Virus record (IMG/VR): IMGVR_UViG_3300037130_000236
Strand: one strand, 5' to 3'
DNA: 64,000 nt
From: a virus
A program made the position numbers and the translations under genes. This document shows positions 1 to 64,000 of this stretch, in pieces (positions within the stretch are counted from its first letter, which is position 1; every line of letters begins with the position of its first letter). The notes below the pieces were generated by a model that saw nothing but the letters and a program-made list of their open reading frames with translations, had not been told where the DNA came from and did no database searches.

Positions 1-32
1 GAATCCTGAAACCTGCTCAGAACACAAGCAAA

Positions 33-55
33 AAAGGCCCCACACGTGGGCCTTT
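33..55. terminator. Hairpin, possible bidirectional intrinsic terminator
   Basis: aaaggccc-cacacgt-gggccttt inverted repeat with an A-run before it and TTT after it. Confidence 0.55.
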
Positions 56-63
56 GGTACATC
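52..63 (+). promoter_or_regulatory. Motif B copy (CTTTGGTACATC), putative phage promoter
   Basis: Matches recurring CTTTGGTASWTC; lies upstream of the ATG at 88. Confidence 0.55.
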
Positions 64-87
64 GAGGGTCGGAACCATGCTGGGAAC

Positions 88-525
88 ATGGTCAAACCCA
101 TCGATCCTTGGCCTGCACCAGGCCCGAACTCGCACATTTTCTTCAAGGTCACGGCAGTGAACCCCAACGACTACGGGATTCCTCCCACGACGTTCATCGT
201 CGAGGCGCTCAATGAGGAGGTGGCCGTCGAGTGCATCAAGCGCGCGATCTGGGCTGGCATCCTCTTGCCACACAGCTACAATGGCGCTCTCAATCCATGG
301 CCCGCATATTTCCAGAGCAATGCCCTGAGGTATCTGCTCGATGGGATGTTCGTTGCCGAGGAACTGGAGACTCTGCCGACGCTGCGGTTCTTTCCCGATC
401 CGTGCATTCGGGATGAGTGGCTTCGCTACCAGCTCTCCTGGATGGCTCGTCTTGTCGAGGATATCCAGAAGTGGTGGGATGCCATGCTGGCACGGACCTT
501 CTTCACTTCCTGGTTTGGAAGGTGA
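88..525 (+). CDS. Hypothetical phage protein
   Basis: ORF 46..525; ATG at 88 preferred because it lies downstream of motif B. Confidence 0.6.
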   Translation: MVKPIDPWPAPGPNSHIFFKVTAVNPNDYGIPPTTFIVEALNEEVAVECIKRAIWAGILLPHSYNGALNPWPAYFQSNALRYLLDGMFVAEELETLPTLRFFPDPCIRDEWLRYQLSWMARLVEDIQKWWDAMLARTFFTSWFGR

Positions 526-666
526 AGTTTCTTGTCGTCATCCTTGTCGTTGCGGCAGTAGTTCTGCTCTGTACTGGCCATGTCATCTTGGCCTGCGGGG
601 CAATCATGCTTGCTGGCACCATGTCCCGGTTCATCATCCGAACCCCAACCCTTTGAAGGAGTTTCA

Positions 667-1374
667 ATGAGTTCCAGCCTCAATCACTACACAGCAAACG
701 TTCAGGTGACGGATGCCGTCATGCACAACAAGACCCCGCTCAGCACTTCGACATTCACGGTTGCCGTCCTGGCCGCCAATGTGACCGATGCCAAGGCCCT
801 GATCCAGGAGTTCTATGGCCGCACGGGGATGTCCTCCAAGATCATCGATGGGGTTCACACCCTGTATCGGGCTGCCACTCCCAACGTCCCTGGCGCCATC
901 CGGACTGTCACGGTGACCAATGTCGTTCTGGTGACTTCCCCAACTGCTGCCGTTCCTGTTGCCGTTTCTACTTCGGCGCCGGCGACTGCTGCTGCTGTGC
1001 CTGTTGCCGCAGCCGCGACTTTGGTTGTTGCTGCCGCGGTCGCCGCAACACCTGCTCCAACTCCTCCGCCTCCTGCTTCAACAGCTACCAGCACTGCGAC
1101 GGCTGCCGCCGCGACGGAGACCGCATCTGTCATCGATGCGACTGCTTCGCCTGCAGCCACTACGGCAGTCACCGACACAACGACAGCCACTGTTGCCGCC
1201 ACGGTTCCTTCCACACCCGCACCGACCTCGAAGGCAGGTGGACGAGGACGCAAGACCATCACAGTGGATGCTTCTGCATCGACTGAGACGGCTGCCCCTG
1301 CTACAGCCGCTCCCGCTTCTTCCACCACGGCAAGTGAGCCGGCTTCCTCCACGACTGCGCCCGCAGCCAGCTAA
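667..1374 (+). CDS. Hypothetical protein: about 85-aa N-terminal domain plus long Ala/Thr/Pro low-complexity tail
   Basis: RBS gaaggag before ATG 667; composition of the C-terminal two-thirds. Confidence 0.7.
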   Translation: MSSSLNHYTANVQVTDAVMHNKTPLSTSTFTVAVLAANVTDAKALIQEFYGRTGMSSKIIDGVHTLYRAATPNVPGAIRTVTVTNVVLVTSPTAAVPVAVSTSAPATAAAVPVAAAATLVVAAAVAATPAPTPPPPASTATSTATAAAATETASVIDATASPAATTAVTDTTTATVAATVPSTPAPTSKAGGRGRKTITVDASASTETAAPATAAPASSTTASEPASSTTAPAAS

Positions 1375-1397
1375 GACGACACATTTTCGTGAAGGCC

Positions 1398-1433
1398 CTA
1401 CAAGCCCGCCGCCCTGGCGGGCTTCGTAGCTTT
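1398..1433 (+). terminator. Hairpin / intrinsic terminator
   Basis: ctacaagcccgcc-gccct-ggcgggcttcgtag followed by cttt, directly after the stop at 1374. Confidence 0.6.
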
Positions 1434-1441
1434 GGTACATT
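1430..1441 (+). promoter_or_regulatory. Motif B copy (CTTTGGTACATT)
   Basis: One mismatch to CTTTGGTASWTC; intergenic, upstream of ORF 1499. Confidence 0.5.
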
Positions 1442-1498
1442 CCCTTGCCTCCACATACTCGCAATTGACGGCCCAGCCAGGGCTGTAAGGAATGAAGC

Positions 1499-1705
1499 AT
1501 GTCGAAGGAAGCAATTCTGTTTGCCGTCACCGAGACCAAGGTTCGTGACAAGGCAGCCGGCCGCGTAGGCACGGTCACGTTTGAGAGCGCGAACGCCAAG
1601 GGCACCAGCAAGGTTGTCCTGGTGAGTCAGGAAGAGATCGTCGACGACTACCGGGTGGGTGAGTTCTATGAACTGACCCTCAACCAGGTTCAGGCGCCGA
1701 AGTAG
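1499..1705 (+). CDS. Hypothetical protein
   Basis: 68-aa ORF with RBS (taaggaatgaagc ATG). Confidence 0.7.
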   Translation: MSKEAILFAVTETKVRDKAAGRVGTVTFESANAKGTSKVVLVSQEEIVDDYRVGEFYELTLNQVQAPK

Positions 1706-1761
1706 TCAGCTGTCTGCTGACATTGTCCCAATCATCAACCCGTTTTGAGAGGAATTCCGCA

Positions 1762-2013
1762 ATGGCATTTTGGGAAGTAACTGGCACCGTCGTGACCGAG
1801 GACAACAACGCAGTCACGTTTCGCACCTTTGTCCCCGCCGAGGAGCTGGTGGATACCGTCAACGAAGGTCTCGATGCGATCTTTGAGATCGAGAACCCCG
1901 AGGTCTACGACGAACCCGAGACCACGACCAACGGTTGCTTCGCCATGGCTCAGGGCCTTGCGGCGATTGAACCGCCTCCGGCCGTGAATGTTCACGTCGA
2001 GGTGCATGTCTAG
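1762..2013 (+). CDS. Hypothetical acidic protein
   Basis: RBS gagagga before ATG 1762; tightly packed with neighbours. Confidence 0.65.
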   Translation: MAFWEVTGTVVTEDNNAVTFRTFVPAEELVDTVNEGLDAIFEIENPEVYDEPETTTNGCFAMAQGLAAIEPPPAVNVHVEVHV

Positions 2014-2015
2014 TC

Positions 2016-2237
2016 ATGCAGGCTCGAGTCAAACTCACACCGCGCATTATTGCCAGGTTGATTGTCGGCAAGCCCGTGACAGTCAACCTGCCGGCAGGCA
2101 CATCGTCACTTTCCCTCGTAACGGAAGGCAAGTTCCACGAATTCCTCCGTGCGTTTCATGCACCGGAAGAGTTTGATCCGGAGACCTCGCATACGGAAGT
2201 GATCGGCCTGTTCGACCTGATTTTTGGAAGGCACTAA
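2016..2237 (+). CDS. Hypothetical protein
   Basis: 73-aa ORF abutting the previous stop; RBS gaggtg. Confidence 0.6.
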   Translation: MQARVKLTPRIIARLIVGKPVTVNLPAGTSSLSLVTEGKFHEFLRAFHAPEEFDPETSHTEVIGLFDLIFGRH

Positions 2238-2281
2238 ACCACAACCGAGTCCCAGCAGTTGATCAGGAAAGGCATTCTGGA

Positions 2282-2620
2282 ATGAAGATCCAACCCATCA
2301 GCAACTACCTCATCATCAAGCTCGATCCGGCCGATGAGAACATCGGCAACAGCAAGTTGATTGCACCAGGCCAGCTCAATGAGGCCTACAACGTCCCCAA
2401 GCGGATGGGCACCGTCCGTGCAGTTGGCCGCGGCCTCGTCACTGCCGGCGGCGAGATCATCCCTCCGCAGTTGAAGGCCGGCGATCGCGTCTACGTCCTG
2501 CAGACCAAGGTCGAGATCACCGTCGAGTACGACGGCGAAGACTGCCTCGTCCTGTCGGACGAGTCGCACGTCATCGGCATCATCACCGAGGAGTCTTCAC
2601 TGATTCTGGGGGGCAAGTAA
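2282..2620 (+). CDS. groES: Co-chaperonin GroES/Cpn10-like protein
   Basis: MKIQPISNYLIIK...GTVRAVGRG...IIPPQLKAGDRV...VEYDGEDCLVLSDESHVIGII matches the Cpn10 pattern (P+.D.V+V, G.V+AVG.G, VK.GD.V, E.D+L++). Confidence 0.9.
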   Translation: MKIQPISNYLIIKLDPADENIGNSKLIAPGQLNEAYNVPKRMGTVRAVGRGLVTAGGEIIPPQLKAGDRVYVLQTKVEITVEYDGEDCLVLSDESHVIGIITEESSLILGGK

Positions 2621-2630
2621 TGCCTCCCTT

Positions 2631-3155
2631 ATGACCATGTCTGCCGCTCAGCAAGAAGCGATCAATGAACTCTCCGCGATGTGTGAAGCGCGCGGCTGGC
2701 TCACCCCTCGTGATCAGATGGTTCACCTGTTCTCCCACCACCAGTGCGACATGATCTGTGAAGAGAATGGACTGCTGTGGAATAAGGCGTGTTCCTGCGG
2801 CACCACTATCGATGTACGCCGTGGTGGCTACATACAGCATCTGATTGCAATCCTGAACAAGGAGTCCGGACATGAAGCTGTTTCTTTTGACGTTCGAGGT
2901 CAAGTTCAAGCAGGACACAAATGTCCTGACTATCAAGGATCAGATGATTGTCCCCGAGAAGACCGAAGCCTCTGCCAAGAAGCGTTTTCTCGCAACGATC
3001 GAGAAGGTGGGGACGATACTTTTGCGCTTCAACGACTCGACCAGGATTCTTGCACCCATCCGCGATTTCGGCGGAGAGGTCTCTATTACAAGTTGCATAA
3101 AGCAGTAACGGACTTCCTCTGCGGCCTGCTCTGTACCTTTGGTACTTCCTACTAG
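2631..3155 (+). CDS. Hypothetical Cys/His-rich protein; its 3' half overlaps ORF 2872..3108 in another frame
   Basis: 174-aa ORF; the N-terminal half looks protein-like, the C-terminal half is uncertain. Confidence 0.45.
   Translation: MTMSAAQQEAINELSAMCEARGWLTPRDQMVHLFSHHQCDMICEENGLLWNKACSCGTTIDVRRGGYIQHLIAILNKESGHEAVSFDVRGQVQAGHKCPDYQGSDDCPREDRSLCQEAFSRNDREGGDDTFALQRLDQDSCTHPRFRRRGLYYKLHKAVTDFLCGLLCTFGTSY
2872..3108 (+). CDS. Hypothetical protein
   Basis: Strong RBS (aaggagtccggac ATG); phage-like codon use. Confidence 0.6.
   Translation: MKLFLLTFEVKFKQDTNVLTIKDQMIVPEKTEASAKKRFLATIEKVGTILLRFNDSTRILAPIRDFGGEVSITSCIKQ
3137..3148 (+). promoter_or_regulatory. Motif B copy (CTTTGGTACTTC)
   Basis: Matches consensus; upstream of ORF 3173. 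Confidence 0.55.
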
Positions 3156-3172
3156 CCGTTCATTCTGGGCAC

Positions 3173-3457
3173 ATGGATGCCCAGAAAGAAGCATATAAGC
3201 TCCTCAAGGAACACGGCGAGCAGATCAGGCACAACAAGCATGAAGCCTGGCGTGTCAACGGCCACCTCATCACCATCACCAAAACCAGAACCGATGACCG
3301 CGGCTGGCTGAACAAGCTCTGCGAGATTCGCCGTTGTCTAAAGATGCCGGTGGAAGAAGCCTTCCGCCAGACTCGGTGCAACGGAAAGGGCCGGTTCACC
3401 GACGCTCCGGTGGCACAGCACTCTGTCAGTTGGGCTGGCCCGGCCGCGACGAGGTAA
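3173..3457 (+). CDS. HicA-like (dsRBD-fold) toxin / mRNA interferase candidate
   Basis: LLKEHG.QIRHNKH.AW.VNG..ITI.KT.TDDRGWLN...IRR resembles the L..G...R...H.......G..+T+..TPSD.R...N pattern of phage HicA-like proteins. Confidence 0.5.
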   Translation: MDAQKEAYKLLKEHGEQIRHNKHEAWRVNGHLITITKTRTDDRGWLNKLCEIRRCLKMPVEEAFRQTRCNGKGRFTDAPVAQHSVSWAGPAATR

Positions 3458-3462
3458 GCCAA

Positions 3463-3642
3463 ATGCTGACTGGCATCTCTCTCAACAAGATCGATCTCTT
3501 CGATACCACCGAACTCGACGCCGAGTTCAATGCCCACTGGGCCAAGAAGGAGCAACAACCCAATGCCACCTCGCAAGAACCAACCCAAGAAAGCCACGGC
3601 GAAGGCCAAGCCGGCGCCGGTCAAGCCGACGGCGAAAACTGA
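3463..3642 (+). CDS. Hypothetical acidic protein
   Basis: RBS gaggtaa before ATG 3463. Confidence 0.5.
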   Translation: MLTGISLNKIDLFDTTELDAEFNAHWAKKEQQPNATSQEPTQESHGEGQAGAGQADGEN

Positions 3643-3976
3643 GCCCGCGGCGGCACCGGCAGTCGTAGCACCGCAGGCACCCAAGTTTACTGCCGGCGAT
3701 CTCGTACGGAAGGCCCTCCAGCTGCGCCAGCAGCATACCCTGAACGCTCCTGCTCCCACAACTGAGGTGCCAAAAGGATCCAAGCCCACGATCGTCGAGT
3801 TCAAGGTCGTCCTCAGCGACGGCACGGTTCTCCACGCCACAGGCAAGCATGCCGATGTCATGGTGCGCTTCAGCAACGAGTGCCAGGAGATCTGCCAAAC
3901 CCAGGGCTTGGCTGCCTACAACGGACCCCCTATGACCCGGTACACCGCCCAGGAGTGGGCAGCCAAGAACGCATAA
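3563..3976 (+). CDS. Hypothetical protein with Lys/Ala/Pro-rich basic N-terminus
   Basis: MPPRKNQPKKATAKAKPAPVKP...; RBS gaaggag upstream. Confidence 0.65.
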   Translation: MPPRKNQPKKATAKAKPAPVKPTAKTEPAAAPAVVAPQAPKFTAGDLVRKALQLRQQHTLNAPAPTTEVPKGSKPTIVEFKVVLSDGTVLHATGKHADVMVRFSNECQEICQTQGLAAYNGPPMTRYTAQEWAAKNA

Positions 3977-4786
3977 ACTTCGCTCATGTCAAACTCCGGT
4001 AGTAGAGCAGTTTCCGGCGTGTCCTGCACTCGACCGCAACTCGAGAATTGGGGTCTCTTCCACAACGCCCTCCTGCACCGCTCCCTGAGTGGGAAGGCGA
4101 AGATAACCGGCCAAACCTTTTTTGATGCTCCAATAGTGAATCAGCTCTGAGTAGCACGGCCAAGAGAGTCGTTGTATTATCTTTCAGCTGGATTCCTTTT
4201 TTCTTCAGACGGAGTGATTTCAGTCGGTGCAGGAACGTAGATATGCATTGGCCGCAAACTGGATGCCACCTGGAGGACGAGATCGCCTCCTGGCGCCCAT
4301 CCGTATCTGGAATCCATCGTGCGTTGCAGTAGGCGCGAATGAGAGCCGTGATTCTAGCTCGCCATCGGATTGTTGGGCCGGCGAAACATAGCCCGATTTA
4401 CCCTGCAACGCACAATATTTTACACACCGTCAGAATGGGCAGACATTGGCCGGTTATGGCGATTTCGCGCTAATTGAGAACCTCGAACGCTGATGTATGG
4501 GATGTAACCCTCATGCCTTGTATGAGATAAAGGATACATATATAAAGGCACAAAGCATCGGACCCCTTTAGTCTACGGCTTGCGCCGACAGACTTCACAG
4601 AGGTGGAGCCCGATGTGCTCTAACTGTTCTTGGGGAGCAACGACCTCAATAAAATTAAGCGGCACCGGCGGCTTCAAGCAGACCTGGGGGTCAGAGGCCG
4701 TCGGTGCCGTTGGGCGGTCTTTTCGCAGAACCGCCCATCCCTTGAATACATTTTGGCTCCTCACATGCGGGCTTCACGCCCGCTGC

Positions 4787-5743
4787 CTACGCCGCCGGAG
4801 CAGCGGGCAGGGCCGTCGCCACCCGGTTCTGCCCCTCACGCTTTGCCTTGTATAAAGCCCTGTCGGCTGCCAGGAGCAGGTCTGGAGGTGTCGTGATCGT
4901 TCCATCCGGCTGGGGCATTGTAGTGGCAACACCGATGCTTGCGGTCACCGACACCCAATCACCGGAATTCTTATTCGAGCGAAAGCGTAAGGTCTGGATG
5001 GCAGAGTGCACTTTTTCAGCGGCCCTGAACGCACCGAGCCCCTCTGTAGCGGGAAGGATGATTGCCATCTCATCCCCACCCCAGCGGCAGACAATATCTG
5101 AAGCGCGCACGGAGTCGCTGATGGCGGAAGCAACCGTGCACAGACAAACATCCCCGACAGGATGCCCGTACCGGTCATTGAACGGCTTGAAATGATCTAT
5201 ATCGAGTAGCAGCAGGGACAGTTGCGATTCCTCGCGGACCGTTCGTTTCCATTCCCTTCTAAGGCTTTGGTCGAAAGCGCGACGATTCCAGAGCCCGGTG
5301 AGAGCGTCCGTCATGGCCAGGGCGGACAGTTTCTCCTCCAGCACCTTGCGGCCGGTGATGTCCCGCATGGACAAAACGTAGACGCGGGGCTCGCCGTTCA
5401 CCGGATCGCGCACACACCGGGTATTGATGCTGGTCCAAACCGGGGTTTGGTCCTTCTTCAACAGCCGCACTCTCACGTGGGAATAGGCAGCGCCATCCTC
5501 GGCGCTGCCCGTGGCAATATCTTCGAGGACCGCAAGGTCCTCGGAAAATACGAACTCGTCGAAATCTTTGCCGATCATCTCGCCGGGGTCCCAGTTGAGA
5601 GTGTCGAGAGCAGAAGGGGACACGTAGCGAATCGCATGATCCGCGCCAACGCTGCACAGAATATCGGCGCAGTTCTCTGCCAGGAACTTGTAATCGATCT
5701 CGACCGCGCCGCTCGGCTCGTGTTGGTCTTCAGGAGGAATCAA
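4787..5743 (-). CDS. PAS-GGDEF diguanylate cyclase
   Basis: PAS (YVSPS...L.WDPGEMIG...W.S....V.D), then D.LTGLWNRR, LLLLDIDHFKPFNDRYGH.VGD, RASD I-site and RWGGDEM active site. Likely start TTG at 5743 after SD GAGGAG; the track ORF extends to 5956. Confidence 0.92.
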   Translation of the reverse strand: MIPPEDQHEPSGAVEIDYKFLAENCADILCSVGADHAIRYVSPSALDTLNWDPGEMIGKDFDEFVFSEDLAVLEDIATGSAEDGAAYSHVRVRLLKKDQTPVWTSINTRCVRDPVNGEPRVYVLSMRDITGRKVLEEKLSALAMTDALTGLWNRRAFDQSLRREWKRTVREESQLSLLLLDIDHFKPFNDRYGHPVGDVCLCTVASAISDSVRASDIVCRWGGDEMAIILPATEGLGAFRAAEKVHSAIQTLRFRSNKNSGDWVSVTASIGVATTMPQPDGTITTPPDLLLAADRALYKAKREGQNRVATALPAAPAA

Positions 5744-6300
5744 CTCAACTCCTCGAACGAGGCCAGGGAAAAACGTTTGCGGTGCGCCCCCGCAAACGGC
5801 CCTTAAACCCGTGGTCGGGGAGTTGGAAAGCCGATACGACACGGCTCCTGTGACCTTTAGCCGCGAAGCCTGGACATACGTCACAGGCTCCCCGACCCAA
5901 AGGCAAGGGAGATCACACGTCTTGCGACGTGCCTTTGTCGTATTCGGGGTTTCCACACCCCAGGGCGGCGCGTGACCGCCCCAAAGTCATCATAACTTTG
6001 TTTTGCAGTCTTTTGGTAGAGTAAGAATCTGTTTTTCTCCAACCTGCCCCGGAATAGCCGAGAGCTTTTTGCCCGGCGAGGTTGAGCCACGCTGCCATCA
6101 TTCGGGGCAGGTAGGCACGCAATAAAGCATCGGCTTTCTAAGCCGGGCCGACTTCTTGCCTCATTGGGTTCATGAACCCCATAATCTTCTCACTGGCACC
6201 AACAGCTCGTAGCGCTCACTGAGAGATCTATCGATCTTCCGTTACAGGTTCCGGGCGTCTGGTCTGCACCTCGGAAGCAGACCCACTATCCAAACCCCTG

Positions 6301-6330
6301 GAACCCCGCCTTCGGACGGGGTTCTTTTTT
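6301..6330 (+). terminator. Rho-independent terminator
   Basis: gaaccccgcc-ttcg-gacggggttc followed by a T run; UUCG loop. Confidence 0.8.
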
Positions 6331-6504
6331 GCCCGGGGAGGGAAGGGGGCCGGCGGAACTGGGGATGGGTGGGCGGATACTCAATGCTTGAGGTCTACTC
6401 ACAGATCTGTCCAGTAGGGTGAACCCCTTAGATTGGCATCTATTCTGACCCAAAAACCCTTTGAACCTTTGACACCTGCCGGTCGAGGTGCGATGCTTCT
6501 TAAT

Positions 6505-6609
6505 AGTGAGTTTCACTCAATTGTTAATTGTAAGTAATACTTACTATTGAGTTTACACTTAAAAGAGAGTAGCTCTTATAGAGCTACTCTTATATTGAGT
6601 ATTACTCAA
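6505..6609. repeat. AT-rich cluster of five abutting palindromes
   Basis: agtga/tcact 6505-6517; caatt/aattg 6518-6530; gtaagta-a-tacttac 6530-6544; agagtagctct-tat-agagctactct 6566-6590; ttgagta-t-tactcaa 6595-6609. Confidence 0.85.
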
Positions 6610-6645
6610 AGCAGCAGGGTTGAACCGAGAATAGCCCTGCCCTCC

Positions 6646-6657
6646 CTTTGGTAGATC
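6646..6657 (+). promoter_or_regulatory. Motif B copy (CTTTGGTAGATC)
   Basis: Matches consensus; upstream of ORF 6680. Confidence 0.6.
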
Positions 6658-6679
6658 GCTCTCGAATCGCATTCTCAAC

Positions 6680-7060
6680 ATGAGGCCGGAAACCGGCCAC
6701 AGGAGAGTTCATTTGAGCGCCCACCCCACCACAGCCATCGACATCGCCAAGCTGCTTGCAGCTGACAACGTGTCCACAGCGGACCGCATCTGGGCAGTTG
6801 ACTTTGAAGTCAAGATGCCGATTGAGCTGATCACCGAAGAAGATTTGCAGTGCCCTGATTGCGGCGTGGTTCATGACCCCAGCCTGGAGAATGCACGGGT
6901 GGTTGCCGACACCGTCACCGTCCTTGGCGGTCCTGATGCCCAGGTGTCAGTGGATCGAGTCCGTGAGTATGTCCTCAACCAGGAACCCGAAGCTGGCCTG
7001 CATATGACCGACTTCGTTCTCACTGGCGTCAAGCTGCTCGCTGCTGCGGAGGTGGTATAG
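6680..7060 (+). CDS. Hypothetical protein with a CxxC motif
   Basis: 126-aa ORF containing CPDCG. Confidence 0.65.
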   Translation: MRPETGHRRVHLSAHPTTAIDIAKLLAADNVSTADRIWAVDFEVKMPIELITEEDLQCPDCGVVHDPSLENARVVADTVTVLGGPDAQVSVDRVREYVLNQEPEAGLHMTDFVLTGVKLLAAAEVV

Positions 7061-7521
7061 TGCTCGATAACTCGGACAATCTCGCCGTCACCCAGCAGGG
7101 TGTTCATGCTGTGGAGACGCCTGCTGACCTGTTCAGCGATCCGCCATTCGGTCATCTTTTTGCAGAGCTGACCGATCTCGCTGCGGCAACGGCCGCCGGC
7201 TTCCGCACCGTCCTGGTGCCGCCGGACACGCCGCTGTTCTGCTTCTACTGCCACGATACCGAGGCGCCGGAGTACCGCCTGCGCCGCAAGGCCGGCAAGT
7301 ACGTCGCACTCTGCCACCGGCCTGGAACCATCGAAGGCTGCTGGGATCGTGATGTGGCTCCCATGTGCGAGTACAAGAACCACGAAGCTGTCCAGTGCGC
7401 CCAGGTCGCCGAGTGGGTGGTTGCATTCGGGAAGGACATGCTGATGCGAACCCACCGCTGTCTGATCCACGTTCCGCCGGCGCTTTCCGATGTTTCCGAG
7501 CACCGGGTCTTTCCTATCTAG
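7060..7521 (+). CDS. Hypothetical Cys-rich protein, possibly Zn-binding
   Basis: CFYC, C..C and C..C clusters; translationally coupled to the previous ORF. Confidence 0.65.
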   Translation: MLDNSDNLAVTQQGVHAVETPADLFSDPPFGHLFAELTDLAAATAAGFRTVLVPPDTPLFCFYCHDTEAPEYRLRRKAGKYVALCHRPGTIEGCWDRDVAPMCEYKNHEAVQCAQVAEWVVAFGKDMLMRTHRCLIHVPPALSDVSEHRVFPI

Positions 7522-7659
7522 GGTTGCTCTCTGTACGCCAGAGGCCCTTTCTCAGTTGTATCTCTCCCGTCTTTGTTCCCCATCCCAAGCCTCAGTACAA
7601 GACGGGAGGAATGGCGCGCGAGCGCAGACCTCCCGTTCCACAACCCTTAGGAAGAATCC

Positions 7660-8142
7660 GTGCCCCTCGATCAAACCGGCTATCGCAACACCTTCCCGCT
7701 CACCAAAGTCCTTGACCGCCTCTTTCTGGGCGGCTTCAAGGACGCTGAAGACCTCAGGTCCGGCAACCCACACAACATCACCCACATCTGCAACTGCACT
7801 ACTGAACCGCTCACGATTCCGTCCAGATGCGTCACCAGCATTATCCAGATGGACCAGCTCGACGGCCACGACTGGGATGTCCAGAAGCTCTACTCGGCTG
7901 TCGATTGGATCCGTCGCGCGCTGCTCGGCGGAGGCACCGTCCTGGCCCATTGCCATGCTGGCATCAGCCGGTCTCCGGTGCTGGTTGCGACCTATCTCTA
8001 CACCTGCGGCTTCGACTTCGACCGCGCGCTCGACCGCATCAAGGCCCAGCGCCCGATCGTGCAGCCTGCACCTGTCGTCCTGGTCAGTGCCAAGCGGGCC
8101 TTTGGTATCTCCCCGCTTGCCATCCACACTGCAGGCAGATGA
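7660..8142 (+). CDS. Dual-specificity protein phosphatase
   Basis: HCHAGISRS (CX5R P-loop), LFLGG, ITHICNC, A+..+K..RP.V.P. Confidence 0.92.
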   Translation: MPLDQTGYRNTFPLTKVLDRLFLGGFKDAEDLRSGNPHNITHICNCTTEPLTIPSRCVTSIIQMDQLDGHDWDVQKLYSAVDWIRRALLGGGTVLAHCHAGISRSPVLVATYLYTCGFDFDRALDRIKAQRPIVQPAPVVLVSAKRAFGISPLAIHTAGR

Positions 8143-8165
8143 ACCCGTCTCAAAGAAAGGCACCA

Positions 8166-8546
8166 ATGCGTAAAACACTGCTTTCAATTCTGTTCCTTCT
8201 GCTGCTGGCTGTTCCGGCGATCGCGCAGAAGCCTGCACCCGCGGCCGCGCCGGCTCAACCTTCAACGGCGCTGGTCAAGCCCAGCGAGGTCGAGGATCTC
8301 AAGATCGAGAATCTCAAGCTCAAGCTGAGCCTTTACACCCAGCACAAGGTGGACCTCCAGCGCGAGGAAGACTCGGTCAATCAGGACGGTGAGAAGCTGG
8401 CTGAGCAGATCATCGCCGATCATCCTGGCCACCATCTTGATTTCAAGACATTGACGATCGTTTCCGATGCCCCGACGGAGACTGCCAAGTCCGCCCCGGC
8501 CGCTACGCCTGCCTCCCCGGCCCCGGCAGATCCTCCCAAGAAGTAA
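8166..8546 (+). CDS. Secreted/periplasmic hypothetical protein with a coiled coil
   Basis: Sec-type signal MRKTLLSILFLLLLAVPAIA-Q; heptad-like mid-region. Confidence 0.75.
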   Translation: MRKTLLSILFLLLLAVPAIAQKPAPAAAPAQPSTALVKPSEVEDLKIENLKLKLSLYTQHKVDLQREEDSVNQDGEKLAEQIIADHPGHHLDFKTLTIVSDAPTETAKSAPAATPASPAPADPPKK

Positions 8547-8634
8547 TCTGCACTGCCCCGAGTCGCCGGTTCCCGCCGGCGAGTTCCTCTCTGTAAGAGC
8601 CTTCCACTCAATGGACTAACTGCCCGCAATAATC

Positions 8635-8644
8635 CCTATACTAG
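8635..8644 (+). promoter_or_regulatory. Motif A copy (CCTATACTAG), putative late promoter
   Basis: Identical 10-mer at six sites, each ahead of a gene start; here it abuts the RBS of ORF 8655. Confidence 0.65.
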
Positions 8645-8654
8645 GGAGGTATGT

Positions 8655-9374
8655 ATGGCAACTTCTGGTCTTATTCCGATTCCGGAAGACCTGGCCCTTT
8701 TCCCCGTCCCCACCGAGAATGTGAATGGCCTCCTCGCCACCAGCGAGGACCTCGGCCTCACTGTTGAGGAAAAGCAGGAACTCGACAACTACCAGTCTGC
8801 GCTGCGGATTCTTGGTCCGGCAGCCGGAGCTGTGCTCATGTGTCCCGGCAACCAGGAGAATGTAGCGGACGAGGACAAGTGTCCGTACTCGTCGAAGTGT
8901 CCCTTGCTCCGGATGCACAAGGCCCCCGCGGACAAGATGTGTCCCGTTGAACGCCTGATTGTCGAAGAGCGTTTCAACGCCTGGTGCAGAGAGCTTTCCA
9001 CCGACCCGGTCCTGGCGAAGGAATCTGACCGAGTCGCTATTTCCGATCTCTGCTGGATCGACCTGCAGATGCAGCGTTCGCTGCACATCCTGAGCAAAGG
9101 AGATGAAGCTCGCCTCACGGTGACCAATCCCAAGGATGTTCACCCGGAGACATTCCTTCCTATCTCCTGGGAGAAAGTCATCCACCCGAACGTCGAGCTT
9201 TTGGTAACACTGCAGACCCAGCGCAGAATGATCTTGAAAGATTGGATGCTGACTCCTGAGCAGAAGTGGAAGAGGGAGAAGGCGGAAGGCAAGGGGTCTG
9301 GGAAGGACATAGCCAGCAAGCAATCAGCACGGGCCGACAAGCTCAGAGCGATCAAGTCAAGCAACGAGGATTAG
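8655..9374 (+). CDS. Cys-containing hypothetical protein; possible terminase small subunit
   Basis: Clear ORF with RBS; CP..CP..CP..CPVE motifs and a basic C-terminal helix; motif A upstream. The TerS call is inference only. Confidence 0.45.
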   Translation: MATSGLIPIPEDLALFPVPTENVNGLLATSEDLGLTVEEKQELDNYQSALRILGPAAGAVLMCPGNQENVADEDKCPYSSKCPLLRMHKAPADKMCPVERLIVEERFNAWCRELSTDPVLAKESDRVAISDLCWIDLQMQRSLHILSKGDEARLTVTNPKDVHPETFLPISWEKVIHPNVELLVTLQTQRRMILKDWMLTPEQKWKREKAEGKGSGKDIASKQSARADKLRAIKSSNED

Positions 9375-9465
9375 ACGGATCCCCACACGGAGATGGACCC
9401 AAATCCACCCGTACTCGCCGGGCCAACTGAAAGGTTGGCCCGGTGAATCCCCCCAAGAGGTAAGA

Positions 9466-11082
9466 ATGTCAGGACGCGGCAGGCCAAGAGCTAGCATTAC
9501 CAGGGAGCAGGTTGCAGCCGAACTCAAGGCTGGGTTGAACGTCAAACAGATCGCCAAGAAGTACAACTGCTCTCCTGACACAGTCGAGCGCAGGGCGAAC
9601 CCTACAGGCAGGAAAGACAAGCGTGTAGGGCATCATGGCGCTTCCGCCGCAAAGCCTTCCCCTTCTCCTGTCGACATTGGAACCTTCAAGACCACCGCCG
9701 AGGCAGAAGCTGAGGATCTGCCGAAATCGGATGCACAGCCCACCACTTCCGTCAATGGACGGCAGTGGCTGCTCTCCAAGGTGGTGGGCAACGACATCCG
9801 GCAACGGTACTGGTACAACAAGGACCAGGATCGCTACATCACGGTGATCCGTGGCGTGGGCGAGCCGATCGTGACCTCCGGCGCCGAGCACCGCGCCATC
9901 TGTGAAGCCTATTCCAACATGGTTGGGAAGAGTTCCACCCTGAATGAGATTGCGCGCGACTTCGGCATGCCCAGAGCCTGGCTGATCCAGTATCTGCACA
10001 TCCACGGCATCACCCACGACAAGGAGCCCTTCTCAGCCGAAGAGCTGATCGAGCGGACCACCGACGACCTGGTCGAAGATCTCTACAATATGAAGCGCCG
10101 TGCGGTCTTCACCGCCATGAACGAGAAGTCCTGGAAGGAGATCAAGAAACGGGCTGCCTTGTGGGACAATTTTGAGCATTCGGTATCACGGGTTGTCGAC
10201 GACTGGGCCAACCGCTTCGTTCCAGACTACCGCCCACAGTTGGTGAACATTGTGCGTGCGTCGAGGCCGTTCTCGGCCGTGGTCCTGCCGATGGACTTCC
10301 ACTATGGCAAGGGGTCCTGGTTCGACGAAGCCGGCCACAGCTACACACGGCAGAGTTGTAAGGATCTTCTGAGGTTCCACGCTGAGAACATCCTGAACAG
10401 CCTGGTGGTTCGCGGACGTCCGACTCGGATCGTTGTTCCCTTCGGCTCGGACTGGTTCCATGTGGACAATCAGTTCGGCAGCACCACGCGCGGCACGCCT
10501 CAGGACCTGGATGGCACACCCGAGATGATCCTGAGCGAGGGCCTCGAATTCAAAGTCGAGTTCTGCGACTGGCTTCGTCAAGTCGCACCGATCGTGCTTC
10601 TTCCTTGCCCCGGCAACCACGATCACCACTCTGACATTGCCTTGATGAAGTACCTGCAAGCCTGGTACCGCAATGACGATGATGTGGAGATCATCGACAG
10701 CCTGATGAGCCGCAACTACTACGTCTGCGACAACACGCTGATCGGCGCTACCCACGGCAACGACGTAAACCTTTCCGACCTGCCCACTCTGATGGCCAAC
10801 GAATGCCGCCAGGAATGGGCCCAGACCGCCCATCAGATATTTGTCACCGGACACACCCATAGCGAAGTGCTTGAGGACGACGGTGGCATCATGCACTACA
10901 CCTGCCCGTCGCTGTCGGCGGCAGATCGATGGCATGAAGGCCGCGGCTACAACCTCAACCGCCAGGCGATGGCTGCGATCATTCTCGATGAAGAGGATGG
11001 TCCCACCAACTTCGTCGTCTCAGCGCGCCAGAACCGGACCACCGTCGGCTTCAACATCAAGAACCGGTCGAGAGCGGCCTAA
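9466..11082 (+). CDS. Calcineurin-like metallophosphoesterase with N-terminal HTH
   Basis: DFHYG, GSDWFH, GNHD, HG and GHTH motifs in canonical order; N-terminal GLNVKQIAKKYNCSPDTVERR HTH. Confidence 0.85.
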   Translation: MSGRGRPRASITREQVAAELKAGLNVKQIAKKYNCSPDTVERRANPTGRKDKRVGHHGASAAKPSPSPVDIGTFKTTAEAEAEDLPKSDAQPTTSVNGRQWLLSKVVGNDIRQRYWYNKDQDRYITVIRGVGEPIVTSGAEHRAICEAYSNMVGKSSTLNEIARDFGMPRAWLIQYLHIHGITHDKEPFSAEELIERTTDDLVEDLYNMKRRAVFTAMNEKSWKEIKKRAALWDNFEHSVSRVVDDWANRFVPDYRPQLVNIVRASRPFSAVVLPMDFHYGKGSWFDEAGHSYTRQSCKDLLRFHAENILNSLVVRGRPTRIVVPFGSDWFHVDNQFGSTTRGTPQDLDGTPEMILSEGLEFKVEFCDWLRQVAPIVLLPCPGNHDHHSDIALMKYLQAWYRNDDDVEIIDSLMSRNYYVCDNTLIGATHGNDVNLSDLPTLMANECRQEWAQTAHQIFVTGHTHSEVLEDDGGIMHYTCPSLSAADRWHEGRGYNLNRQAMAAIILDEEDGPTNFVVSARQNRTTVGFNIKNRSRAA

Positions 11083-11159
11083 CCCACAATAGTTAGGAAC
11101 ACCAGCCGACAGCGCGCCTACCACCGGCGCGCTGTTGTCGCATTCGGTAGGACAGGACC

Positions 11160-11318
11160 ATGAAACCCTTCTCCACGCAGATCAAGAAGCCCGCACGAAA
11201 GGCCGCACTGACCGCGATGCCCACCCGTGTCATGAGGACAGGCGTGAGCCGGTCCGTGGTCGGCGGAGTAGCGCGCTCAGCCAGGACCGCCGGCGCCCGC
11301 AGGCTCCGCGGGGTTTGA
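11160..11318 (+). CDS. Small Arg/Lys-rich basic protein (52 aa, below the ORF-track cutoff)
   Basis: RBS aggacaggacc ATG; MKPFSTQIKKPARKAALTAMPTRVMRTGVSRSVVGGVARSARTAGARRLRGV. Confidence 0.55.
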   Translation: MKPFSTQIKKPARKAALTAMPTRVMRTGVSRSVVGGVARSARTAGARRLRGV

Positions 11319-11697
11319 TTCCTACAAGAAGACGGCCGCGATGGCCCAGCCAAAACCAGCAGCGCGGCCCACGGCAGCCAAGAAGGCCAAAGCCGCATAA
11401 TCCTCAACTTCCAGGCCTTCCAAACGGGCCTGCCAGCGCAGACCCCGTTCTTTTTCGCCAGTCTGCCCGCCCTTTTTCTGTGCTGCCGCTTCGCGTCAGA
11501 CTTGGTTTGGCCCAGCCGACGGGCTTGAGTACCTTGCATGAGTGCCCCATCATTCAACGGTGAAGGGTATTGGAATCCCAGGCTCCGTGCACCTTTGCTC
11601 TGTGACCTCGGGTACATACTGCAATTTAGATCTCGTGGTACACACAGTGTAGGTTGCTAATCACCAACAGACACATTCAAAAGGAGGTTTCGTACAA

Positions 11698-12111
11698 ATG
11701 TCTCGATACGCTGACGTAACATTCAGGTGGTTGTTTGTTGCAGTTATCATCTCCATGATCGCCATTGAGCCTCGGGCCAATGCGATCCAGGCAACAACGA
11801 ATCAACCGAATCGTATGACTCAAAACACTGAACAGGCGATTATCAAAAAAACTGTACAACAAAAGTTAGGGCAATCGCCATTATTCAAAATCAATAAGAT
11901 TTCAGTGGCATCTGATTTTGCATTAGTGCTTTGGGTCCAAGGAGAAGGTGGGGGCGTAGTGTTGTTAAAAGAAACTTCTGGAACCTGGAATATCCTTGCC
12001 CATAGTGGCGGATGGTATGGGTTGAAAGACCTGAAGGAATATGGAGTGCCACAGGAGATTGCCGAACGGCTGCTAACCCAAGCTGATCCCAAATGGCGCA
12101 ATTACGAATGA
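11698..12111 (+). CDS. Secreted hypothetical protein (low GC, accessory)
   Basis: RBS aaggaggt; hydrophobic N-terminal signal/anchor; AT-rich codons. Confidence 0.75.
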   Translation: MSRYADVTFRWLFVAVIISMIAIEPRANAIQATTNQPNRMTQNTEQAIIKKTVQQKLGQSPLFKINKISVASDFALVLWVQGEGGGVVLLKETSGTWNILAHSGGWYGLKDLKEYGVPQEIAERLLTQADPKWRNYE

Positions 12112-12276
12112 ATCCAGCCGCATGCCTATCAGCCTGTGGCAAAAGTCGAGAAGCCCGAGGTTCGTGCTATCTCAAGTCCGAAAATCCGGACTTGGGGCAC
12201 CCAGGCTTCGTACTGAATCTCAGTCGCGGGACGTGAACCCGCCCGACGCCTATCGTCGCATGCGTCCTTCGTCATC

Positions 12277-12750
12277 TTACGGGGTGCATAGGTCGTTATA
12301 TGCGGCTGAGTTCTGAGCCTTCAGAAGCACTATGAGAGTCCAAATTCCGATTGCGGTTCCTATTGGAAACTCAGTTAGATTTACCAGGGCAATAATTGCC
12401 GCGATAATGGACGCAGTCCTGCCCCATTTTTGCAGGGTAAGTAGCCCGATTGCAGCAATTAAACCCGACAAAACAGAAGCCCAAGCCGCGAATATAACAA
12501 CGCCCGTGATGAAACGGATATTCTCGGGGGTCTCATCCCAATGCTTATAGCCAACCCAGAGGATGACGATGTTCAGTGCGACATTCGCCAACCAACAGAA
12601 AGCGAGAGCCCGGAGTTTCCTTCCAAGACCAATATGCAGTAGTGGAACAAATGGCTGTGAGGGAGTGCTAGCGGTATCCGTCGCCTTTCCGCAATTCGGG
12701 CAAAAACTTTGCGTTCCAATCAGGGGTTGACCGCATCCAGAGCAATACAT
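12277..12750 (-). CDS. Zinc-ribbon plus multi-TM membrane protein
   Basis: MYCSGCG...FCPNCG zinc ribbon followed by about four hydrophobic helices. Confidence 0.8.
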   Translation of the reverse strand: MYCSGCGQPLIGTQSFCPNCGKATDTASTPSQPFVPLLHIGLGRKLRALAFCWLANVALNIVILWVGYKHWDETPENIRFITGVVIFAAWASVLSGLIAAIGLLTLQKWGRTASIIAAIIALVNLTEFPIGTAIGIWTLIVLLKAQNSAAYNDLCTP

Positions 12751-12782
12751 AGTGTCTCCTCATCCGCTACTAGTGGATTCCT

Positions 12783-13328
12783 TTACTTGGCATACTTTGC
12801 GCAGTCAATTTGCGGAGGACTGGGCACTTGATTGAGAGTTAGGTTGCTCCCAGATTGCCCCCTGTAATACCACGTTCCTTTTGACTTCATCATTGGAATT
12901 GCAGTCACTTGAGAATGGTTGCTAGTGTCCTGATATAACCCCCAACCATTCCCTGACCATTGTCTCTCGGTCGCGCCTTGCATGTACATCATTCCTTGCC
13001 ACTCGATGCCGTTCAGCTTATCGGCATCCGACAAAGCGTTTTCGATTACGCCAACGGAGCTACCGTTGTCTTCGACTAGTCCTCGACCGTTGTAGCCAGA
13101 AACTGAGGCCATTGTCAAATTGAAAAGCGAGCCGCCCCATGCGTAAGTCAAATACCGGTCGCCGCAGTGGGTACCAACCCTGTCGTAATACTGGCCGGCC
13201 GCGGCTTTGGCCTCTGTGCTTCCTGACTTGCAGCCGGAGGTGAAGGCAAGCGCACAGCAGAATAGCGACAAGGCCACCGCCAGACGCCAACTGGTCCGCC
13301 CAAAGTGGCGGGCATTCCACAGGATCAT
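12783..13328 (-). CDS. Putative lipoprotein
   Basis: Signal peptide ending AFTSGC (lipobox-like); RBS aaggag. Confidence 0.7.
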   Translation of the reverse strand: MILWNARHFGRTSWRLAVALSLFCCALAFTSGCKSGSTEAKAAAGQYYDRVGTHCGDRYLTYAWGGSLFNLTMASVSGYNGRGLVEDNGSSVGVIENALSDADKLNGIEWQGMMYMQGATERQWSGNGWGLYQDTSNHSQVTAIPMMKSKGTWYYRGQSGSNLTLNQVPSPPQIDCAKYAK

Positions 13329-13354
13329 AAAATCTCCTTAACCGGGGGACGCTC

Positions 13355-13384
13355 CGAGTATATTACCCCCCGCGTATACAAGGC
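13355..13384 (-). promoter_or_regulatory. Sigma70-like promoter for the lipoprotein / zinc-ribbon genes
   Basis: Minus strand TTGCCT-18 nt-TATACT upstream of the 13328 start. Confidence 0.45.
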
Positions 13385-13633
13385 AATCTTGTGAAAGAAG
13401 CGGGTGCGTCGGCCAGCCGCATTCAGCCTGGTGGAAGACGACAGTTTATTCGGGTGGGGATCCTGTGTCGTCTTCATGGGCAGGAGTCCTGCCGCGCCAT
13501 CTACGAGGGAGTCGGTTGACGAGAACAGCCACTCATCCAGACACGTTTTGATCATGGTTGCTGCTTCGCAACGCCGGTAAAACGGCGTTTGCAGTGATTT
13601 GCAGAAGCCGGTTCGGGGATGCGTCAACAGAAC

Positions 13634-13643
13634 CCTATACTAG
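13634..13643 (+). promoter_or_regulatory. Motif A copy (CCTATACTAG)
   Basis: Exact copy about 20 nt upstream of GTG 13664. Confidence 0.65.
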
Positions 13644-13663
13644 ACAGCTTCCAGGAGTCCGAT

Positions 13664-13912
13664 GTGAACAATCCCTTCAATCCGATCATGAGCACACTGA
13701 GGGTAACGAACTGGCGAGCTGTCGGGTTTGCCGCAGCCTCTGGAGGTGCTCAGTTTGCTGCCGGCTCCGCAGCGGTAGGTGCCATCGTCGGACGAAAGAA
13801 CCACAAAGTCAGCGCCATGGGAAGAGGGGCACTGTATGGAGGTGCAGCCGGCACCGTGGGCGCAGCGGGCTTCTCTGTATGGGCCCAACGCGCTCTCCGG
13901 GCTGCAGCGTAA
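13664..13912 (+). CDS. Small Gly/Ala-rich hydrophobic protein (glycine-zipper-like)
   Basis: SD AGGAG plus GTG 13664; GxxxG-rich; N-terminus MNNPFNPIMSTL. Confidence 0.65.
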   Translation: MNNPFNPIMSTLRVTNWRAVGFAAASGGAQFAAGSAAVGAIVGRKNHKVSAMGRGALYGGAAGTVGAAGFSVWAQRALRAAA

Positions 13913-13933
13913 CCAAGAGATTCGGAAGGCCAT

Positions 13934-14608
13934 TTGCCCAGATTTGCTCCAGCAACACTCGCCGTCATGTCCGGCTCCGCAGTTCTTGGCGGGGCATTCG
14001 GCTTTTCGCGCGCCAGTGCCGCTGCTCAGGATGATCCTGCTCCTGAACGGCTTGGATTCTCGATTGTTCAAGGCGGGGCCACGGCCGCCGTGGCCGCCGG
14101 CGTCGGAGCGTTCGCGTGGAAGAGCCGTGACATCCTGGCTCCCGCAGCCTGGGGAACTGCCAGGGGCATCGGCGAGAGTGCCACCCGGTCCATGAGCCGT
14201 GCCTTTCAGACCAAGGGACTTACCGGGATGCTGAGTCACCCTCTCACCGTGGCCGGCTTCGGCACGGTTGCTGGGGGCCTGATCGGTTCCAAGTTGAGTG
14301 ACGACCCCGTCAGAGGAGCTGCCGCCGGCGCGGCCATCGGGGGCGTAACGACTCTGGCTGCCCGCGGAGCAACGAAACTCTGGGGCGGATCTCCCTGGTA
14401 TGCGAAGGCTGCCCTGGTGGCGGCCGCTGCCATTGGAGCAGGCACAGCGACGCATGCCTTTACGCACGAAGATTCCTATGCCGCCGAGGATCATGCCGTC
14501 AGTGACGGTTCCGGAGGCTACGAGACAGATCCCGGTGTCCGCCGGCGCATGGCTTCGATGAATGCCACAGGAGATGTGGTCTTTGGTCTCCATTCAAGGC
14601 GCCACTAA
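13934..14608 (+). CDS. Gly/Ala-rich membrane-associated protein, possible ejection/pilot protein
   Basis: Several GxxxG hydrophobic segments; operon position before the terminase. Confidence 0.6.
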   Translation: MPRFAPATLAVMSGSAVLGGAFGFSRASAAAQDDPAPERLGFSIVQGGATAAVAAGVGAFAWKSRDILAPAAWGTARGIGESATRSMSRAFQTKGLTGMLSHPLTVAGFGTVAGGLIGSKLSDDPVRGAAAGAAIGGVTTLAARGATKLWGGSPWYAKAALVAAAAIGAGTATHAFTHEDSYAAEDHAVSDGSGGYETDPGVRRRMASMNATGDVVFGLHSRRH

Positions 14609-15138
14609 TGCCCATCGATCTCAATCAGGCTGCACAAACGAACTTCGGCAATGCCACCCAAAGTGTACGGATGGCGCCATCGAAGGCCTTCTGGCGCGGG
14701 GCGAGCGCCGGCACGTTTGGCGCTGCCTCTGGCGTCCTGATGGTGGCGCACGAAGCGGCGGCCGCCCAGCGCGGCGAAGTTGTCCCCACCACTTTGGGGC
14801 GTAGCGCGAGCCTGGTGACCTATCCAGCTTTGGCCGGGACGATTGCGGCCGGCACTTCAACTCTTGCAGCCGTGATGGGTCTCTCGATTCCTCTCGTGGG
14901 CCCTCTCGCTTGCATCGCAGCCCTCTACCCGGATGCGGTGCTTGGCAATTCGGTGAGTCGTGCAATACGCGGAGTGACCGACCTCGGCCGGCAGATCCGC
15001 CATCTGGAGTTTGGTGGGCACTACACCGACACCGAGACTGCTCAGCGCCTGCGTATGCAGGCTTTCTATGAGATGAGCGGCGCCACTTCGGCGGCCCGCC
15101 GTTACCTGGGCCAAGAGGCCTACTTCCTTCACCGGTAA
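14608..15138 (+). CDS. Gly/Ala-rich hydrophobic protein, possible virion protein
   Basis: Coupled ORF; hydrophobic middle, C-terminal helix (QRLRMQAFYEMS...LGQEAYFLH). Confidence 0.65.
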   Translation: MPIDLNQAAQTNFGNATQSVRMAPSKAFWRGASAGTFGAASGVLMVAHEAAAAQRGEVVPTTLGRSASLVTYPALAGTIAAGTSTLAAVMGLSIPLVGPLACIAALYPDAVLGNSVSRAIRGVTDLGRQIRHLEFGGHYTDTETAQRLRMQAFYEMSGATSAARRYLGQEAYFLHR

Positions 15139-15148
15139 TGGAGACAAA

Positions 15149-15424
15149 GTGAACAACCCACTCAATGCTATTTGGAGTTCTCTCAGCTCGGCAGCCAAAT
15201 GGACGGCTGGCCGGGTGTCGCAACCTGGAATTGCAAGGAATGCTGCGATTGGTACGGGTATCGTCGCCGGTGCCGGCATTGCCGGAGGAGTCGGCGGTGC
15301 CTACAAGAACTGGTCCATTGGCGGGAATCAGGACAAGGCCCGGTCCGCCCGGATCGGCGCAACCCTCGGTGTCCTCGGAGCAGGTTCTGTGCTCGGAGTT
15401 CGTGCCCTTGCAAAGCGCGTTTAA
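15149..15424 (+). CDS. Small glycine-zipper protein, likely paralogue of 13664..13912
   Basis: N-terminus MNNPLNAIWSSL; GTGIVAGAGIAGGVGG. Confidence 0.65.
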   Translation: MNNPLNAIWSSLSSAAKWTAGRVSQPGIARNAAIGTGIVAGAGIAGGVGGAYKNWSIGGNQDKARSARIGATLGVLGAGSVLGVRALAKRV

Positions 15425-15457
15425 CCCAACCTTCAACCTTCGGAAAGTGAGTGCCTC

Positions 15458-15910
15458 ATGGGATCTCCCGTCACCATTTCCAACCCGGCTCCCGGCTGTT
15501 CGTACCTGAACTACCCGCGTGCTGTGTTGAATACACCCCATCCTGTCTACGGCGGGAACCTTGCTGGCTTCGGCGTGGGGGATCTGCCCACCCAGTTCGA
15601 GTCAGGCCTTCCCGTGTTCACGGCCATCACGGCAAATGCAACTTCGGGGCTGATCGACGTTGCCGCCAACGCAATCGAGTTGGATGCGACCTTCAGCGAT
15701 CTGCACACCAGCTGCACGATCACGGTCTTCCTCGCGGACGGCGAAACAGTCGTCGCCACCTGGAACAACGTGTCGACTCTCAACAGCGGCAACCTGTATG
15801 CCGGCTTTGCCGAGCAGCGCAAGCTCATCGGCGGTGGTTCCCTGGTCTTTCAGGTCTCGAACTACGACGGCGCCGGCTCCATCACCCTCTCGGTTCGCCG
15901 CACCGGCTAA
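15458..15910 (+). CDS. Hypothetical beta-rich protein, possibly structural
   Basis: 150-aa ORF with alternating hydrophobic pattern. Confidence 0.65.
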   Translation: MGSPVTISNPAPGCSYLNYPRAVLNTPHPVYGGNLAGFGVGDLPTQFESGLPVFTAITANATSGLIDVAANAIELDATFSDLHTSCTITVFLADGETVVATWNNVSTLNSGNLYAGFAEQRKLIGGGSLVFQVSNYDGAGSITLSVRRTG

Positions 15911-16001
15911 GAGTTGGTGTTTACCCAGAGTAGGCACCCTACAAAGGCTTCGTCCGCTGAGCCAGCCTGGCAAATCAGCGGATCTCTCCAAGGAATCCCA
16001 C

Positions 16002-18110
16002 TTGAGTACCGGATTCGTTCCGTTGGCGGATCTGGTTGCCGGCCTCACGCCGGATGATCAGACCTTCTTTGCCAACACCATCAAACGAGATCACGAAGCT
16101 GCAGGCACCGACCAGGAGGGAATCCTGCGCCGGATCTTGGGCTGTAAGCAGTGCCAGGACTGTGTCGCAGGCTACAAGCAGAAGCATCCTGGTAAAGCAT
16201 TCGGAATCAAGTGCTTCGGTGTCTATGACACTCCCGATTACGAGGCGATGCAGGCTGACCTGCACGCCCGTGGTGATGACATGGAGCTGGACGAGATCCG
16301 TGAGATCTATGATCCGGCGTTCTGGTCCACCAGGTACATGGTTCTGCGCGACGATCAGGGCAACATCGAGCCTTGCGCGCCGCGCGTATACCAGGAAGAG
16401 GCGCTCCGCTGCACTTCCCCGCGCAAGGTCGACAGGTGGGGCCGTGGCCTGGGCAAGACCCTCTGCGGCGTCATCGAAGAACTCCACTTCATCAGCATCA
16501 ACAAGAACACCGAAGTCATGGTGGTGGCGCCTTCCCAGGCGCAAGCCCAGCTGTGGTGGGATGAGATCGTCTTCCAGATCGAGAACTCGCCGGCGCTCGG
16601 CGGCAACGACTTCCTGATCTCGAAGAAGCAGCAACCTTATTACTACATGCGATTCGGCAACGGATCGGTCATCAAGATCTTCACGGCCGGATCGAAGTCC
16701 GGCAAGGGCGCAGATTCCGTCCGTAGCCAATCCCCGCGGCGTATCCGGCTGGAGGAGCAGGACTACCTGGCGGACAAGGATTACCAGGCCATCATGCCGC
16801 TGATGCGCCGGTTCAAGAACATCACCTTCCACGGCTCCTCGACCCCAACCGGCCTGCGCGGGATGTTCTGGCAGATGTGCAACAAGCTGCCGGACTACAA
16901 AGAGTTCTTCCACCCGATCATGGATCACCCGAACTGGGGGACCGATCAGCTGAACGAGGAAGTCTGCCTGGCCGAGGCCCAGACCCTCGAGAAGTATCGT
17001 CACGAATGGCTGGCCGAGTTCGGCGACCCAACCGCCGGCGTGTTCAAGTCTGCCTTCGTTGACTGGGCCATGAAGCCCTACAGCCTCAAGACTCTCATCT
17101 ACGACGCAAACAAGCGTCATGTGATGGGAATCGACTGGAACGGCAAGGGCACCGGCACCCGGATTGTGGTCACCCAATACGACCCCACCACCCGCAAGCG
17201 GCGAGTGGTTCACCACGAGGCGATCGACGACGACAAGGCAACGACCAAGAAGTCCTTCAACAGGATCGTGGAGCTGAACAAGCTCTGGCATTGCGACTAT
17301 GTGTACGTCGATGCCGGCTTCGGCTTTGTTCAGGACGAACTCATCAAGGACATCGGCGTTCAGGCCGGCACATTTGATTCGGATACCGCGAAGCTGAAGT
17401 ACATCAACGTCATCGACTTCGGCGCCAAGCTGGAGACCAACGCTCTTGTTCCCAACCGGGACCCGGACTCGAAGTACCTGCCCAACCCCAAGGACGACAT
17501 TCTCAAACGGCGCACCAAGCCGTTCATGGTCGAGGGCGTGGTCATGGCCTTCGAGATGGAGCTGGTGGAGGTTTCGCGCGAGTATGCACTGCTCGAGGAA
17601 CAGCTTCGTGGCTTCCGGGTCAAGACCTGGACCAAGGGCGGAGCTGCCGACACCTACTCGACCGATGCCGACTCAGGCGATCACGATCTCGATGCTTTCA
17701 TGTTGTCGATGCTGGGAATCGAGCTGAACTACGGTCTCTGGCACACCAAGGAAACCGTCAGGCGTTTGGTACAAATCGCCCATGTGTCAGGCTGGGGATT
17801 GCCGTCCACTGTAATTAGCCAGCAGACGGCGTCGCCTGTCCAGACGCCAGGGGCGCCGGCCCCGGCTGCCACCGAGAGGATGCGTGAACTCAAACGCGAG
17901 ACCTCCGGTGTTCCTGCGCGAACCAAGCCAGAAAGCAACCTGCAGGAGCAGTACCGTTTGCTTCACATGGCGAGGCAGAGCTACACCGTGGTGCCTGTCA
18001 ACTCACCTGGGTCCGCCGGCAATGGTCGCGTTCCTTCCCGCACCAGCTTCTTTCAGAATTCAACCCGGCCCGGATTTGGCAGTGCCGGTCGTCGTTTTGG
18101 TGGTGGTTAA
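16002..18110 (+). CDS. terL: Terminase large subunit
   Basis: Walker A RWGRGLGKT, Walker B-like RIRLEEQD, motif III GSSTP, RNase-H-like GIDWN...D...DHDLDA. Start TTG 16002 after SD aagga; the track ORF from 15660 overlaps the previous gene. Confidence 0.92.
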   Translation: MSTGFVPLADLVAGLTPDDQTFFANTIKRDHEAAGTDQEGILRRILGCKQCQDCVAGYKQKHPGKAFGIKCFGVYDTPDYEAMQADLHARGDDMELDEIREIYDPAFWSTRYMVLRDDQGNIEPCAPRVYQEEALRCTSPRKVDRWGRGLGKTLCGVIEELHFISINKNTEVMVVAPSQAQAQLWWDEIVFQIENSPALGGNDFLISKKQQPYYYMRFGNGSVIKIFTAGSKSGKGADSVRSQSPRRIRLEEQDYLADKDYQAIMPLMRRFKNITFHGSSTPTGLRGMFWQMCNKLPDYKEFFHPIMDHPNWGTDQLNEEVCLAEAQTLEKYRHEWLAEFGDPTAGVFKSAFVDWAMKPYSLKTLIYDANKRHVMGIDWNGKGTGTRIVVTQYDPTTRKRRVVHHEAIDDDKATTKKSFNRIVELNKLWHCDYVYVDAGFGFVQDELIKDIGVQAGTFDSDTAKLKYINVIDFGAKLETNALVPNRDPDSKYLPNPKDDILKRRTKPFMVEGVVMAFEMELVEVSREYALLEEQLRGFRVKTWTKGGAADTYSTDADSGDHDLDAFMLSMLGIELNYGLWHTKETVRRLVQIAHVSGWGLPSTVISQQTASPVQTPGAPAPAATERMRELKRETSGVPARTKPESNLQEQYRLLHMARQSYTVVPVNSPGSAGNGRVPSRTSFFQNSTRPGFGSAGRRFGGG

Positions 18111-18529
18111 TGGCCAACGGAGATCCCCAGGACAACATTGCGGCGAGTGTGGCAGCTAGTTACGACATGCCGATCGCGGTCTCCGTCATTGAGAAGTTGT
18201 CCAAGTTCCCGTTCCTCCAGCAGTTGGGCTACAACGGCCAACTGAACTGGTTGAAGGGAGGATTCCTCGGGTTGCAGGACTTCTTCGACGAGATGACAAC
18301 CTATTCGAGCGCCGCCGACATCCTGCAGATTGCCTGGCAGCTCATCCAGTCCAGAGTGCCCCTCAACCTGGATGTGCAGAAGAACCTGTACACGACGGAT
18401 TCGATGGGAACGGTCGGCAATGCCTTCCAGCAACTGGTCGGTTTCCAACAGACCTTCGCCGTCAATCCCGACGACCTTTCCGATTCAACCGGCAGCGCAG
18501 TCGTTGCCAACAATCTTCCGAGTTCTTAA
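18110..18529 (+). CDS. Hypothetical virion-associated protein
   Basis: Coupled to terL (TAATG overlap). Confidence 0.7.
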   Translation: MANGDPQDNIAASVAASYDMPIAVSVIEKLSKFPFLQQLGYNGQLNWLKGGFLGLQDFFDEMTTYSSAADILQIAWQLIQSRVPLNLDVQKNLYTTDSMGTVGNAFQQLVGFQQTFAVNPDDLSDSTGSAVVANNLPSS

Positions 18530-20169
18530 TGGCCTTCGAGTCGATCCAGTTCAAGTACACCCCTCCGCCCACCGTCTCGGCGTCGATTCCCGCCGCACAA
18601 GCTGCTGTGCCTGTGAGTCTGGCAACGGGTGGCAGCCTGGCGAATTCCGGGAATGCCACGGCGAGCGCATCGGCCGCCGGAAAGCTGATCGCCAGACTGG
18701 CAGACCTGCTGGACACCAATCAGTACCTGCAGCAGGTGATCCTTGCGATGAGCACGGGGCTGGGCATTGAGTTCGATCCTTCCGTGGATCCGGAGACCGC
18801 GCGGGCACTGCAAACGATCTATTCAAACCTGCCGGTGCCGACCTCGCTTACCGTCAGTATGTACAACCGGATGCTCGATGCCAAAATGACGGCATTGCAG
18901 ATCGAATCAGGTCTGGGAACCGGCACGGCCTACGAGACGAATCCGTTTCAGGCGTCGGCCGTCACTCAAATCAACCAGACCATCGAAAGCGGCCTGGTCA
19001 ACAGCGGACAATCCCAGTACCAGACCGCTCTGCTTCTGGGGCCGTTGAAAGGGGACGCGGTCCTCTTCAACAACATGACAGCCCAGCTGTCACAGTATCC
19101 GGTCATTGCATCGCCGGGAACGCCTTCGATCGCCACCAACAATCCGAATCAGATCTCGATTCTGGGGCAGGACGTATCGCCGGCGCTGGCGAGCACAATG
19201 AACAGCTCGCTCGACTCCTTCCAAAGCTCCTATGCGTCGGTCTTCCAACTGACTGCGGGTGTAGGAGTCGTCGCACAGGACGTCAATAATGTCCTGAACC
19301 AGTTCTTCCTGGAACCTCCCACCAATCTGGTGAGGATGATCCCGATGTTGCAGGCACTTCAAGGCTTCTCACAAGGGCCTCGTCTGGACTCGATCGTCAA
19401 CGGGATGACTGGCACGGTGTTCGTTCAACTCATCGCTGAAGCGGCCGGGATGGTCATCGTGGCCGACCGTTTCATGCAGACCGCGGTGCAGCCCCTCAAA
19501 GGCAGCACATCCAATATCGGCCAGATGGTCTCGCAGATCCAGGCGGCCGCAGCCATGGCCAACGTGGTGGTCAACGGGGCAAGACAGAGCTTCGTGAACA
19601 CCACCGGCGGACTCAAGGGTTGTTCGCTGGCCTACAACAGCGGCCTGCCAACAGCGCCGGTCAGTTCGTCTGCGCTGGTGCCGGCGAGCACCTTCCAGGT
19701 TCCCGGGGCGGGGCCAATGACTCCCGGCCTGATGACGTTGGCTACCCACCTCGATTGGGCAAACACGACAGTCAGCAACCGGGTCATGGTGCTTCAGGAA
19801 TCGTTCCAGAAGCTGTTGAATCGCCGGACTGGCGACATGAACACCCAGATGGACATCATCGCCAGCACTCAAGCCCTGAACACACTGACCCAACTGGCCA
19901 AGGCCGTGATGACTTACAACAGCAGCCAGCCTGCGGTAGGCGCCACAAACTCTGTCACTCAGACCGCGGCCGTGAGCCAGATCCTCAGCGGGATGAGTTC
20001 GACGACAGGCACTTCCTTCGTTGTCACCAACGGCCAGATGCAGGCCGTTTCTCCCACAGTCCCCGCACCGCCCAGCAACGTGCAAACGGTTCTGACCAAG
20101 GGCGGCGTGAACCTGATCGTCGCATCCTCGTCGACTGTACAAGCACCCACCATCGGAGCAGTGAGCTAA
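18529..20169 (+). CDS. Hypothetical virion structural protein (546 aa, Ala/Ser/Thr/Gln-rich, helical)
   Basis: Coupled ORF between terL and portal. Confidence 0.7.
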   Translation: MAFESIQFKYTPPPTVSASIPAAQAAVPVSLATGGSLANSGNATASASAAGKLIARLADLLDTNQYLQQVILAMSTGLGIEFDPSVDPETARALQTIYSNLPVPTSLTVSMYNRMLDAKMTALQIESGLGTGTAYETNPFQASAVTQINQTIESGLVNSGQSQYQTALLLGPLKGDAVLFNNMTAQLSQYPVIASPGTPSIATNNPNQISILGQDVSPALASTMNSSLDSFQSSYASVFQLTAGVGVVAQDVNNVLNQFFLEPPTNLVRMIPMLQALQGFSQGPRLDSIVNGMTGTVFVQLIAEAAGMVIVADRFMQTAVQPLKGSTSNIGQMVSQIQAAAAMANVVVNGARQSFVNTTGGLKGCSLAYNSGLPTAPVSSSALVPASTFQVPGAGPMTPGLMTLATHLDWANTTVSNRVMVLQESFQKLLNRRTGDMNTQMDIIASTQALNTLTQLAKAVMTYNSSQPAVGATNSVTQTAAVSQILSGMSSTTGTSFVVTNGQMQAVSPTVPAPPSNVQTVLTKGGVNLIVASSSTVQAPTIGAVS

Positions 20170-22385
20170 TGCCACGCACACCAGACACCACTCTTCAGGA
20201 CAATGCAGCGGCCCGGCAGGAGCGGCTCATGGCCTTTGTTGACGGCACGTCCACCAAAGCCAAGCCCGGCAAAGCCGCGGTGATCCGCCGGACGATCGCC
20301 GGCCAGGTCATCGAGCCCAACATCAAAGGGCTGGGGCGCAGGACTGCCTCGTATACCGATAAAGGCTTTCAGCCTGTTGAACGGTCGACTGGTGAACGCA
20401 ACATCAGCGACAAGCTGATGGAAGGCATGAAGATCGAGGACGCCGGCAAGATGCTGAACGGCGACCTGAACAAGATCAAGCTCGACAAGGCAGCTGATTA
20501 CATCGGCACCTACTATATGTGGAACGGCATCCTGATGCCGGAGTATGACATGCGCGAACCGCACGCCATCTCTGACACCGAGGTCTACGTCAAGCAGGCC
20601 GTGGCCCGCAAGCTGGCGCTCGCCGCGCGCGCCGGCTACGAAATCATGAGCGACCGCGAGGAAGACGCTGATTACATCCAGACTCGCATCAATGCGTTTG
20701 AATTCGTCACCGAACGCAGCTTCGAGAGCTTCATCAAGGGCGTTCTGCGCAACCTGTTCCTGTGTTCCAACTGCTTCCTGCTCAAGATCCGCAAGGAAGA
20801 CGCTTCCCCGGTGAGCAAGAAGGAGGGCGGCAGAGTCCCAGTCGCTGCCTATGTGATCGTCCCCGCCCACACCATGCACCCTTATCTGGAGAAGGGGAAG
20901 ATCAGCAAGTGGCGCCGCATCTTCGACCACGGCATTCCGTGGATCGATTACCCGGTTGAGGACATCATCCACCTGAAGTGGGACGTCAAGCCAGGCCACA
21001 TCTTCGGAACGCCGCGCACCATCGCCGTCCGGGATGACATCTTCGCCCTGCGCCGGCTTGAAGAGAACATCGAACTCCTGTTCATCAACCACCTGTTCCC
21101 GTTGTTTCACGTTCAGGTAGGCAACGAGAAGGCTCCCTGCACCTACGGTCCGGGCGGTGAGTCCGAGATCGATATGGTGCGCTTCCAGATCGAGAACATG
21201 CCCAAGGAGGGCGTGTTCGTAACCGACGAGCGCGTCACCGTCACCGCCGTTGGCGCCAACGGCAAGTCTCTCGACTTCAAGGCCCTGGTGGAGCACTTCA
21301 AGTCCCGGGTCTACATCGGCCTGGGCATGAGCGCCATCGATATGGGCGAAGGCGCCGACGCCACCCGCGCCACAGCCGACAACATCTCGCAGAACTTGAA
21401 GGATTCAATCAAGGCCGACCTCGACGAGCTGGCCGATCAGATCCGGATGCTCATCTTCAAGGAATGGTTCCAGGAAGCCAACTACTCGACATCCGTGCAG
21501 AAGGGCGTGGCGCGCACCAAGCTGGCATTCCACGAACTCGATCTCGACAATCGGATCAAGGAAGAGACGCATGTGATGGCTCTCTTCAATTCCCACCTGC
21601 TCACCGAGACGGAAGCCCGCAAGCGAATGAACCTCAAGCCGATGAGCAAGACGGAGCAGAACGATACTCACTTCGCTCTCCATGTGCTTCGCCTCGAGCG
21701 CGAGATCCAGAAGTACAAAACCGCATCGGCCATCGAGATCGGCCAACAGGATGTGACGAACCAGAAGGCGTTGGCCGGAACCCAGATGAAGCTGATGGAA
21801 GCCCAGGCCAAGCTGTCCGAGGTCAAGGCCGGCCACGAACAACAGAGTCTTGAAGCACAGGCGAAACACCTGCCTGTCATTGCCAAGGCGAAGGTCGCCG
21901 TGGCCAATGCCAGCTCACGCCGGACCAGCAAGGGTACCGGCGCCGGTCACCCGCGCGGAGGCACGGCCAAGAAGACAACCCAGACCGCTGCGGCAACCGC
22001 CAATAAGATGCGCCCGACCAACCAGCATGGATCGAAGCTGGGCCCAGGCAAGAACAGTGACAGCCTCATGAGCGAAATCTATGAAGGCTTGGTGCAAGGT
22101 CGTGACCGACTGATTGCCGATGGTCTCAATGTGGATAAGAACTGGCGCAAAGCAAGCGGTCAGATCATCGATGAGATCGTTGCACGACTCAACCAGCGCG
22201 AAATCACCGATTCAGTTGGTGATTCCTATACTAGACAGGAACGAGCCGCCGGACTGACTTCATTGAAGTCCGTGATTGCTGAAACTTCTGATCCTGAGCT
22301 TCTTTCCGTGCTTCTTCGAGCGGAATTGGAAGACGAGGTAGATGATGCCGAACTTGAATATGCCATTGCCGGTCGTGCAGCTTAA
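20169..22385 (+). CDS. Portal protein with C-terminal extension
   Basis: Position after terL; DIIHLKW....HIFGTP..IAV.DDI.ALRRLEE, PLFHVQVG and +TE.EARK portal-like motifs; ATG 20169 overlaps the previous stop. Confidence 0.85.
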   Translation: MPRTPDTTLQDNAAARQERLMAFVDGTSTKAKPGKAAVIRRTIAGQVIEPNIKGLGRRTASYTDKGFQPVERSTGERNISDKLMEGMKIEDAGKMLNGDLNKIKLDKAADYIGTYYMWNGILMPEYDMREPHAISDTEVYVKQAVARKLALAARAGYEIMSDREEDADYIQTRINAFEFVTERSFESFIKGVLRNLFLCSNCFLLKIRKEDASPVSKKEGGRVPVAAYVIVPAHTMHPYLEKGKISKWRRIFDHGIPWIDYPVEDIIHLKWDVKPGHIFGTPRTIAVRDDIFALRRLEENIELLFINHLFPLFHVQVGNEKAPCTYGPGGESEIDMVRFQIENMPKEGVFVTDERVTVTAVGANGKSLDFKALVEHFKSRVYIGLGMSAIDMGEGADATRATADNISQNLKDSIKADLDELADQIRMLIFKEWFQEANYSTSVQKGVARTKLAFHELDLDNRIKEETHVMALFNSHLLTETEARKRMNLKPMSKTEQNDTHFALHVLRLEREIQKYKTASAIEIGQQDVTNQKALAGTQMKLMEAQAKLSEVKAGHEQQSLEAQAKHLPVIAKAKVAVANASSRRTSKGTGAGHPRGGTAKKTTQTAAATANKMRPTNQHGSKLGPGKNSDSLMSEIYEGLVQGRDRLIADGLNVDKNWRKASGQIIDEIVARLNQREITDSVGDSYTRQERAAGLTSLKSVIAETSDPELLSVLLRAELEDEVDDAELEYAIAGRAA
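22225..22234 (+). promoter_or_regulatory. Motif A copy (CCTATACTAG) inside the portal 3' end
   Basis: Exact copy upstream of ORF 22342 and the protease gene. Confidence 0.6.
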
Positions 22386-22530
22386 CGGTCCTGGGATGCA
22401 GAACTCCAGAGTGACTCCGCTGCAACAGGCACTTGCGCAGGATGCGTCCGCTCTGTTCCAGAGCAACGCATCGATTCAGCCCATCCCGCAGGGAGGTCCC
22501 TTCCTGCTTGAGATTCCTCTCAATCGTTAG
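22342..22530 (+). CDS. Small hypothetical protein
   Basis: RBS gaggtag; overlaps the portal end; downstream of motif A. Confidence 0.45.
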   Translation: MMPNLNMPLPVVQLNGPGMQNSRVTPLQQALAQDASALFQSNASIQPIPQGGPFLLEIPLNR

Positions 22531-22569
22531 GTAGTGGGGCGCCGGACAGTACCTGTTACCCGGGCGACT

Positions 22570-22584
22570 AACTAACAGTTGGTT
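22570..22584. promoter_or_regulatory. Motif C dyad (AACTAAC-A-GTTGGTT), putative operator
   Basis: Near-perfect palindrome repeated at 26843, 28468, 32179, 36400 and 62175. Confidence 0.6.
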
Positions 22585-22600
22585 CCATACAAGGTAGGAC

Positions 22601-24994
22601 ATGCTGAGCGAACGCCGTTGGCTCAAGATCCACGACTTTCTGACGTTTCGTCCGAGCGCGGTTCTTGAGAACAAGAGATTCCTGTTCGAGTGCAAGGACT
22701 CGAAGTCCGAGACAGGCCACAGCCTGCTCGTTCGCGTGGACGCGACTCACGCCGGCATCGTAACTGGCAATCGCAAGTTCTACCGTCCCGATTGCATGCA
22801 GGACGCGGTTCAGACCTGGATTCCCAAAGGGGTCGCACCGCTTCCCGTTCTTCGCGGGCACGACAAAGAAGGCGACGTGCTGGGCCGGATTCGTGAGGCC
22901 AAGTACATCGACGACTCCTGGAAGTACGCCAGGGACTTTCCGGTTCTGAAGGACTCAGTCTTCTATAACCGTGATTCGAAGACCAGCGGTAAGTTCAACG
23001 TGTTCAAGACGGTGGACTGGATTCAGGACAACCTGGCCCGCGTGAAGGGCTACCAGGGAATCGGTCATATCGAACTGGGTTTGACTCTGACCAACCCTGA
23101 AGCGATTCAGAAGATACTCCGTGACGAGTATCTGTGCGTTTCGGCCGGTGCGATTACCGACTCGGCTACCTGCTCCATCTGCCACACCGACTGGGCGTCG
23201 GAGGACAAGTGCGAACACCGCCCCGGTGAGATCGTCGATGGACGCATGGCCTTCCTGATCTCGGGAAGGTTCAAGTACAAGGAACTCAGCTTCGTCAACT
23301 TTGGAGCCGACCCGTTTGCTCAGGTGAAGTCCTACGAGTTGAAGGACTCACTCGAGAAGATGTTCTTCCTTGGTCTGCCTCTCGATGACCAGCAGTTTGC
23401 TATCGATAGGGGCCTCAAACTGACCGACAGCCTGTACGAGTCGGACATCGTGATTGAATACGAGGAACCAAAGATGACGATTGATGTGGCCGTCGCACAA
23501 CAGACTCTCAAGAGTCCCGATTTGACGGCAGCGCAAGCATTCGATCTGCAGGATCAACTCACAGCCTGGGCGCCTGAGTCAGACGAAGAGAAGACCTCCC
23601 GGCGCAGTCTGCAGTCCACACTCACCGCCAAGATCCGCAAGAACGGTTGGAAGCGGAAAGAAACTGCCGATCCGGCCGCGATCGAGGATGCCGGCATGAG
23701 CGCCGATCTCGCAGCGGTTCCCGCGGTAGCGGATGGCGTGAACGATGCAACTTCCATTACGACAGCGGTTGCTGAGGCAACCGAGTGCGTGGACGGGATC
23801 TGCGATTGGACAGGGTTCACCCTGACCGACGAGGACCAGGTGTTCTTCGCCGACGAGCAGAAAGTCTACGACGCGCTTTGCACCGAGATGGATGCCGCGG
23901 GCACCGGCGGCGAACTCAAGGACGAACAGATCAAGGACGCCAAGCTGGATGCGGAAGCCCGCAAGAAACTGGGTGGCAAATCCTTCTGTGGCCCGAACCG
24001 CACCTTCCCCGTGGAAGACTGCGCGCATCACACCGCAGCCCTCCGGCTGCTGGGCCGGGCCAAGATCAGCGACGGCGCCAAGGAGAAGATCCGAGCCTGC
24101 GTTGAGAGAAAGGGCAAGACGTTGAAGTGTTCCGTTGCCTCCAAGACCGAAGACAAGATCAATACCACGGCCACCGAGGGCACCGAGATCAGTGACGAAC
24201 TGAAGGCCCTGGCTGTTCACGTCAAACTGATCGATTCGGTGGATGGCTACGATGCCGTCTCAGCCGAAGAAGCCTTGAAGGACGAAAAGCGGGCTCAGAT
24301 CAAGGAAATACTTGGCCATTACCATGCCCTGGATGTTCATCACAAAGGTTGTGAGCCTGATCTGCAGTACAAGATTGAGGATCTCCACAATGCTCTGGCC
24401 GAACGGTGGGGCAAGGACCGCTGGGTCGCATGGGCCAAGAAGTCGCTGGCCGAGCATATCAAGGATTCCCTGTTCGTTTCCAAGGACGAGCTGGCCGAGA
24501 AGGACGACGCCGTTCTGGGCCTGACCGATGAGCTGGCGACGATCAGAACCAGTGTCGCCACCAAGGACCGCCTGCTCGCCGCCGTCCTCCTGGATTCGAA
24601 GACGAGCCTGGCAACGACGCTGGTCATGCACAACTGCCTGCGGAAGAAGGACGGCTATGTCGGCCTCGATCCGAAGCAGATTCAGGACAAGATCGCCGAG
24701 TTTGCCAAGCGCCACATCCAGAGTCTGAAAGACGCTGTGACCGATCTTTTCACCGAGCTGCAGTGGAACACCGCGGCCGAACCGGGGAAAGCTGGCACCG
24801 ACCAGGGAACCACGGTAAACGACAACGCTCACGTAGATGAGGCTGATGGAACGGACCCCAGTCCGGCTCTGATCCCTGCGCTCACGGTGCAAGACGCCCA
24901 GAAGCTCGATCGCATGCTCACCTACATTCATGACGAAACGGACCGCCAGCGGTACATCGCCGACGTTCGTTACGGACGTGTGCAGCTCAGCTAA
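22601..24994 (+). CDS. Prohead protease / scaffold fusion
   Basis: GHD...+GR, VSAG...CSIC...CEH.PG and ELSFVN.GAD HK97-type protease motifs; acidic/helical C-terminal scaffold containing a K.LG.KSFCGP.RTFP..D..H..AA segment (DUF6582-like). Confidence 0.85.
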   Translation: MLSERRWLKIHDFLTFRPSAVLENKRFLFECKDSKSETGHSLLVRVDATHAGIVTGNRKFYRPDCMQDAVQTWIPKGVAPLPVLRGHDKEGDVLGRIREAKYIDDSWKYARDFPVLKDSVFYNRDSKTSGKFNVFKTVDWIQDNLARVKGYQGIGHIELGLTLTNPEAIQKILRDEYLCVSAGAITDSATCSICHTDWASEDKCEHRPGEIVDGRMAFLISGRFKYKELSFVNFGADPFAQVKSYELKDSLEKMFFLGLPLDDQQFAIDRGLKLTDSLYESDIVIEYEEPKMTIDVAVAQQTLKSPDLTAAQAFDLQDQLTAWAPESDEEKTSRRSLQSTLTAKIRKNGWKRKETADPAAIEDAGMSADLAAVPAVADGVNDATSITTAVAEATECVDGICDWTGFTLTDEDQVFFADEQKVYDALCTEMDAAGTGGELKDEQIKDAKLDAEARKKLGGKSFCGPNRTFPVEDCAHHTAALRLLGRAKISDGAKEKIRACVERKGKTLKCSVASKTEDKINTTATEGTEISDELKALAVHVKLIDSVDGYDAVSAEEALKDEKRAQIKEILGHYHALDVHHKGCEPDLQYKIEDLHNALAERWGKDRWVAWAKKSLAEHIKDSLFVSKDELAEKDDAVLGLTDELATIRTSVATKDRLLAAVLLDSKTSLATTLVMHNCLRKKDGYVGLDPKQIQDKIAEFAKRHIQSLKDAVTDLFTELQWNTAAEPGKAGTDQGTTVNDNAHVDEADGTDPSPALIPALTVQDAQKLDRMLTYIHDETDRQRYIADVRYGRVQLS

Positions 24995-25027
24995 GCAACC
25001 AAGACTTAGGTTGCAGGAGAAACTATC

Positions 25028-26824
25028 ATGCCAGTCGATCTCAATAACCAGTACACCGGCAAACTGTTCGGGCAGGACCGTATTGGTCAGACGACCCCGG
25101 ACCTGGAGCTCTCTGAGCCCCTGAAGCCTTGGCTGCCTGTTCCGTATCCGGCGCCCTATCTGCCGGGTCTGCGTCAGGATCAAGGCCATCCGAAGTTGGC
25201 GTCTGTCGTGCTCAGCTCGCAGCATCTGATTGGGCAAGACAAGAGCGGCGCGCTCGTTCCTTCCGGCCTGCAATGCGGAAAGACTCCCGCCGGTTCCAAC
25301 GTGTGGTGCATCATTCAGTGGGGCGCAGGTTCGATCGATCAGTTCACCATCGACCCCCGCACCGGCAACGCCGTCACTCCTGGCGACCATTGTGTTCTGG
25401 CAGCTCCCGCCGACGCCGCGCCTGGCAACGTGACCCTGACCAACGGCACCGTGATTGCGGTCAGCTGGACCGACATCAACTGGGCCTGGAACTGCACTCT
25501 GTTCCCGAGCGTGACGACTGGCACGACCCTGTCCGGGTCCGCCACCAACGTTCCCCTGGTTCCGGTGCTCACGCCTTCCGCCGCTGCGACCGCGTCGACC
25601 CTGGTTTACACAGTCGCTGCGGCTGGTGACACTTTTGCAGGTCAGCTGACCTTCAAGGTCGGCGCGGCCGGCACACCTGTGACGGTTGAGTTCAACGGAA
25701 CACTGGCAGCGGCTGCAACAGCTGTTGCGGCTGCGGTTACTGCTCAGGCGCCTGCTTCTGCTGTGACTGCTGCGAATGCGGTTCTCACCGCGGCGAACAC
25801 CGCGCTGGCCACGGCCAACACCGCCGTGACGACTGCCAACACCGCTCTCACCGCCGCGAATGTGGTTGTTACCACGGCCGGCAACACAGTGACAGCGACG
25901 GACCTTGCCAACCAGTCTGCGGCTCTGGCGGCCTACAACACCGCTCTGGCCAACCTGGCGACTGCCCAGACCACCCAAGTTGCTGCACAGAACGCTTACA
26001 CCGCCGTGTTCAACCTGAACGCAGTGACCGTCGCGGCCACCACGACCACACTGACCCTCACGGGCGTGGTTGACGGCGCGCTCCTGGCCGGCACCAACTC
26101 CTTCGTCTTCACCAGCGACATCGACGACGTGGGCCATGTGGGCACGGCAGTCCCTTACTCGTATGGCACGGCCCGTCCGATCGGCGTTTGCACTCGGAAC
26201 GTCTTCCAGTACATCGGAGGCGTGAAGATCATCGACAAATCGCTCGCCGGCGGCATCCTGTACCGCCTCGAAGGCCTGAACCCCATCGGATTCCAGGTCA
26301 TGAACTACATGCACGAGATGGGCACGGCCATCCAGACCCAGTACGTGCTGAAGGTGCCGTGGATCGGGGCCACGCCGAACACGCTGCAGCAAGACGCAAC
26401 GACCGACGGCATTCAGGGCTACGTGCAGGGCTATGGACGCACCTTCGCCCACTTCACGGGCCTTCCCACCACCGGCGCAGGCGTGACCTTCTCGCAGTTC
26501 CAGAACGACCAGGGCAACTACACGGTGTTCAACCCGGCAGTCAACTCTCCGGTTGATCTGGTCGGTCGCATCATCGGCGTCGTGAACATGATCAACAAGA
26601 TCGGGTTCTCGAACCGCATCAAGACCCTGTGGGATCCGTCTCGCATGGTTGGCCCGATGACCGATCCGAATCCGGCGGCCATCATGATGGGCGGCTCGGC
26701 CACTGCCGGCCTGCCTTACGACCTGAACCTGACGACTGACGGCATCTACAAGGCCTCTCAGTTGCAGAAGACTCAGGCCCGGCCCGAGTACGGCACCTAC
26801 GTCCTGGTCCGCGTGCTCCTGTAA
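25028..26824 (+). CDS. Capsid decoration/cement protein with an Ala/Thr/Asn heptad insert
   Basis: Position between protease and MCP; RPIGV..RNVFQY..NY C-terminal part; TAANAVL-TAANTAL-ATANTAV-TTANTAL repeats. Confidence 0.7.
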   Translation: MPVDLNNQYTGKLFGQDRIGQTTPDLELSEPLKPWLPVPYPAPYLPGLRQDQGHPKLASVVLSSQHLIGQDKSGALVPSGLQCGKTPAGSNVWCIIQWGAGSIDQFTIDPRTGNAVTPGDHCVLAAPADAAPGNVTLTNGTVIAVSWTDINWAWNCTLFPSVTTGTTLSGSATNVPLVPVLTPSAAATASTLVYTVAAAGDTFAGQLTFKVGAAGTPVTVEFNGTLAAAATAVAAAVTAQAPASAVTAANAVLTAANTALATANTAVTTANTALTAANVVVTTAGNTVTATDLANQSAALAAYNTALANLATAQTTQVAAQNAYTAVFNLNAVTVAATTTTLTLTGVVDGALLAGTNSFVFTSDIDDVGHVGTAVPYSYGTARPIGVCTRNVFQYIGGVKIIDKSLAGGILYRLEGLNPIGFQVMNYMHEMGTAIQTQYVLKVPWIGATPNTLQQDATTDGIQGYVQGYGRTFAHFTGLPTTGAGVTFSQFQNDQGNYTVFNPAVNSPVDLVGRIIGVVNMINKIGFSNRIKTLWDPSRMVGPMTDPNPAAIMMGGSATAGLPYDLNLTTDGIYKASQLQKTQARPEYGTYVLVRVLL

Positions 26825-26842
26825 TCCAGGCACACGCACCTT

Positions 26843-26856
26843 ACTAACAGTTGGTT
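26843..26856. promoter_or_regulatory. Motif C dyad (ACTAACAGTTGGTT)
   Basis: 14/14 identical to 22571-22584; lies 10 nt upstream of the Com-like gene. Confidence 0.6.
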
Positions 26857-26865
26857 GGAGCCTCC

Positions 26866-27066
26866 ATGCCGCAGATCGTGATCACCCATGGGCAAGCGTA
26901 TGTCAAGGGCGACGGTCTGCGGTGCATGGCAAAACGCTCCGATGGCACAGGCCGCGTCTGCGACAAGCTTGTGGTCAAGAAGAACCCAGCAGGTGAGATC
27001 GCCGGAGCATTCCAGTGCCCCGATCGCCGGTGTCGCCAGCATATCCAAGTCGAGACCAGACGATAA
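26866..27066 (+). CDS. Com-like zinc-finger protein
   Basis: LRC-x11-CDKLV...FQCP-x3-C..HI resembles the Mu Com pattern IRC..CNKLL...I.CPRCK. Confidence 0.6.
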   Translation: MPQIVITHGQAYVKGDGLRCMAKRSDGTGRVCDKLVVKKNPAGEIAGAFQCPDRRCRQHIQVETRR

Positions 27067-27143
27067 CTGCGGTCTCTGACGCACACCTTTACAATCCGCC
27101 GGCCCACGTTGGACCAAACCGCCCTGAGGAGGGTATTTTCCAC

Positions 27144-28469
27144 ATGTCAAAGACCAAGGTCACTCCCGAACAATTCAAGGCAGAACTTGAACTGCAGGAT
27201 CGGTTTGCGACAATCTTCCGCACGAACGGGTGGGACCCCGTCGCCGACAAGGTTGTCGACATCAACGATGCCCTGGACATCCAGAACGCTGCCTTCATGA
27301 TTCCGAAGGCGATGACGACCATCGTGCAGGAAGGCATCGAGCCGATGTTGATCGGCACCCACCTGCTTCAGAAGATCCAGTACAAGCCCGGCATGATGAC
27401 CGTATTCCCGGCCGTCGAGCCTCTGCGTGCAGAGGAAACCGGCGACGGCATGGATCTGCCGATCTACAACATCAACATCGGCGGCGCGCAGTCCTTCGGC
27501 GTGACCGTCAAGCGTCACGGCCTTCGCCTGAAGATCGCCAAGCGGTTCGTCGAGGAATCGGCCTACCCATGGATCAACTTCTGGCTGCGTCTGGCCGGCA
27601 ACGCTCTCGCGCGCCACAAGGAAGAGTACATCTTCGACTTCATCACGAAGCTCGGCACGTTGGTCTTCGACAACGATCCGAACTCCCGTCTGGCCAGCTC
27701 CCCGCTGCAGCCGATCAAGGGCGTCACGACCGGCCGCAACTACAAGGGCGTGCTGAACGGCTCCATGACAGTGGACGACGTGTTCGATATGTACGCGGCT
27801 GTGCTGCTCAACGGCTTCGTGCCCGACACGCTCCTGGTCCACCCCATGGCGTGGCTGATGTGGGTCAAGGATCCTGTCCTCCGTGAGTTTGCCATCCAGG
27901 CAGGCGGCGGCAGCTTCTTCGCCAACTTCACCGGCAACCCCGCGGTGCTTGGCAACAAGTTCTACAACAACGGCGGACTCGGCATCGGTCAAGGCCAGAC
28001 CGGGCAGTACACCAACGGTCAGCTCACCGGCGGCGAAGTGTCGCAGGCGACTTCTGGCAACTACCAGAACATGACGTCGGCCCCGATCCTGCCGAACTAC
28101 CTCGGCATTCCATTCCGGATCCTGGTCAGCCCGTTCGTGAACTTCGATCCCGAGCAGCGCACAACCGACATCATGATGTTCAACAGCCGCAACCTCGGCG
28201 CCCTGATTGTGGCTGAAGAGCCTCATGTCAAGAGCTGGGAAGACGGCCAGTACAACATCCAGAACATGTCGATCGAAGAGACCTACGGCTTCGGCATCCT
28301 CAACGAGGGCCAGGCCATCGCGGTCGCCCGCAACGTGAAGATCCGCCCGAACGAGTTCGTGATGCCCGCCCGCACCGTGTACAACCTGTCGGATTCGGAC
28401 AGCACCTACACCGATCTGGGCACGGCGCCGATCTTCGATCCGGCCAACCCGCTCAACGTCAACGCCTAA
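27144..28469 (+). CDS. Major capsid protein (HK97 fold)
   Basis: Strong RBS gaggagg; 441 aa; IP+.+...+.E..EP, K.GL...+..., PD.LL+HP..W and +.E.YGFG+LN.G..+.VA.N+ jumbo-phage MCP-like motifs; highly biased codons. Confidence 0.9.
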   Translation: MSKTKVTPEQFKAELELQDRFATIFRTNGWDPVADKVVDINDALDIQNAAFMIPKAMTTIVQEGIEPMLIGTHLLQKIQYKPGMMTVFPAVEPLRAEETGDGMDLPIYNINIGGAQSFGVTVKRHGLRLKIAKRFVEESAYPWINFWLRLAGNALARHKEEYIFDFITKLGTLVFDNDPNSRLASSPLQPIKGVTTGRNYKGVLNGSMTVDDVFDMYAAVLLNGFVPDTLLVHPMAWLMWVKDPVLREFAIQAGGGSFFANFTGNPAVLGNKFYNNGGLGIGQGQTGQYTNGQLTGGEVSQATSGNYQNMTSAPILPNYLGIPFRILVSPFVNFDPEQRTTDIMMFNSRNLGALIVAEEPHVKSWEDGQYNIQNMSIEETYGFGILNEGQAIAVARNVKIRPNEFVMPARTVYNLSDSDSTYTDLGTAPIFDPANPLNVNA

Positions 28470-28495
28470 CCAACAGTCAGTTCTGTGCAACCATC

Positions 28496-28517
28496 GGGCG
28501 GCGGGCAACCGCCGCCC
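28496..28517 (+). terminator. GC-rich hairpin after the MCP gene
   Basis: gggcggcgg-gcaa-ccgccgccc perfect 9-bp stem with a GNRA loop; weak U-tract. Confidence 0.6.
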
Positions 28518-28619
28518 TTCGTGTAGTGACCTGTAACCGTTTCTCAGCGAGGCCCGATGTACACGAGATTCAATCGGCCTAGACACAAACACCCACCGTA
28601 TGTAACCAAGGAGGTTTTC

Positions 28620-28856
28620 ATGGCAGCAATCGACGATCTTAACACAGCGGTCGCGGCGCTTCAGGCCGAGGATGTGCTGGTGCTGGCCGGACTTGCCAGT
28701 CTTCAAGCACAGGTCACCACGCTTAACACAACCATTGCCAACTCGCCGAACGTGGACCCCGCGATTGAGACCGCCGCGCAGGCGGTGCAGGCCGAGGTGG
28801 CCAAGTTCCAGGCCGCACTTGCACCCGCAGCTCCCGCCGTTCCCGCGGCCAGCTAA
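28620..28856 (+). CDS. Small Ala-rich coiled-coil protein
   Basis: RBS aaggaggt; heptad pattern. Confidence 0.75.
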   Translation: MAAIDDLNTAVAALQAEDVLVLAGLASLQAQVTTLNTTIANSPNVDPAIETAAQAVQAEVAKFQAALAPAAPAVPAAS

Positions 28857-28908
28857 CCAAATCATGTCCAGGCGGAGACTGCCGTCTTCCGCCTGGCCGA
28901 CCCTGAGT

Positions 28909-28920
28909 CTTTGGTAGATC
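28909..28920 (+). promoter_or_regulatory. Motif B copy (CTTTGGTAGATC)
   Basis: Matches consensus; upstream of ORF 28955. Confidence 0.6.
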
Positions 28921-28954
28921 TCCGCCTTTATCGACACTCGGAAGTGGAGATCCT

Positions 28955-29563
28955 ATGTCCAGTCTGATCGTGATGCCCGGCAGCGAAGAGTTCAAGAAAA
29001 CGCTGGCCTCGATAGCAAAGGCGCCGCGCCGCCGGAAGCTTGTACAACCTGTCGACCTCGTAGGTCACACCTTGATGCTGAACACCGCCCTGGTCAAGAC
29101 CTTCCAGTGTGGCGGCTTCGTCCTGGGCCCGAACAGGCCCATCGGTATTGTGGACGAACAGTCTCAGCAGATTCCGATTCGCAAGGCATTGGAAGAGAAG
29201 AAGCTGATTGACGTCACCGGCAAGGACATGGCCACCAAAGGGTTCAAGGGAACCGGTGGCCAGACCTCGGCAATCACCGAAGAAGACACCGGCAAGAAGG
29301 TATTCGTCGGCCGCGATCGCCGCGGCAACCTCTACATCGCAACTCCCAGATCCAAGACTGAAGCCAAGCGGTTCGAGCGCGAAATCCGGACGACTGGCAC
29401 GCTCAAGAGCGTTGACTTCGAGACCGAGACCACAGGTCTCTGCGCCATTACCGAAGAGGTAGTGGAATCCAGCGAACAGCCTGTCAAGAAGCCCGCGAAG
29501 AAGGTCAAGAAGAATGTCCGCACCCGTCGTACTTCAGGCAACGCCGTCCGATCAAGAAACTGA
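28955..29563 (+). CDS. Hypothetical basic protein
   Basis: 202-aa ORF with RBS ggag. Confidence 0.7.
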   Translation: MSSLIVMPGSEEFKKTLASIAKAPRRRKLVQPVDLVGHTLMLNTALVKTFQCGGFVLGPNRPIGIVDEQSQQIPIRKALEEKKLIDVTGKDMATKGFKGTGGQTSAITEEDTGKKVFVGRDRRGNLYIATPRSKTEAKRFEREIRTTGTLKSVDFETETTGLCAITEEVVESSEQPVKKPAKKVKKNVRTRRTSGNAVRSRN

Positions 29564-30218
29564 TGTGGTTCTTGGCCAGGCGATCATCGTCGCTTTCGAC
29601 CAGGCGCTCGACACCTCGACGCTGAACGATAGCACGTTCTCGTTGACGTTCCCCGCTCCAACTCAAGTTCTCACATCGGGCCAGCTCGTTGCTGGCGAGG
29701 CCGCCCCTTCAACATTCAATGTTGAAGGGGTCTGGTCGTTTGCAGACGACACCACGGGTCGCACGATTGCGACCTTCACACCCACCAGACACTTCCAGGA
29801 GAACACGCTCTACACGGCGATGCTGCTGGGCGCTGATGCGTCCCTTTCGACCGAAGACGTGATGAACCCCGCCGGCGAATCGATGAATGTCAGCTACCAG
29901 TGGACATTCACCACCGGCATTTTGAACCTGCTGACACCTCCACCTGTTTCTCCTCTTCTGGATGCATTTCCAGCCCTTCAGCTCGATCAGATCAAGGTCA
30001 TTCCAAGACGGCGGATTGGCCAGGATTTGAGTCAGTCGTTCGACATTCTGTTTCCAGATGACATCGATCCGACCTCATTCTCGGTCGAGGACCTTTACAT
30101 GAGCATCGAGCCTCTCCTCGGGGATCCTACTGTATCTGTGCCGCAAGCTCTGCAGTATGCAGCCGTCATCACCGGTAACAAAATCCAGATCACGGTCACA
30201 GGTTGGCCGTCAAGTTAG
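29514..30218 (+). CDS. Ig-like (Big_5/SbsA-type) domain virion protein
   Basis: P....T.V.....I.V.FDQALD.STL....F.L...TFTP...F..NT.YT..L......YQWTFTTG. Confidence 0.75.
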   Translation: MSAPVVLQATPSDQETDVVLGQAIIVAFDQALDTSTLNDSTFSLTFPAPTQVLTSGQLVAGEAAPSTFNVEGVWSFADDTTGRTIATFTPTRHFQENTLYTAMLLGADASLSTEDVMNPAGESMNVSYQWTFTTGILNLLTPPPVSPLLDAFPALQLDQIKVIPRRRIGQDLSQSFDILFPDDIDPTSFSVEDLYMSIEPLLGDPTVSVPQALQYAAVITGNKIQITVTGWPSS

Positions 30219-30226
30219 GAAATGAC

Positions 30227-30679
30227 ATGTCACAACTTACACCGCACTTCGCAGACACTGAACCCGGACTGACTGTCCTGGCAGGCGCTGACTCGCACGT
30301 CATCGAGAACGTGACCTTCCTCTGCGAGAAGGTCCTCGAACCCATTCACGACAAGTTCGGAACTGTCCGCGTTCATGACAGCTACCGCGATCCTGGCCAC
30401 AACGCCCAGGTCGGCGGCAAGACAGCTTCCTTCCACCTTTGCATCGGCGGCCACGCCGCCGTCGATGTCGATGCGCCCGCAGTCTCCATGCAGGGTCTCT
30501 TCGACTGGCTGCGTCTCGAAAGCAAGCTTCCCTTCGACAAGGTCATCCTCGAGAAGAACAAGGCTGAAGTTCCGGCCTGCGTTCACATTCAGATCGACCG
30601 CCTCAATCCACCCAGACGCCAGGCATTCATCGGCCACACCGGCGCCGCAACCGTGTACACCCCAGTGGAAGTCAACTAG
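30227..30679 (+). CDS. Peptidase M15 family endolysin
   Basis: DSYR...HN..VGG...SFH..G..AVD and a final VH; M15A Zn-binding signature. Confidence 0.88.
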   Translation: MSQLTPHFADTEPGLTVLAGADSHVIENVTFLCEKVLEPIHDKFGTVRVHDSYRDPGHNAQVGGKTASFHLCIGGHAAVDVDAPAVSMQGLFDWLRLESKLPFDKVILEKNKAEVPACVHIQIDRLNPPRRQAFIGHTGAATVYTPVEVN

Positions 30680-30688
30680 GAGACCTTC

Positions 30689-30919
30689 ATGGCATACAGG
30701 ATCGATCTGACAACCCGGAACGCTTCCATTGCGATCGTTCTCGGTTTGGACGTTCTCTTCTTCGCCGCCGCGATCGGGGCTTCCGTTCAACCTGCATTTG
30801 CAGACTTGAGCACGAAGCTCTGGGGCCTGTTTGCAGGCACCAACGGCGCGCTGATGCTCGCTCTGAACGCGAGCGGCAACACCCCAACACCCCCAACACC
30901 AGCAGTGGCAGGCGCGTAA
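30689..30919 (+). CDS. Putative holin
   Basis: 76 aa, two hydrophobic helices, directly after the endolysin. Confidence 0.65.
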   Translation: MAYRIDLTTRNASIAIVLGLDVLFFAAAIGASVQPAFADLSTKLWGLFAGTNGALMLALNASGNTPTPPTPAVAGA

Positions 30920-31773
30920 TGAGACGCTTTCATCCTCGCTTTCAAGAACGAGCACTGAGATCCCGCCGGAAGTTCAAGCTTCCGGCGTGGTTCCTGCCTT
31001 TTGTGAAGGTTGCCGTCTTCGCGGTTCCGTTTGCGTTCCTTTGTGTTTGTCTCGGTCTGGCCGGCCTCGAAGCTCGCAAGGCAACCATTGGCTTGGAAGC
31101 CACTGACGCAGCGGCCAAGAACTTCATCGTTGACACCCAACAGCAGGTACATGTTGTGGGCAACAACACTAACCACCTCATTGTTGAGGCAGGTCTCACC
31201 GCAAAGGAAGCGCGCCTGGCCGCTACTTCCCAACGCCAGTTCTGGGATAACGAAGTTCCTGTCCTGGCTGCCCGCGCGAACGGAACCTTTGACCGCACCG
31301 ATGCGCTGCTTGCCTCCTTCCGCAAGACCTCAGACGGTCTCGACGCCGATCTGACCACCATTACGAACGACATTACTGACACGACAACCACGCTCAAACC
31401 AGCCTTGGTCGCCACCGCCGCCGCCGCCACATCCGCATCGAACATGGCCCAGCAGGCCAGCAAGGATCTTGCCGATCCCAACATTCCGGCAACTCTGAAG
31501 AACATCAATGACGGTACTCATCAAATTGCTCTCACATCTGGTTCCGTTGCTCACACTGCTGACAATCTGGATCGCAAGGTCGACAAGATGCTTCACCCAG
31601 GATTCTGGGGAGCCGTCAAGGCCTACACCGTGTTCGGGGCCCAGCTCGCCACCGACGCAATCGAGATGCACTACTACCTGTTCTCAGTCGCCCCAGGTGC
31701 AACCGTCCAGACCGTCAAAGCAGCTGTCACGCACATCGCCAAACCCCTCACTCACCGGCCAGCAGCCAAGTAG
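30919..31773 (+). CDS. Membrane-anchored coiled-coil protein, possible i-spanin
   Basis: N-terminal TM followed by a long helical Ala/Thr-rich region; lysis-cassette position. Confidence 0.5.
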   Translation: MRRFHPRFQERALRSRRKFKLPAWFLPFVKVAVFAVPFAFLCVCLGLAGLEARKATIGLEATDAAAKNFIVDTQQQVHVVGNNTNHLIVEAGLTAKEARLAATSQRQFWDNEVPVLAARANGTFDRTDALLASFRKTSDGLDADLTTITNDITDTTTTLKPALVATAAAATSASNMAQQASKDLADPNIPATLKNINDGTHQIALTSGSVAHTADNLDRKVDKMLHPGFWGAVKAYTVFGAQLATDAIEMHYYLFSVAPGATVQTVKAAVTHIAKPLTHRPAAK

Positions 31774-31785
31774 CTTTGGTAGTTC
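31774..31785 (+). promoter_or_regulatory. Motif B copy (CTTTGGTAGTTC)
   Basis: Matches consensus; upstream of ORF 31826. Confidence 0.55.
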
Positions 31786-31825
31786 GGACCAACGCGCCAC
31801 ACTCACGATAGGAGATACACCCGTT

Positions 31826-32170
31826 ATGAACATTTCATTCAAGTCCCTCGGACACGCCTTCGCCACCGCATTCAAATGGGTGGCCAACAATGCGCCCGCC
31901 GACATTGCCAAGATCGAAGCCACCAAGACCGTTGTGGATGAGGTTCTTCCCGAAGTCCCGACATACGGTGGGGTTGCAACCTCTCTGGCCGATCTCGGCT
32001 ATGCCGCGTTGGGCGAGATTGCTTCGGTCATCACCACAGGCACTGCTGCCCAGAAGCAGTCGCTCTCGGACGCAGGTCTGGACAACAGTGTGATCACCGC
32101 CATTGAAACAGCCGTGAAGGGCTTCGGATCGATCGGCGGCTTCATCGCATCCCTCGTGTCCAAGAAGTAA
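31826..32170 (+). CDS. Hypothetical helical protein
   Basis: RBS aggag before ATG 31826. Confidence 0.7.
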   Translation: MNISFKSLGHAFATAFKWVANNAPADIAKIEATKTVVDEVLPEVPTYGGVATSLADLGYAALGEIASVITTGTAAQKQSLSDAGLDNSVITAIETAVKGFGSIGGFIASLVSKK

Positions 32171-32216
32171 CGACAGGCCTAACAGTTAGGTGGATCGCGT
32201 GTAGTGATCTTCAACA

Positions 32217-32252
32217 AAGCAGGAGGGCGGCTAATCCCGCCCTCTTGTTTCA
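32217..32252. terminator. Intrinsic terminator, possibly bidirectional
   Basis: aaagcaggagggcgg-ctaat-cccgccctcttgtttc. Confidence 0.7.
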
Positions 32253-32270
32253 TGTCCCGCCGGAGTCTTC

Positions 32271-32918
32271 ATGATCTATCCAGGTGATACACACCAAATC
32301 GTCTTCTCCCTTTCGCACGCAAACGGTACTACTCCTTCTGTGACCACGGCGCCCCTCGTCACGGTGATCAACCTGACGACAGGTGCGGCTGTTGTGACCG
32401 CCGCGGCGATGACTCTGGTTGCCGGAACCTGCCTGGTCTACTCCTATGCGTGGAATACGGCCGGCATGCTGAATGGTGACTATCTGGCAGTTGTTTCCTA
32501 CGCCGCCGACGGCAACACCGTCAACGGCCAGTACCTTGATCAGATCCGGCTGGGCGACACCAACATCCCCGGACCGGTGGCCCTCAACGCTACCGCGGCA
32601 CTCGATGCTACCGTGGCCAAGGACGCAACCGTGGCTCATCTCACGGATCTGGCGACGATCAACCCCAATACATCGTCCGTCATCCTGGCCATCCAGGCCA
32701 AGACGGCCAACTTGCCGGCTATCCCCGCCGCCCAGTCCGATGTAACCGCGCTGGTTCAGTTTCTCACCGACATTCACGACACGGTTTTGGGCACCTGGAT
32801 TGTCGACAAGACCCAGAATCCGAAGGTCCTGTCGTTTCTGCGGCTCAACGGAAGCACTCTCGCCACCTTCACGGTGACCGAGGACGACAATTCCGCGGCG
32901 CGCACGGTCAGCGCATAA
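32271..32918 (+). CDS. Hypothetical virion protein (Ig-like N-terminus, helical C-terminus)
   Basis: 215-aa ORF; YSYAW...G.Y....Y beta-sandwich pattern. Confidence 0.65.
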   Translation: MIYPGDTHQIVFSLSHANGTTPSVTTAPLVTVINLTTGAAVVTAAAMTLVAGTCLVYSYAWNTAGMLNGDYLAVVSYAADGNTVNGQYLDQIRLGDTNIPGPVALNATAALDATVAKDATVAHLTDLATINPNTSSVILAIQAKTANLPAIPAAQSDVTALVQFLTDIHDTVLGTWIVDKTQNPKVLSFLRLNGSTLATFTVTEDDNSAARTVSA

Positions 32919-32930
32919 AGAAGCCATCTT

Positions 32931-32940
32931 CCTATACTAG
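32931..32940 (+). promoter_or_regulatory. Motif A copy (CCTATACTAG)
   Basis: Exact copy, intergenic, upstream of 32995. Confidence 0.65.
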
Positions 32941-32994
32941 ACACGACTGAGGGAGCGTTGTGCTCCCTCCATCCTCCCTCTAGGACGTCCACCC

Positions 32995-33312
32995 ATGGCC
33001 CTTTCTCAAGCAGCTGAAACCGAGCTTTTGACCAAAGTTCGAGAGATTCACGCAGTCTTCATTGGTATCGAAGGCCAGCCCGGCAGGTTTCAGGACCTGA
33101 CAGCAACAGTACATGCGCAAGGCAAGCGGCTTCGCGTGACCGAACGGTTTCAGTGGGTCTTGACCGGAGGTGGAATCGTTCTGGGTTTCATCGCCTATCA
33201 CTTCGAGCACCTTCTGAATGCGGTGCTGGAGATCAAGAAACTGGTCCCTGCGGTTCCCGCGGGTCAGGTCACGACAGGGTTCCTGCGTATTCCGGAGTTC
33301 TGGAGACTGTAA
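32995..33312 (+). CDS. Small membrane protein (coiled coil plus one TM)
   Basis: WVLTGGGIVLGFIAY TM after a coiled-coil segment. Confidence 0.65.
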   Translation: MALSQAAETELLTKVREIHAVFIGIEGQPGRFQDLTATVHAQGKRLRVTERFQWVLTGGGIVLGFIAYHFEHLLNAVLEIKKLVPAVPAGQVTTGFLRIPEFWRL

Positions 33313-33617
33313 TGAGCAGTGTTGGTAGCCCGCTTTCCTATACCGTTCCTGTCAGCCAGGACTACGGCGCAAGCGGGGCGCTCAGACCCTCCTATCCCAA
33401 CCTTCCCAGCTTCGTCCTCTACGCATTCCTCAGCTCAGACTGGTGTGTTGGCAACACCGACCCGGCCTATGCTCGAGGAGCCTACCAGTTGGATTCGACC
33501 GGAAACTGGCTTCTCAACCTGTTGCCGAATACCTACAATCTCGTGCTCATGAACGGGACCGGAACTGTGATTGTCTTCCAGTTCAACCTGGTGATCACGC
33601 TGCCTGCGAGCTCCTAA
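33312..33617 (+). CDS. Hypothetical beta-rich virion protein
   Basis: ATG overlaps the previous stop. Confidence 0.6.
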   Translation: MSSVGSPLSYTVPVSQDYGASGALRPSYPNLPSFVLYAFLSSDWCVGNTDPAYARGAYQLDSTGNWLLNLLPNTYNLVLMNGTGTVIVFQFNLVITLPASS

Positions 33618-33619
33618 TC

Positions 33620-34351
33620 ATGCAGAATCTGATCTTCCACATCTCGTTGCCCAAGGGCATCAAGCTGGTGAATGGCGCGACCTTGATGAAGGACGTGACC
33701 TTCGACTTCATCAGCCAGATCACCCCGTACTACTCGACCATCGATATGGTCCGCCTGGCTGCCGGCCCGACCCTCAAGAAGCTCTCCGACATCACCATCG
33801 CCTGTCAGATCTACCGGTCCAGCAATGAGGCGGATCTGATCACGGCAGCCCGTGTTCCTCTTTCAGGTCTGCAGCACACTCGCTTGATTGGCAGCCGGCT
33901 GCAATACGTGACAGCATTGGCTTCCCGCGATCTGATGCTGAACGTGGTCTCGCTACTGGGCCCCGGCGCTCATGTGCTGGCAAACTTCTCCGTCGATCGC
34001 AAAGCGGACAATAAGCAGCGTCTGGCTGAGTTTGAGGATTCTCTCAAACTCTACGAGGTGGTTCTCCGCAGCGGCGGCCGGGTGATGCCAGGCGGCCGTC
34101 CAGACTTCCACTTCGCTGCCAAAGGCGTTCTGGACTGGGCGGAGCGCACACCGGCGCGCACCTGGTTCGCCAACGGCATGGGAGCCAATGCCAGTTCGAT
34201 GGACCCCGGATCTCCGACCGGCGGCCGCGGCAAGCCCATCAAGTTCTTCGCATCCCCGACGTGCTCCCCGCCAATGTCCTCCATGCGCATCGGCGTCTAC
34301 CAGCCGGGCTTCCCCGTCTCCCAGTTCTATCCGTACGCGATGGGACAGTAA
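33620..34351 (+). CDS. Putative head-tail adaptor / neck protein
   Basis: Helical (I..QIY..S.EAD.I) pattern; position between head and tail genes. Confidence 0.55.
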   Translation: MQNLIFHISLPKGIKLVNGATLMKDVTFDFISQITPYYSTIDMVRLAAGPTLKKLSDITIACQIYRSSNEADLITAARVPLSGLQHTRLIGSRLQYVTALASRDLMLNVVSLLGPGAHVLANFSVDRKADNKQRLAEFEDSLKLYEVVLRSGGRVMPGGRPDFHFAAKGVLDWAERTPARTWFANGMGANASSMDPGSPTGGRGKPIKFFASPTCSPPMSSMRIGVYQPGFPVSQFYPYAMGQ

Positions 34352-34369
34352 GAGGACTGGAGTTGAACT

Positions 34370-34954
34370 GTGGACTTCTACCGGGACATCTCGGCGACCA
34401 TCGACCTGCGCGAGGAGCTGCACTCCGTAATTCATGGCAGTGAGGAGATTGTTGGACAAGGGCGTACCGTGATCCTGCGCCGGATGACCAACACAACCTG
34501 CCCCGGCTGCTGGGATCCAAAGACAGGCGGAAGCGTCCGGCCCAACTGTCGGTATTGCCAAGGCGAAGGCTGGCAGTTCTATGAGACCCAGGAGGTCATG
34601 GCGCTCTACCGCGGCGTGGCTCCTGTCTACAAGCCTGGAGTCTTGGCCACTGGTGAGTATCCCCAGAATGCCATGGGCTACACAGATCAGAACCGATGCA
34701 CCGCCTATGTGGAGGTCTTTCGGGATGACGGCAGCCAAGTCTATCCCGACTACGAAAGGTACACCCTCCAGACTGCCAAGGCCTACGACAAACTCTACGA
34801 AACGAAGGTCGATCCGGAAGGCAACCCCATCACCGATTCCAGCGGGCGTTTTACCCGGACGGTCAAATGGAAGGTACTCTCGGTAGTGCCCACCTTCGGA
34901 GATAACGGGCGCATCGAGTTTTGGGAGCTTGGATTGGAAAAAGAAAACGTTTAG
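34370..34954 (+). CDS. Putative head-closure/neck protein with a zinc finger
   Basis: CPGCWD...C.YC.G.G motif followed by beta-strand-rich region ending GDNGRIEF. Confidence 0.6.
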   Translation: MDFYRDISATIDLREELHSVIHGSEEIVGQGRTVILRRMTNTTCPGCWDPKTGGSVRPNCRYCQGEGWQFYETQEVMALYRGVAPVYKPGVLATGEYPQNAMGYTDQNRCTAYVEVFRDDGSQVYPDYERYTLQTAKAYDKLYETKVDPEGNPITDSSGRFTRTVKWKVLSVVPTFGDNGRIEFWELGLEKENV

Positions 34955-34982
34955 AATCAACGTGATATGGTATAATAAGGCG

Positions 34983-35597
34983 ATGGCAAGACCAAAGGGA
35001 ATACCGATGAGTGAGGAAGCCAAAGACCTCATTCGCCAGTTTCAGAAGGGTCGAACACGTTCTCCTGAAACAAGAGCAAGGATGTCTGTTGCAGCAAAGC
35101 TCCGCTCAGAAGAACATTATGCCAACTCCCGTTCGCCAGAAGCTCGTGCAAAAGCCAGCGCAAAGATGAAAGGTCGCAAACCCTGGCACTCACTTCGGCC
35201 TACAACGGAAGCTTTTCGCGAATCTCGGCGCCTCATCAACCTTGGTCGACCCAAATCTATCGAAACTCGTCTCAAAATGGCAGAGGCCAGGCGTGGTGAG
35301 AAGTCCCATCTTTGGAAGGGTGGACTTTCGAAAGAACACTATCGCGAACGCCAAAACGCCATGCAGACTGTGGAATACAGACTGTGGAAGGAATCCGTCT
35401 TCAATCAAGCTGGCAACATCTGTGCGTTGGAAGATGAGACGTGTTCTGGACCTCTTCAGGCCCATCACATTCAATCTTGGACCGAGTTTCCAGAGCTGCG
35501 ATACGAGCTCTCCAATGGTCAGTGCTTGTGCAAAGATCACCATCAAAGGACCGACAACTTCGCAGGCCGAGCCCTCGCTCTAACTAAGGCCGCGTAA
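34983..35597 (+). mobile_element. Free-standing NUMOD3-HNH homing endonuclease
   Basis: Repeated S.ETR.+MS.A..G NUMOD3 motifs; C...AHHI..W..FPELRY..SNGQCLC..HH HNH; lower GC than flanks; TGGTATAAT extended -10 at 34968-34976. Confidence 0.88.
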
Positions 35598-35623
35598 CCG
35601 AATTACCAGTCTGGTCGTGTCTT

Positions 35624-35633
35624 CCTATACTAG
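35624..35633 (+). promoter_or_regulatory. Motif A copy (CCTATACTAG)
   Basis: Exact copy between the HNH gene and the tail-completion gene. Confidence 0.65.
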
Positions 35634-35669
35634 ACAGGATTGCCGGGGCTTTCCCCGCGAGGAGCGTGC

Positions 35670-36392
35670 ATGTCTGCAATCACCAGGCCCTCCTCGATCT
35701 TGCCTCCGCTGCGTTCGAGCAAGCCCGCGGCAGACATCAACGGCTTCTTCCAGATTGTCGGGCAGGCTCTCGCAGAGTTCATCAAGACGGAAGGTGCTCC
35801 CGAGGGAACAGTCCCTGTTTACGTGGAGACCTTCCCGAAGGAACGGCTCTCAGAGCCGGACACAGCGTTCGACGTCATTCTCTTCCATGTAGTCAGCGGT
35901 GAGATGGCGCCTACAAGCAATGACGGCGCTACTGTTCCCCGTTCGCCAATGCTTCGGAACGTCGCAAGAATCCCGAGCCAGGCAGGGTACAACCTGGCGC
36001 AGTACGGCTGGTGGGAGAACTACACCGTCGAGTTTGAGGTTTGGTCGAAGAGCAACTCTGTGGCCAATTCCCTGGCAGTATGGTTTCATCGCTTTCTGAT
36101 TCGGTATGCCTATTACTACAAGTTCTTCGAGGCATTTGGAGTCCAGCAATTCAAGTTCGCAGGACGCCAGGAAGATAAGTCCGACGAGAAAGAGAATCAA
36201 GAGCTCCAAATCCGTCGGCTTCGGTACTCGTTCCGCCTGGAGTTCCTTGACACCTTCACAGAGCGGCAGCTTACCGACCTGACTCTGAACTTCAAGATCA
36301 AGCGGGACGTTCAAACCGTTGAACTTGACACCGCTCAACAACACAACGCGGAACACGAACGTTTCCGATTTCCTGTGTCCAACCCTGTGTAG
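35670..36392 (+). CDS. Putative tail terminator / completion protein
   Basis: Position immediately before the sheath; ..VEFEVWSKSN..A..L..WF..F+ and R.+RY.FR+E patterns. Confidence 0.6.
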   Translation: MSAITRPSSILPPLRSSKPAADINGFFQIVGQALAEFIKTEGAPEGTVPVYVETFPKERLSEPDTAFDVILFHVVSGEMAPTSNDGATVPRSPMLRNVARIPSQAGYNLAQYGWWENYTVEFEVWSKSNSVANSLAVWFHRFLIRYAYYYKFFEAFGVQQFKFAGRQEDKSDEKENQELQIRRLRYSFRLEFLDTFTERQLTDLTLNFKIKRDVQTVELDTAQQHNAEHERFRFPVSNPV

Positions 36393-36399
36393 GTTACAG

Positions 36400-36413
36400 A
36401 CTAACCGTTAGTT
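36400..36413. promoter_or_regulatory. Motif C dyad (ACTAACCGTTAGTT)
   Basis: Perfect CTAAC-C-GTTAG core upstream of the sheath gene. Confidence 0.6.
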
Positions 36414-36444
36414 TGTTGACCCGAGATCTACGAGGAGAAACAGA

Positions 36445-38376
36445 ATGGCCTTCAATAACCTGCCTGGGATTATCGTCAACACGGTTGACGGAGGTCTCGT
36501 CTCTGCCGCTCCGCCGCAGGACCACTCTATCCTGATTATCGGCACATGCGACCAGGGCGTGATCAATCAGCCTTACCAGGTCACCAACCGCGCGACGGCG
36601 GCTCTCCAATTCGGTCTGAACGGAAACCTGATCCGTTCGATGGAAGAGTGTGCTGCGAACTCTGACAACATCATTCTGTTTCGTATGGGTGCTCAGCCTC
36701 AAGTCCTGGCGGGCATCGGTGTGGAGACGGGTACCGGTGCGACTGCTGGCTTTTCATTGAGCTTCGGGCAGGCCACCGCGACGTCTGCCACCGATTACAA
36801 GATCTGGTACAAGGCCGGCGTTGTGGCCGTGTACTACCAGGGTGATCTGGAGTATTCGAACGATCCTCTTCAGACCACGGACAACGGTGACATCACCATT
36901 GCCGGAACCATCTCCGGCAACACCGGCCTTCAACTCGGTACAGGTACGAGCGCCACCTTCGCAAACGCGATCACGGTGCAGGCCGCAGCCGCGTTGGTTG
37001 GTGCAACTTCGACTCCTGCCCCGACCTTGACCGCTGCCGTCACCGGCATCGGCCTGACGGGCCGCCAGACCTACCTCGCCTTTCTGGATGCAATCAACCT
37101 TCTGCAAGGGTTCCAGGTTGAGGAAGTTGTGGTTCCCGCCGCGACGTTCGATGCGCCGAATGTGGCTTTCTACTCGGCTGGCAACACAGCGACAGCCACC
37201 AACAACCCGGCAACCAACCCCAATGCTCTTGACTGGCTTTTGATCGCGCGCGATGCCTACGGCGACCAGACCTATCAGTGGGCTTCGGAAGCCAATGCCT
37301 GGGCCAACGGTGCCCAAGTTACCACCTTCCCCGCCGGACTTACCGCTCAGACTGTGGCCGGAACTTCGATTCCGATCACGGCCGGCGCAGTTACGGCGAT
37401 GCCCGGGACGGTTTCGACCGCTTCCGCGCGCCAGGCGCTCGGCTTTGCCGAAGTCAACTGGGGCCATGCAATCGCCAGCTTCTGCGCATCGATCAGTACG
37501 CTGGACAAGACCTGCATCGGTTTCATCGGCACGTCCGTCCCCGCTACCTACAAGCTGGTGGATGTTCGTCGGTGGGTCGGCTTCCTGCCCCTTTACAACG
37601 CCAATGACGACGTGCAAAATCCCGGTGCCGGCCTGCTCGGTATCCCCTACACCGTCGGGACCAACGCCAGCGGCTTGAACGCACTTTGCTTTGACTTCAG
37701 CTCTGGCTATCGCCAACCTGGCTTCTTCCAGACCGAGAACGGACAGTATGACGGCACCGTCATGCAGGACATCAACCAGAACAACATCGACGTCGGTGCG
37801 TACCTGCACGTTGTGGCCGATCAGGCCATCATGTCGAATGGATATGCCACCAACTATGTGAGCAATCTGGCCAACTATGTCGCCGGCTTCTGCTCGGCTC
37901 TCGACGAGAAGACCGCGCTGACCAACCAGAAGGTGCCGCTCAAGCAGCTGCCGGGCCTGATCTACACACCCGGACAGCTCGACTCCCTGACCCAGGCGAA
38001 TATCAATGTGCTCCGCACCAAGGGATCCTACAGCAACCCCGCGCTGCTGCATGACTTCACCTGCGCCACGGACATCAGCGATTACACCGAACTGCTTCGT
38101 GTTCGCATCAAGGGCCTGGTGATTGCGACGATGCTTGCGATCGGCGATCCGTTTGTCGGAGCCAGTTCGCTCGACGGCCTCCAGCTCGTGTCGCTCAAGA
38201 CCGCTCTGGACAATGGCCTGGTGGCCCTGCAGCAACGTGGCTACATCTCGAATCCGCAGGTGACCATCACCACGACCGCTGCCGAATCTCTGATCGGGCA
38301 TGCCAACCTGTTCCTCACCTTCCATCCGGCTGATGAACTCGTTCAGCTCAGCGCCTACGTCGGCCTGAGTTCGTAA
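36445..38376 (+). CDS. Contractile tail sheath protein
   Basis: N-terminal LPG+.....DG; C-terminal LDSL.QA.IN, D.T.A...SDY..L..+RI, L..L...G.I, P..EL..+ sheath motifs. Confidence 0.88.
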   Translation: MAFNNLPGIIVNTVDGGLVSAAPPQDHSILIIGTCDQGVINQPYQVTNRATAALQFGLNGNLIRSMEECAANSDNIILFRMGAQPQVLAGIGVETGTGATAGFSLSFGQATATSATDYKIWYKAGVVAVYYQGDLEYSNDPLQTTDNGDITIAGTISGNTGLQLGTGTSATFANAITVQAAAALVGATSTPAPTLTAAVTGIGLTGRQTYLAFLDAINLLQGFQVEEVVVPAATFDAPNVAFYSAGNTATATNNPATNPNALDWLLIARDAYGDQTYQWASEANAWANGAQVTTFPAGLTAQTVAGTSIPITAGAVTAMPGTVSTASARQALGFAEVNWGHAIASFCASISTLDKTCIGFIGTSVPATYKLVDVRRWVGFLPLYNANDDVQNPGAGLLGIPYTVGTNASGLNALCFDFSSGYRQPGFFQTENGQYDGTVMQDINQNNIDVGAYLHVVADQAIMSNGYATNYVSNLANYVAGFCSALDEKTALTNQKVPLKQLPGLIYTPGQLDSLTQANINVLRTKGSYSNPALLHDFTCATDISDYTELLRVRIKGLVIATMLAIGDPFVGASSLDGLQLVSLKTALDNGLVALQQRGYISNPQVTITTTAAESLIGHANLFLTFHPADELVQLSAYVGLSS

Positions 38377-38494
38377 GCCAACCTCACCTACCGTGGCTAA
38401 CCTGCCGCGGTCTGGCTCCGCTGGGGATCGCCCTGGTCCCCGCGGAGCTGCAATTCACGATCTTACGTGAGCTTCATCCTCCCAAGGAGTAAAC

Positions 38495-39190
38495 ATGTCT
38501 TCTCTTCCCGGCGGCGTCCTTGCAAGCGAGATCAGCCGCTCCTACAACTCGTTTGCTGGTGCTGACATTACTGCTGTGATTGGTCAGTTCCAGTTTGCAG
38601 AGCTCCAGGCTATCTCCTACTCCGTGACTCGTGAAAAGGCACCGATCTACACGATGGGTTCTTGTGATCCTCGTGCATACTCGCGCAACAAGCGCGGCAT
38701 CGCCGGCTCGCTCGTCTGGATCAACTTCGATCGCCATGCGCTGCTCAACCTCTTCCAAATGGCTCTCGGCACCTTTGTGGCCGATGCCGATGAGATCCGG
38801 CCCCAGTTCTCGAATGTGGCCAACGGGACAGCTGTCTTCCAGTCCTCGGTCGTTCGGGACACAGGTCCCTCGATCTCTTCGACCATCAGTCAGCTCGATC
38901 AGATGACCATGACCAGCAGCGCCTCCAACAGCGAACTGGCGACGCCTTGGTATTCCGACCAGATCCTGCCCTTCGACGTGACGCTGAGCGGCGCCAATGA
39001 GTACGGCGCGATGTGCGCGGCCAAGATCTTCGGCGTTGAGATCCTCAACGAGGGAATGGGCATCTCCATCGACGATGCCGTGACCGAGATGCAGGCGACT
39101 TTCGTTGCCCGCGTGGTCGAGCCCATGTCGGCCGTTCCGAGTCCGTTCCAGTCTGCGAGTGGCATCGGCGGGACATCCTTCACACTGTAA
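38495..39190 (+). CDS. Tail tube protein
   Basis: Follows the sheath; SF.GADI, LQAISYSVTREKAPIY.MG, RGIAGSL, I.GVEILNEG.G.SIDD. Confidence 0.85.
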   Translation: MSSLPGGVLASEISRSYNSFAGADITAVIGQFQFAELQAISYSVTREKAPIYTMGSCDPRAYSRNKRGIAGSLVWINFDRHALLNLFQMALGTFVADADEIRPQFSNVANGTAVFQSSVVRDTGPSISSTISQLDQMTMTSSASNSELATPWYSDQILPFDVTLSGANEYGAMCAAKIFGVEILNEGMGISIDDAVTEMQATFVARVVEPMSAVPSPFQSASGIGGTSFTL

Positions 39191-39211
39191 TCGCTTTCCC
39201 TTTCGCTCTCT

Positions 39212-39269
39212 GGGCAGCTTCTGGCTTTGGCTCTTTGTTCTTCTCCGCCATGCTAGAAGCTGCCCTTTT
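39212..39269 (+). terminator. Long hairpin / terminator after the tail tube gene
   Basis: gggcagcttct ... agaagctgccc 11-bp stem followed by tttt. Confidence 0.55.
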
Positions 39270-39277
39270 GTTCAGAT

Positions 39278-40288
39278 ATGAGCATCCCTCCCATCAGTTA
39301 CGTCTCCTCCGACCAAAGCATGGTAACCAGCGGTGTCGAGTCCTTCTCGTCACAGGCCACTCCCATTGTGTCTGGAGGTCTCCAGACCGACGCCAGCCCG
39401 GCGCCTGCGGTGCCGAACGCCTCGGAAGCATCGACCAGCTATACCGATTCCACCCAGCCAGGAATGGTTCTGGGCAGCGACGGCAACTACTATCCGGCAT
39501 CGAGTGTTTCTGCCGGCGGCGGAATCACCGGCCCTCCCATTTCGTCCTTCAACCCGATCAGCGCCGCCCTTCAATCCTCGTCAGTGCCAGCGAACAATCC
39601 CGCGCAACAGCACAACCTGAATCCAGGCAACGGACTGTATCACGAGGCATCCTACACGGGATCGAACCTGAAGGTGATGATCGAGGTGGCCAATGACGGC
39701 ACCAACACGACCAATCCTACTGGCCTGTCGACAACCACCAACTCCAACAGTGTCTCCCAGCAGGCGACTTCCAAGCCTGCGCGCCAGGCAAAGCAGCTTG
39801 TGGAGCTGACCACCATTACGGTATCCGTCCATCGTGTGAAGTCTCCCGCGGTTGCATGTGGTTACATCAATCCAAAAGGCTGGGCGCGCGGCCGGCGCAC
39901 AATCGCCGGCACCTTGGTGATGACCAAGTTCACTACGGACGTCCTTTACGCCTTCCTCAATTCCGGCGCGTTCACATCCGACCTCTCCAAAGACACAACC
40001 TACATGAAGGTGGATCAGCTTCCTCCCTTCAACCTCACTCTTCTGTTCGCCGATGAGTATGGGAACACCAGCTCTCAGCGGTTGCTGGGTGTCGAGCTTG
40101 TGACGTCGGGTGACGTCTACTCCATCCAGGACATGTTGAGCGAACAGACAATCTCCTACGTTGCCGCGGACTTCACGCCCTTGATGCCTCTCAACAAGAG
40201 CAGCCTTTACGGAGCCGCCGCCGGGAGTACCGTGACGGCGCCGCAGAGAACCGTGGGCACGGTCCTGAACCAACAGGCAGCTCAGTAA
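39278..40288 (+). CDS. Tail-tube-fold paralogue (tube initiator-like)
   Basis: TITVSVHR.KSP...G...P.G..RG.RTIAGTLV parallels the tube protein; N-terminal Ser/Pro-rich linker. Confidence 0.7.
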   Translation: MSIPPISYVSSDQSMVTSGVESFSSQATPIVSGGLQTDASPAPAVPNASEASTSYTDSTQPGMVLGSDGNYYPASSVSAGGGITGPPISSFNPISAALQSSSVPANNPAQQHNLNPGNGLYHEASYTGSNLKVMIEVANDGTNTTNPTGLSTTTNSNSVSQQATSKPARQAKQLVELTTITVSVHRVKSPAVACGYINPKGWARGRRTIAGTLVMTKFTTDVLYAFLNSGAFTSDLSKDTTYMKVDQLPPFNLTLLFADEYGNTSSQRLLGVELVTSGDVYSIQDMLSEQTISYVAADFTPLMPLNKSSLYGAAAGSTVTAPQRTVGTVLNQQAAQ

Positions 40289-40297
40289 GGAATCGAA

Positions 40298-41119
40298 GTG
40301 ACGATTATCGCCGGCAGTCCGATGGCACCAACGGCAAGTTCCAATGCCGTTCAGCAGCCCCCAGCTCCGGGATCGGCCACTCCGGCTGCGGCGAATGCCC
40401 AGAACACTCCCGGCGGTATCGTCATCCCCTCGCTTGCTCCCAGCTACGAGTGGATCTATCCCAACTCGACGGATGGCAAGTATTTCACTGCCACACAGGC
40501 CCAGATGTACATCGGCAACCTGTTCATCGACGAGTTGGTGAACCTGCAGTTTGCCTATCAGGGCAACCGAATTCCCATGTTTGGGTATTGTTCACGAAGC
40601 GCGGATGCGTTTGGGACCGGCAGGCTTTTGGTACAAGGGCAGATCGCGATTAACTTCGTGACTGAAGGCTACCTGTACACGGTCCTCAAAGAGTTCTCGA
40701 AGATCTACACCCAGCCGGTTCAGGCATCAGCAACAGGACAGGCGGGCGCGCAGATCGCTTCTCTGGTGCAGCAGAGTCAGCAGATCACTAACGCCATGCA
40801 AGGCGCCTTGTCGCCGTCTGCCACCGCAAGCTACCAGGCGCAGTTGAACATCATCAGCCAGCAGATCCAGTCTCTGGCCGCCCAGGGCGGCCCGGACGCG
40901 ATCAACGCCGCCAAGCAATCCGCCACTGTTCAGAGCGACACTCCAAACGCGATTGTGCTGAACATCCCGTTCGACATTCACTGCGAACTGACAGGCGCGG
41001 GCCGCACGGTGGAGAGGATTCTCCGCAACTGTCTGCTGATCTCGAACGAGCAGGTTTACGACCAGTCCGGACAGACCCTGCTGGACTGTTATGGCTTCGT
41101 TGCCCGTTCCGCAAACTAA
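40298..41119 (+). CDS. Second tail-tube-fold paralogue
   Basis: YF...QAQMYIG, LQF.YQ.N.IPMFGY.S...D....G..LVQG.+.INF. Confidence 0.65.
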   Translation: MTIIAGSPMAPTASSNAVQQPPAPGSATPAAANAQNTPGGIVIPSLAPSYEWIYPNSTDGKYFTATQAQMYIGNLFIDELVNLQFAYQGNRIPMFGYCSRSADAFGTGRLLVQGQIAINFVTEGYLYTVLKEFSKIYTQPVQASATGQAGAQIASLVQQSQQITNAMQGALSPSATASYQAQLNIISQQIQSLAAQGGPDAINAAKQSATVQSDTPNAIVLNIPFDIHCELTGAGRTVERILRNCLLISNEQVYDQSGQTLLDCYGFVARSAN

Positions 41120-41145
41120 CGACCAACCCTTAGGAGCATCGACTC

Positions 41146-41574
41146 ATGTCCGATCAGATCAGAGAACAACCCCAAATCACCCCTTTCGAGTTCCTCCATA
41201 CATTCCCGGAGGCTCCGAGCCTGGAGCAGATCGAACAATGGAAGCAGCAGGCGCCAGGCGCGCGCCTCCGTATCTGGCACTCGACGGATGGGAAGCGCGT
41301 TTATGTGCTGCGGGCCATCGGTGGCCAGGAACTGGGGCAACTGCAGGCGAGCCTGCCCCCAAACATCCCGCCAGAGAAGTTGCAGGCCGAGGTCCAGATC
41401 CTCATGGCGATCCGCTGTTGCGTGTGGACCAGCTCGACCATCGATCACAAGCTGTCCGATCTCGCACTGAAGGGAGCAGGCGCCGGCCTTCCCCAGACGC
41501 TGCAAGAGATCATCTATCAGCTGTCTGACTACATGGACCCGATGGACATCAACCGCTTCAGCGCCGATCTGTAA
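41146..41574 (+). CDS. Tail assembly chaperone (putative)
   Basis: Position after the tube genes; IE.WK.. and R.CVW..., AG.P.TL...I..LS patterns. Confidence 0.6.
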   Translation: MSDQIREQPQITPFEFLHTFPEAPSLEQIEQWKQQAPGARLRIWHSTDGKRVYVLRAIGGQELGQLQASLPPNIPPEKLQAEVQILMAIRCCVWTSSTIDHKLSDLALKGAGAGLPQTLQEIIYQLSDYMDPMDINRFSADL

Positions 41575-41582
41575 GGAGCGCC

Positions 41583-42158
41583 ATGCAGGTATTCTTTGCC
41601 CGTTGGCCAAGTGGCCGTAAAGTGAAGTGGCGTTCACTCACCTGGGCAGAGTTCAAGAAGTTTGATCGACAACTCGATTATGACTGCCCGGCTTCCGTCT
41701 ACTGCGACGTATACCGGGCAGTTGTGCTTGATGGCCCTCCTCTGGATGGCGATCCTGTTTACCAGGCGCCGGCCGGACTCGTCGAATGGATTGCACGAGC
41801 ATTGCTGGACTCGAATCCGTTCAACGGAGAATACAAGGACGTCAAGCGCGCGCTCGAAATGAAGCGCATCGAACTGAAGTCAAGCTGGTTGAACTCCGCC
41901 AAGTCGATCATCGCCGGGATCTTCCGTTACACCTTCGAGGAGATCGAGCAGTGGGATGCGGAGATGTTCTTCGAGCGTCTCGCCTCCGCCGAGTTCGTCT
42001 CTGGGCGCAAGCTCGAGCCGGGAGACCCGGATAAGCTGGATGCCCAGCATCCTGGGAAGAAGCCTGGTCACCCTGAAGGCCCTCCGAAGCCTGCCAAGCG
42101 CGAGCTGAGTCCGGCACAACAGAAGGTTGTCAATCGCGTCGTCAACTCCCGTAAGTAA
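41583..42158 (+). CDS. Second tail assembly chaperone (putative)
   Basis: Own RBS aaggag; +.WR.LTW.EF, F.YT.EEIE.W. Confidence 0.55.
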   Translation: MQVFFARWPSGRKVKWRSLTWAEFKKFDRQLDYDCPASVYCDVYRAVVLDGPPLDGDPVYQAPAGLVEWIARALLDSNPFNGEYKDVKRALEMKRIELKSSWLNSAKSIIAGIFRYTFEEIEQWDAEMFFERLASAEFVSGRKLEPGDPDKLDAQHPGKKPGHPEGPPKPAKRELSPAQQKVVNRVVNSRK

Positions 42159-42167
42159 GGGGATGCT

Positions 42168-45100
42168 GTGCCCTTGGATTCCTCCCAACCCGTGATCGAA
42201 ACCACAGCCGGGCGTCCTCGTTTCGCTTCCGACAAATCCTTTCAACTGGAAAGTGAAGAGGCCTACAATCCCTGGGTCCGAGCGATCGGAGTCGGGGTTG
42301 TGGGCACGGCTTTGTATGCCACGCATCGGACGATGCTGGCGACGGTGCCGGAGTATGCCCCGACGCTTCAGAACTGGGCGCAGAAGTTCGAGAATCAGAC
42401 TCCCTTCCACATTGGCCGGACCTTCGCGTTTACCGAACGGCTCTCTTCCTACACAACTCCCGAAGAGTTGAAGTTCACACGGTCGATGCTGACCAACCTG
42501 GACGGGTCGCTCAACGCCGTCGGCGAGACATTCCAACGTCAGTTCAAAGATGCAGGCGTCGATTTCGATGTCCTCCAGCACGTCACCGAAGACAACCCCT
42601 TGCTGTTCAAGGGCCGTCGGCGCGCTGGCTCTGCCTACATGAAACTGGTGGGCCGGGACAGGATCGACTTCGAGACCCGCTTCACTCCATCGGAAGGCCG
42701 TCTCGCTGGCACTGCTTCCCGTCTTGGCCAGAACCTGCACCAGCCGCCCCTCCATTGGTCCACGAATCCCAACTTCCGCGAGCGGATCTGGGAGAACTTC
42801 CAGACCTACAGATCTTCGCAGCGCATCACCAACGCGTCTCCCTGGAGAGAGGCCGCCAAGGATGCTTCTGATCCGAAGTTCCGGCCGTTCCACAGCCGGG
42901 CTCATGTCGAAGGCAATCTGAGTGAGGAGGCTGCGCAGACAGCTCGCAACGTCTGGTCGCGCTTTCAGGTTGAATCTCTCGAAGCAGTAGAGCGCCCTCA
43001 ACGGCTCTTTGCCGAAGCAGGTTTCGGTCTCAAGGCAGGCACCTGGAACAAGACCTTCCATCTTCCTTTCGCCGGCGAAGGTGGCATCGTCAACAAGATG
43101 ATCACCAGGCGTGTGCTGCCGATCGCGCTGGCTGCGACCGCCGCAGGCTGGCTGGATTACAAGCTTGGACATCCCAGCGACAAGGTCATCGATCTCGGCC
43201 TCAAGGCCAACGTCCTCCGGGCGGATCTGACAGACATGCTTCCCGGTGGCCGCAAGGTCACCGAATTCTACGAGAATACTGTCCCCGGGCCACAGTACGG
43301 TCCGCTGGCGCTCCCCGCGGCCGGTGCTTTTTCCGGCGGCCTGCTGCACTACTCGCGCGTCGTGCGCGGCCAGTTCGCCACCGAAGATCTCCGCAAAGCA
43401 GGCTCACGCCTTCTGCCGGATGTGAAGGCCCTGCGGACATGGGCCGGCACCAGCGGTAAGAAGCTGGCATCCATCGAAGGCCTGGCTCAGATCTGGAGAG
43501 GTCTGGGCACACCCGGCAGAGGAGCGGCAATTGGTCTGGTGGCAGCGTTGCCCTTCCTGCCTGGAATGCTTGGTTCTCGCAAGACTGGCAACGAGTTGCG
43601 CGATGTCTATTCCGGACTGGACGAGGTTCCAATCCGAAGTGGACGCTGGTGGGAGTTGGGATCAACTCCCTTTGAAGGCGCGCGCATCAAGGCATGGCGG
43701 CCTCACTGGAGCGTCCTGCACAAGAGCCGCGCGGAAGACATCTCGCTGTTCGGATCGGAAGAAGAGAAGTGGAAGCACAACCCGATACTGCATCCACTGC
43801 GCTGGCTGAAGGACCCCTACTACCTCGAAAAACTGCACTACGAGGACCGCCCGTACCCCGTGGCGTCGCCGGCGTTTACCAATTTGCCGCTCATCGGCCC
43901 GTTGCTTGGCGCCACGATCGGCAAGCTGGTCAAGCCGACGATCAGAATGCACGAAGAGGATTGGGATGGCAAGGAGTACACCCTCTACTCGACACGCATC
44001 GAACCCAAAGGCCCGGAGGCTCTCCCGCCGCCACTGCCGAAGGACGAATTCTCGATCGGCAACGCACTCAAGAAGGAAGCGACGATCTTTGCCGAGTACA
44101 CCGGACTCTACGGCTTCATTGCCAAGAGTGGCTATCAGGGACTGTTCCCCAACACCAACAGTCTGGGCAAGGAGGTCGACTATCAAGGATCTCGTCAGAT
44201 CGACAACTTCTCTCGTCGTTACTACGAGAAGGAGCTGGGCGCCGGCATTGGTCCGTCCCTCTCAGGCACAGAGCACTTCGGCTATACAGAACCCTTCCGC
44301 CGCTTTGTCCAGCGGGAGAGCTTCTCTCCCCAGGCCAACGAGATCCCCAATACAGCCGCCAGTTGGCTGCCAGGAGATGACTACTACACCAACTTCCATG
44401 TCGGCGATCCCTTCATCAAGGTCGACCAGGGATTTGCCCGTCTGCCCGGCGCCGGCTACGAAGCCATCCATCCCGAGCTGAAGGGAGTCGATCCAGAAGA
44501 CTACCCCGACATACACAAGATGGCCATCCTGGCCGATGTGGCTCCATACTCACGTGAGTACCACAACGTCAGGCAGCGTGTAGCCCAGCAAGCCAAGGGC
44601 AATACCGAACTGGAGATCGAATACGAAAAGATCATGAACCGGGTCAAACAGACCCGTGAATCGATCATCCGGATGAACGACAGGCACTTCACCGCCCCTG
44701 TCGATGAGATCTCCGGCACCGTGGACGACGTTTCTCCCGGCGGAGTCATCCTCAAGGAGTTTCCCGGCCGGCGCTTCCAGTTCTCCTCCGTGGGCATGAG
44801 TGCGGCAGACCTGTCGGCGCGGATCCTCGGCGAGAACAACAACATGACCCGTAGCGAGGTGGCCCTCGAAGTGGATCGCCGCCGCGGCGCCATGCAGCAA
44901 TATCTGGCCGATCATTTGGCCGAAGGCACCTCGATCCGAGCTGTTGTTCCGAAAGGATCTGCGAGCAATGCAGAGCAGATCCGGGCTGTCATCCTGGCCA
45001 ATGGAGAGAACGTCAATCGGGAGCTGATCGACCAGGGGTTTGGTCAGTATCGTGAAGATCTCGGCGGGGCCGAAGCTCGTTCCATGCACGGCAAACTGGG

Positions 45101-46181
45101 GCGCGCCATCGGCGGCGTGGCTGAGGGTCTGGCCTTCCAGGGAGATTCCAGCGCATTGAATCCAATGCGGTATGTGCCATCGCCGGCCCACACCAAGTTC
45201 TGGCAGGAACGCACCCCGCTGGCCCAGTACATCAACAACGAGGTTGCAGGCACCAGGATGCGGCGTTGGGAGCGCCCGATCCACGACTTCCTCATGCCCT
45301 ATGCCCGCGGTCTGGTCGAGCGCGTGACCGGCCAAACTGTGCTGCCTGGCGACGTTCAGAAACGCCGGGACCTCAACACTCTGGCCGACGTAATGACCTA
45401 CCTGCGCGATCTGGATGGACGTGCGTCAGGTTCCTATACTAATAAGGGGCAGAGGACATCGATTGGCGCCAACCTGTTTGCTGCGCCGACCTTTGTCGCT
45501 TCCACCCTTCCCGCTCGTGAATCCCACTACTTCCGTGAGTTTCTTGCCGAGACTGATCCGAGCAAGAGAACCCAGATCCTGAAGGTTGCATCCCCAGAGA
45601 TGCAACGCGCTTTGTCTGCCCAATGGGCAGTGCAGAAGTCCCGCATTGCCGAGGTGGAAGGCAAGGATCACGAGGAGATCGGCGAGGGCGGCCGGCTGTA
45701 CGACGAAGCCGACGTTGAAGAGTTCGAGAAGGCTGACACCGGCCTCGACTACGGCAACTGGCTGCGTTCGAAAGAGATCGCGGACTTCTTCTCCCGGACT
45801 GGATTCGCTCTCCCTGAGCACGGCTTTGAAGCGTTTGAAGAGGCTTTGGATTACCAGGATGTTGAGCTGAAGATAATCCAGCAGGAGGGGTATGACGCAC
45901 ACGACTTCAACATCTTCGACGACAGGGCTTCCCTCCTGTGGCGGAAGCCTTACATCGATGGAGCTGTTCGTGAATTGACCAGCGGCGATGATCGTTCTCC
46001 CGACCAGCTTCGGCGTGCGGTGGAACAGATCATGCAGGCAGCCAATGACAAGAAGGCGGACGTTAGAACCTCCGTTCATGCAGGACATGTGAACCACACG
46101 AATGTTCGCGTGAGCGCCGATATAGATCAGACAGAAGACTTGCTGAGAGATATTCGCCGGAATCCAGAGGATTACCAGTGA
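42168..46181 (+). CDS. 1337-aa virion protein in the tape-measure position, with a degenerate thermonuclease (SNase) OB-fold
   Basis: Follows the chaperones; hydrophobic GxxxG segments; G.V..V.....I....RFQF..V...L..G..+....+RAV+...GENVNRELI.QG.G near 44700-45050. Confidence 0.65.
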   Translation: MPLDSSQPVIETTAGRPRFASDKSFQLESEEAYNPWVRAIGVGVVGTALYATHRTMLATVPEYAPTLQNWAQKFENQTPFHIGRTFAFTERLSSYTTPEELKFTRSMLTNLDGSLNAVGETFQRQFKDAGVDFDVLQHVTEDNPLLFKGRRRAGSAYMKLVGRDRIDFETRFTPSEGRLAGTASRLGQNLHQPPLHWSTNPNFRERIWENFQTYRSSQRITNASPWREAAKDASDPKFRPFHSRAHVEGNLSEEAAQTARNVWSRFQVESLEAVERPQRLFAEAGFGLKAGTWNKTFHLPFAGEGGIVNKMITRRVLPIALAATAAGWLDYKLGHPSDKVIDLGLKANVLRADLTDMLPGGRKVTEFYENTVPGPQYGPLALPAAGAFSGGLLHYSRVVRGQFATEDLRKAGSRLLPDVKALRTWAGTSGKKLASIEGLAQIWRGLGTPGRGAAIGLVAALPFLPGMLGSRKTGNELRDVYSGLDEVPIRSGRWWELGSTPFEGARIKAWRPHWSVLHKSRAEDISLFGSEEEKWKHNPILHPLRWLKDPYYLEKLHYEDRPYPVASPAFTNLPLIGPLLGATIGKLVKPTIRMHEEDWDGKEYTLYSTRIEPKGPEALPPPLPKDEFSIGNALKKEATIFAEYTGLYGFIAKSGYQGLFPNTNSLGKEVDYQGSRQIDNFSRRYYEKELGAGIGPSLSGTEHFGYTEPFRRFVQRESFSPQANEIPNTAASWLPGDDYYTNFHVGDPFIKVDQGFARLPGAGYEAIHPELKGVDPEDYPDIHKMAILADVAPYSREYHNVRQRVAQQAKGNTELEIEYEKIMNRVKQTRESIIRMNDRHFTAPVDEISGTVDDVSPGGVILKEFPGRRFQFSSVGMSAADLSARILGENNNMTRSEVALEVDRRRGAMQQYLADHLAEGTSIRAVVPKGSASNAEQIRAVILANGENVNRELIDQGFGQYREDLGGAEARSMHGKLGRAIGGVAEGLAFQGDSSALNPMRYVPSPAHTKFWQERTPLAQYINNEVAGTRMRRWERPIHDFLMPYARGLVERVTGQTVLPGDVQKRRDLNTLADVMTYLRDLDGRASGSYTNKGQRTSIGANLFAAPTFVASTLPARESHYFREFLAETDPSKRTQILKVASPEMQRALSAQWAVQKSRIAEVEGKDHEEIGEGGRLYDEADVEEFEKADTGLDYGNWLRSKEIADFFSRTGFALPEHGFEAFEEALDYQDVELKIIQQEGYDAHDFNIFDDRASLLWRKPYIDGAVRELTSGDDRSPDQLRRAVEQIMQAANDKKADVRTSVHAGHVNHTNVRVSADIDQTEDLLRDIRRNPEDYQ

Positions 46182-46215
46182 TGCAAGTAAACCGTTCCTA
46201 TGTGGTCGAATGAGG

Positions 46216-46227
46216 CTTTGGTAGATC
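46216..46227 (+). promoter_or_regulatory. Motif B copy (CTTTGGTAGATC) upstream of the RNAP-like gene
   Basis: Matches consensus; intergenic. Confidence 0.6.
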
Positions 46228-46358
46228 CCTGCCAACAGGGAGACTCGTAACAGCCTCATCGGCCCCTGCCGGGCGGATCAAAACCTGGACTTCCACCCAA
46301 GCACACTCGTCCTCGTGCTCCTCGCCTTGATCGGAAGCATCCGCCCAACCCCCTTCCT

Positions 46359-49300
46359 GTGACCCTTATGGACCCTCGTGACTTCTTCAAGAACCTGACC
46401 GGCGTTTACGGCTGGGCTGCAGAACGGCCTGGTCTGATGTTCGGCGCCGGCGCGGCCGCATTGGCTGCGCCCCTGTTCATGAAGAACGACGAACGGGGCT
46501 ACTTCAAGACATCCACCATGACGACGCCGGCGATTGTCGCCGCGGCCATGGTGGCGCCCCGCCTTATCCCTACGGCGGTCAGCGAAGGCAAGCGGCTTAT
46601 CGATGTCGTCAAGCAGGTTCCCACGGACTACGGGTTCCGCGATGGAGTTTACCAGGCCGCCACCGGAGCAGTGAACATCGCCGCGCTGCGCAGCGCCTAT
46701 GAAGAAGGCCGCATCTCGATCAATGAATACCTCGCCGGACAGAGTCGCTTCTATTCCGGCCTTCCCATTGAGGAGATCACCAGCAACCAGGTCGAGCGTG
46801 AGTTCTCCGCCTTGACCTCACATTTCAATCGCCTCTACGAAGACCCGACCAAGCATCGCCTCCTGGAGAACGCGCTCTTTCACGCCCAACTGAAGCAGTC
46901 GGGCGCTGCCGACAAGCTGGGCTGGCAGGGCCTGACGGCCGTGGCGCCAACGATGACGGCGAACGAAATGAGCGACATCATCGACGCCAACTCCAAGGAC
47001 ATCGATTGGATCAGGGAGATGAACTTCCGGCTCCGTGAGGCATCCGGAGCCAAGGTTGCCGGCGAAGGTGCTGTCGTTCCCCAGCTCAAAGATCTGACGT
47101 CCGCCAATGCCGAGTTCATGACATCTGAAAGCTATGCCGGTCGTGGGCGCGCTTTGCTTGAAGAGCAACATGCTGCCCTGGCTCAAGAGATCGATGCCCT
47201 GCTGGGAGACAAGGCCGCAGTCAAGCAGTACGGCTACCGTGCCGAGAACATCGAGGTCATCACTCTGCCGGCCGGACGGAACCGACCGATCAACGAGATC
47301 GTTGGACTGCGTATCGACGGCGACCTGACCATCCCTGTCATCGATGGCAACGGTGGCATCAGACTGGGAAGCTCCTTCGAGAACTCAGGCGTCTCCCGCT
47401 TCTTCATGCAGCACGGCGGCGATGTCAGCGCCGATGTTTACGGCGTGCGCGGCCTCCGCTATGGGAAAGACTTCGTGCGCGGCGAGCTGAGCCGGGCTCA
47501 GTTCGTTGTCGGCCGTGATCCTCTCAACGGCAACCCTTTCCAGGCCGAAGATGCCGGTGTCGCCCAGGCAACCCGCCGCCAGCAGCAGTTCTACAGCAAC
47601 CAAGGTGTCTTTGCCGATATGCCTGGGTCTTTCCCCGTGGACGGCGAGGACCGCGGTGTTTGGAGTCGGATGCGCCCGGAGCGCAAGGTTGCAGAGATCA
47701 CCCACCAGGTTGATTCCGGCGGCAAGATACGCACCACGGGCGGCACGAAGATCGACACCCTGGAACGGGAGGAAACCCGGCTCATCGAGCCCATGGGTGT
47801 TCACAACCGTGAGAAGGAAAGCCTGCGCATCAAGTCGATGAACAAGTCGATTTGGGCGGAAGTGGCCGAAGGCCATGCCGGTTTCTCCGCGACGGATTAC
47901 ACCGACCTTCCGGAGTTTGGCGTTCGTTCCCTCCAGATCACTCCCAGCCAACGCGCGCTGTTCGGCGACCTGCCTGAGTGGGAGCAGGTTGCAGGCGCTG
48001 GTTTCGATTCCAGGCTGGCACTCGAAGATTCAGCGCGGGCCCTTTCGCTCGATATGGCCCTCAGCAAGATCGGCGCGAAGCAGCGGGCGGTCGGCTATAT
48101 CGCCAAGGACGCCGGCGTCAACGAGATGATTGCGACAGACATGTGGGATAAGCTCCTGCCTTTCCTGTCCAACCGGAAGAACTACGAAGCAATGCGCAAT
48201 GTCGGCTACATCGGCGAGGGCGCGCGCATCATGAAGAAGAACGTGGGCGCCGAGGCTGTGCGCCATGTGAACTACGTCGTTCACGAGAACATGCTGTCCG
48301 AGGACCTCCTCAAGGGAGGGACGTTTGGGCGCGATCAGGTTCTCGGAATGAAGTACGGCACCTCCATGTTTGCCCAGGGCGACAGCAACCGCATCATCAA
48401 CCACTCGGTCAACGAGGCGGACGGAACGATCCTCCTCCAGGTTGAAGAGCGTCTGGTCGTCCAGGGGATGAAGACCCACAACCTGGGCAAGCAGACCGTT
48501 AGTCGCGCGCTCGAAGACGTCGAGATGGAGCGGGTGATCCGCGGCTTCAACAACTACTTCAGGGTCTCAGGACAGGGCGGCGCTGTGGCCGATGAAGTCG
48601 ACAGCGTGGTTCTGGAACAGTTCAACAGCGCCAAGGCGAACAATCCGCTGCAGGTTCTCAACGACTCCCTGGGCGATACGTTCCGCCGGCTTGACGGTAT
48701 CTACGGCGCTGGCAACACGCCTGCCTTTCTGACCGAAGCAAAGTTCTCCGGCCGCAGCCATTTGGATCGCCTGGCCGAGCTGGGCTATTCCTACGAGAAT
48801 GGTCGCCTGATCACGCACACCGGCAATCTGCGCAACCTTCAAGGGTCGGCCGCCGATTACACCCAGGCCGCCGATTACATCCGCGACCTGATGGACGAGG
48901 TCGGGGCGCGCATCAAGAGCAAGCAGATCGCTGGCGATCGGTTCATGGAAAGCTATATCGACTGGTCGTTTAAGCATGAGGACGGAACCTACCTCGAATA
49001 CCTGATGCAGCGGGCGCTGCCTGAGTCCATGAGCGTGTCGGATCACATGGCACTCAACCACGCTTCCCGTGTCGGTATCACCCGCGATGCTCTCCAGCAG
49101 ATGTCTCTGGCCGGGGAACATGAAACGGCGCGCGAGATCCTGAGCCGACTCGAAACGGATGGCTCTACAGGCATGACCTGGGATTTCATGCAACACACCG
49201 ATCCCAGTGTGCGCGACTTCTCGAAGCCGTTTGGGGACGCCAGCATCTCGATCGATGAAGCAGTGGGCGACAGCCTGATCGACAGGCTGGGCACTGCCGA

Positions 49301-51398
49301 AGGCCGCGTCACGAAAGCGACCGGGCCTGACGGCAAAGTCGGGATCAGACCGACGATCTTCGACCCAGCTCACGACCTGGCGCAGAGGAACTACTCAATC
49401 AAAGCGAGTGTCGCCGGCAAGGACTACTTCATTCCGGTCCTTGGACGCGAGGCATACGGCGGCAAGGCCAATGCTCACGACCTGATGGGCTACTCGGCGA
49501 ATAAGTGGGAGAACGAGCTGCGCAACGTGTTGCAGACCGCCAACGATGTGAACGAGGGCTTCGGCACCAAGATTCCCTTCGAGGACGTACTCGCCAACTA
49601 TGTTCAGAAGGTCCGGGAATCCTACGGCGTCGGCAAGGAAGGTGTTTGGAGAGCTCCGACGATTGATCCCTTGGGATTCGAGGGCCGGGCGACTGCGCGT
49701 GCGTCAACACTGCGCTACGCCGACGGCTCTGTCAATCCCTTCGAGATTGGTGTCGGCGAAGAGTATCTGGACCTGATGTCCAAGGAGCATGCCGAGATCC
49801 TGCGCGGCGGCGGCCGCGTGCAGGCCGTATCTGTCCGGCATCCCATCAATGCCGTGGTCATGGCCGATGTGAGATACGATCCGAATCTCAACGGCTCATG
49901 GCAGGTCGGCGCCGATCCGGTGATGCAGCGCATGATGCGCATGGACGCCGACGGCGACCGGCTGTCGTTCCACATGGCAAACACCCAGGCCGTGAAGTGG
50001 GCAGAGGACGTTGCCGATCCGGCTGCTCTCCAAGGTGAGCGCGCGGCAGAGTATGCCCGCTGGCAAAGGTTCTCAGAACAGATCAACAATCCGGAAAGCC
50101 TGCAAGGCAGGCTCGGAGCCTTCCGCCGCGTCTTTGAAGGCGACGAATTGAACCCTCGTGAATACGTGAAGGGTTCGATGACGGACGTGTTCTCCAACGT
50201 CAGGAAGTTCGCGGGAAGGGATCTCCGCAAAGCGATTCAGGCCCGTACCGCCGCGGCCGACGTGGGCATGCTGTCGAATACCTTCGACCAGCTCGAAACC
50301 TCGATGGCTCACAACGATCTTTTCCGCGATCCGTTCGAGAAGCTGATCACCCATGAGTTCTCTTACGACATCGTGCGCGAAGCATCGATCGCCGCGGCAA
50401 AGCTGAAGGGCGGCGGAGCGTACCAGGATCTGACCACCCTGATGGCATGGAACAACTCTCTTCGCTCGGCGCTCAATGACCGTAGCGAAAAGGGCATGAA
50501 CCGGTTCATCACCGCCATGACGGAGGGCGCACAGAACTTCGGCAAAGAGATCGCGGTCAACGATGCCCAGAAGGCATTCTTCAAGATTGCCGACGAGACC
50601 GCAGAGATCAATCCGTACCTTGAGTTCGCGCAGCAACGGCGCGACCTGTTGGAGAAGCTGTGGCGAGGCCACGACTCCACGGTCAGCGAGATCCAGCAGA
50701 TCATGACCGTGACTGGCGAGAATGCTGCGAAGTACGCGAGGCGCGACATCGTCACCCTGTTCAACAATCAGGTGCCTGCGGTACAGGCATTTGCCCACCG
50801 GGGCGCCAGTGACTACTCGGCTGCCACTCTGGGTGCGGAAAACGCCCGTACGGCCGCCGGGAAGTTCGCTCAGAAGACAGGCCGGGCCGCCGAGGGCGTC
50901 TTCAACCAGGCAGCTCGCTCTGTCGAAGAGGTCGTGCAGGCGGCGCGCGGGACCGGCGCAATGAAGGCACTCGGCATTGGAGCGGCCGTCGCAGTTGGAT
51001 CTGGCATCCTGTTCGGCTCCTTGCGCAGTCCTCGAAAGGGACAGGCATTGGCTCCCTCCGGGAACCGTTTCCGCCCAGAAGAGAAGATCGGCGTCGATGG
51101 TCATGTTCCAGGAGAACCTGAGACTGGGGTTATGGCGCCTGCCAACCCTCCTCGTAGAATCAGGCCCGCCCAGGGCGGTGTACGAACCGCAGTCGTCGCG
51201 CCGATCGGTCGCACGACGGAGCTTGAAGTCCACATGCGGGCGGATGATCGCGGAAGGGCTGCAGAAGCCTCGAAGATAGCGACCCGTCTGGCAGCTCCAG
51301 CAGGCAACTCCCACGTCTCGATCACCTACCGAGACACTACGCGCCTTGACAGCTTGCGGACCAAAGAACGGATCCGCGAGGCAATGGACGAGAGATAA
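46359..51398 (+). CDS. Single-chain two-barrel (DPBB) DNA-dependent RNA polymerase, putative virion RNAP / tape-associated
   Basis: Beta'-like order EGRATAR (about aa 1108), PFEIGVGEEY, VQAVSVRHP (R1160), ADPVMQRMMRMDADGDRLSFH (D1196-D1200, nt 49944-49958); weaker beta-like YIGEG (617-621), GMKTHNLGK (703-711), EVDSVVL. Confidence 0.8.
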   Translation: MTLMDPRDFFKNLTGVYGWAAERPGLMFGAGAAALAAPLFMKNDERGYFKTSTMTTPAIVAAAMVAPRLIPTAVSEGKRLIDVVKQVPTDYGFRDGVYQAATGAVNIAALRSAYEEGRISINEYLAGQSRFYSGLPIEEITSNQVEREFSALTSHFNRLYEDPTKHRLLENALFHAQLKQSGAADKLGWQGLTAVAPTMTANEMSDIIDANSKDIDWIREMNFRLREASGAKVAGEGAVVPQLKDLTSANAEFMTSESYAGRGRALLEEQHAALAQEIDALLGDKAAVKQYGYRAENIEVITLPAGRNRPINEIVGLRIDGDLTIPVIDGNGGIRLGSSFENSGVSRFFMQHGGDVSADVYGVRGLRYGKDFVRGELSRAQFVVGRDPLNGNPFQAEDAGVAQATRRQQQFYSNQGVFADMPGSFPVDGEDRGVWSRMRPERKVAEITHQVDSGGKIRTTGGTKIDTLEREETRLIEPMGVHNREKESLRIKSMNKSIWAEVAEGHAGFSATDYTDLPEFGVRSLQITPSQRALFGDLPEWEQVAGAGFDSRLALEDSARALSLDMALSKIGAKQRAVGYIAKDAGVNEMIATDMWDKLLPFLSNRKNYEAMRNVGYIGEGARIMKKNVGAEAVRHVNYVVHENMLSEDLLKGGTFGRDQVLGMKYGTSMFAQGDSNRIINHSVNEADGTILLQVEERLVVQGMKTHNLGKQTVSRALEDVEMERVIRGFNNYFRVSGQGGAVADEVDSVVLEQFNSAKANNPLQVLNDSLGDTFRRLDGIYGAGNTPAFLTEAKFSGRSHLDRLAELGYSYENGRLITHTGNLRNLQGSAADYTQAADYIRDLMDEVGARIKSKQIAGDRFMESYIDWSFKHEDGTYLEYLMQRALPESMSVSDHMALNHASRVGITRDALQQMSLAGEHETAREILSRLETDGSTGMTWDFMQHTDPSVRDFSKPFGDASISIDEAVGDSLIDRLGTAEGRVTKATGPDGKVGIRPTIFDPAHDLAQRNYSIKASVAGKDYFIPVLGREAYGGKANAHDLMGYSANKWENELRNVLQTANDVNEGFGTKIPFEDVLANYVQKVRESYGVGKEGVWRAPTIDPLGFEGRATARASTLRYADGSVNPFEIGVGEEYLDLMSKEHAEILRGGGRVQAVSVRHPINAVVMADVRYDPNLNGSWQVGADPVMQRMMRMDADGDRLSFHMANTQAVKWAEDVADPAALQGERAAEYARWQRFSEQINNPESLQGRLGAFRRVFEGDELNPREYVKGSMTDVFSNVRKFAGRDLRKAIQARTAAADVGMLSNTFDQLETSMAHNDLFRDPFEKLITHEFSYDIVREASIAAAKLKGGGAYQDLTTLMAWNNSLRSALNDRSEKGMNRFITAMTEGAQNFGKEIAVNDAQKAFFKIADETAEINPYLEFAQQRRDLLEKLWRGHDSTVSEIQQIMTVTGENAAKYARRDIVTLFNNQVPAVQAFAHRGASDYSAATLGAENARTAAGKFAQKTGRAAEGVFNQAARSVEEVVQAARGTGAMKALGIGAAVAVGSGILFGSLRSPRKGQALAPSGNRFRPEEKIGVDGHVPGEPETGVMAPANPPRRIRPAQGGVRTAVVAPIGRTTELEVHMRADDRGRAAEASKIATRLAAPAGNSHVSITYRDTTRLDSLRTKERIREAMDER

Positions 51399-51400
51399 CC

Positions 51401-54400
51401 ATGAGCGTCATCACCACCGAAAAGGATTACAGCACGAACAACCCACTCGATGCGGGCTACTTCCGCGTCGGGTTTGTCACCCTGCAGATCCCACCACAGG
51501 ACATTGTGACCTCGCGTGTTGTGAACAACGAGAAGATCACGCCTCTCCGCGGCATGAACGAGATGTTCCAGAAGACGGGGCAAGCTCGCTGGGATGTGAC
51601 CGTGAGTTGGACGGCACTGTTGAATGACGCCGATCAGGTCACCAGGTATCAGCAGTGGGAAGACCTTCGCAATATGGTCGCCATCTTCAAGGCTGCTCCT
51701 TTCGTGGAGGTGGAGTCTCCGCACCTGCGCCAGATGCTGGCTGCTCATGATCCGGAGTTCTCCACCAGACGCCTCTCGATGGGCCTCCGCCAGCTTCGCG
51801 TCGACAACCATCCAGATGTCATCGACGCACTCAAGGTCACCCTGACGATGACCTACTTCAACTGCCTGCCCTATACCCAGGACTTCGGATACCAAGGTGA
51901 TTCCGGACAGAGTGTAAGTGCTTACCAGTCACAGAAGTTCAAGAAGTACATTTCCCAGTGGCGCCAGATCAACATGGAGCGGGCATTCCGCTACCCAGGA
52001 GACCCGATCTGCCCCTTGTGGCTGGCCCAGAATCCTGGCGAACTGGCTCTCAAGTGGAGGACCTACCTTCCAATACAATCTGGGCAAGTACCGGACTACG
52101 CCGGCCAGCTCAACGCACCGGCGACCATCGGCGGAACGGTTGTTCCATCCACGGTGACGCCGAAGGCTCCGAAGGGGAAGGTTGCGCTTCCGCCTGCAAT
52201 CGCTCAGCTCATTCAGCAGATCGCACCGCAGTTTGGTCTTGACCCTGCAATAATGCAAGGAATCTGCTGGTACGAAAGCAAAGGCAATCCCAACGCCAAG
52301 AGTCCAAACTCGACTGCCACAGGTCTCTTTCAACTGCTCAATGGAACTGCAAAGGCCATGGGAGTCACAAACTCCTATGACCCGACCCAGAATACAACCG
52401 GGGCCTGCAAACTCATGTCCCAGCTGTATCGTCAGTTCGGATCGTACGAGCTTGCCATAGCTGCTTACAATGCAGGATCTGCTTACGTCAAGTGCTATCT
52501 GAACGGAACCAGTCAGACCTTGAAAAGTGGTGTAGTTATCAATCCAGGCAAGCAGATGACAGGCGGGATTCCTCCAGCAGGTGTTCCTGCAGGCGAGAAC
52601 GTGCCAAAGTACATCTCGACGGTCATGAGTATCGCTCAGTCCTCGTTTGGGTACAACGGCACCGCCACGTCCACAACCCCAACCGTAGCGCCCGGCCCTG
52701 CGCCGGCAACGAATGCAACGACACCGGCCAGCTCAGGGTCAAACCCGACAACTTCGACCAGTTCGAGCACCGAAGCTGCCTTTGAAGCACAGGTGAACAA
52801 CCTTGTGGCTCAAGGCTGGAGTGTCGATCACCGGGCCGATCCCGGTGGCGTCGGCGTTCTCTTCCTGTACAAGGAGAACGAACTTCGGGTTGCTCCTCAA
52901 GACTCCAATTCAGGAGGCGTGCAACCGGGCCTCTGGCCGGAAGGCATCTCGGTTCTCTTCGTCAACAACCTCGCGCAGATCCCGCTGGCTGGCTTCCAGT
53001 ATCCGACCTACCAGCACGTCGGGCCCTGCAGCTCTCTTGTGCAGGTGTCATTCGGTTCCCAGGGGACGCGCGACAATCCGAACACGGACGAGCCGATCCA
53101 CAACGGTCTGATGACCCTGACCTCGATGGCTCATATGCTGGAGCAGCAGTACCAGCGCCTGCGCACGCAATTCCGTTCGATCGCATCGGTTCACAGGATG
53201 CACGCGGTCTATGTCGAGAACCAGGTTCTGAATATGCTCGGTATCTTCGGGCTGATGCTCGATCAGGTGACCACCGAGACAGTGCCTGATTCCTCGGATA
53301 TGGCCATGGCCCAACTCACGGCCTGCCAGTACGAGAACAAGTTCGAAGAACTCACCTCCTACAAAGTCAACGCGATCGACGGCGTCTACATGACTGCCCT
53401 GCAACAGACGGTGTTGCAGGGAGACACGCTTGCCCAGGCGGCAACGGCGGCGTCGCCTGATGAGAGGGCACTGATGGGTGCGGCCTTCACCTATCGCCAG
53501 CACATGGCCAGCTCCGACGAGAACGACATGAGCGCCCGGCTTCTCAATGCAGCCGAAAACCCCTCTGACTCGTCGCCCTTCGGATTCATGAACGGAGCCC
53601 AGTCATTCTTTGTCAGCGAAACAGATGCGGATGCGCTGACGAACGAGTTTATGGAAAAGTCTTCCAGTTACCCGGTCGCCGCGGCGCGCGTGAAGCAGCT
53701 TCAGCAGTCGGGCAATACAACGCAGTGGACGATGGCCGATTACCTGATGTTCAAGTCCTGCGCTTATGACGCAGCGGGAACTGGCGCCATCACATCCCTC
53801 GTATCGAGCATCGATCAGGGTCTGGCGGCCGACACCGATCTGAGCCGGCAGAAGATGGTCAGCGATGTGTATTCGCGGCTCTTTCCCTACTTCGCGGAGA
53901 ACGATCCGAGCCTGCGCAACGCCCTGAACCAGATCATGCAGAGTCCAACGCTCGGCGCGAGCATCAAGAACTCCGTCTCTGCAAGCGACCCCGCCCTCTC
54001 GAATGCCGATCATGGGGCCTACCGCGACATGGGCCTGAACAGTCAGGTCCTCGATGGCGAAGACTTCAACCCCGGGATGTACTTCACCAGCGACAAGACG
54101 ACCTATCTGGCCAAGACGAGGACAGCCCTCGGGAACATCACGGCACAGATTGCCTCAGGTTCAAGTCAACTGAACAGCGACAGCAACGGATACCAGGTTC
54201 CTGCGGGAACGATTCCTCTGTCCACGACGACCTCGATTCCCGGCAACATGGACTCGATCATGAAGATGATCAATGTTCCTGGTTACAGCATGACCGAGGC
54301 ATTCCCGACCTTCAAGCTGTTCTTTATGGAGGACGCCAACAGTGGCATCTATTACGCATTCGACAACTTCTACAGCTACAGTGCGGTGATCGACATCGAG

Positions 54401-56947
54401 GTACAGCGGCCAACCAACAAGCCGGCGACCCTCCGCATGAAGCTGATGAATCTCACTCACCTGTTGAGCCACAAGCTCTATGATGCTTCGCTGGCCGGCA
54501 AGTGGGAGGCATCGCTCGACAGATTCGCCATCAGCACAGGCGGCACGGCTGCGGCCACAGGCTCGGATGTTCCCACCAAAGGATTCGTCGGACGGAACGG
54601 CATCGGTGGCGCGCCTTATCAGATCATGGGCAAGGACAACACCGAAGGCTACGCCGGTGGCGACATGTCCAACCGCAGGATTCCGCTTCAATACTTTCCT
54701 CTTCAGACGGGCAGTAAGATCCAGCTTCGTGTGGGGTTCTCCAACAATCCGGACAAGCTGACACCTGTCTTCTGTGGCGAGGTCACCGACATCGAGGGCA
54801 ACGAGATCCTGACTGTCACTGCCCAGAGCTACCTGCTTGAGCTTGCGTCCTTGAGCGGTGACAAGATGAACTCGAACTCATGGTTCCAGCTCGGATCGCT
54901 GCTTCAGAACACGGTCAACATCCTGATACCGGGATCGGGTGGCGGCATGTCCAAAGGGCCTGCCTACGGAGGCGTCACCATCTTCGGCGATGCCGGCGAT
55001 GTGGGCACGGTGATCTGGATGATGCTCAAGAACTCCGGAGCCAAGCACTTCGGTCACTGGCAGGTAAACAGTCCTGCCAATTCCTTGCTCAAGGGCTTTT
55101 CATGGAAGGAGCTGGCCGCCGCGCCGGCCGCCGGCGCCGCCAGTATTGCCGGTATGGACAACGTGGCCACCGCGCTTCAGAACGTCTACGACCGGTGCGA
55201 CGAGAACATCATGGTCGATACGGCCGTTCAGTATGACGGGACGTCGGTCAGCACGGACCCCAAGACCCACTCTCAATCCCGGAGCTGGATGGATCAGCGG
55301 AAGTATCCCTGGGCACCGGCATCCTACTATGTCGATTCCAAGACCACGTTGACGGTGTGGGAACTCATTCAGGACATCGCCAGACGGTATCCGGAATACC
55401 TGCTGCTCGAGAAGTGGTACGGTTTCCCTTACAGCTGTGACGCGACCCTGGTCTTTGGCCATCCCTTCGACTGGTACACAGCAAGGCCTCAGATGCTCGG
55501 CGACACGGAACGTGTGCGCGCGCTGAACCAGAACAACCAGGCATACACCCAGTGGTGGAATGCGAGCGGCAAGCAGATGTTCCTCGATGTCATGGGGGAC
55601 GGCACCATGCCTGTCACCGTGGCTCTCTACAAGAACCAGCTGCTCCAACAAGCAGGCGCGAGTCCGTCTGGGCTTGCCGCGGCACTTCAGTCGCTGTTGA
55701 CGATCGCGGTGGATGGTGTCGATACGGGTTCACAGACTGCCAACGATTGGCTGGCTCTTCCTGGCAAGCTCATCTACACCATCATCCCCGGAGAACGGGA
55801 GGCTCTTCGAAATCTCCAGAAGAAGATCAACGCAGTGCAGAGCGCGTACTACGCTTCCATCCTGGCCGGGGATCAGAAGTCGACCGACTTCCTGAAGCCG
55901 GTGCGTCGCTACCACTTCATCGACCATCAGTCCATCGTGCATAACGGGATGAGGGTCAACGACAAGATATACAACTGCATCCGCATCGGCGATCCGGAGA
56001 AGAACGGCAAGACCTATCCCATCCTGGCCAACGCCAGCATTCCTCCCAACCATGTGCGCGCGCTTGATGTCACAGACCAGATCAACGATCCCAAGCAGAA
56101 TGTGATCGACCAATCCCTTTCCGGCAACACCGGGCTGATCATGGCCTACGGCCAGAGCTTCCTGAGGGAAGAGTTGGGCAAGATGTACCGGGGCGAGATC
56201 GTGCTGCGCTGCATTCCCGAGATCGAACCGCAAGACGTTCTTCTCATCACCGATCCGTCCACAGGGATGGTCGGGCCGGTCGAGGTCGAGACCGTCACCC
56301 ACGTCATGAACCTGGAATCGGGATTCATCACCATCATCAAGCCGCGCGCAGTCATCACGATCAACGAAGCGGCATCGGCCAATTTCTTCCGAATGCTGAT
56401 GATGGCTATGGGAACCGTGATCCCGGAGATCCACCGTCTGAGCAATCTCTCCGTCTACTCATGGATGGAAGGAGCAGCCGTCGCCACAACCACGGCGGTC
56501 GGCGCCGGTGCGGTGGTGGCCGGATTGAGCTACGCAGGCGGCGCAGTGGCCACAGCAGCGGAAGGCACCGGTTTGGTGGCTATCGCTGCAGGTGCAACGA
56601 CTGAGTGGGCGGCTGCCGGCGCGGCCTTCCTTTGTGGCCCTCCGGGTTGGATCATCCTGGGCCTCTGCGCGATCGCGGCGGTCGGCGCCGCGGTCTGGTG
56701 GTTCACCGACAGCACAGCCAAGCTGAACCCCGTCGTGATCTGCCCTTGCACCAAGTTCGGGCGGCCGTGGGTCGGCGGCATCGAGGGCTGGTCCATCAAC
56801 GACCTGGTGGGCGTGGTGAACAATAAGGCGATGCAGTTTGTGGCCGACGAGATCTTCCCGCTGATCGATGCCTGGAAGGCCTTCCACGGCTACCCGACCC
56901 AGATTCCTCCCACTCCCCAGCCTTCCTGGGGTCTGTCTGCTCCATAA
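51401..56947 (+). CDS. Baseplate hub / tail-associated lysin with an SLT lytic transglycosylase domain
   Basis: A..FG+DP.+..GI...ESKGNPNAKS...ATGLFQL...TA...G....DP..N..G...+..L...FG..ELA+AAYNAG at about 52200-52490; hub-like C-terminus (G.I.L...PEI.P.D...I.D...GM.G..EVE.V.H). Confidence 0.85.
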   Translation: MSVITTEKDYSTNNPLDAGYFRVGFVTLQIPPQDIVTSRVVNNEKITPLRGMNEMFQKTGQARWDVTVSWTALLNDADQVTRYQQWEDLRNMVAIFKAAPFVEVESPHLRQMLAAHDPEFSTRRLSMGLRQLRVDNHPDVIDALKVTLTMTYFNCLPYTQDFGYQGDSGQSVSAYQSQKFKKYISQWRQINMERAFRYPGDPICPLWLAQNPGELALKWRTYLPIQSGQVPDYAGQLNAPATIGGTVVPSTVTPKAPKGKVALPPAIAQLIQQIAPQFGLDPAIMQGICWYESKGNPNAKSPNSTATGLFQLLNGTAKAMGVTNSYDPTQNTTGACKLMSQLYRQFGSYELAIAAYNAGSAYVKCYLNGTSQTLKSGVVINPGKQMTGGIPPAGVPAGENVPKYISTVMSIAQSSFGYNGTATSTTPTVAPGPAPATNATTPASSGSNPTTSTSSSTEAAFEAQVNNLVAQGWSVDHRADPGGVGVLFLYKENELRVAPQDSNSGGVQPGLWPEGISVLFVNNLAQIPLAGFQYPTYQHVGPCSSLVQVSFGSQGTRDNPNTDEPIHNGLMTLTSMAHMLEQQYQRLRTQFRSIASVHRMHAVYVENQVLNMLGIFGLMLDQVTTETVPDSSDMAMAQLTACQYENKFEELTSYKVNAIDGVYMTALQQTVLQGDTLAQAATAASPDERALMGAAFTYRQHMASSDENDMSARLLNAAENPSDSSPFGFMNGAQSFFVSETDADALTNEFMEKSSSYPVAAARVKQLQQSGNTTQWTMADYLMFKSCAYDAAGTGAITSLVSSIDQGLAADTDLSRQKMVSDVYSRLFPYFAENDPSLRNALNQIMQSPTLGASIKNSVSASDPALSNADHGAYRDMGLNSQVLDGEDFNPGMYFTSDKTTYLAKTRTALGNITAQIASGSSQLNSDSNGYQVPAGTIPLSTTTSIPGNMDSIMKMINVPGYSMTEAFPTFKLFFMEDANSGIYYAFDNFYSYSAVIDIEVQRPTNKPATLRMKLMNLTHLLSHKLYDASLAGKWEASLDRFAISTGGTAAATGSDVPTKGFVGRNGIGGAPYQIMGKDNTEGYAGGDMSNRRIPLQYFPLQTGSKIQLRVGFSNNPDKLTPVFCGEVTDIEGNEILTVTAQSYLLELASLSGDKMNSNSWFQLGSLLQNTVNILIPGSGGGMSKGPAYGGVTIFGDAGDVGTVIWMMLKNSGAKHFGHWQVNSPANSLLKGFSWKELAAAPAAGAASIAGMDNVATALQNVYDRCDENIMVDTAVQYDGTSVSTDPKTHSQSRSWMDQRKYPWAPASYYVDSKTTLTVWELIQDIARRYPEYLLLEKWYGFPYSCDATLVFGHPFDWYTARPQMLGDTERVRALNQNNQAYTQWWNASGKQMFLDVMGDGTMPVTVALYKNQLLQQAGASPSGLAAALQSLLTIAVDGVDTGSQTANDWLALPGKLIYTIIPGEREALRNLQKKINAVQSAYYASILAGDQKSTDFLKPVRRYHFIDHQSIVHNGMRVNDKIYNCIRIGDPEKNGKTYPILANASIPPNHVRALDVTDQINDPKQNVIDQSLSGNTGLIMAYGQSFLREELGKMYRGEIVLRCIPEIEPQDVLLITDPSTGMVGPVEVETVTHVMNLESGFITIIKPRAVITINEAASANFFRMLMMAMGTVIPEIHRLSNLSVYSWMEGAAVATTTAVGAGAVVAGLSYAGGAVATAAEGTGLVAIAAGATTEWAAAGAAFLCGPPGWIILGLCAIAAVGAAVWWFTDSTAKLNPVVICPCTKFGRPWVGGIEGWSINDLVGVVNNKAMQFVADEIFPLIDAWKAFHGYPTQIPPTPQPSWGLSAP

Positions 56948-57020
56948 GCGTTCATTCAAGGTATGAGCAGAGAGATGCCGGCGGGCTATATTATTCTGGA
57001 TCATATAGGAGTCAATCGGC

Positions 57021-57929
57021 ATGGATACTAGCCACGAAGTCCCAGCATTCGAATGCGCTACGGACGAATTTGGAACAAGGGCCAGTGTTTCAGCTCCTTC
57101 CAATACGGACGGATTGAATCCGACTATCGCGATTCTGGTCGCTCTTTGGTACAGCTTTACGGCAGCCGCAGCGATGTCGAGGGGCTTCGCCTTCCTTTAT
57201 GAACGTGGCCAGAACGACTACTACTTGGCTCAAAACCTAATGTGGACTGCTGGAATCGGGATCGGAATCGCGCTAGCAGTCAGTCTCGTCAGGAACTCGC
57301 ATTTCACTGTTGGGGCGATCTCGTCAGTCATCATGTCGGGTCTCTTGCTATCGCTTCTTCTCCTGGGTCCAAGCAATGAGGTGGCTGATGTATCCCTGTT
57401 TGGATTCAGACCATCTGGAAACCAGTTCCTCATAGGGATCGCGATCCTGACTCTGATCTCGGGATTACTTGGGACTGTCGCTGGGAGCGCCCTCCGGGCC
57501 GACGAATCACTGGCGGACCCCCTGCTTGGCATTCGGCATCATCACTGGTTTTGGCTTTGGCTAGCACTCTATGCTTGGGTCGTAATTCTCCCCACTGGTG
57601 TCTACTACCTCTGGTTGGAGGTCATAAGCACGGGGTACGTGCTCATCCATCCGAGTCTCTGGTTTAATGATGCGTGGACTGAAGGCTGGACCTTGACGTT
57701 TGGTTTCGCTGGTTTCGCCGCTGCCTTTTACGGAATCGACTTGTCCATACGGAACGTGTCTGCCAAATGCAGTTCAAATGTGCGAACCCGGAAGAGGGTG
57801 CTCCTGTTCCTCTTGGGGACGCTCATCCTGGCTGGGCCAGTTGCGAATGTTCTCTTCCGTATTGCGATCAGCAGCCTTCAACACCTGCCAGATGGGATTA
57901 CGGCAAATCCGTGGTGGATCTTGCGATGA
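57021..57929 (+). CDS. Multi-pass membrane protein (accessory)
   Basis: About 7-8 hydrophobic helices; lower GC. Confidence 0.75.
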   Translation: MDTSHEVPAFECATDEFGTRASVSAPSNTDGLNPTIAILVALWYSFTAAAAMSRGFAFLYERGQNDYYLAQNLMWTAGIGIGIALAVSLVRNSHFTVGAISSVIMSGLLLSLLLLGPSNEVADVSLFGFRPSGNQFLIGIAILTLISGLLGTVAGSALRADESLADPLLGIRHHHWFWLWLALYAWVVILPTGVYYLWLEVISTGYVLIHPSLWFNDAWTEGWTLTFGFAGFAAAFYGIDLSIRNVSAKCSSNVRTRKRVLLFLLGTLILAGPVANVLFRIAISSLQHLPDGITANPWWILR

Positions 57930-57948
57930 ATAGCTGTGTTGCGCATCG

Positions 57949-58284
57949 TTGGAAGGTGCAGCCTTGAATGCCAGGAGACGCCAAGAAACTCTCCTAACTG
58001 TACTCGGTGCGGCCATGCTGCTTGTGGCGGCATTCGGCAAGTACCCCTACGGCTTTTACATGGTGCTTCGCCTAGTCGTCACGGTTGGCGCCATTTATTG
58101 GGCGTGGAGAGTGTATCAGGCAGGACTGCGGGGCTGGACTTGGGCATTTGTTGCCGTGGCGCTGCTCCTGAACCCGTTTTTGCCGATCCGGATGCAGCGC
58201 GCGCAGTGGCAACCAATCGATCTATGGCTTGGCATTCTCCTCCTCGGCTGGTCCACGTATTGGCTCGTCCGCAAACCTGAATAG
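57949..58284 (+). CDS. Small membrane protein, DUF6804-like
   Basis: PYGFY.+LR.+V...A...A.........W....+A+L.NP..PI...R..W..ID. Confidence 0.7.
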   Translation: MEGAALNARRRQETLLTVLGAAMLLVAAFGKYPYGFYMVLRLVVTVGAIYWAWRVYQAGLRGWTWAFVAVALLLNPFLPIRMQRAQWQPIDLWLGILLLGWSTYWLVRKPE

Positions 58285-58343
58285 TACCTGGAGGCTTCGC
58301 CTGCTTCTCACCATCGGTCAGATGATGTGCAGCGTAAATCGAA

Positions 58344-59375
58344 TTGCAGACCTACGGAAGTAGTGGAATACTGAATACGGTGACTAAAACACAGCTAATT
58401 CTACTGCAAAGCGCTTGCGACGATTTGAAGAAAAAGATCGTCCAGGAAGGCCCTATTGCGTTACGCGGCACCGCCTCTGTGATTCTAGCTCCGCCGCCCA
58501 AGTTACTTTCTGACGCTGGAAGGGTTCATTTACGGAGGGGGGTTATTGAGGTAATTGAGAGGTGTACGATTGCGGTATTGTGCACGTACGATGATGGCAC
58601 CATCGCCGGCGAAACAGTTCACCACCAACTCAACATTGTTGCCATCGCGCTTCAATTGGTGAAGCCAACGTGTTCCTTCTTGGATTTATGGCTGCGGCTT
58701 GACGGCGAGAATTTGACCGAAATGGTATCGAGGCCTGTTTCTGACCTCGATCGATTCCAGCCAGTCCCGTATTTGCAATATCAACAGCACCATTGCATCA
58801 CCGAATCTGACCTTCGGCGAGCTGTCGGTCTGGTCCCTGGCCTGTCGAAGGCTCTAGACCGAGCGTACGGCTCTTGGGATCACCCGGTGCTTCCGATACA
58901 CCGTGCCGTGATGTTCTTCTGTCAAGGCTACACAGTTACTCCGCACGAGCCGCGCCAATTTCTATGGGCGGCAGGACTCGACTGCCTGTTTGCTTCGAAG
59001 GTTGATAAAAAGAAGCAGGTATCATCGGAGATTGCCCGCCGGATGCAAATCCTTCTTGGGCCGAAATTGAAACTATATGAAGCTGATACAGTTTCCGTCC
59101 CAATACATCAAACAACACGTATCCACAAGGAACTGCAGACTGTAAGCAACGACATATTCAAACTACGGAATGCGTTTGCGCATGGAAAGCCAATACCTGA
59201 TAACGCTTGGCTTGCTAATAGAGGACAGCCAGAGGAGTCCTCGTATGCTTATCAGTTGGTGGAACAGACGGAAATATCCCTGCGTCTAACCCTGTTACGC
59301 ATTCTGGAGAATCCGACGCTCTTCGCTACATTTTCTGATTCAAGCAAGCTGGATTCATACTTCGCAATTCCATAG
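58344..59375 (+). CDS. HEPN-domain protein (ApeA-like), possible RNase toxin
   Basis: W..GLD.LF followed by C-terminal F.LRNAFAHG (R-x4-H); low GC. Confidence 0.65.
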   Translation: MQTYGSSGILNTVTKTQLILLQSACDDLKKKIVQEGPIALRGTASVILAPPPKLLSDAGRVHLRRGVIEVIERCTIAVLCTYDDGTIAGETVHHQLNIVAIALQLVKPTCSFLDLWLRLDGENLTEMVSRPVSDLDRFQPVPYLQYQQHHCITESDLRRAVGLVPGLSKALDRAYGSWDHPVLPIHRAVMFFCQGYTVTPHEPRQFLWAAGLDCLFASKVDKKKQVSSEIARRMQILLGPKLKLYEADTVSVPIHQTTRIHKELQTVSNDIFKLRNAFAHGKPIPDNAWLANRGQPEESSYAYQLVEQTEISLRLTLLRILENPTLFATFSDSSKLDSYFAIP

Positions 59376-59538
59376 CCGTGCATACCCTGAACTCTTGCGC
59401 AGGGTCGGGTAAGCTGATCCGCTGCGCGCGCCGAATGTTATCTCCTGTCCAAGCCCAGCCAATCTTTTTGCTGCCCAATACGTTTAACATTACCTTCAAC
59501 CTCGAATCAGGAAGGCCGAAAACACCCGCAGTGACTCT

Positions 59539-61218
59539 TCAGATATCTACATCTTGAAAATCGCCAGCTTCGTCAAATTGGTACGGAATGACAAGCTTCC
59601 CGCCGCTGTCAATGTAGCCATATTTTCGGTCTCTTCGATGATGGACTTGCCCACCTTTGTCCTGGAGCACGCGCCAATGTTCTTGCCCGGACTCGCTCAC
59701 GACTGCGACGCCATTGGCAAACCCACCCGTGGAATCAAATTGCGGCTCAATAACCGCCCTACCTTCGATGTCGATAAAACCCACCTTCTCATTTGGATAT
59801 GTTCCGACCATGATCGAGGCGAGGCCATCCTTAAATCCATAAGCATCCATCCAGTTCGGGTTTAGTCCTGGGATGCTTTCACCGACGACGGCACCATCCC
59901 TATCGATCATCCTCCAACCAACATCTTTCACAAGGGCAACGGCCCTCCCGTTTTTGAAAGGCGTGGCCTGGACAAACTGCGGAGCGATCTTCACTTGTCC
60001 TTTTGCATCCACAAATCCATACGCTTTCCAGGCCGGATAGCCATCAACGAACGTATGCCAGTTTTCAGGTATAGTGCGTTCTACCATGCCCAAGCCTCCA
60101 CTGAACGGGGCGGCGGCATTTAGAAAGTGATCTTGGCTCTCGATAATGGACTTCCCGTCTGAATCGAGGAAAATCCCTCGCGCTGGATCGCAGTATTCAT
60201 GAGTGCATGAGCTACATTCTATGCAAACTCGGTGACCTTCACCTTCATCCGAGGAGACCAGTCTCAGGTGCTCGCACTCGTCAGTATAGATTCTTCTTCT
60301 GAGGGTCACAAAAGCAATATCGTCGACAAAATCCCCTAAGCCCTTTCTTCCCATGTTCGTATTCTCTTCAATCTTCTTGCACCGGTAAATAGAGTCACCC
60401 ACCGTATTGATATATCCGACATGATCCGCCAAATCGTAGACTCTTGCCCGCCCGCAATGGAAACCATCTGCACGGGCGAATTGTGGCTCTATCGCAAAAG
60501 AGCCATTGCTATCAATGTATCCATACCTGCCAGCAATCTCTGCCGCAGGGGCCAATCCCTCAGAATATTCGCCCAGATAATAGAGACGGGGCTGAATGAC
60601 AAAGTCGCCCTCCGCGTTAATAAGCCCATACTTCCCATCCAGATATACCTGGCATAGATCGCCTTGGAAATCCCTCACTCCGTCAAATCGAGGCTCGATG
60701 ACAAACTCTCCGCTTCGGTCGATGAATCCCCATTTTCCATGAAGCCTTACTCCAGCCAATCCCTCGCGAAACAGGCGTACAAACTCAAATCGTGCGGCGG
60801 AAATGGGTTTTCCAGAAGAGTCGAGAAATCCCCATGAGCAAGGATCGGCAACAAGCCCTGGCCCAAAGTCATCTGTGTACAAGATGTAGCGGTGCTCATG
60901 CCAAAGGATATTGTTTTCCTTATAGAACTGGTCCGAGCTCCTTGCCCCACCGATCCAATCACAAAACGCTGCCCTGCCTTCGCTGAAGTCGTGTAAACCA
61001 TGAAAGACCGGCTCGGAAACAAAGGTCCCTTGTATATCTATCAGGCCCCACTTTCCATGGAACTTAACTCTGGCAAGGCAACGGGGCTCCTTCTTTCGCA
61101 GCAGGAGGCTTGAAGCCTCCCTACGCCCCCGCGCGATCAGGCTTGCACCTGCCTCCGAAAGAACGAGGGAAGTGCTGTCAGGCTTCGGCAGGCGCAGGAG
61201 TTCCGTCTTATCGGCCAC
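59539..61218 (-). CDS. WG-repeat (beta-propeller-like) protein
   Basis: Many K+GFID..G..VIEP.FD....F.EG.A.V repeats. Confidence 0.9.
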   Translation of the reverse strand: MADKTELLRLPKPDSTSLVLSEAGASLIARGRREASSLLLRKKEPRCLARVKFHGKWGLIDIQGTFVSEPVFHGLHDFSEGRAAFCDWIGGARSSDQFYKENNILWHEHRYILYTDDFGPGLVADPCSWGFLDSSGKPISAARFEFVRLFREGLAGVRLHGKWGFIDRSGEFVIEPRFDGVRDFQGDLCQVYLDGKYGLINAEGDFVIQPRLYYLGEYSEGLAPAAEIAGRYGYIDSNGSFAIEPQFARADGFHCGRARVYDLADHVGYINTVGDSIYRCKKIEENTNMGRKGLGDFVDDIAFVTLRRRIYTDECEHLRLVSSDEGEGHRVCIECSSCTHEYCDPARGIFLDSDGKSIIESQDHFLNAAAPFSGGLGMVERTIPENWHTFVDGYPAWKAYGFVDAKGQVKIAPQFVQATPFKNGRAVALVKDVGWRMIDRDGAVVGESIPGLNPNWMDAYGFKDGLASIMVGTYPNEKVGFIDIEGRAVIEPQFDSTGGFANGVAVVSESGQEHWRVLQDKGGQVHHRRDRKYGYIDSGGKLVIPYQFDEAGDFQDVDI

Positions 61219-61990
61219 GCTGTTTCACCCCCGTAGCCCTGGTCTCATGCTCCCTTTTCGCATCGCCTATCTTCTCGCGTACCGTTGCGGCTATTTCAGC
61301 CAATAGATCGCGATTCTCATGCCGTGCGAGCTCAACGCCTTGCTGGAGGAGTGCAATCTCACTGCCCCGCAGAGCAACCAACTCCCGTTCTATGGCAGTT
61401 ATACGGTCCCTAACCTGTTTCAACTGACGCAATACGCGGATCAGGTCAGCGCCGACGCCGGAACCCTGCACGGCATCAGGGCTGGCATCAAGGCCGGCGA
61501 GAATGCGCCGGAGTGCATCTTCGTCCCCGGCCACATACGCGGCATTGACTTCCTTCATCAGTCGCTCGCGCCGCGCGCGGTCCTTTTCATCGGTCGCGGT
61601 GTCCGGGTGAACCCGTTTAGCGGCCTCGTAATAGAGTTTCTTCAAGGCGGGAGACGGCGTAAAGGGCTGAACCTCCGCCGCCTCACCGTGGGCCGCCGAA
61701 TAGGCCTCCTCAGCCTGCGTGCGCGCCTCCGCTGCTGCGGCTTTTGCCTCGGCTGTGCCGGTCTGCTCAGCGTGGAGCTCGGCAAGGTGTGCATTCCACT
61801 CGTCGAGTTCTGCGTAAAGTACGCCTACCCGGCGAAGATACAAGCCCTCAAAAGCTGCCAGTTCCGCTTTGAGGCTGGCCAGCAAAAGCTCTTGATCTGC
61901 AAGTTGCGCTTCGAGCCGCGCTAGTTCTTCTCGCTTGGCTGCAAGCTCTTCCTCTTCCGGCGTGAGTCGGCGCACTAGCTCTGTTTTCAT
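61208..61990 (-). CDS. J-domain (DnaJ-like) protein flanked by coiled coils
   Basis: LKKLYYEAAKRVHPD...MKEVNAAY (HPD motif). Confidence 0.85.
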   Translation of the reverse strand: MKTELVRRLTPEEEELAAKREELARLEAQLADQELLLASLKAELAAFEGLYLRRVGVLYAELDEWNAHLAELHAEQTGTAEAKAAAAEARTQAEEAYSAAHGEAAEVQPFTPSPALKKLYYEAAKRVHPDTATDEKDRARRERLMKEVNAAYVAGDEDALRRILAGLDASPDAVQGSGVGADLIRVLRQLKQVRDRITAIERELVALRGSEIALLQQGVELARHENRDLLAEIAATVREKIGDAKREHETRATGVKQRGR

Positions 61991-62085
61991 GAGAATTTCG
62001 GAATCCTCGGTTGGGGTTATTTTACAGCCTTGCTCCGCTGATCAGCTCCTCCGACCGTCGAACCTTTGGTGCAAGGACATGGGTT

Positions 62086-62095
62086 CCTATACTAG
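62086..62095 (+). promoter_or_regulatory. Motif A copy (CCTATACTAG)
   Basis: Exact copy where the structural operon resumes after the accessory island. Confidence 0.65.
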
Positions 62096-62101
62096 AGAGA
62101 A

Positions 62102-62704
62102 ATGAAGCCCGATACCAGCACTCCCAATCCGGTTCATCTGGCGATCGTGAGTCCGTGCTCGTCCTGTCAGAACCAACTGACTGTTAGTCAGAACGGGATG
62201 CCGGCATGCCCGCGGCGCGTCGCTCAACAGAACATTCAGTACATGCAGAGCGCCGGCATCGACACGACCGGCGTCCAGCATCTGGCGCTGTACGGCACGG
62301 AAGGCGCCGCGCAGGCGGGCAACGGTTCCTATCTTAACCCCGTCTATTCAGATAGATTGCACGCCATTCTAATCTGGATTGCCCTTCTCGAGGACAACGG
62401 CGGCGTGTTGGACAGCCAGGGGAATCAGCTCTGTCCGAACCTCCTCGACCCCAGCTTCAACACATCCTACATCCAGTGCCATTCGCTCCCGGTTACGACC
62501 CGTGACAACGAAGCGGTCTATTTCCAGAAGGGGGCGTTCGCGGCGAACGACCAACTGGAAGTGACCCTTTCGGCGCGGCAACAGATGACGACGGATGGCA
62601 GCGCGCTTCCGGTCTTGATCGATGGCTTTGCCCAGAAGGTCAACTTCATCTTCAACCACCCGAGGACACCCCTGAATAAGGACCTCTGTCCCGCAGGCTG
62701 CTGA
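62102..62704 (+). CDS. Hypothetical baseplate-region protein
   Basis: 200-aa ORF after motif A; CSSC/CPRR motif. Confidence 0.65.
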   Translation: MKPDTSTPNPVHLAIVSPCSSCQNQLTVSQNGMPACPRRVAQQNIQYMQSAGIDTTGVQHLALYGTEGAAQAGNGSYLNPVYSDRLHAILIWIALLEDNGGVLDSQGNQLCPNLLDPSFNTSYIQCHSLPVTTRDNEAVYFQKGAFAANDQLEVTLSARQQMTTDGSALPVLIDGFAQKVNFIFNHPRTPLNKDLCPAGC

Positions 62705-62711
62705 ACTTTCA

Positions 62712-63284
62712 ATGCGAATACACCGAAAGAACGATTCTGAGAAATACTGCCCCGGATGCGAGACGGTCCTCGGTGTTGGATCGTTCAACAAAAAGGGTAT
62801 TGGAAAGAAAGGACAGCAACTGTTTTCCAGCTACTGCAAGTCTTGTCTGAGTGACAAAACAAGTGAATGGGTGAGGCCCAGTCGTGAACAGAATAGGCAG
62901 TATCGAAAGCAGTGGCTTAACACTTCGGAGACGGCTCGTAAATCCATTACAGAAGAACGGCAAAGAAGGCGAAAACGAGACCCTGATCGCACGAAACAGA
63001 CAGATCTGAAGAGCGATCTCAAGAAGTATGACCTGACATTGCAGTCATTTATTGACATGAATGATTTGCAAGAAGGCGTCTGTGCCATTTGCAAAGAGCC
63101 TCCGGCAAAAGGTAGGCGCTTGTGCATTGATCATGACCATGCGATAGCTGATCACATTTATGTACGTGGTCTGCTTTGTAACATATGCAACGTACTTCTT
63201 GGGATGGCTAAGGATAACGTTGAGATACTCCGGGCCGCTATCGCCTACTTGCAGCAAACCATGATTCTTTCTGAGGCAGTGTAA
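62712..63284 (+). mobile_element. Endonuclease VII-type homing endonuclease
   Basis: KYDLT...M...Q.G.CAIC.......L.IDHDH......VRGLLC..CN..LG..KDN...L..AI.YL; N-terminal CPGC/C..C zinc finger; low GC. Confidence 0.9.
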
Positions 63285-63682
63285 TGTCCAGCCAGCCTCT
63301 CGTCTACGATCTGGAAAACCAGGATGGCACCTACGAGCTCCAGCCGAAGTCGCTTTATGCCGGGGACTCGTATCAGGGCCAGCCGTCCGTCGCTGTTACC
63401 GAGGATGAGATCATCCTGGCCGGCGACTCGAACAACGTCATCCGGGTTGATCCGGACTTCGGTGTTCTGCTTTCCGGGAATCTGAGCCTGTCGGCGATGC
63501 CTCAACAGGTCTCCTTCGGGGGAGGCTACTACCGTCTCAACCCACTGCTTCTGACATGCCTCCCCTCCACCACCCCCACTCCCATTCCCACGCTGGTCAA
63601 GGACACTCCCAATCTCCTGACCGGCAGTGACACGCTGACTTCCTGCATGTCCTTTCTGACCAGCAATTCGGATGCCGCCTAA
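63284..63682 (+). CDS. Hypothetical baseplate protein, possibly spike-related beta-strand repeats
   Basis: Coupled ORF; short alternating beta-strand pattern. Confidence 0.55.
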   Translation: MSSQPLVYDLENQDGTYELQPKSLYAGDSYQGQPSVAVTEDEIILAGDSNNVIRVDPDFGVLLSGNLSLSAMPQQVSFGGGYYRLNPLLLTCLPSTTPTPIPTLVKDTPNLLTGSDTLTSCMSFLTSNSDAA

Positions 63683-64000
63683 TGGCCGTTGACTTTCGAT
63701 GGATGTCTCGGGGCGGCGTGCTGCTCGACAGCACCGGCGATGTGTCGTTCACACAGTCGCCTTGGGAATGCCTGCGCAGCATGGCGAACTCACGCCTCAA
63801 GGCGGCCTTCGACGGCTGGAAGAGCTACCAGATCGGGGCGGACCTGGAGAACGTGATCGGATCGACAGTCGCGGCCGAGTTGGAAACCACGATTCAACGC
63901 CAAGTGGAGTCGTCCATGAGCCAGGATTTCCTGCCTATGGGTTCCTTTACGGTCAGCACATTGAAGGTGGGCAACCAAGCCTACCAGGTCTTCGTTTTCA
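63682..64000 (+). CDS. Baseplate wedge subunit gp25-like (partial, runs off the window)
   Basis: Open frame from ATG 63682: MAVDFRWMSRGGVLLDSTGDV...SRLKAAFDGWKSYQIGADLENVIGS... Confidence 0.65.
   Translation, partial: MAVDFRWMSRGGVLLDSTGDVSFTQSPWECLRSMANSRLKAAFDGWKSYQIGADLENVIGSTVAAELETTIQRQVESSMSQDFLPMGSFTVSTLKVGNQAYQVFVF

Follow-up and report, generated by a model that had tools for sequence, protein, structure and literature searches.

Podovirus ejection proteins, exemplified by gp14, gp15 and gp16 of T7 and the virion RNA polymerase gp50 of N4, exit the virion in an unfolded state and re-form a conduit across the cell envelope. One of them has an SLT lysin, and genome entry is assisted by transcription. 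These proteins are stored in the heads of short-tailed phages, whereas the genes described here belong to a contractile-tail module and follow tail chaperonins. No homology was detected, and the parallel serves as a working analogy only. Little is known of how infection starts in giant contractile-tailed phages. Another comparable system is Thermus phage P23-45, a siphovirus in which a two-barrel RNA polymerase (RNAP), gp96, occupies the tape-measure slot downstream of the chaperones and is believed to act at the DNA entry pore; this RNAP-fused tape measure is a single protein of 5002 aa with hydrophobic segments and an enzymatic domain (PMC10770324). In 0305phi8-36, Hardies et al. assigned the measuring function to orf146 from the tail length (PMC2147016), and gp145 is encoded by an additional gene before that slot. 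The literature searched contained no published function for gp145-type proteins.

Unlike P23-45, the phage studied here has a contractile tail, and its functions are divided among distinct giant genes. Profile comparison (hhalign) of the families of two of these, the gp145-type target and its RNAP-like neighbour, with P23-45 gp96, 0305phi8-36 gp146 and ME3 gp036 gave probabilities below 2%; any similarity went undetected.

Gene order and protein family

The window, a 64,000-nt stretch of IMG/VR virus record IMGVR_UViG_3300037130_000236, comes from a large contractile-tailed phage of the 0305phi8-36-like lineage, a temperate phage or provirus of Acidobacteriaceae. The gene order is sheath, tube, tube paralogue, gp142-like gene, two chaperonins, target, tape-measure-slot gene and SLT hub, which matches 0305phi8-36 and is shared with ME3. 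The genes from the chaperonins onwards are:

41146-41574, + strand: gp143-like putative tail chaperonin (weak BLASTP match to 0305phi8-36 gp143, E 1e-4)
41583-42158, + strand: gp144-like putative tail chaperonin (weak BLASTP match to 0305phi8-36 gp144, E 1e-3)
42168-46181, + strand: target gene, 1337 aa (GTG start; AAGGGG 6 nt upstream)
46359-51398, + strand: tape-measure-slot gene, 1679 aa, predicted single-chain two-barrel RNAP (AlphaFold2, Foldseek, VIA, motifs)
51401-56947, + strand: giant baseplate hub/lysin protein, 1848 aa, with an SLT domain (PF01464, aa 270-370, E 3.6e-20); resembles gp147

The target ORF is as described in the first-pass annotation, which had also placed it directly after two tail chaperones; the gp143- and gp144-like genes do lie immediately upstream. 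An open frame at 41091-41528 was considered for the first chaperonin and rejected, the correct frame being the overlapping 41146-41574.

The target aligns with gp145 of 0305phi8-36 in four collinear, ordered HSPs covering aa 434-1332, and tblastn found matches in five isolate phages (E 2e-21 to 1e-33). Relatives in Bacillus phages Edson, vB_BceM_WH1 and KLEB27-3, Moorella phage MTATph1 and Acinetobacter phage ME3 (gp035) are collinear over the same range and occupy the same slot, between split G/GT-like chaperonins and the tape-measure-slot gene. More than 300 homologues (37-96% identity) were found; the family has hundreds of members, on phage contigs of the 200-kb class. By sequence homology, which we regard as established, the target is a gp145 homologue and a member of a big uncharacterised virion protein family. 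Its core keeps a nearly constant length, about 1290-1340 aa, across very divergent phages, while the Bacillus and Moorella homologues reach 1900-2000 aa with large insertions. No fusion of target and polymerase was found among the longer homologues, whose length is due to inteins and clade-specific insertions.

The GenBank record annotates gp145 as a virion protein by mass spectrometry, and the WH1 and KLEB27-3 homologues carry the label 'structural protein'; the target itself is presumably located in the virion too. Searches against Pfam, PHROGs and NCBIfam were blank for the whole protein, for sub-regions and for 28 family members taken singly, and the ESM Atlas had no usable match. With these resources and the PDB, about 85% of the protein is without an assigned fold. 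The earlier remark that long repeats were not obvious agrees with a BLAST self-comparison, in which no internal repeats were found.

The first-pass annotation had treated the target and the downstream gene as a pair, and synteny bears this out: BLAST shows the linkage in 20 of the 24 IMG/VR loci and motifs reveal it in two more, in the order target, zero to two small genes, RNAP-type gene and SLT hub. We regard this synteny as established. The interposed genes include a ClpX-like AAA+ unfoldase in four lineages and, elsewhere, a GDSL lipase or a 1005-aa ORF. The presence of an unfoldase gene between the two giant genes would fit a globular cargo that has to be unfolded for loading.

The downstream RNA polymerase

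The AlphaFold2 (AF2) model of the downstream gene product has a pLDDT of 85 and a pTM of 0.84. Its top 50 Foldseek matches are all RNAP large subunits, and VIA gave Z scores of about 11 to beta/Rpb2 and 10.9 to beta'/Rpb1. The metal-binding motif of the polymerase was located as follows:

49836-49958, + strand: RxP...DxDxD motif, aa 1160-1200 (41 homologues)

Across the 41 homologues, which follow the pattern RxP(~36)DxDxD, D1196, D1198, D1200 and P1162 are invariant and R1160 nearly so; K705 and K711 of a K..KG motif are also near-invariant. The model thus has an RNAP-like fold with two double-psi beta-barrels, one bearing DxDxD and the other the conserved lysines. The family profile detected no similarity among PDB sequences, and the ESM Atlas returned only an unnamed cluster. 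Hydrophobic segments lie near the N-terminus (aa 24-74) and the C-terminus (aa 1537-1555). Taking the predicted fold and the motifs together, we identify the product as a single-chain two-barrel RNAP; the first-pass annotation had likewise taken it for an RNAP.

A degenerate SNase-like domain

The first-pass annotation had also claimed an SNase-like segment at about 44700-45050 with eroded catalytic motifs. Profile, model and structural comparisons agree on such a domain:

44697-45101, + strand: degenerate SNase-like OB-fold domain, aa 844-978 (PDB profile, AF2, Foldseek, VIA, column counts)

A single-sequence PDB search with this segment returned noise, and the domain gave no match to Pfam PF00565 up to E 10, alone or within aa 434-1052. 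Only the 71-sequence family profile pointed to thermonucleases, which were the only PDB entries matched (E 0.07-0.19). The AF2 model of aa 820-1010 (pLDDT 83, core above 90) shows a five-stranded OB-fold barrel with three helices. All of its top 50 PDB matches in Foldseek are staphylococcal nuclease or SND1 (best E 7e-4), and its best BFVD matches are family members followed by viral TNases. VIA-align superimposed 116 of 136 residues on SNase residues 1-127 (Z 9.2, rmsd 3.5 Å). Compared with SNase/thermonuclease (PF00565) and SND1, the predicted domain has the same barrel-plus-helices arrangement (Z 8.5-9.2 over 105-121 residues) but only ~15% identity. We regard the SNase fold as established at the level of the model.

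The catalytic machinery is gone, as had been proposed. The target has G, Q/F, G, A and E/Q at the positions equivalent to D21, R35, D40, E43 and R87, and among the 71 homologues the D21 column is G or variable, D40 is G, E43 is A, and R35 and R87 are variable. Judged from the alignment, the Ca2+ ligands and catalytic residues are absent family-wide. Most SN domains of SND1 likewise lack the catalytic set.

Degenerate SNase-like domains also occur in gp145, the Moorella phage homologue and the metagenomic locus L027. The segment is more canonical in the Bacillus and Moorella homologues than in the target, and the Bacillus versions (IDSNT, IRLAGV) indicate descent from a real nuclease. ME3 gp035, a family member next to a gene with the RNAP motif, is without the domain, which is thus dispensable in at least one lineage and not obligatory for working with the polymerase.

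Conserved segments, inteins and added modules

The hydrophobic Gly-rich segments and aromatic-rich blocks noted earlier were both found, the latter in some of the family's most strongly conserved regions:

43521-43577, + strand: conserved segment 1, hydrophobic and rich in Gly/Pro, aa 452-470, may insert in the membrane (Kyte-Doolittle 1.59 over 19 aa; invariant G452, G456, P465, M467)
43644-43679, + strand: motif RWWELGSTPFEG, aa 493-504 (invariant R493, W495, G504; intein hot spot in distant homologues)
43812-43859, + strand: aromatic block DPYYLEKLHYEDRPYP, aa 549-564 (invariant P550, R561, P562, Y563)
43875-43931, + strand: conserved hydrophobic segment 2, aa 570-588 (hydropathy 1.24; invariant P574, G577, G585)
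45816-46157, + strand: highly conserved C-terminal module, aa 1217-1330 (dense near-invariant columns)

Both hydrophobic segments are Gly- and Pro-rich and only moderately hydrophobic (1.2-1.6). The RWW...PFEG and RPYP/SPAF motifs of relatives have been invaded repeatedly by inteins, between positions 497 and 500 in P0182, P0189, P0191 and P0194 and, in the case of the second intein of P0189, just past DPYYLEKLHYEDRPYP at about aa 565-567.

Relatives also carry nucleic-acid enzymes as extra modules. Among 111 full-length homologues, 35 have an N-terminal extension (intact DEDDh motifs followed by a hydrophobic segment in the 28 that were aligned), 17 have a Vsr-like MTES_1575 insert at aa 614-617 and two have an intact SNase at aa 1184. 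The extension of the 1630-1690-aa homologues was considered as a fused chaperonin and rejected, as it is unlike the upstream genes and has the DEDDh motifs instead. In P0113 and P0114 the SNase match in Pfam is a separate 119-aa insertion at ~aa 1184 with intact DGDS, TPE and DKYGR motifs; it aligns weakly to the target's degenerate segment but is not homologous to it. That nucleic-acid enzymes were acquired more than once suggests that the protein encounters nucleic acid inside the host; the DEDDh, Vsr-like and SNase additions could also be selfish or unrelated accretions. These modules, the intein hot spots and the interposed ATPase and lipase genes are new to this study, as is the occurrence of gp145-type genes next to a slot gene that lacks DxDxD (0305phi8-36).

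Proposed role and alternative explanations

We favor, at a probability of about 0.5, a target that is loaded by chaperones, ejected and membrane-inserting, and that binds nucleic acid beside the polymerase. It would be expressed along with the tail genes, attended by the two G/GT-like chaperonins whose genes directly precede its own, and stored, incompletely folded, together with the polymerase protein inside or next to the tail lumen. Contraction of the sheath would expel it, and it would probably be delivered into the cell with the DNA. The hydrophobic segments at aa 452-470 and 570-588, together with the RWW/RPYP core, may then help to build or line an entry conduit in the envelope. The degenerate OB-fold would hold nucleic acid without cutting it, so that the end of the entering DNA, or nascent RNA, stays close to the injected two-barrel RNAP, and in relatives the same scaffold may deliver active nuclease modules. 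Ejection, membrane insertion, channel formation and nucleic-acid binding are inferred.

The first-pass annotation had put the target in place of a classical tape measure. It does occupy the classical position directly downstream of the tail assembly chaperones, but in 0305phi8-36 gp145 is an extra gene before the measuring slot (PMC2147016). That the target nonetheless determines tail length, by itself or as a co-measure with the next gene and with the polymerase as attached cargo, seems unlikely to us. Such a role would account for the position behind the chaperonin pair, and most of the next gene product is a globular polymerase that has no long helical rod. The annotation's expectation that a conventional tape measure would be lacking elsewhere also held, as no classical tape-measure family was found in the target (Pfam, PHROGs and NCBIfam), its neighbour, the window or the nearest relative (178 kb). 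The two giant genes are both longer in the Bacillus clade, which has long tails (gp145, 1930 aa; gp146, 2537 aa). The target, however, is without repeats, has at least one compact globular domain (the SNase-like one; AF2 was run on aa 820-1010 only) and keeps nearly the same core length in very divergent phages, and Hardies et al. give the measuring to orf146. Tape measures are fast-evolving, whereas the target is strongly conserved. It is better conserved than the other two giant tail proteins, with target/RNAP/hub identities of 46/23/33% and 51/28/34% at the same loci, which, like the inteins in its core motifs, we count in favor of the ejected role. High conservation would also suit the many contacts of a tail part that is not ejected, such as a tube-initiator, inner-baseplate or hub-proximal plug in which the nuclease-like domain is mere scaffold. 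The gene does lie in a tail/baseplate block, and isolates annotate only a 'virion structural protein', but we find this account improbable given the conserved hydrophobic segments and a position between chaperonins and slot gene that matches lumen proteins; the repeated gain of intact DEDDh, Vsr-like and SNase modules would be hard to explain without an encounter with nucleic acid.

Nothing points to the promoter-recognition factor suggested in the first-pass annotation. A dedicated accessory subunit of the virion RNAP, acting in promoter recognition, melting or processivity with the dead OB-fold reading single-stranded DNA, is quite unlikely, although the target adjoins an RNAP-type gene in nearly all loci, the two genes are co-oriented with no terminator-like site found between them, and OB-folds commonly bind single strands. 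The family is also kept beside slot genes without DxDxD, in 0305phi8-36 (gp146) and the Moorella phage, an argument against a factor specific to the polymerase. In ME3 the adjacent gene bears the RNAP motif, yet the SNase-like domain is missing; the ClpX-like ATPase, GDSL lipase and 1005-aa ORF are tolerated between the genes, and no search revealed likeness to sigma or other initiation factors. Residual catalysis is less probable still, whether by the SNase-like domain with a non-canonical site built from the conserved E864, R868, D881, N948 and N950 or by the RWW/RPYP core as an unrecognised enzyme. A number of polar positions within the domain and close to it hardly vary, and the RWW and RPYP motifs are intein targets, as the catalytic motifs of enzymes often are; but inteins occur in tape measures and portals too, every canonical Ca2+ or catalytic residue has been lost and its position varies, and lineages that apparently need a nuclease add separate intact domains.

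A broader version of the ejected, membrane-inserting role is speculative and, in our view, less likely than not. The 0305phi8-36-like phages might dispense with a classical tape measure and fill the lumen with giant globular proteins that form an 'ejectosome' and are loaded in unfolded form, in some lineages with the help of a phage ClpX-like unfoldase. The gp145-type protein would be its conserved membrane-inserting platform, docking incoming DNA to the injected RNAP through the dead SNase fold, and in many lineages also the carrier of interchangeable nuclease warheads (DEDDh exonuclease, Vsr-like endonuclease, SNase) directed at nucleic acids of the host or of competitors.

The target family provides the best conserved giant protein of the tail-lumen slot and is almost always found beside a predicted virion RNAP. 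If the protein is ejected, the idea drawn from P23-45, that transcription is coupled to DNA entry through slot proteins, would extend from one Thermus siphovirus to a broad myovirus lineage, and a modular carrier for injected nucleases would have been identified. If it is only a structural part of the tail, the result is an ordinary improvement of annotation. Culturable relatives (ME3, KLEB27-3, Edson and 0305phi8-36) offer handles on the question: two core motifs marked by inteins, a dead nuclease domain that can be dispensed with, and lineage-specific unfoldase and lipase genes.

The neighbourhood of the small ORFs described next gave no functional clue. In three Acidobacteriaceae contigs (L043, L044 and L046), the C-terminal module stands alone in small ORFs that adjoin IS21 genes.

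Gene order and homology to gp145

The ORF at 42168-46181 (+) has a GTG start with AAGGGG 6 nt upstream and encodes a 1337-aa protein, referred to below as the target. The window as a whole represents a structural module of a phage, and the following genes precede the target:

15660, terminase-like gene
19620, portal
27015, capsid
36445-38376, tail sheath
38495-39190, tube
39278-40288, tube paralogue

An HNH-type homing-endonuclease-like ORF (34929-35597) also lies within the module, upstream of the sheath gene. In a tblastn search of 50,697 phage records, relatives of the target were confined to 0305phi8-36-like large myoviruses, with matches in Bacillus phages 0305phi8-36, Edson, WH1 and KLEB27-3, Moorella phage MTATph1 and Acinetobacter phage ME3. 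The annotated regions of these phages share the order sheath, tube, tube paralogue, gp142, two 'tail chaperonins', gp145, gp146 and gp147, where gp146 is annotated as a 'hypothetical tape measure' and gp147 is a hub with wall-degrading domains. The genes upstream of the target match gp140-gp144, and the alignment of the target itself with gp145 consists of four collinear blocks spanning aa 434-1332; a database note to gp145 states that it was found in virions by mass spectrometry. Two frames overlap upstream, and the gp143-like gene is likely 41146-41574, the frame that alone carries the match to the gp143 chaperonin of 0305phi8-36; 41091-41528 was rejected for this role since the match falls in the other frame.

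Tape measuring in 0305phi8-36 has been assigned to orf146, with the chaperonins 'one gene removed' from it (Hardies et al., PMC2147016), and the target thus corresponds to the additional gene that separates the chaperonins from this tape-measure slot. The KLEB27-3 annotation divides the gp145-type protein into two structural proteins, gp031 and gp033, with the small gene gp032 between them (L032:11136-18289); the gene may have been split by an inserted element.

A degenerate SNase domain

The sequence features listed in the first-pass annotation held up well. No internal repeats were found in the target, in keeping with the reported absence of obvious ones, and the aromatic blocks and the hydrophobic Gly-rich segments were confirmed and show the strongest conservation in the family. 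The proposed SNase-like segment was recovered by a family profile, AlphaFold2, Foldseek and VIA-align. A profile of 71 homologues searched against the whole PDB matched thermonucleases only (E 0.07-0.19), in the alignment originally proposed. AlphaFold2 modelled aa 820-1010 with confidence (pLDDT >90 at model residues about 25-150); all of the model's top 50 Foldseek matches in the PDB are staphylococcal nuclease or SND1, and the VIA-align superposition (Z 9.2, 116 residues at 3.5 A) spans nearly the whole SNase chain. The best matches in a viral structure library were three viral proteins of ~1000 aa, unnamed or uncharacterised, followed by viral thermonuclease-like proteins; one of the three accessions is presumably a 0305phi8-36 entry.

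The suggested loss of the catalytic residues was borne out by column counts, the equivalents of the canonical SNase positions D21, R35, D40, E43 and R87 being Gly, Ala or variable (71/71 sequences). The family has conserved domain residues of its own, with G850, S873, V941 and N950 invariant and E864, R868 and D881 near-invariant. An SNase-like domain also occurs in gp145, the Moorella phage homologue and the metagenomic locus L027; in gp145 it has IDSNT and IRLAGV, nearer the canonical IDGDT and RL..VD.PE, which fits erosion from a true nuclease. ME3 gp035 is without this domain.

The neighbouring polymerase gene

The interpretation in the first-pass annotation depends on the downstream gene (46359-51398) encoding a polymerase, and this assignment was upheld by conserved signature residues and by fold matches to beta and beta'. 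Sequence searches of Pfam, PHROGs and the PDB gave no match to the protein. A full HMMER search yielded 56 relatives, and in the 41 scored for conservation P1162, D1196, D1198 and D1200 show no variation, with R1160, K705 and K711 near-invariant; these residues are the signatures of the two double-psi beta-barrels. The AlphaFold2 model of aa 441-1560 (pLDDT 85, pTM 0.84) retrieved RNA polymerase large subunits and one PolD as its top 50 Foldseek matches, and VIA-align related its first half to beta/Rpb2 (Z about 11, 280-330 residues) and its second half to beta'/Rpb1 (Z 10.9, 372-417 residues). A precedent has been published in Thermus phage P23-45, whose virion polymerase is fused to the tape measure (PMC10770324).

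The RxP...DxDxD signature is also found in the slot genes (those following the gp145-type gene) of Edson, KLEB27-3, ME3 and L027, and reads RYP...D(H/Y)DGD, with the two-barrel signature, in Edson (L030:17322-24869) and KLEB27-3 gp034 (L032:18313-25617). It was not found in 0305phi8-36 gp146 (L004:7624-15237) or the Moorella slot gene. The former shares just its last ~160 aa with the Edson and KLEB27-3 slot genes and seems to have lost the polymerase or never to have had one; a separate YonO-like polymerase is encoded elsewhere in 0305phi8-36 (Iyer et al., PMC7824862).

Linkage and intervening genes

The predicted linkage of the target and polymerase genes was found in 20 of 24 IMG/VR loci by BLAST and in 2 more by motif, the remaining 2 ending too early to tell. 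In IMG/VR loci with a target homologue, the SLT-domain hub follows the polymerase gene. Among the three giants, conservation is highest in the target, with target, polymerase and hub identities of 46/23/33% and 51/28/34% in the same loci. No terminator-like site was found on the + strand between the target and polymerase genes. The 177-nt spacer (46182-46358) is without a clear Shine-Dalgarno sequence before the polymerase gene, and the same gap measures ~715 nt in the relative L007.

Four lineages encode a ClpX-like AAA+ ATPase (AAA_2 + ClpB_D2-small, 354-423 aa) between the giant genes (L009:13735-15003, L015:13750-14811, L023:14209-15363, L026:13958-15043). This ATPase may unfold the giant proteins so that they can be loaded. 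The window and its 178-kb relative do not encode it. In one other lineage the gap is filled by a GDSL/SGNH lipase-like protein of ~470 aa (L017:16580-17992, L018:14423-15829) and a 1005-aa ORF without matches (L017:13555-16569).

Family architecture and nuclease additions

Among 111 full-length homologues, some of which fall into two classes, 57 have the plain architecture seen in the window, 35 carry an N-terminal extension, 17 an insert at aa 614-617 and 2 an SNase insert. The extension (330-390 aa; P0030, P0103 and 33 others; L013:8819-10018, L014:8831-10000) has an invariant D-x-E, near-invariant W-N-x3-D and H-x-A-x2-D motifs and a match to RNase T (E 0.007), which together identify it as a DEDDh (RNase T/DnaQ-like) exonuclease-like domain. 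All five catalytic residues are conserved, and a strongly hydrophobic segment follows. Pfam did not detect this domain, and a fused chaperonin was considered for it and rejected. The in-frame insert of 115-120 aa (window 44007-44018; P0010, P0073, P0057 and 14 others) is an MTES_1575/DUF559 (Vsr-like) endonuclease domain in all five homologues scanned, and shows similarity to the nuclease at the C-terminus of the anti-phage proteins ProA and Hhe as well. The SNase insert, 119 aa at about aa 1184, retains intact DGDS, TPE and DKYGR.

Longer, more distant homologues (2350-3080 aa) were considered as fusions with the polymerase; this was rejected, and inteins (LAGLIDADG or Hint domains) were found in them (P0182, P0189, P0191, P0194). 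Within RWWxxG/(S,T)PFEG the inteins occupy three neighbouring sites, and one more lies just before SPAF. These motifs are the two aromatic blocks singled out in the original annotation, and the pattern of insertion indicates that the same conserved core was invaded several times independently.

Proposed role of the target

We regard it as established that the target is homologous to gp145 and occupies a conserved slot, that its SNase fold is dead, that its neighbour is a polymerase, and that nuclease modules have been added within the family. We put at about one in two the probability that the target is handled by chaperonins and then ejected, whereupon its hydrophobic core would help to build a DNA entry conduit and its OB-fold would hold nucleic acid beside the injected polymerase. 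The earlier suggestion of a promoter-recognition factor is weakened, because the gp145-type family also occurs beside slot genes lacking DxDxD, because ME3 is without the SNase-like domain and because unrelated genes separate the two giants in some lineages.

About 85% of the target carries no fold assignment, which leaves room for three rival explanations. The target might be a true tape measure or co-tape measure: no conventional tape-measure family was found in the 178-kb relative, and in 0305phi8-36 the assignment went to the neighbouring orf146. It might instead be a structural part that is not ejected, and the annotated presence of gp145 in virions sits with this reading as with ejection. 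A cryptic enzyme is the third rival, to be set beside the eroded SNase positions and the conserved residues particular to the family; since inteins occur in tape measures too, their sites mark conservation and are no proof of catalysis.

Hosts and genomic copies

Genome contigs carrying the gene belong to Acidobacteriaceae and Terracidiphilus MAGs. In one Acidobacteriaceae MAG the locus recurs at 91% identity, close to the end of a 3.26-Mb contig (L034, CAWENG010000004.1, 3,230,500-3,246,508), which suggests an integrated jumbo prophage, and the nearest IMG/VR record is labelled a provirus. Both giant genes in L034 are broken into several frames in a manner resembling long-read sequencing errors. 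The C-terminal 110-aa module of the target also occurs alone, at ~60% identity, in small Acidobacteriaceae ORFs of 200-236 aa (L043:5917-6591, L044:5938-6645, L046:5974-6579), and the one in L044 adjoins IS21-type genes (Mu-transposase-like, IstB).

Follow-up and report, generated by a model that had tools for sequence, protein, structure and literature searches.

The window analysed here, a 64,000-nt stretch of the IMG/VR virus record IMGVR_UViG_3300037130_000236, carries on its + strand a tail module in which three giant genes follow the sheath, tube and chaperonin genes, the middle giant being P0001 (46359..51398). The upstream tail block (36445..42158) comprises a tail sheath gene (36445-38376; PHROG tail sheath, E 1e-37), two tube paralogues (38495-39190 and 39278-40288), a further tail-block gene (40298-41119) and two chaperonin homologues (41146-41574 and 41583-42158), and gives colinear phmmer matches to phage WH1 gp102, gp101, gp100, gp099, gp098 and gp097, the match to gp098 being weak (E 0.01). 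Giant gene 1, P0002 (42168..46181, 1337 aa), is a homologue of 0305phi8-36 ORF145 (phmmer E 1.5e-60; WH1 gp096, 2e-61; ME3 giant 1, 1e-53), and giant gene 3, P0003 (51401..56947, 1848 aa), which contains an SLT lytic transglycosylase domain at aa 270-370 (Pfam PF01464, E 3.6e-20), is by phmmer a homologue of the 0305phi8-36 hub/endolysin ORF147. Both 0305phi8-36 proteins are virion proteins verified by mass spectrometry. The phage has a contractile tail and is jumbo-sized; contigs related to it measure 178-214 kb.

P0001 occupies the position of a tape-measure gene, after the genes for the chaperones and immediately ahead of the hub/SLT giant, which encodes the baseplate hub. An earlier note on this DNA had placed it between the tail chaperones and the hub, which is right except that the giant gene at 42168-46181 intervenes after the chaperonin homologues. 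Its assignment to the tape-measure slot is borne out by synteny, as 0305phi8-36 has the same gene order, ORF143/144-145-146-147 (PMC2147016), and the homologues of ORF145 and ORF147 enclose the slot of ORF146, a 'hypothetical tape measure protein'. By contrast, the predominantly long helical or extended character of a tape measure was not found in the modelled part of P0001, aa 520-1460, which is predicted to form a compact alpha/beta enzyme.

The reading frame is open throughout and listed as 1679 aa, and all peptides quoted in the earlier note lie where it had placed them. Residue 4, encoded by the ATG at 46368, is a Met that is invariant in homologues, and a 97%-identical homologue is 1676 aa long, suggesting that translation probably starts at 46368 to give 1676 aa. 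Hydrophobic termini had also been described and can be read directly in the protein. A Gly/Ala-rich segment at aa 24-41 (46428..46481), a candidate for membrane insertion, is followed by the motif NDERGYFKT.TMTTP (aa 43-57, 46485..46529), which is kept family-wide with invariant columns (consensus ND.RGY..TA..TTP). A second such segment lies at aa 1531-1555 (50949..51023), and Bacillus phage KLEB27-3 gp034 has a similar one close to its C-terminus. Beyond it in P0001 come a Pro-rich linker and a C-terminal domain (aa 1567-1679, 51057..51398) with a strongly conserved consensus; this stretch retains 46% identity even with a 28%-identical homologue and is a candidate anchor to the hub or tail.

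Between the termini lies the core, aa 520-1460 (47916..50738), which is predicted to contain two double-psi beta-barrels. The beta-like barrel, aa ~622-718 (48222..48512), has its strands at model residues 103-199 and matches beta-type chains. YIGEGARIM (aa 617-625), GMKTHNLGKQTVS (aa 703-715) and DEVDSVVL (aa 745-752) are found in this part of the chain, and K705 (48471-48473) and K711 (48489-48491) are placed by the model in a beta-hairpin of the barrel, 6 residues apart versus 8 in beta. The beta'-like barrel, aa 1104-1208 (49668..49982), contains PLGFEGRATAR (aa 1104-1114), NPFEIGVGEEYL (aa 1126-1137), RVQAVSVRHPIN (aa 1153-1164) and VGADPVMQRMMRMDADGDRLSFH (aa 1183-1205). Its candidate Mg-binding triad, D1196, D1198 and D1200 of DADGD, lies at 49944..49958 as the earlier note had it, in a loop that, in the model, connects a helix with the final strand of the barrel, and R1160-H-P1162 (49836..49844), the counterpart of beta' N-R-A-P, stands 33 residues ahead of the triad. 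Together, R1160-H-P1162 and the triad match the pattern [RK]xPx{20,100}DxDxD, a filter that has been applied to RNA polymerases (RNAPs) (PMC10770324, Suppl. Data 4). Downstream, a 29-residue helix at aa 1289-1317 (50223..50309; model residues 770-798) carries the conserved residues R1296, G1303, S1306 and N1307 and is a candidate bridge helix, with further helices after it in the model. A Q/E1341..I1344..K1348 motif (50379..50408) is also found in KLEB27-3 gp034 and WH1 gp095.

An exhaustive profile search recovered 8 close and ~94 representative homologues, nearly all of 1500-1800 aa and present as a single copy per genome. In an alignment of 58 sequences (17-62% identity), conservation of the Asp triad, which had been set beforehand as a test, was complete, with D1196, D1198 and D1200 each present in 58/58 while the x positions of DxDxD were free to vary. 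P1162 and K1348 were likewise invariant (58/58 each), R1160 was kept in 56/58, K705 in 55/58, and K711 in 55/58 with Arg in the other 3, and the expected conservation of R1160, K705 and K711 across homologues thus held in at least 55/58 for each.

Sequence searches with known families yielded no match. Neither P0001 nor P0002 was assigned to a family in Pfam (E ≤ 0.1), PHROGs or NCBIfam; PF05183 (YonO/QDE-1, RdRP-like) did not match P0001 at E ≤ 0.1; a tblastn search of 50,697 GenBank phage records, with P0001 and with its core as queries, found nothing even at E 10; and a 9-sequence profile against PDB sequences returned nothing beyond one spurious match at E 1.5. With the 58-sequence profile, hhalign against E. 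coli beta' and beta was not significant (E 0.22 and 0.3). The best alignment to beta' does fall on the NADFDGD region, though without significance. A protein as long and as Asp-rich as P0001 would by chance contain 0.41 single DxDxD motifs. The claimed likeness to beta' in sequence alone is thus within chance, and the likeness to RNAPs becomes significant only because of the family conservation and the predicted fold. Nothing usable came from an ESM Atlas feature search with P0002 or with aa 1-519 of P0001.

The AF2 model of aa 520-1460, built with the 58-sequence alignment, reached a pLDDT of 91.9 and a pTM of 0.90, and a shallower 7-sequence model (pLDDT 64) already matched RNAPs only. In a Foldseek search of the PDB, every one of the 50 matches listed was an RNAP chain, of beta' and beta types, the best being the beta'-type chain of the AR9 nvRNAP (7s01_d, E 4.8e-4), with E. 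coli D/J and, for the beta type, T. thermophilus chain C also found, at E-values that are marginal (5e-4 to 6e-3). VIA-align, which itself warns that Z 7-8 is frequent as background, aligned the model with Pol IV (8xme_A, Z 11.5, 346 aligned, rmsd 4.6), E. coli beta' (7mkq_D, Z 10.6, 360 aligned, rmsd 4.6), QDE-1 (Z 9.8-10.2; 7y7s_A, Z 10.2, over model residues 1-926), P74 gp62 (Z 9.7, over model residues 1-931), plant RDR2 (Z 8.3) and P23-45 gp96 (Z 7.0, over model residues 1-870). The nearest shapes in the ESM Atlas were phage single-chain RNAP clusters with PF00562 and PF00623 (TM 0.47/0.49), the top alignment covering 539 residues over model residues 1-754; eight of the nine clusters returned have members with RNAP Pfam domains and the ninth is unannotated. 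Global TM scores are low because only about one third of either chain superposes. The crAss-like proteins in BFVD match the model only at E 3e-3 or weaker.

The order of the two halves is apparent from these alignments. Beta-type chains align with model residues 1-382 and beta' types with residues 430-941, indicating that the beta-like barrel comes first; single-chain RNAPs align over model residues 1-930, and beta'/Rpb1 alignments reach residue 941, the end of the model. The beta-like barrel region matches T. thermophilus beta in Foldseek and Pol I A135 in VIA-align (Z 5.9). Around DADGD the model forms the double-psi barrel that had been predicted, a six-strand barrel at aa 1104-1208 (model strands 587-687) that superposes on designed and Cdc48-type DPBB domains (rmsd 2.2 Å, Z 7.9) and on the beta'/Rpb1 catalytic barrel, and the modelled secondary structure near the motif, five strands, helix, DxDGD loop and strand, follows the order of the beta' barrel. 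The proposal of a single-chain RNAP with a two-lysine beta-like barrel upstream of a DxDGD beta'-like barrel was backed by every test run, and on the strength of the model P0001 almost certainly adopts a single-chain two-barrel RNAP fold.

A chance resemblance or modelling artefact, with no real relation to RNAPs, would fit the expected frequency of DxDxD and the lack of sequence-level significance against known RNAPs, but we consider it extremely improbable: two independent models, when compared with three structure libraries by two aligners, yielded RNAPs only, for both halves and in the right order, and the motifs are invariant across the family. That the structure is a prediction, and that the protein has no significant sequence similarity to characterised RNAPs, nevertheless counts against our best explanation, set out below.

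Whether the fold is catalytic can be judged from the pattern of conservation. P0001 might be a tape-measure or ejection protein built on a catalytically dead two-barrel scaffold, as its slot is that of the presumed tape measure in 0305phi8-36, whose ORF146 is devoid of any DxDxD, so that the structural role of the slot needs no catalysis. By contrast, the triad is invariant while the residues between vary, and RxP and both lysines are kept at 17-30% identity, which points to selection on the active site and makes a dead scaffold very unlikely. From the invariance of these residues, P0001 is very likely a catalytically active polymerase.

The chemistry may also be considered. A virion-delivered two-barrel polymerase could be RNA-dependent (QDE-1/RDR-like), could make primers with which the incoming genome is replicated, or could be a PolD-type DNA polymerase; the best full-length matches include QDE-1 and plant RDR2, and the fold itself leaves template and product open. 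However, DNA-dependent RNAPs rank just as high among the top matches, the Atlas clusters closest in shape consist of phage RNAPs with fused beta and beta', PolD is not among the matches listed (weak evidence), and the characterised phage two-barrel enzymes are all DNA-dependent RNAPs (PMC10770324), so that we regard another chemistry as improbable.

The locus has counterparts in isolated phages. As in the window, 0305phi8-36, WH1, KLEB27-3 and Acinetobacter phage ME3 have a sheath, tube, tube paralogue and chaperonins, then giants 1-2-3 and the baseplate, with giants 1 and 3 homologous to P0002 and P0003 and giant 3 a hub with a peptidoglycan hydrolase. In ME3, KLEB27-3 and WH1 the genes equivalent to P0001 are labelled only structural or hypothetical, the record label in KLEB27-3 and WH1 being '(virion) structural protein'. 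KLEB27-3 gp034 and WH1 gp095 have the beta'-barrel block of P0001, RxP...DxDGD...AR..IG..N...Q..IS.KK, in common with it (hhalign probability 94%, E 1.4e-7). The middle giant of ME3 contains RxP...DHDQD, and one of the top structural matches in BFVD (E 6e-7) is an entry in two parts whose size fits this protein, with sequence tests not significant; hhalign against the single sequences of this protein and of a 1697-aa ORF of MaMV-DC was likewise not significant. Profiles of the P0001 family gave no match in the ME3, MaMV-DC, KLEB27-3, WH1 and 0305phi8-36 records, a screen too insensitive at such distance. Unlike P0001, 0305phi8-36 ORF146 is without DxDxD, has no profile match and has no detectable similarity to the RNAP core, indicating that such a core is not universal in the tape-measure slot.

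As to other polymerases, neither PF00623 nor a T7-type RNAP (PF00940) was found in four related records within the 96-214 kb range, the result for PF00940 being weak as its controls also gave no signal. An 818-aa ORF with RxP...DHDLD in a 178-kb relative proved to be the large terminase, which corresponds to 15660-18110 of the window and has a homologue at 9143-11431 in ME3, and was rejected as a polymerase.

A single DNA motif, CCTATACTAGA, stands out as conserved, and it lies ahead of + strand genes, those of the tail included, and not ahead of an obvious early region; in the 178-kb relative it is the sole strongly over-represented motif, situated before structural and other genes of the + strand, with all copies on one strand. 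A conserved-motif search found no early promoter class, and both observations count against our best explanation. This motif bears on the alternative that P0001 is an active two-barrel RNAP outside the virion, a tail-operon enzyme for middle or late genes, for example those behind CCTATACTAGA. The motif recurs in the same location in relatives of 26-28% identity, which fits a phage-specific polymerase or factor, and the presence of one RNAP-like gene per genome also speaks for this alternative. However, a polymerase made only with late genes would be unable to start its own expression, conserved hydrophobic termini and a conserved C-terminal domain would be purposeless in a soluble enzyme, the place between two virion-protein genes is fixed across very distant phages, and the slot-equivalent proteins are labelled virion or structural, all of which makes a non-virion enzyme unlikely. 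By analogy with the syntenic virion genes, it is on balance probable that P0001 is in the virion and ejected.

Among known systems, P0001 is nearest in concept to the tape-measure-fused virion RNAP P23-45 gp96 (PDB 8h2m/8h2n), likewise a single-chain two-barrel RNAP at the tape-measure position of the tail module, for which the published model is ejection and transcription of pre-early genes (PMC10770324). The gp96 protein has a non-virion paralogue, P23-45 gp64 / P74-26 gp62 (8f5m), and the matches of P0001 to gp62 and gp96 span both barrels. By contrast, P23-45 is a siphovirus, and the RNAP of gp96 takes up the first 1100 of 5002 residues, with a long tape after it, whereas P0001 belongs to a contractile-tailed phage with a jumbo-size genome, has a central core (aa 520-1460 of 1679) and no long tape portion, is flanked by two other giants, has no second non-virion paralogue that we found and shares no detectable sequence similarity with gp96. 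As the core leaves only ~520 N-terminal and ~220 C-terminal residues for any tape fusion, P0001 is gp96-like in concept, yet outside that architecture.

The other two-barrel enzymes differ further. The crAss-like phi14:2 gp66 (PDB 6VR4) is also a giant single-chain two-barrel RNAP with DxDxD, which is packaged in the virion, lies beside other giant ejected proteins and is missed by standard domain searches (bioRxiv 10.1101/2020.03.07.982082), but phi14:2 is a podovirus whose enzyme is regarded as cargo of the capsid or muzzle, gp66 has no sequence similarity to P0001, and 6VR4 is not among the structural matches listed. YonO of SPbeta, QDE-1 and 0305phi8-36 orf99 (PF05183) share with P0001 one chain and a beta-like barrel ahead of a beta'-like one; unlike P0001, they are soluble non-virion enzymes of ~800-1400 residues, the YonO-like gene of 0305phi8-36 sits outside the tail module (PMC2147016), and the structural similarity of P0001 to QDE-1 (Z ~10) is no higher than that to multisubunit RNAPs. 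In the cellular multisubunit and phiKZ/AR9-type RNAPs, bacterial beta' and beta chains match the halves of P0001, but the phiKZ/AR9-type enzymes consist of 4-5 polypeptides in virion and non-virion sets, whereas P0001 is one chain that PF00623 and PF00562 do not detect. Coliphage N4 vRNAP gp50, a giant particle-borne polymerase injected for early genes, offers a functional analogy only. The N4 enzyme has a T7-like right-hand fold unrelated to the two-barrel fold.

Taking these observations together, we consider it likely that P0001 is, as proposed, a single-chain two-barrel nucleotide polymerase carried in the virion, most likely a DNA-dependent RNAP. In such an enzyme the beta-like barrel would provide the two conserved lysines, the beta'-like barrel would provide D1196, D1198 and D1200 for the catalytic Mg ions, and the conserved helix at aa 1289-1317 would take the bridge-helix position that follows. 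Given that the gene would be transcribed with the tail genes, in the tape-measure slot of relatives, the protein would be synthesised late and incorporated into the virion by way of its conserved termini, and would leave through the tail either together with the DNA or before it. Its hydrophobic segments might hold it in the membrane, and it would then transcribe the first genes of the ~200-kb genome without host RNAP.

How such a protein would be held in the particle is a separate matter. That the protein would be kept inside the tail lumen, either as the tape measure itself or alongside it, is possible but rather doubtful. The folded 940-residue globular core would be too big for the tail-tube lumen, which counts against lumen storage, and the protein is without the long helical stretch typical of tape measures, which counts against a tape role.

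We also put forward, tentatively, a broader reading in which a widespread contractile-tailed jumbo lineage would have replaced or supplemented its tape measure with a membrane-anchored two-barrel RNAP. Its members might be soil and peat metagenomic phages, possibly infecting Acidobacteriota, together with ME3, KLEB27-3 and WH1. Conceivably, the enzyme would pass down the tail before any other protein, take a seat in the inner membrane through its terminal hydrophobic segments, transcribe the first genes and help draw in the ~200-kb genome. It might also be the only RNAP of phages now listed as being without their own polymerase, in a previously unrecognised lineage, a suggestion that derives from comparison with the named systems above rather than with the 23 RNAP families catalogued in PMC10770324, which include the in-house profiles 'Cyano_RUMTOR_01356' and 'CAC1139'.

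The polymerase reading changes how culturable isolates would be understood, namely A. baumannii phage ME3, Bacillus KLEB27-3 and WH1, and perhaps the Microcystis Ma-LMM01/MaMV-DC group. Virion-borne two-barrel RNAPs are known in three settings, the crAss-like podoviruses, the phiKZ-type jumbo phages, where they are multisubunit, and the P23-45 siphovirus lineage. If true, P0001 would add a fourth, in which contractile-tailed, jumbo-size phages encode a single-chain enzyme within their tail module, in a family that is carried by ~94 sequence clusters and missed by Pfam, PHROGs and NCBIfam. In a survey of 224 jumbo phages, RNAPs were reported solely for the phiKZ group and for two phages with YonO (PMC7824862). 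Confirmation of the finding would make testable the passage of a large enzyme through a contractile tail, the tape-measure slot as a general route of enzyme delivery, and a host-independent start of transcription in these phages.

The plus-strand reading frame at 46359-51398, which the earlier note had read as a single-chain two-barrel RNA polymerase (RNAP) in the tape-measure slot and a candidate virion-injected enzyme, is open over 1679 codons (product P0001); the peptides quoted for that reading were all found in P0001 at the residue numbers given, and the DADGD codons occupy nt 49944-49958 as claimed. Because residue 4 is a Met invariant among homologues, the nearest of which is 1676 residues long, the true start is probably the ATG at 46368. 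P0001 had no match in Pfam, PHROGs, NCBIfam, PDB sequences or GenBank phages, a DxDxD motif is expected 0.41 times by chance in a protein of its size and Asp content, and a profile comparison of its family with E. coli beta' gave a best alignment that fell exactly on NADFDGD, at E 0.22. The claimed sequence resemblance to RNAP, taken alone, is therefore not beyond chance but holds through family conservation and predicted structure, on which the case for an RNAP rests.

A word-indexed search recovered 8 homologues of P0001 at 97-28% identity, and a profile search run exhaustively through 1.84 billion representatives recovered 94, of which 63 were below E 1e-30. Nearly all of the 94 have 1500-1800 residues and a match spanning the whole core. 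In a 58-sequence alignment of the family reaching down to 17% identity, D1196, D1198 and D1200 were each present in 58/58 sequences, while the positions between them varied freely (D/F/A/S and K/G/L/R). P1162 and K1348 were likewise invariant (58/58 each), R1160 was kept in 56/58, K705 in 55/58, K711 in 55/58 with Arg in the other 3, and K1093, R1098, R1296, G1303, S1306 and N1307 each in at least 54/58, a pattern as would be expected for an active site from the alignment. R-x-P precedes DxDxD in P0001 by an interval of 33 residues, and R-x-P ... DxDxD is the RNAP recognition filter of Chaban et al. (PMC10770324 Suppl. Data 4).

To examine the fold, we modelled the core of P0001. A first model of aa 560-1320 from 7 sequences was mediocre (pLDDT 64), and all 50 Foldseek matches listed for it were RNAP largest subunits. 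A second AlphaFold2 model, of aa 520-1460 from the 58-sequence alignment, reached a mean pLDDT of 91.9 and a pTM of 0.90 (model residue 1 being about aa 520), and among the PDB matches listed by Foldseek there were only RNAP chains, of both the beta' type (AR9 nvRNAP, E 4.8e-4; E. coli chains D/J) and the beta type (T. thermophilus chain C). VIA-align over the Foldseek top 1000 gave Pol IV (Z 11.5, 346 residues, rmsd 4.6), E. coli beta' (Z 10.6) and QDE-1 (Z 10.2, across model residues 1-926), and over 48,161 representatives gave Pol I A190 (Z 9.9), QDE-1 (Z 9.8), P74 gp62 (Z 9.7), vaccinia Rpo147 (Z 9.6), RDR2 (Z 8.3), AR9 (Z 8.2) and P23-45 gp96 (Z 7.0). The beta-type chain Pol I A135 was placed by VIA-align on model residues 1-382 (Z 5.9), and isolated DPBB domains superposed on model residues 585-689 with an rmsd of 2.2 Å. 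The nearest shapes in the ESM Atlas were phage single-chain polymerases with both the beta-barrel family PF00562 and the beta'-barrel family PF00623 (TM 0.47/0.49; an alignment of 539 residues across model residues 1-754).

In the secondary structure of the model, the first barrel (aa about 622-718) has a hairpin that bears K705 and K711, and the second comprises aa 1104-1208, with the Asp triad in a loop between the helix 1187-1193 and the last strand 1201-1206, the same placement as in beta'. A conserved 29-residue helix (aa 1289-1317) follows the second barrel, at the position that the bridge helix would take in the model. The scores are in themselves moderate (Foldseek E about 1e-3, global TM low); the match lists are nevertheless homogeneous, the two halves pair in the expected order with the expected kind of subunit, and matches to single-chain RNAPs run the full length of the model. 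Taking these observations together, we consider the RNAP feature real, and the core of P0001 almost certainly adopts a two-barrel RNAP fold in prediction, so that the single-chain reading is supported at the fold and active-site level by conservation and predicted structure, which together point to a polymerase core with an intact catalytic set.

The window (G+C 57-61%) is a phage structural region with genes for the terminase (15660-18110), portal (19620-22385), major capsid protein (27015-28469) and tail sheath (36445-38376). The large terminase (816 aa) has an RxP...DHDLD pattern, seen in its orthologue in a related contig (G002) and in ME3 9143-11431; an 818-aa frame with this pattern in the 178-kb relative, considered as an RNAP, proved to be the large terminase. 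A simple RNAP motif filter would let such proteins through, a warning for motif-only screens. Upstream of three giant genes in a row (1337, 1679 and 1848 aa, P0001 in the middle), the region is colinear gene by gene with the Bacillus jumbo myophage WH1: the sheath matches gp102 (E 7e-11), the tube gp101 (E 9e-46), a tube paralogue gp100 (E 1e-30), 40298-41119 gp099 (E 2e-16), and two chaperonin homologues gp098 (weakly, E 0.01) and gp097 (E 8e-7). The paralogous tube-like genes after the sheath (38495-39190 and 39278-40288, cf. gp101 and gp100) both match phrog_9206, whose label 'major head protein' looks wrong given their tube-gene position. An HNH or homing endonuclease gene (34929-35597) lies within the structural module just ahead of the sheath region.

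Giant 1 has homologues in WH1 gp096, 0305phi8-36 ORF145 and the first ME3 giant (E 1e-53 to 1e-61), and giant 3, which contains an SLT domain, in KLEB27-3 gp035, WH1 gp094, the 0305phi8-36 hub/endolysin ORF147 and the third ME3 giant. The same gene order occurs in six metagenomic relatives, and related IMG/VR contigs extend up to 178 and 214 kb, the latter estimated to be 99% complete, so this lineage is one of jumbo-size phages. Giants 1 and 3 can be identified in every phage compared, whereas the middle giants lack pairwise similarity. Profile-profile comparison joined KLEB27-3 gp034 and WH1 gp095 to the P0001 family through a common block, RxP...DxDGD...AR..IG..N...Q..IS.KK (probability 94%, E 1.4e-7, 181 columns). 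The ME3 middle giant (1607 aa) carries RxP...DHDQD at residue 1221; its sequence tests against the P0001 family were not significant, and a two-part ME3 entry of matching size ranked among the best viral structural matches in BFVD (E 6e-7). The best BFVD match to the model was a protein of Microcystis phage MaMV-DC (KF356199; E 2e-8), which encodes two giant minus-strand frames with RxP...DxDxD, one of 1697 aa (49227-54317, DADGD at residue 1372) and one of 3563 aa (66655-77343, DFDGD at residue 2540). The middle-slot ORF146 of 0305phi8-36 has neither DxDxD nor detectable similarity to P0001 and is a 'hypothetical tape measure protein' by tail length (PMC2147016); this phage carries a YonO-like orf99 elsewhere in its genome. 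In this lineage, then, many phages but not every one have a polymerase in the middle slot.

Around the giants, the stretch that joins giants 1 and 2 differs among relatives: in the window (46182-46358) it is 177 nt with a long hairpin (46202-46265, -40 kcal/mol, z -2.9), in the 178-kb relative it has about 670 additional bases, and in two relatives (L002 8796-9869; L004 219-1301) it holds a gene for a 357-360-aa ClpB-like AAA+ ATPase, an unfoldase whose place beside giant virion-protein genes is suggestive of a connection. An insertion of about 5 kb with lower G+C (57021-61990, 52-55%), absent in the relatives examined, separates the hub giant from the conserved baseplate genes, which restart at 62102; it encodes, on the minus strand, a WG-repeat protein of 559 aa (59539-61218; PF14903, E 4e-70). 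The motif TTCCTATACTAGA occurs in the window in 7 copies with at most 2 mismatches (0.21 expected), always on the plus strand (8633, 13632, 22223, 32929, 35622, 45431 and 62084) and mostly 8-25 nt upstream of plus-strand genes. In the 178-kb relative no other 11-12-mer is as over-represented, and its copies there are confined to one strand and one half of the genome; CCTATACTAG is conserved in position, following the hub giant, in relatives with just 26-28% P0001 identity. TTCCTATACTAGA/CCTATACTAG is a candidate phage-specific promoter. Two distant homologues (L050 and L051, 26-29% identity) are encoded by contigs assigned to peat MAGs of Terracidiphilus sp. (Acidobacteriota), a pointer to the host rather than proof, and the IMG/VR class 'provirus' of three related contigs hints at lysogeny.

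Among known systems, P23-45 gp96, an enzyme that lacks a clamp, is the closest concept. By contrast with gp96, P0001 comes from a contractile-tail phage of jumbo size, has its core in the centre instead of at the N-terminus, and lacks both a long tape and a paralogous non-virion enzyme. Like P0001, the crAss-like gp66 is a giant two-barrel RNAP beside other giant proteins; gp66 is virion-borne and its neighbours are ejected. The literature searched held no description of the P0001 family and no report of an RNAP in ME3, KLEB27-3 or WH1, and a survey of 224 jumbo phages found no RNAP outside the phiKZ group and two YonO carriers (PMC7824862). The family may be one of the little-known computational families among 23 catalogued RNAP families.

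With its predicted catalytic set, P0001 would be active, presumably in DNA-dependent RNA synthesis as are all characterised phage two-barrel enzymes. Incorporation into the virion appears plausible from context and termini, because the gene lies amid tail genes of the same orientation that have virion-protein homologues (0305phi8-36 ORF145, ORF146 and ORF147 are all virion proteins by mass spectrometry, per the sequence record), because a polymerase made late would mainly be useful if carried into the next cell, and because conservation is among the strongest at the termini, which have no catalytic role (N-terminal ND.RGY..T...TTP; C-terminal Pro-rich linker and domain). Each terminus bears a Gly/Ala-rich hydrophobic segment of a kind seen in tape measures and ejection proteins. 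Three points stand against the virion, ejection and early-transcription steps: P0001 lacks a long helical tape portion, no early-promoter class was found, and the folded 940-residue core cannot fit the tail tube, so that P0001 would need either to pass through it unfolded or to be kept at another site. Related records yielded no second RNAP, and the family has one copy per genome. If ejected, P0001 may stay bound to the membrane, in the way suggested for P23-45 gp96, and would carry out early transcription.
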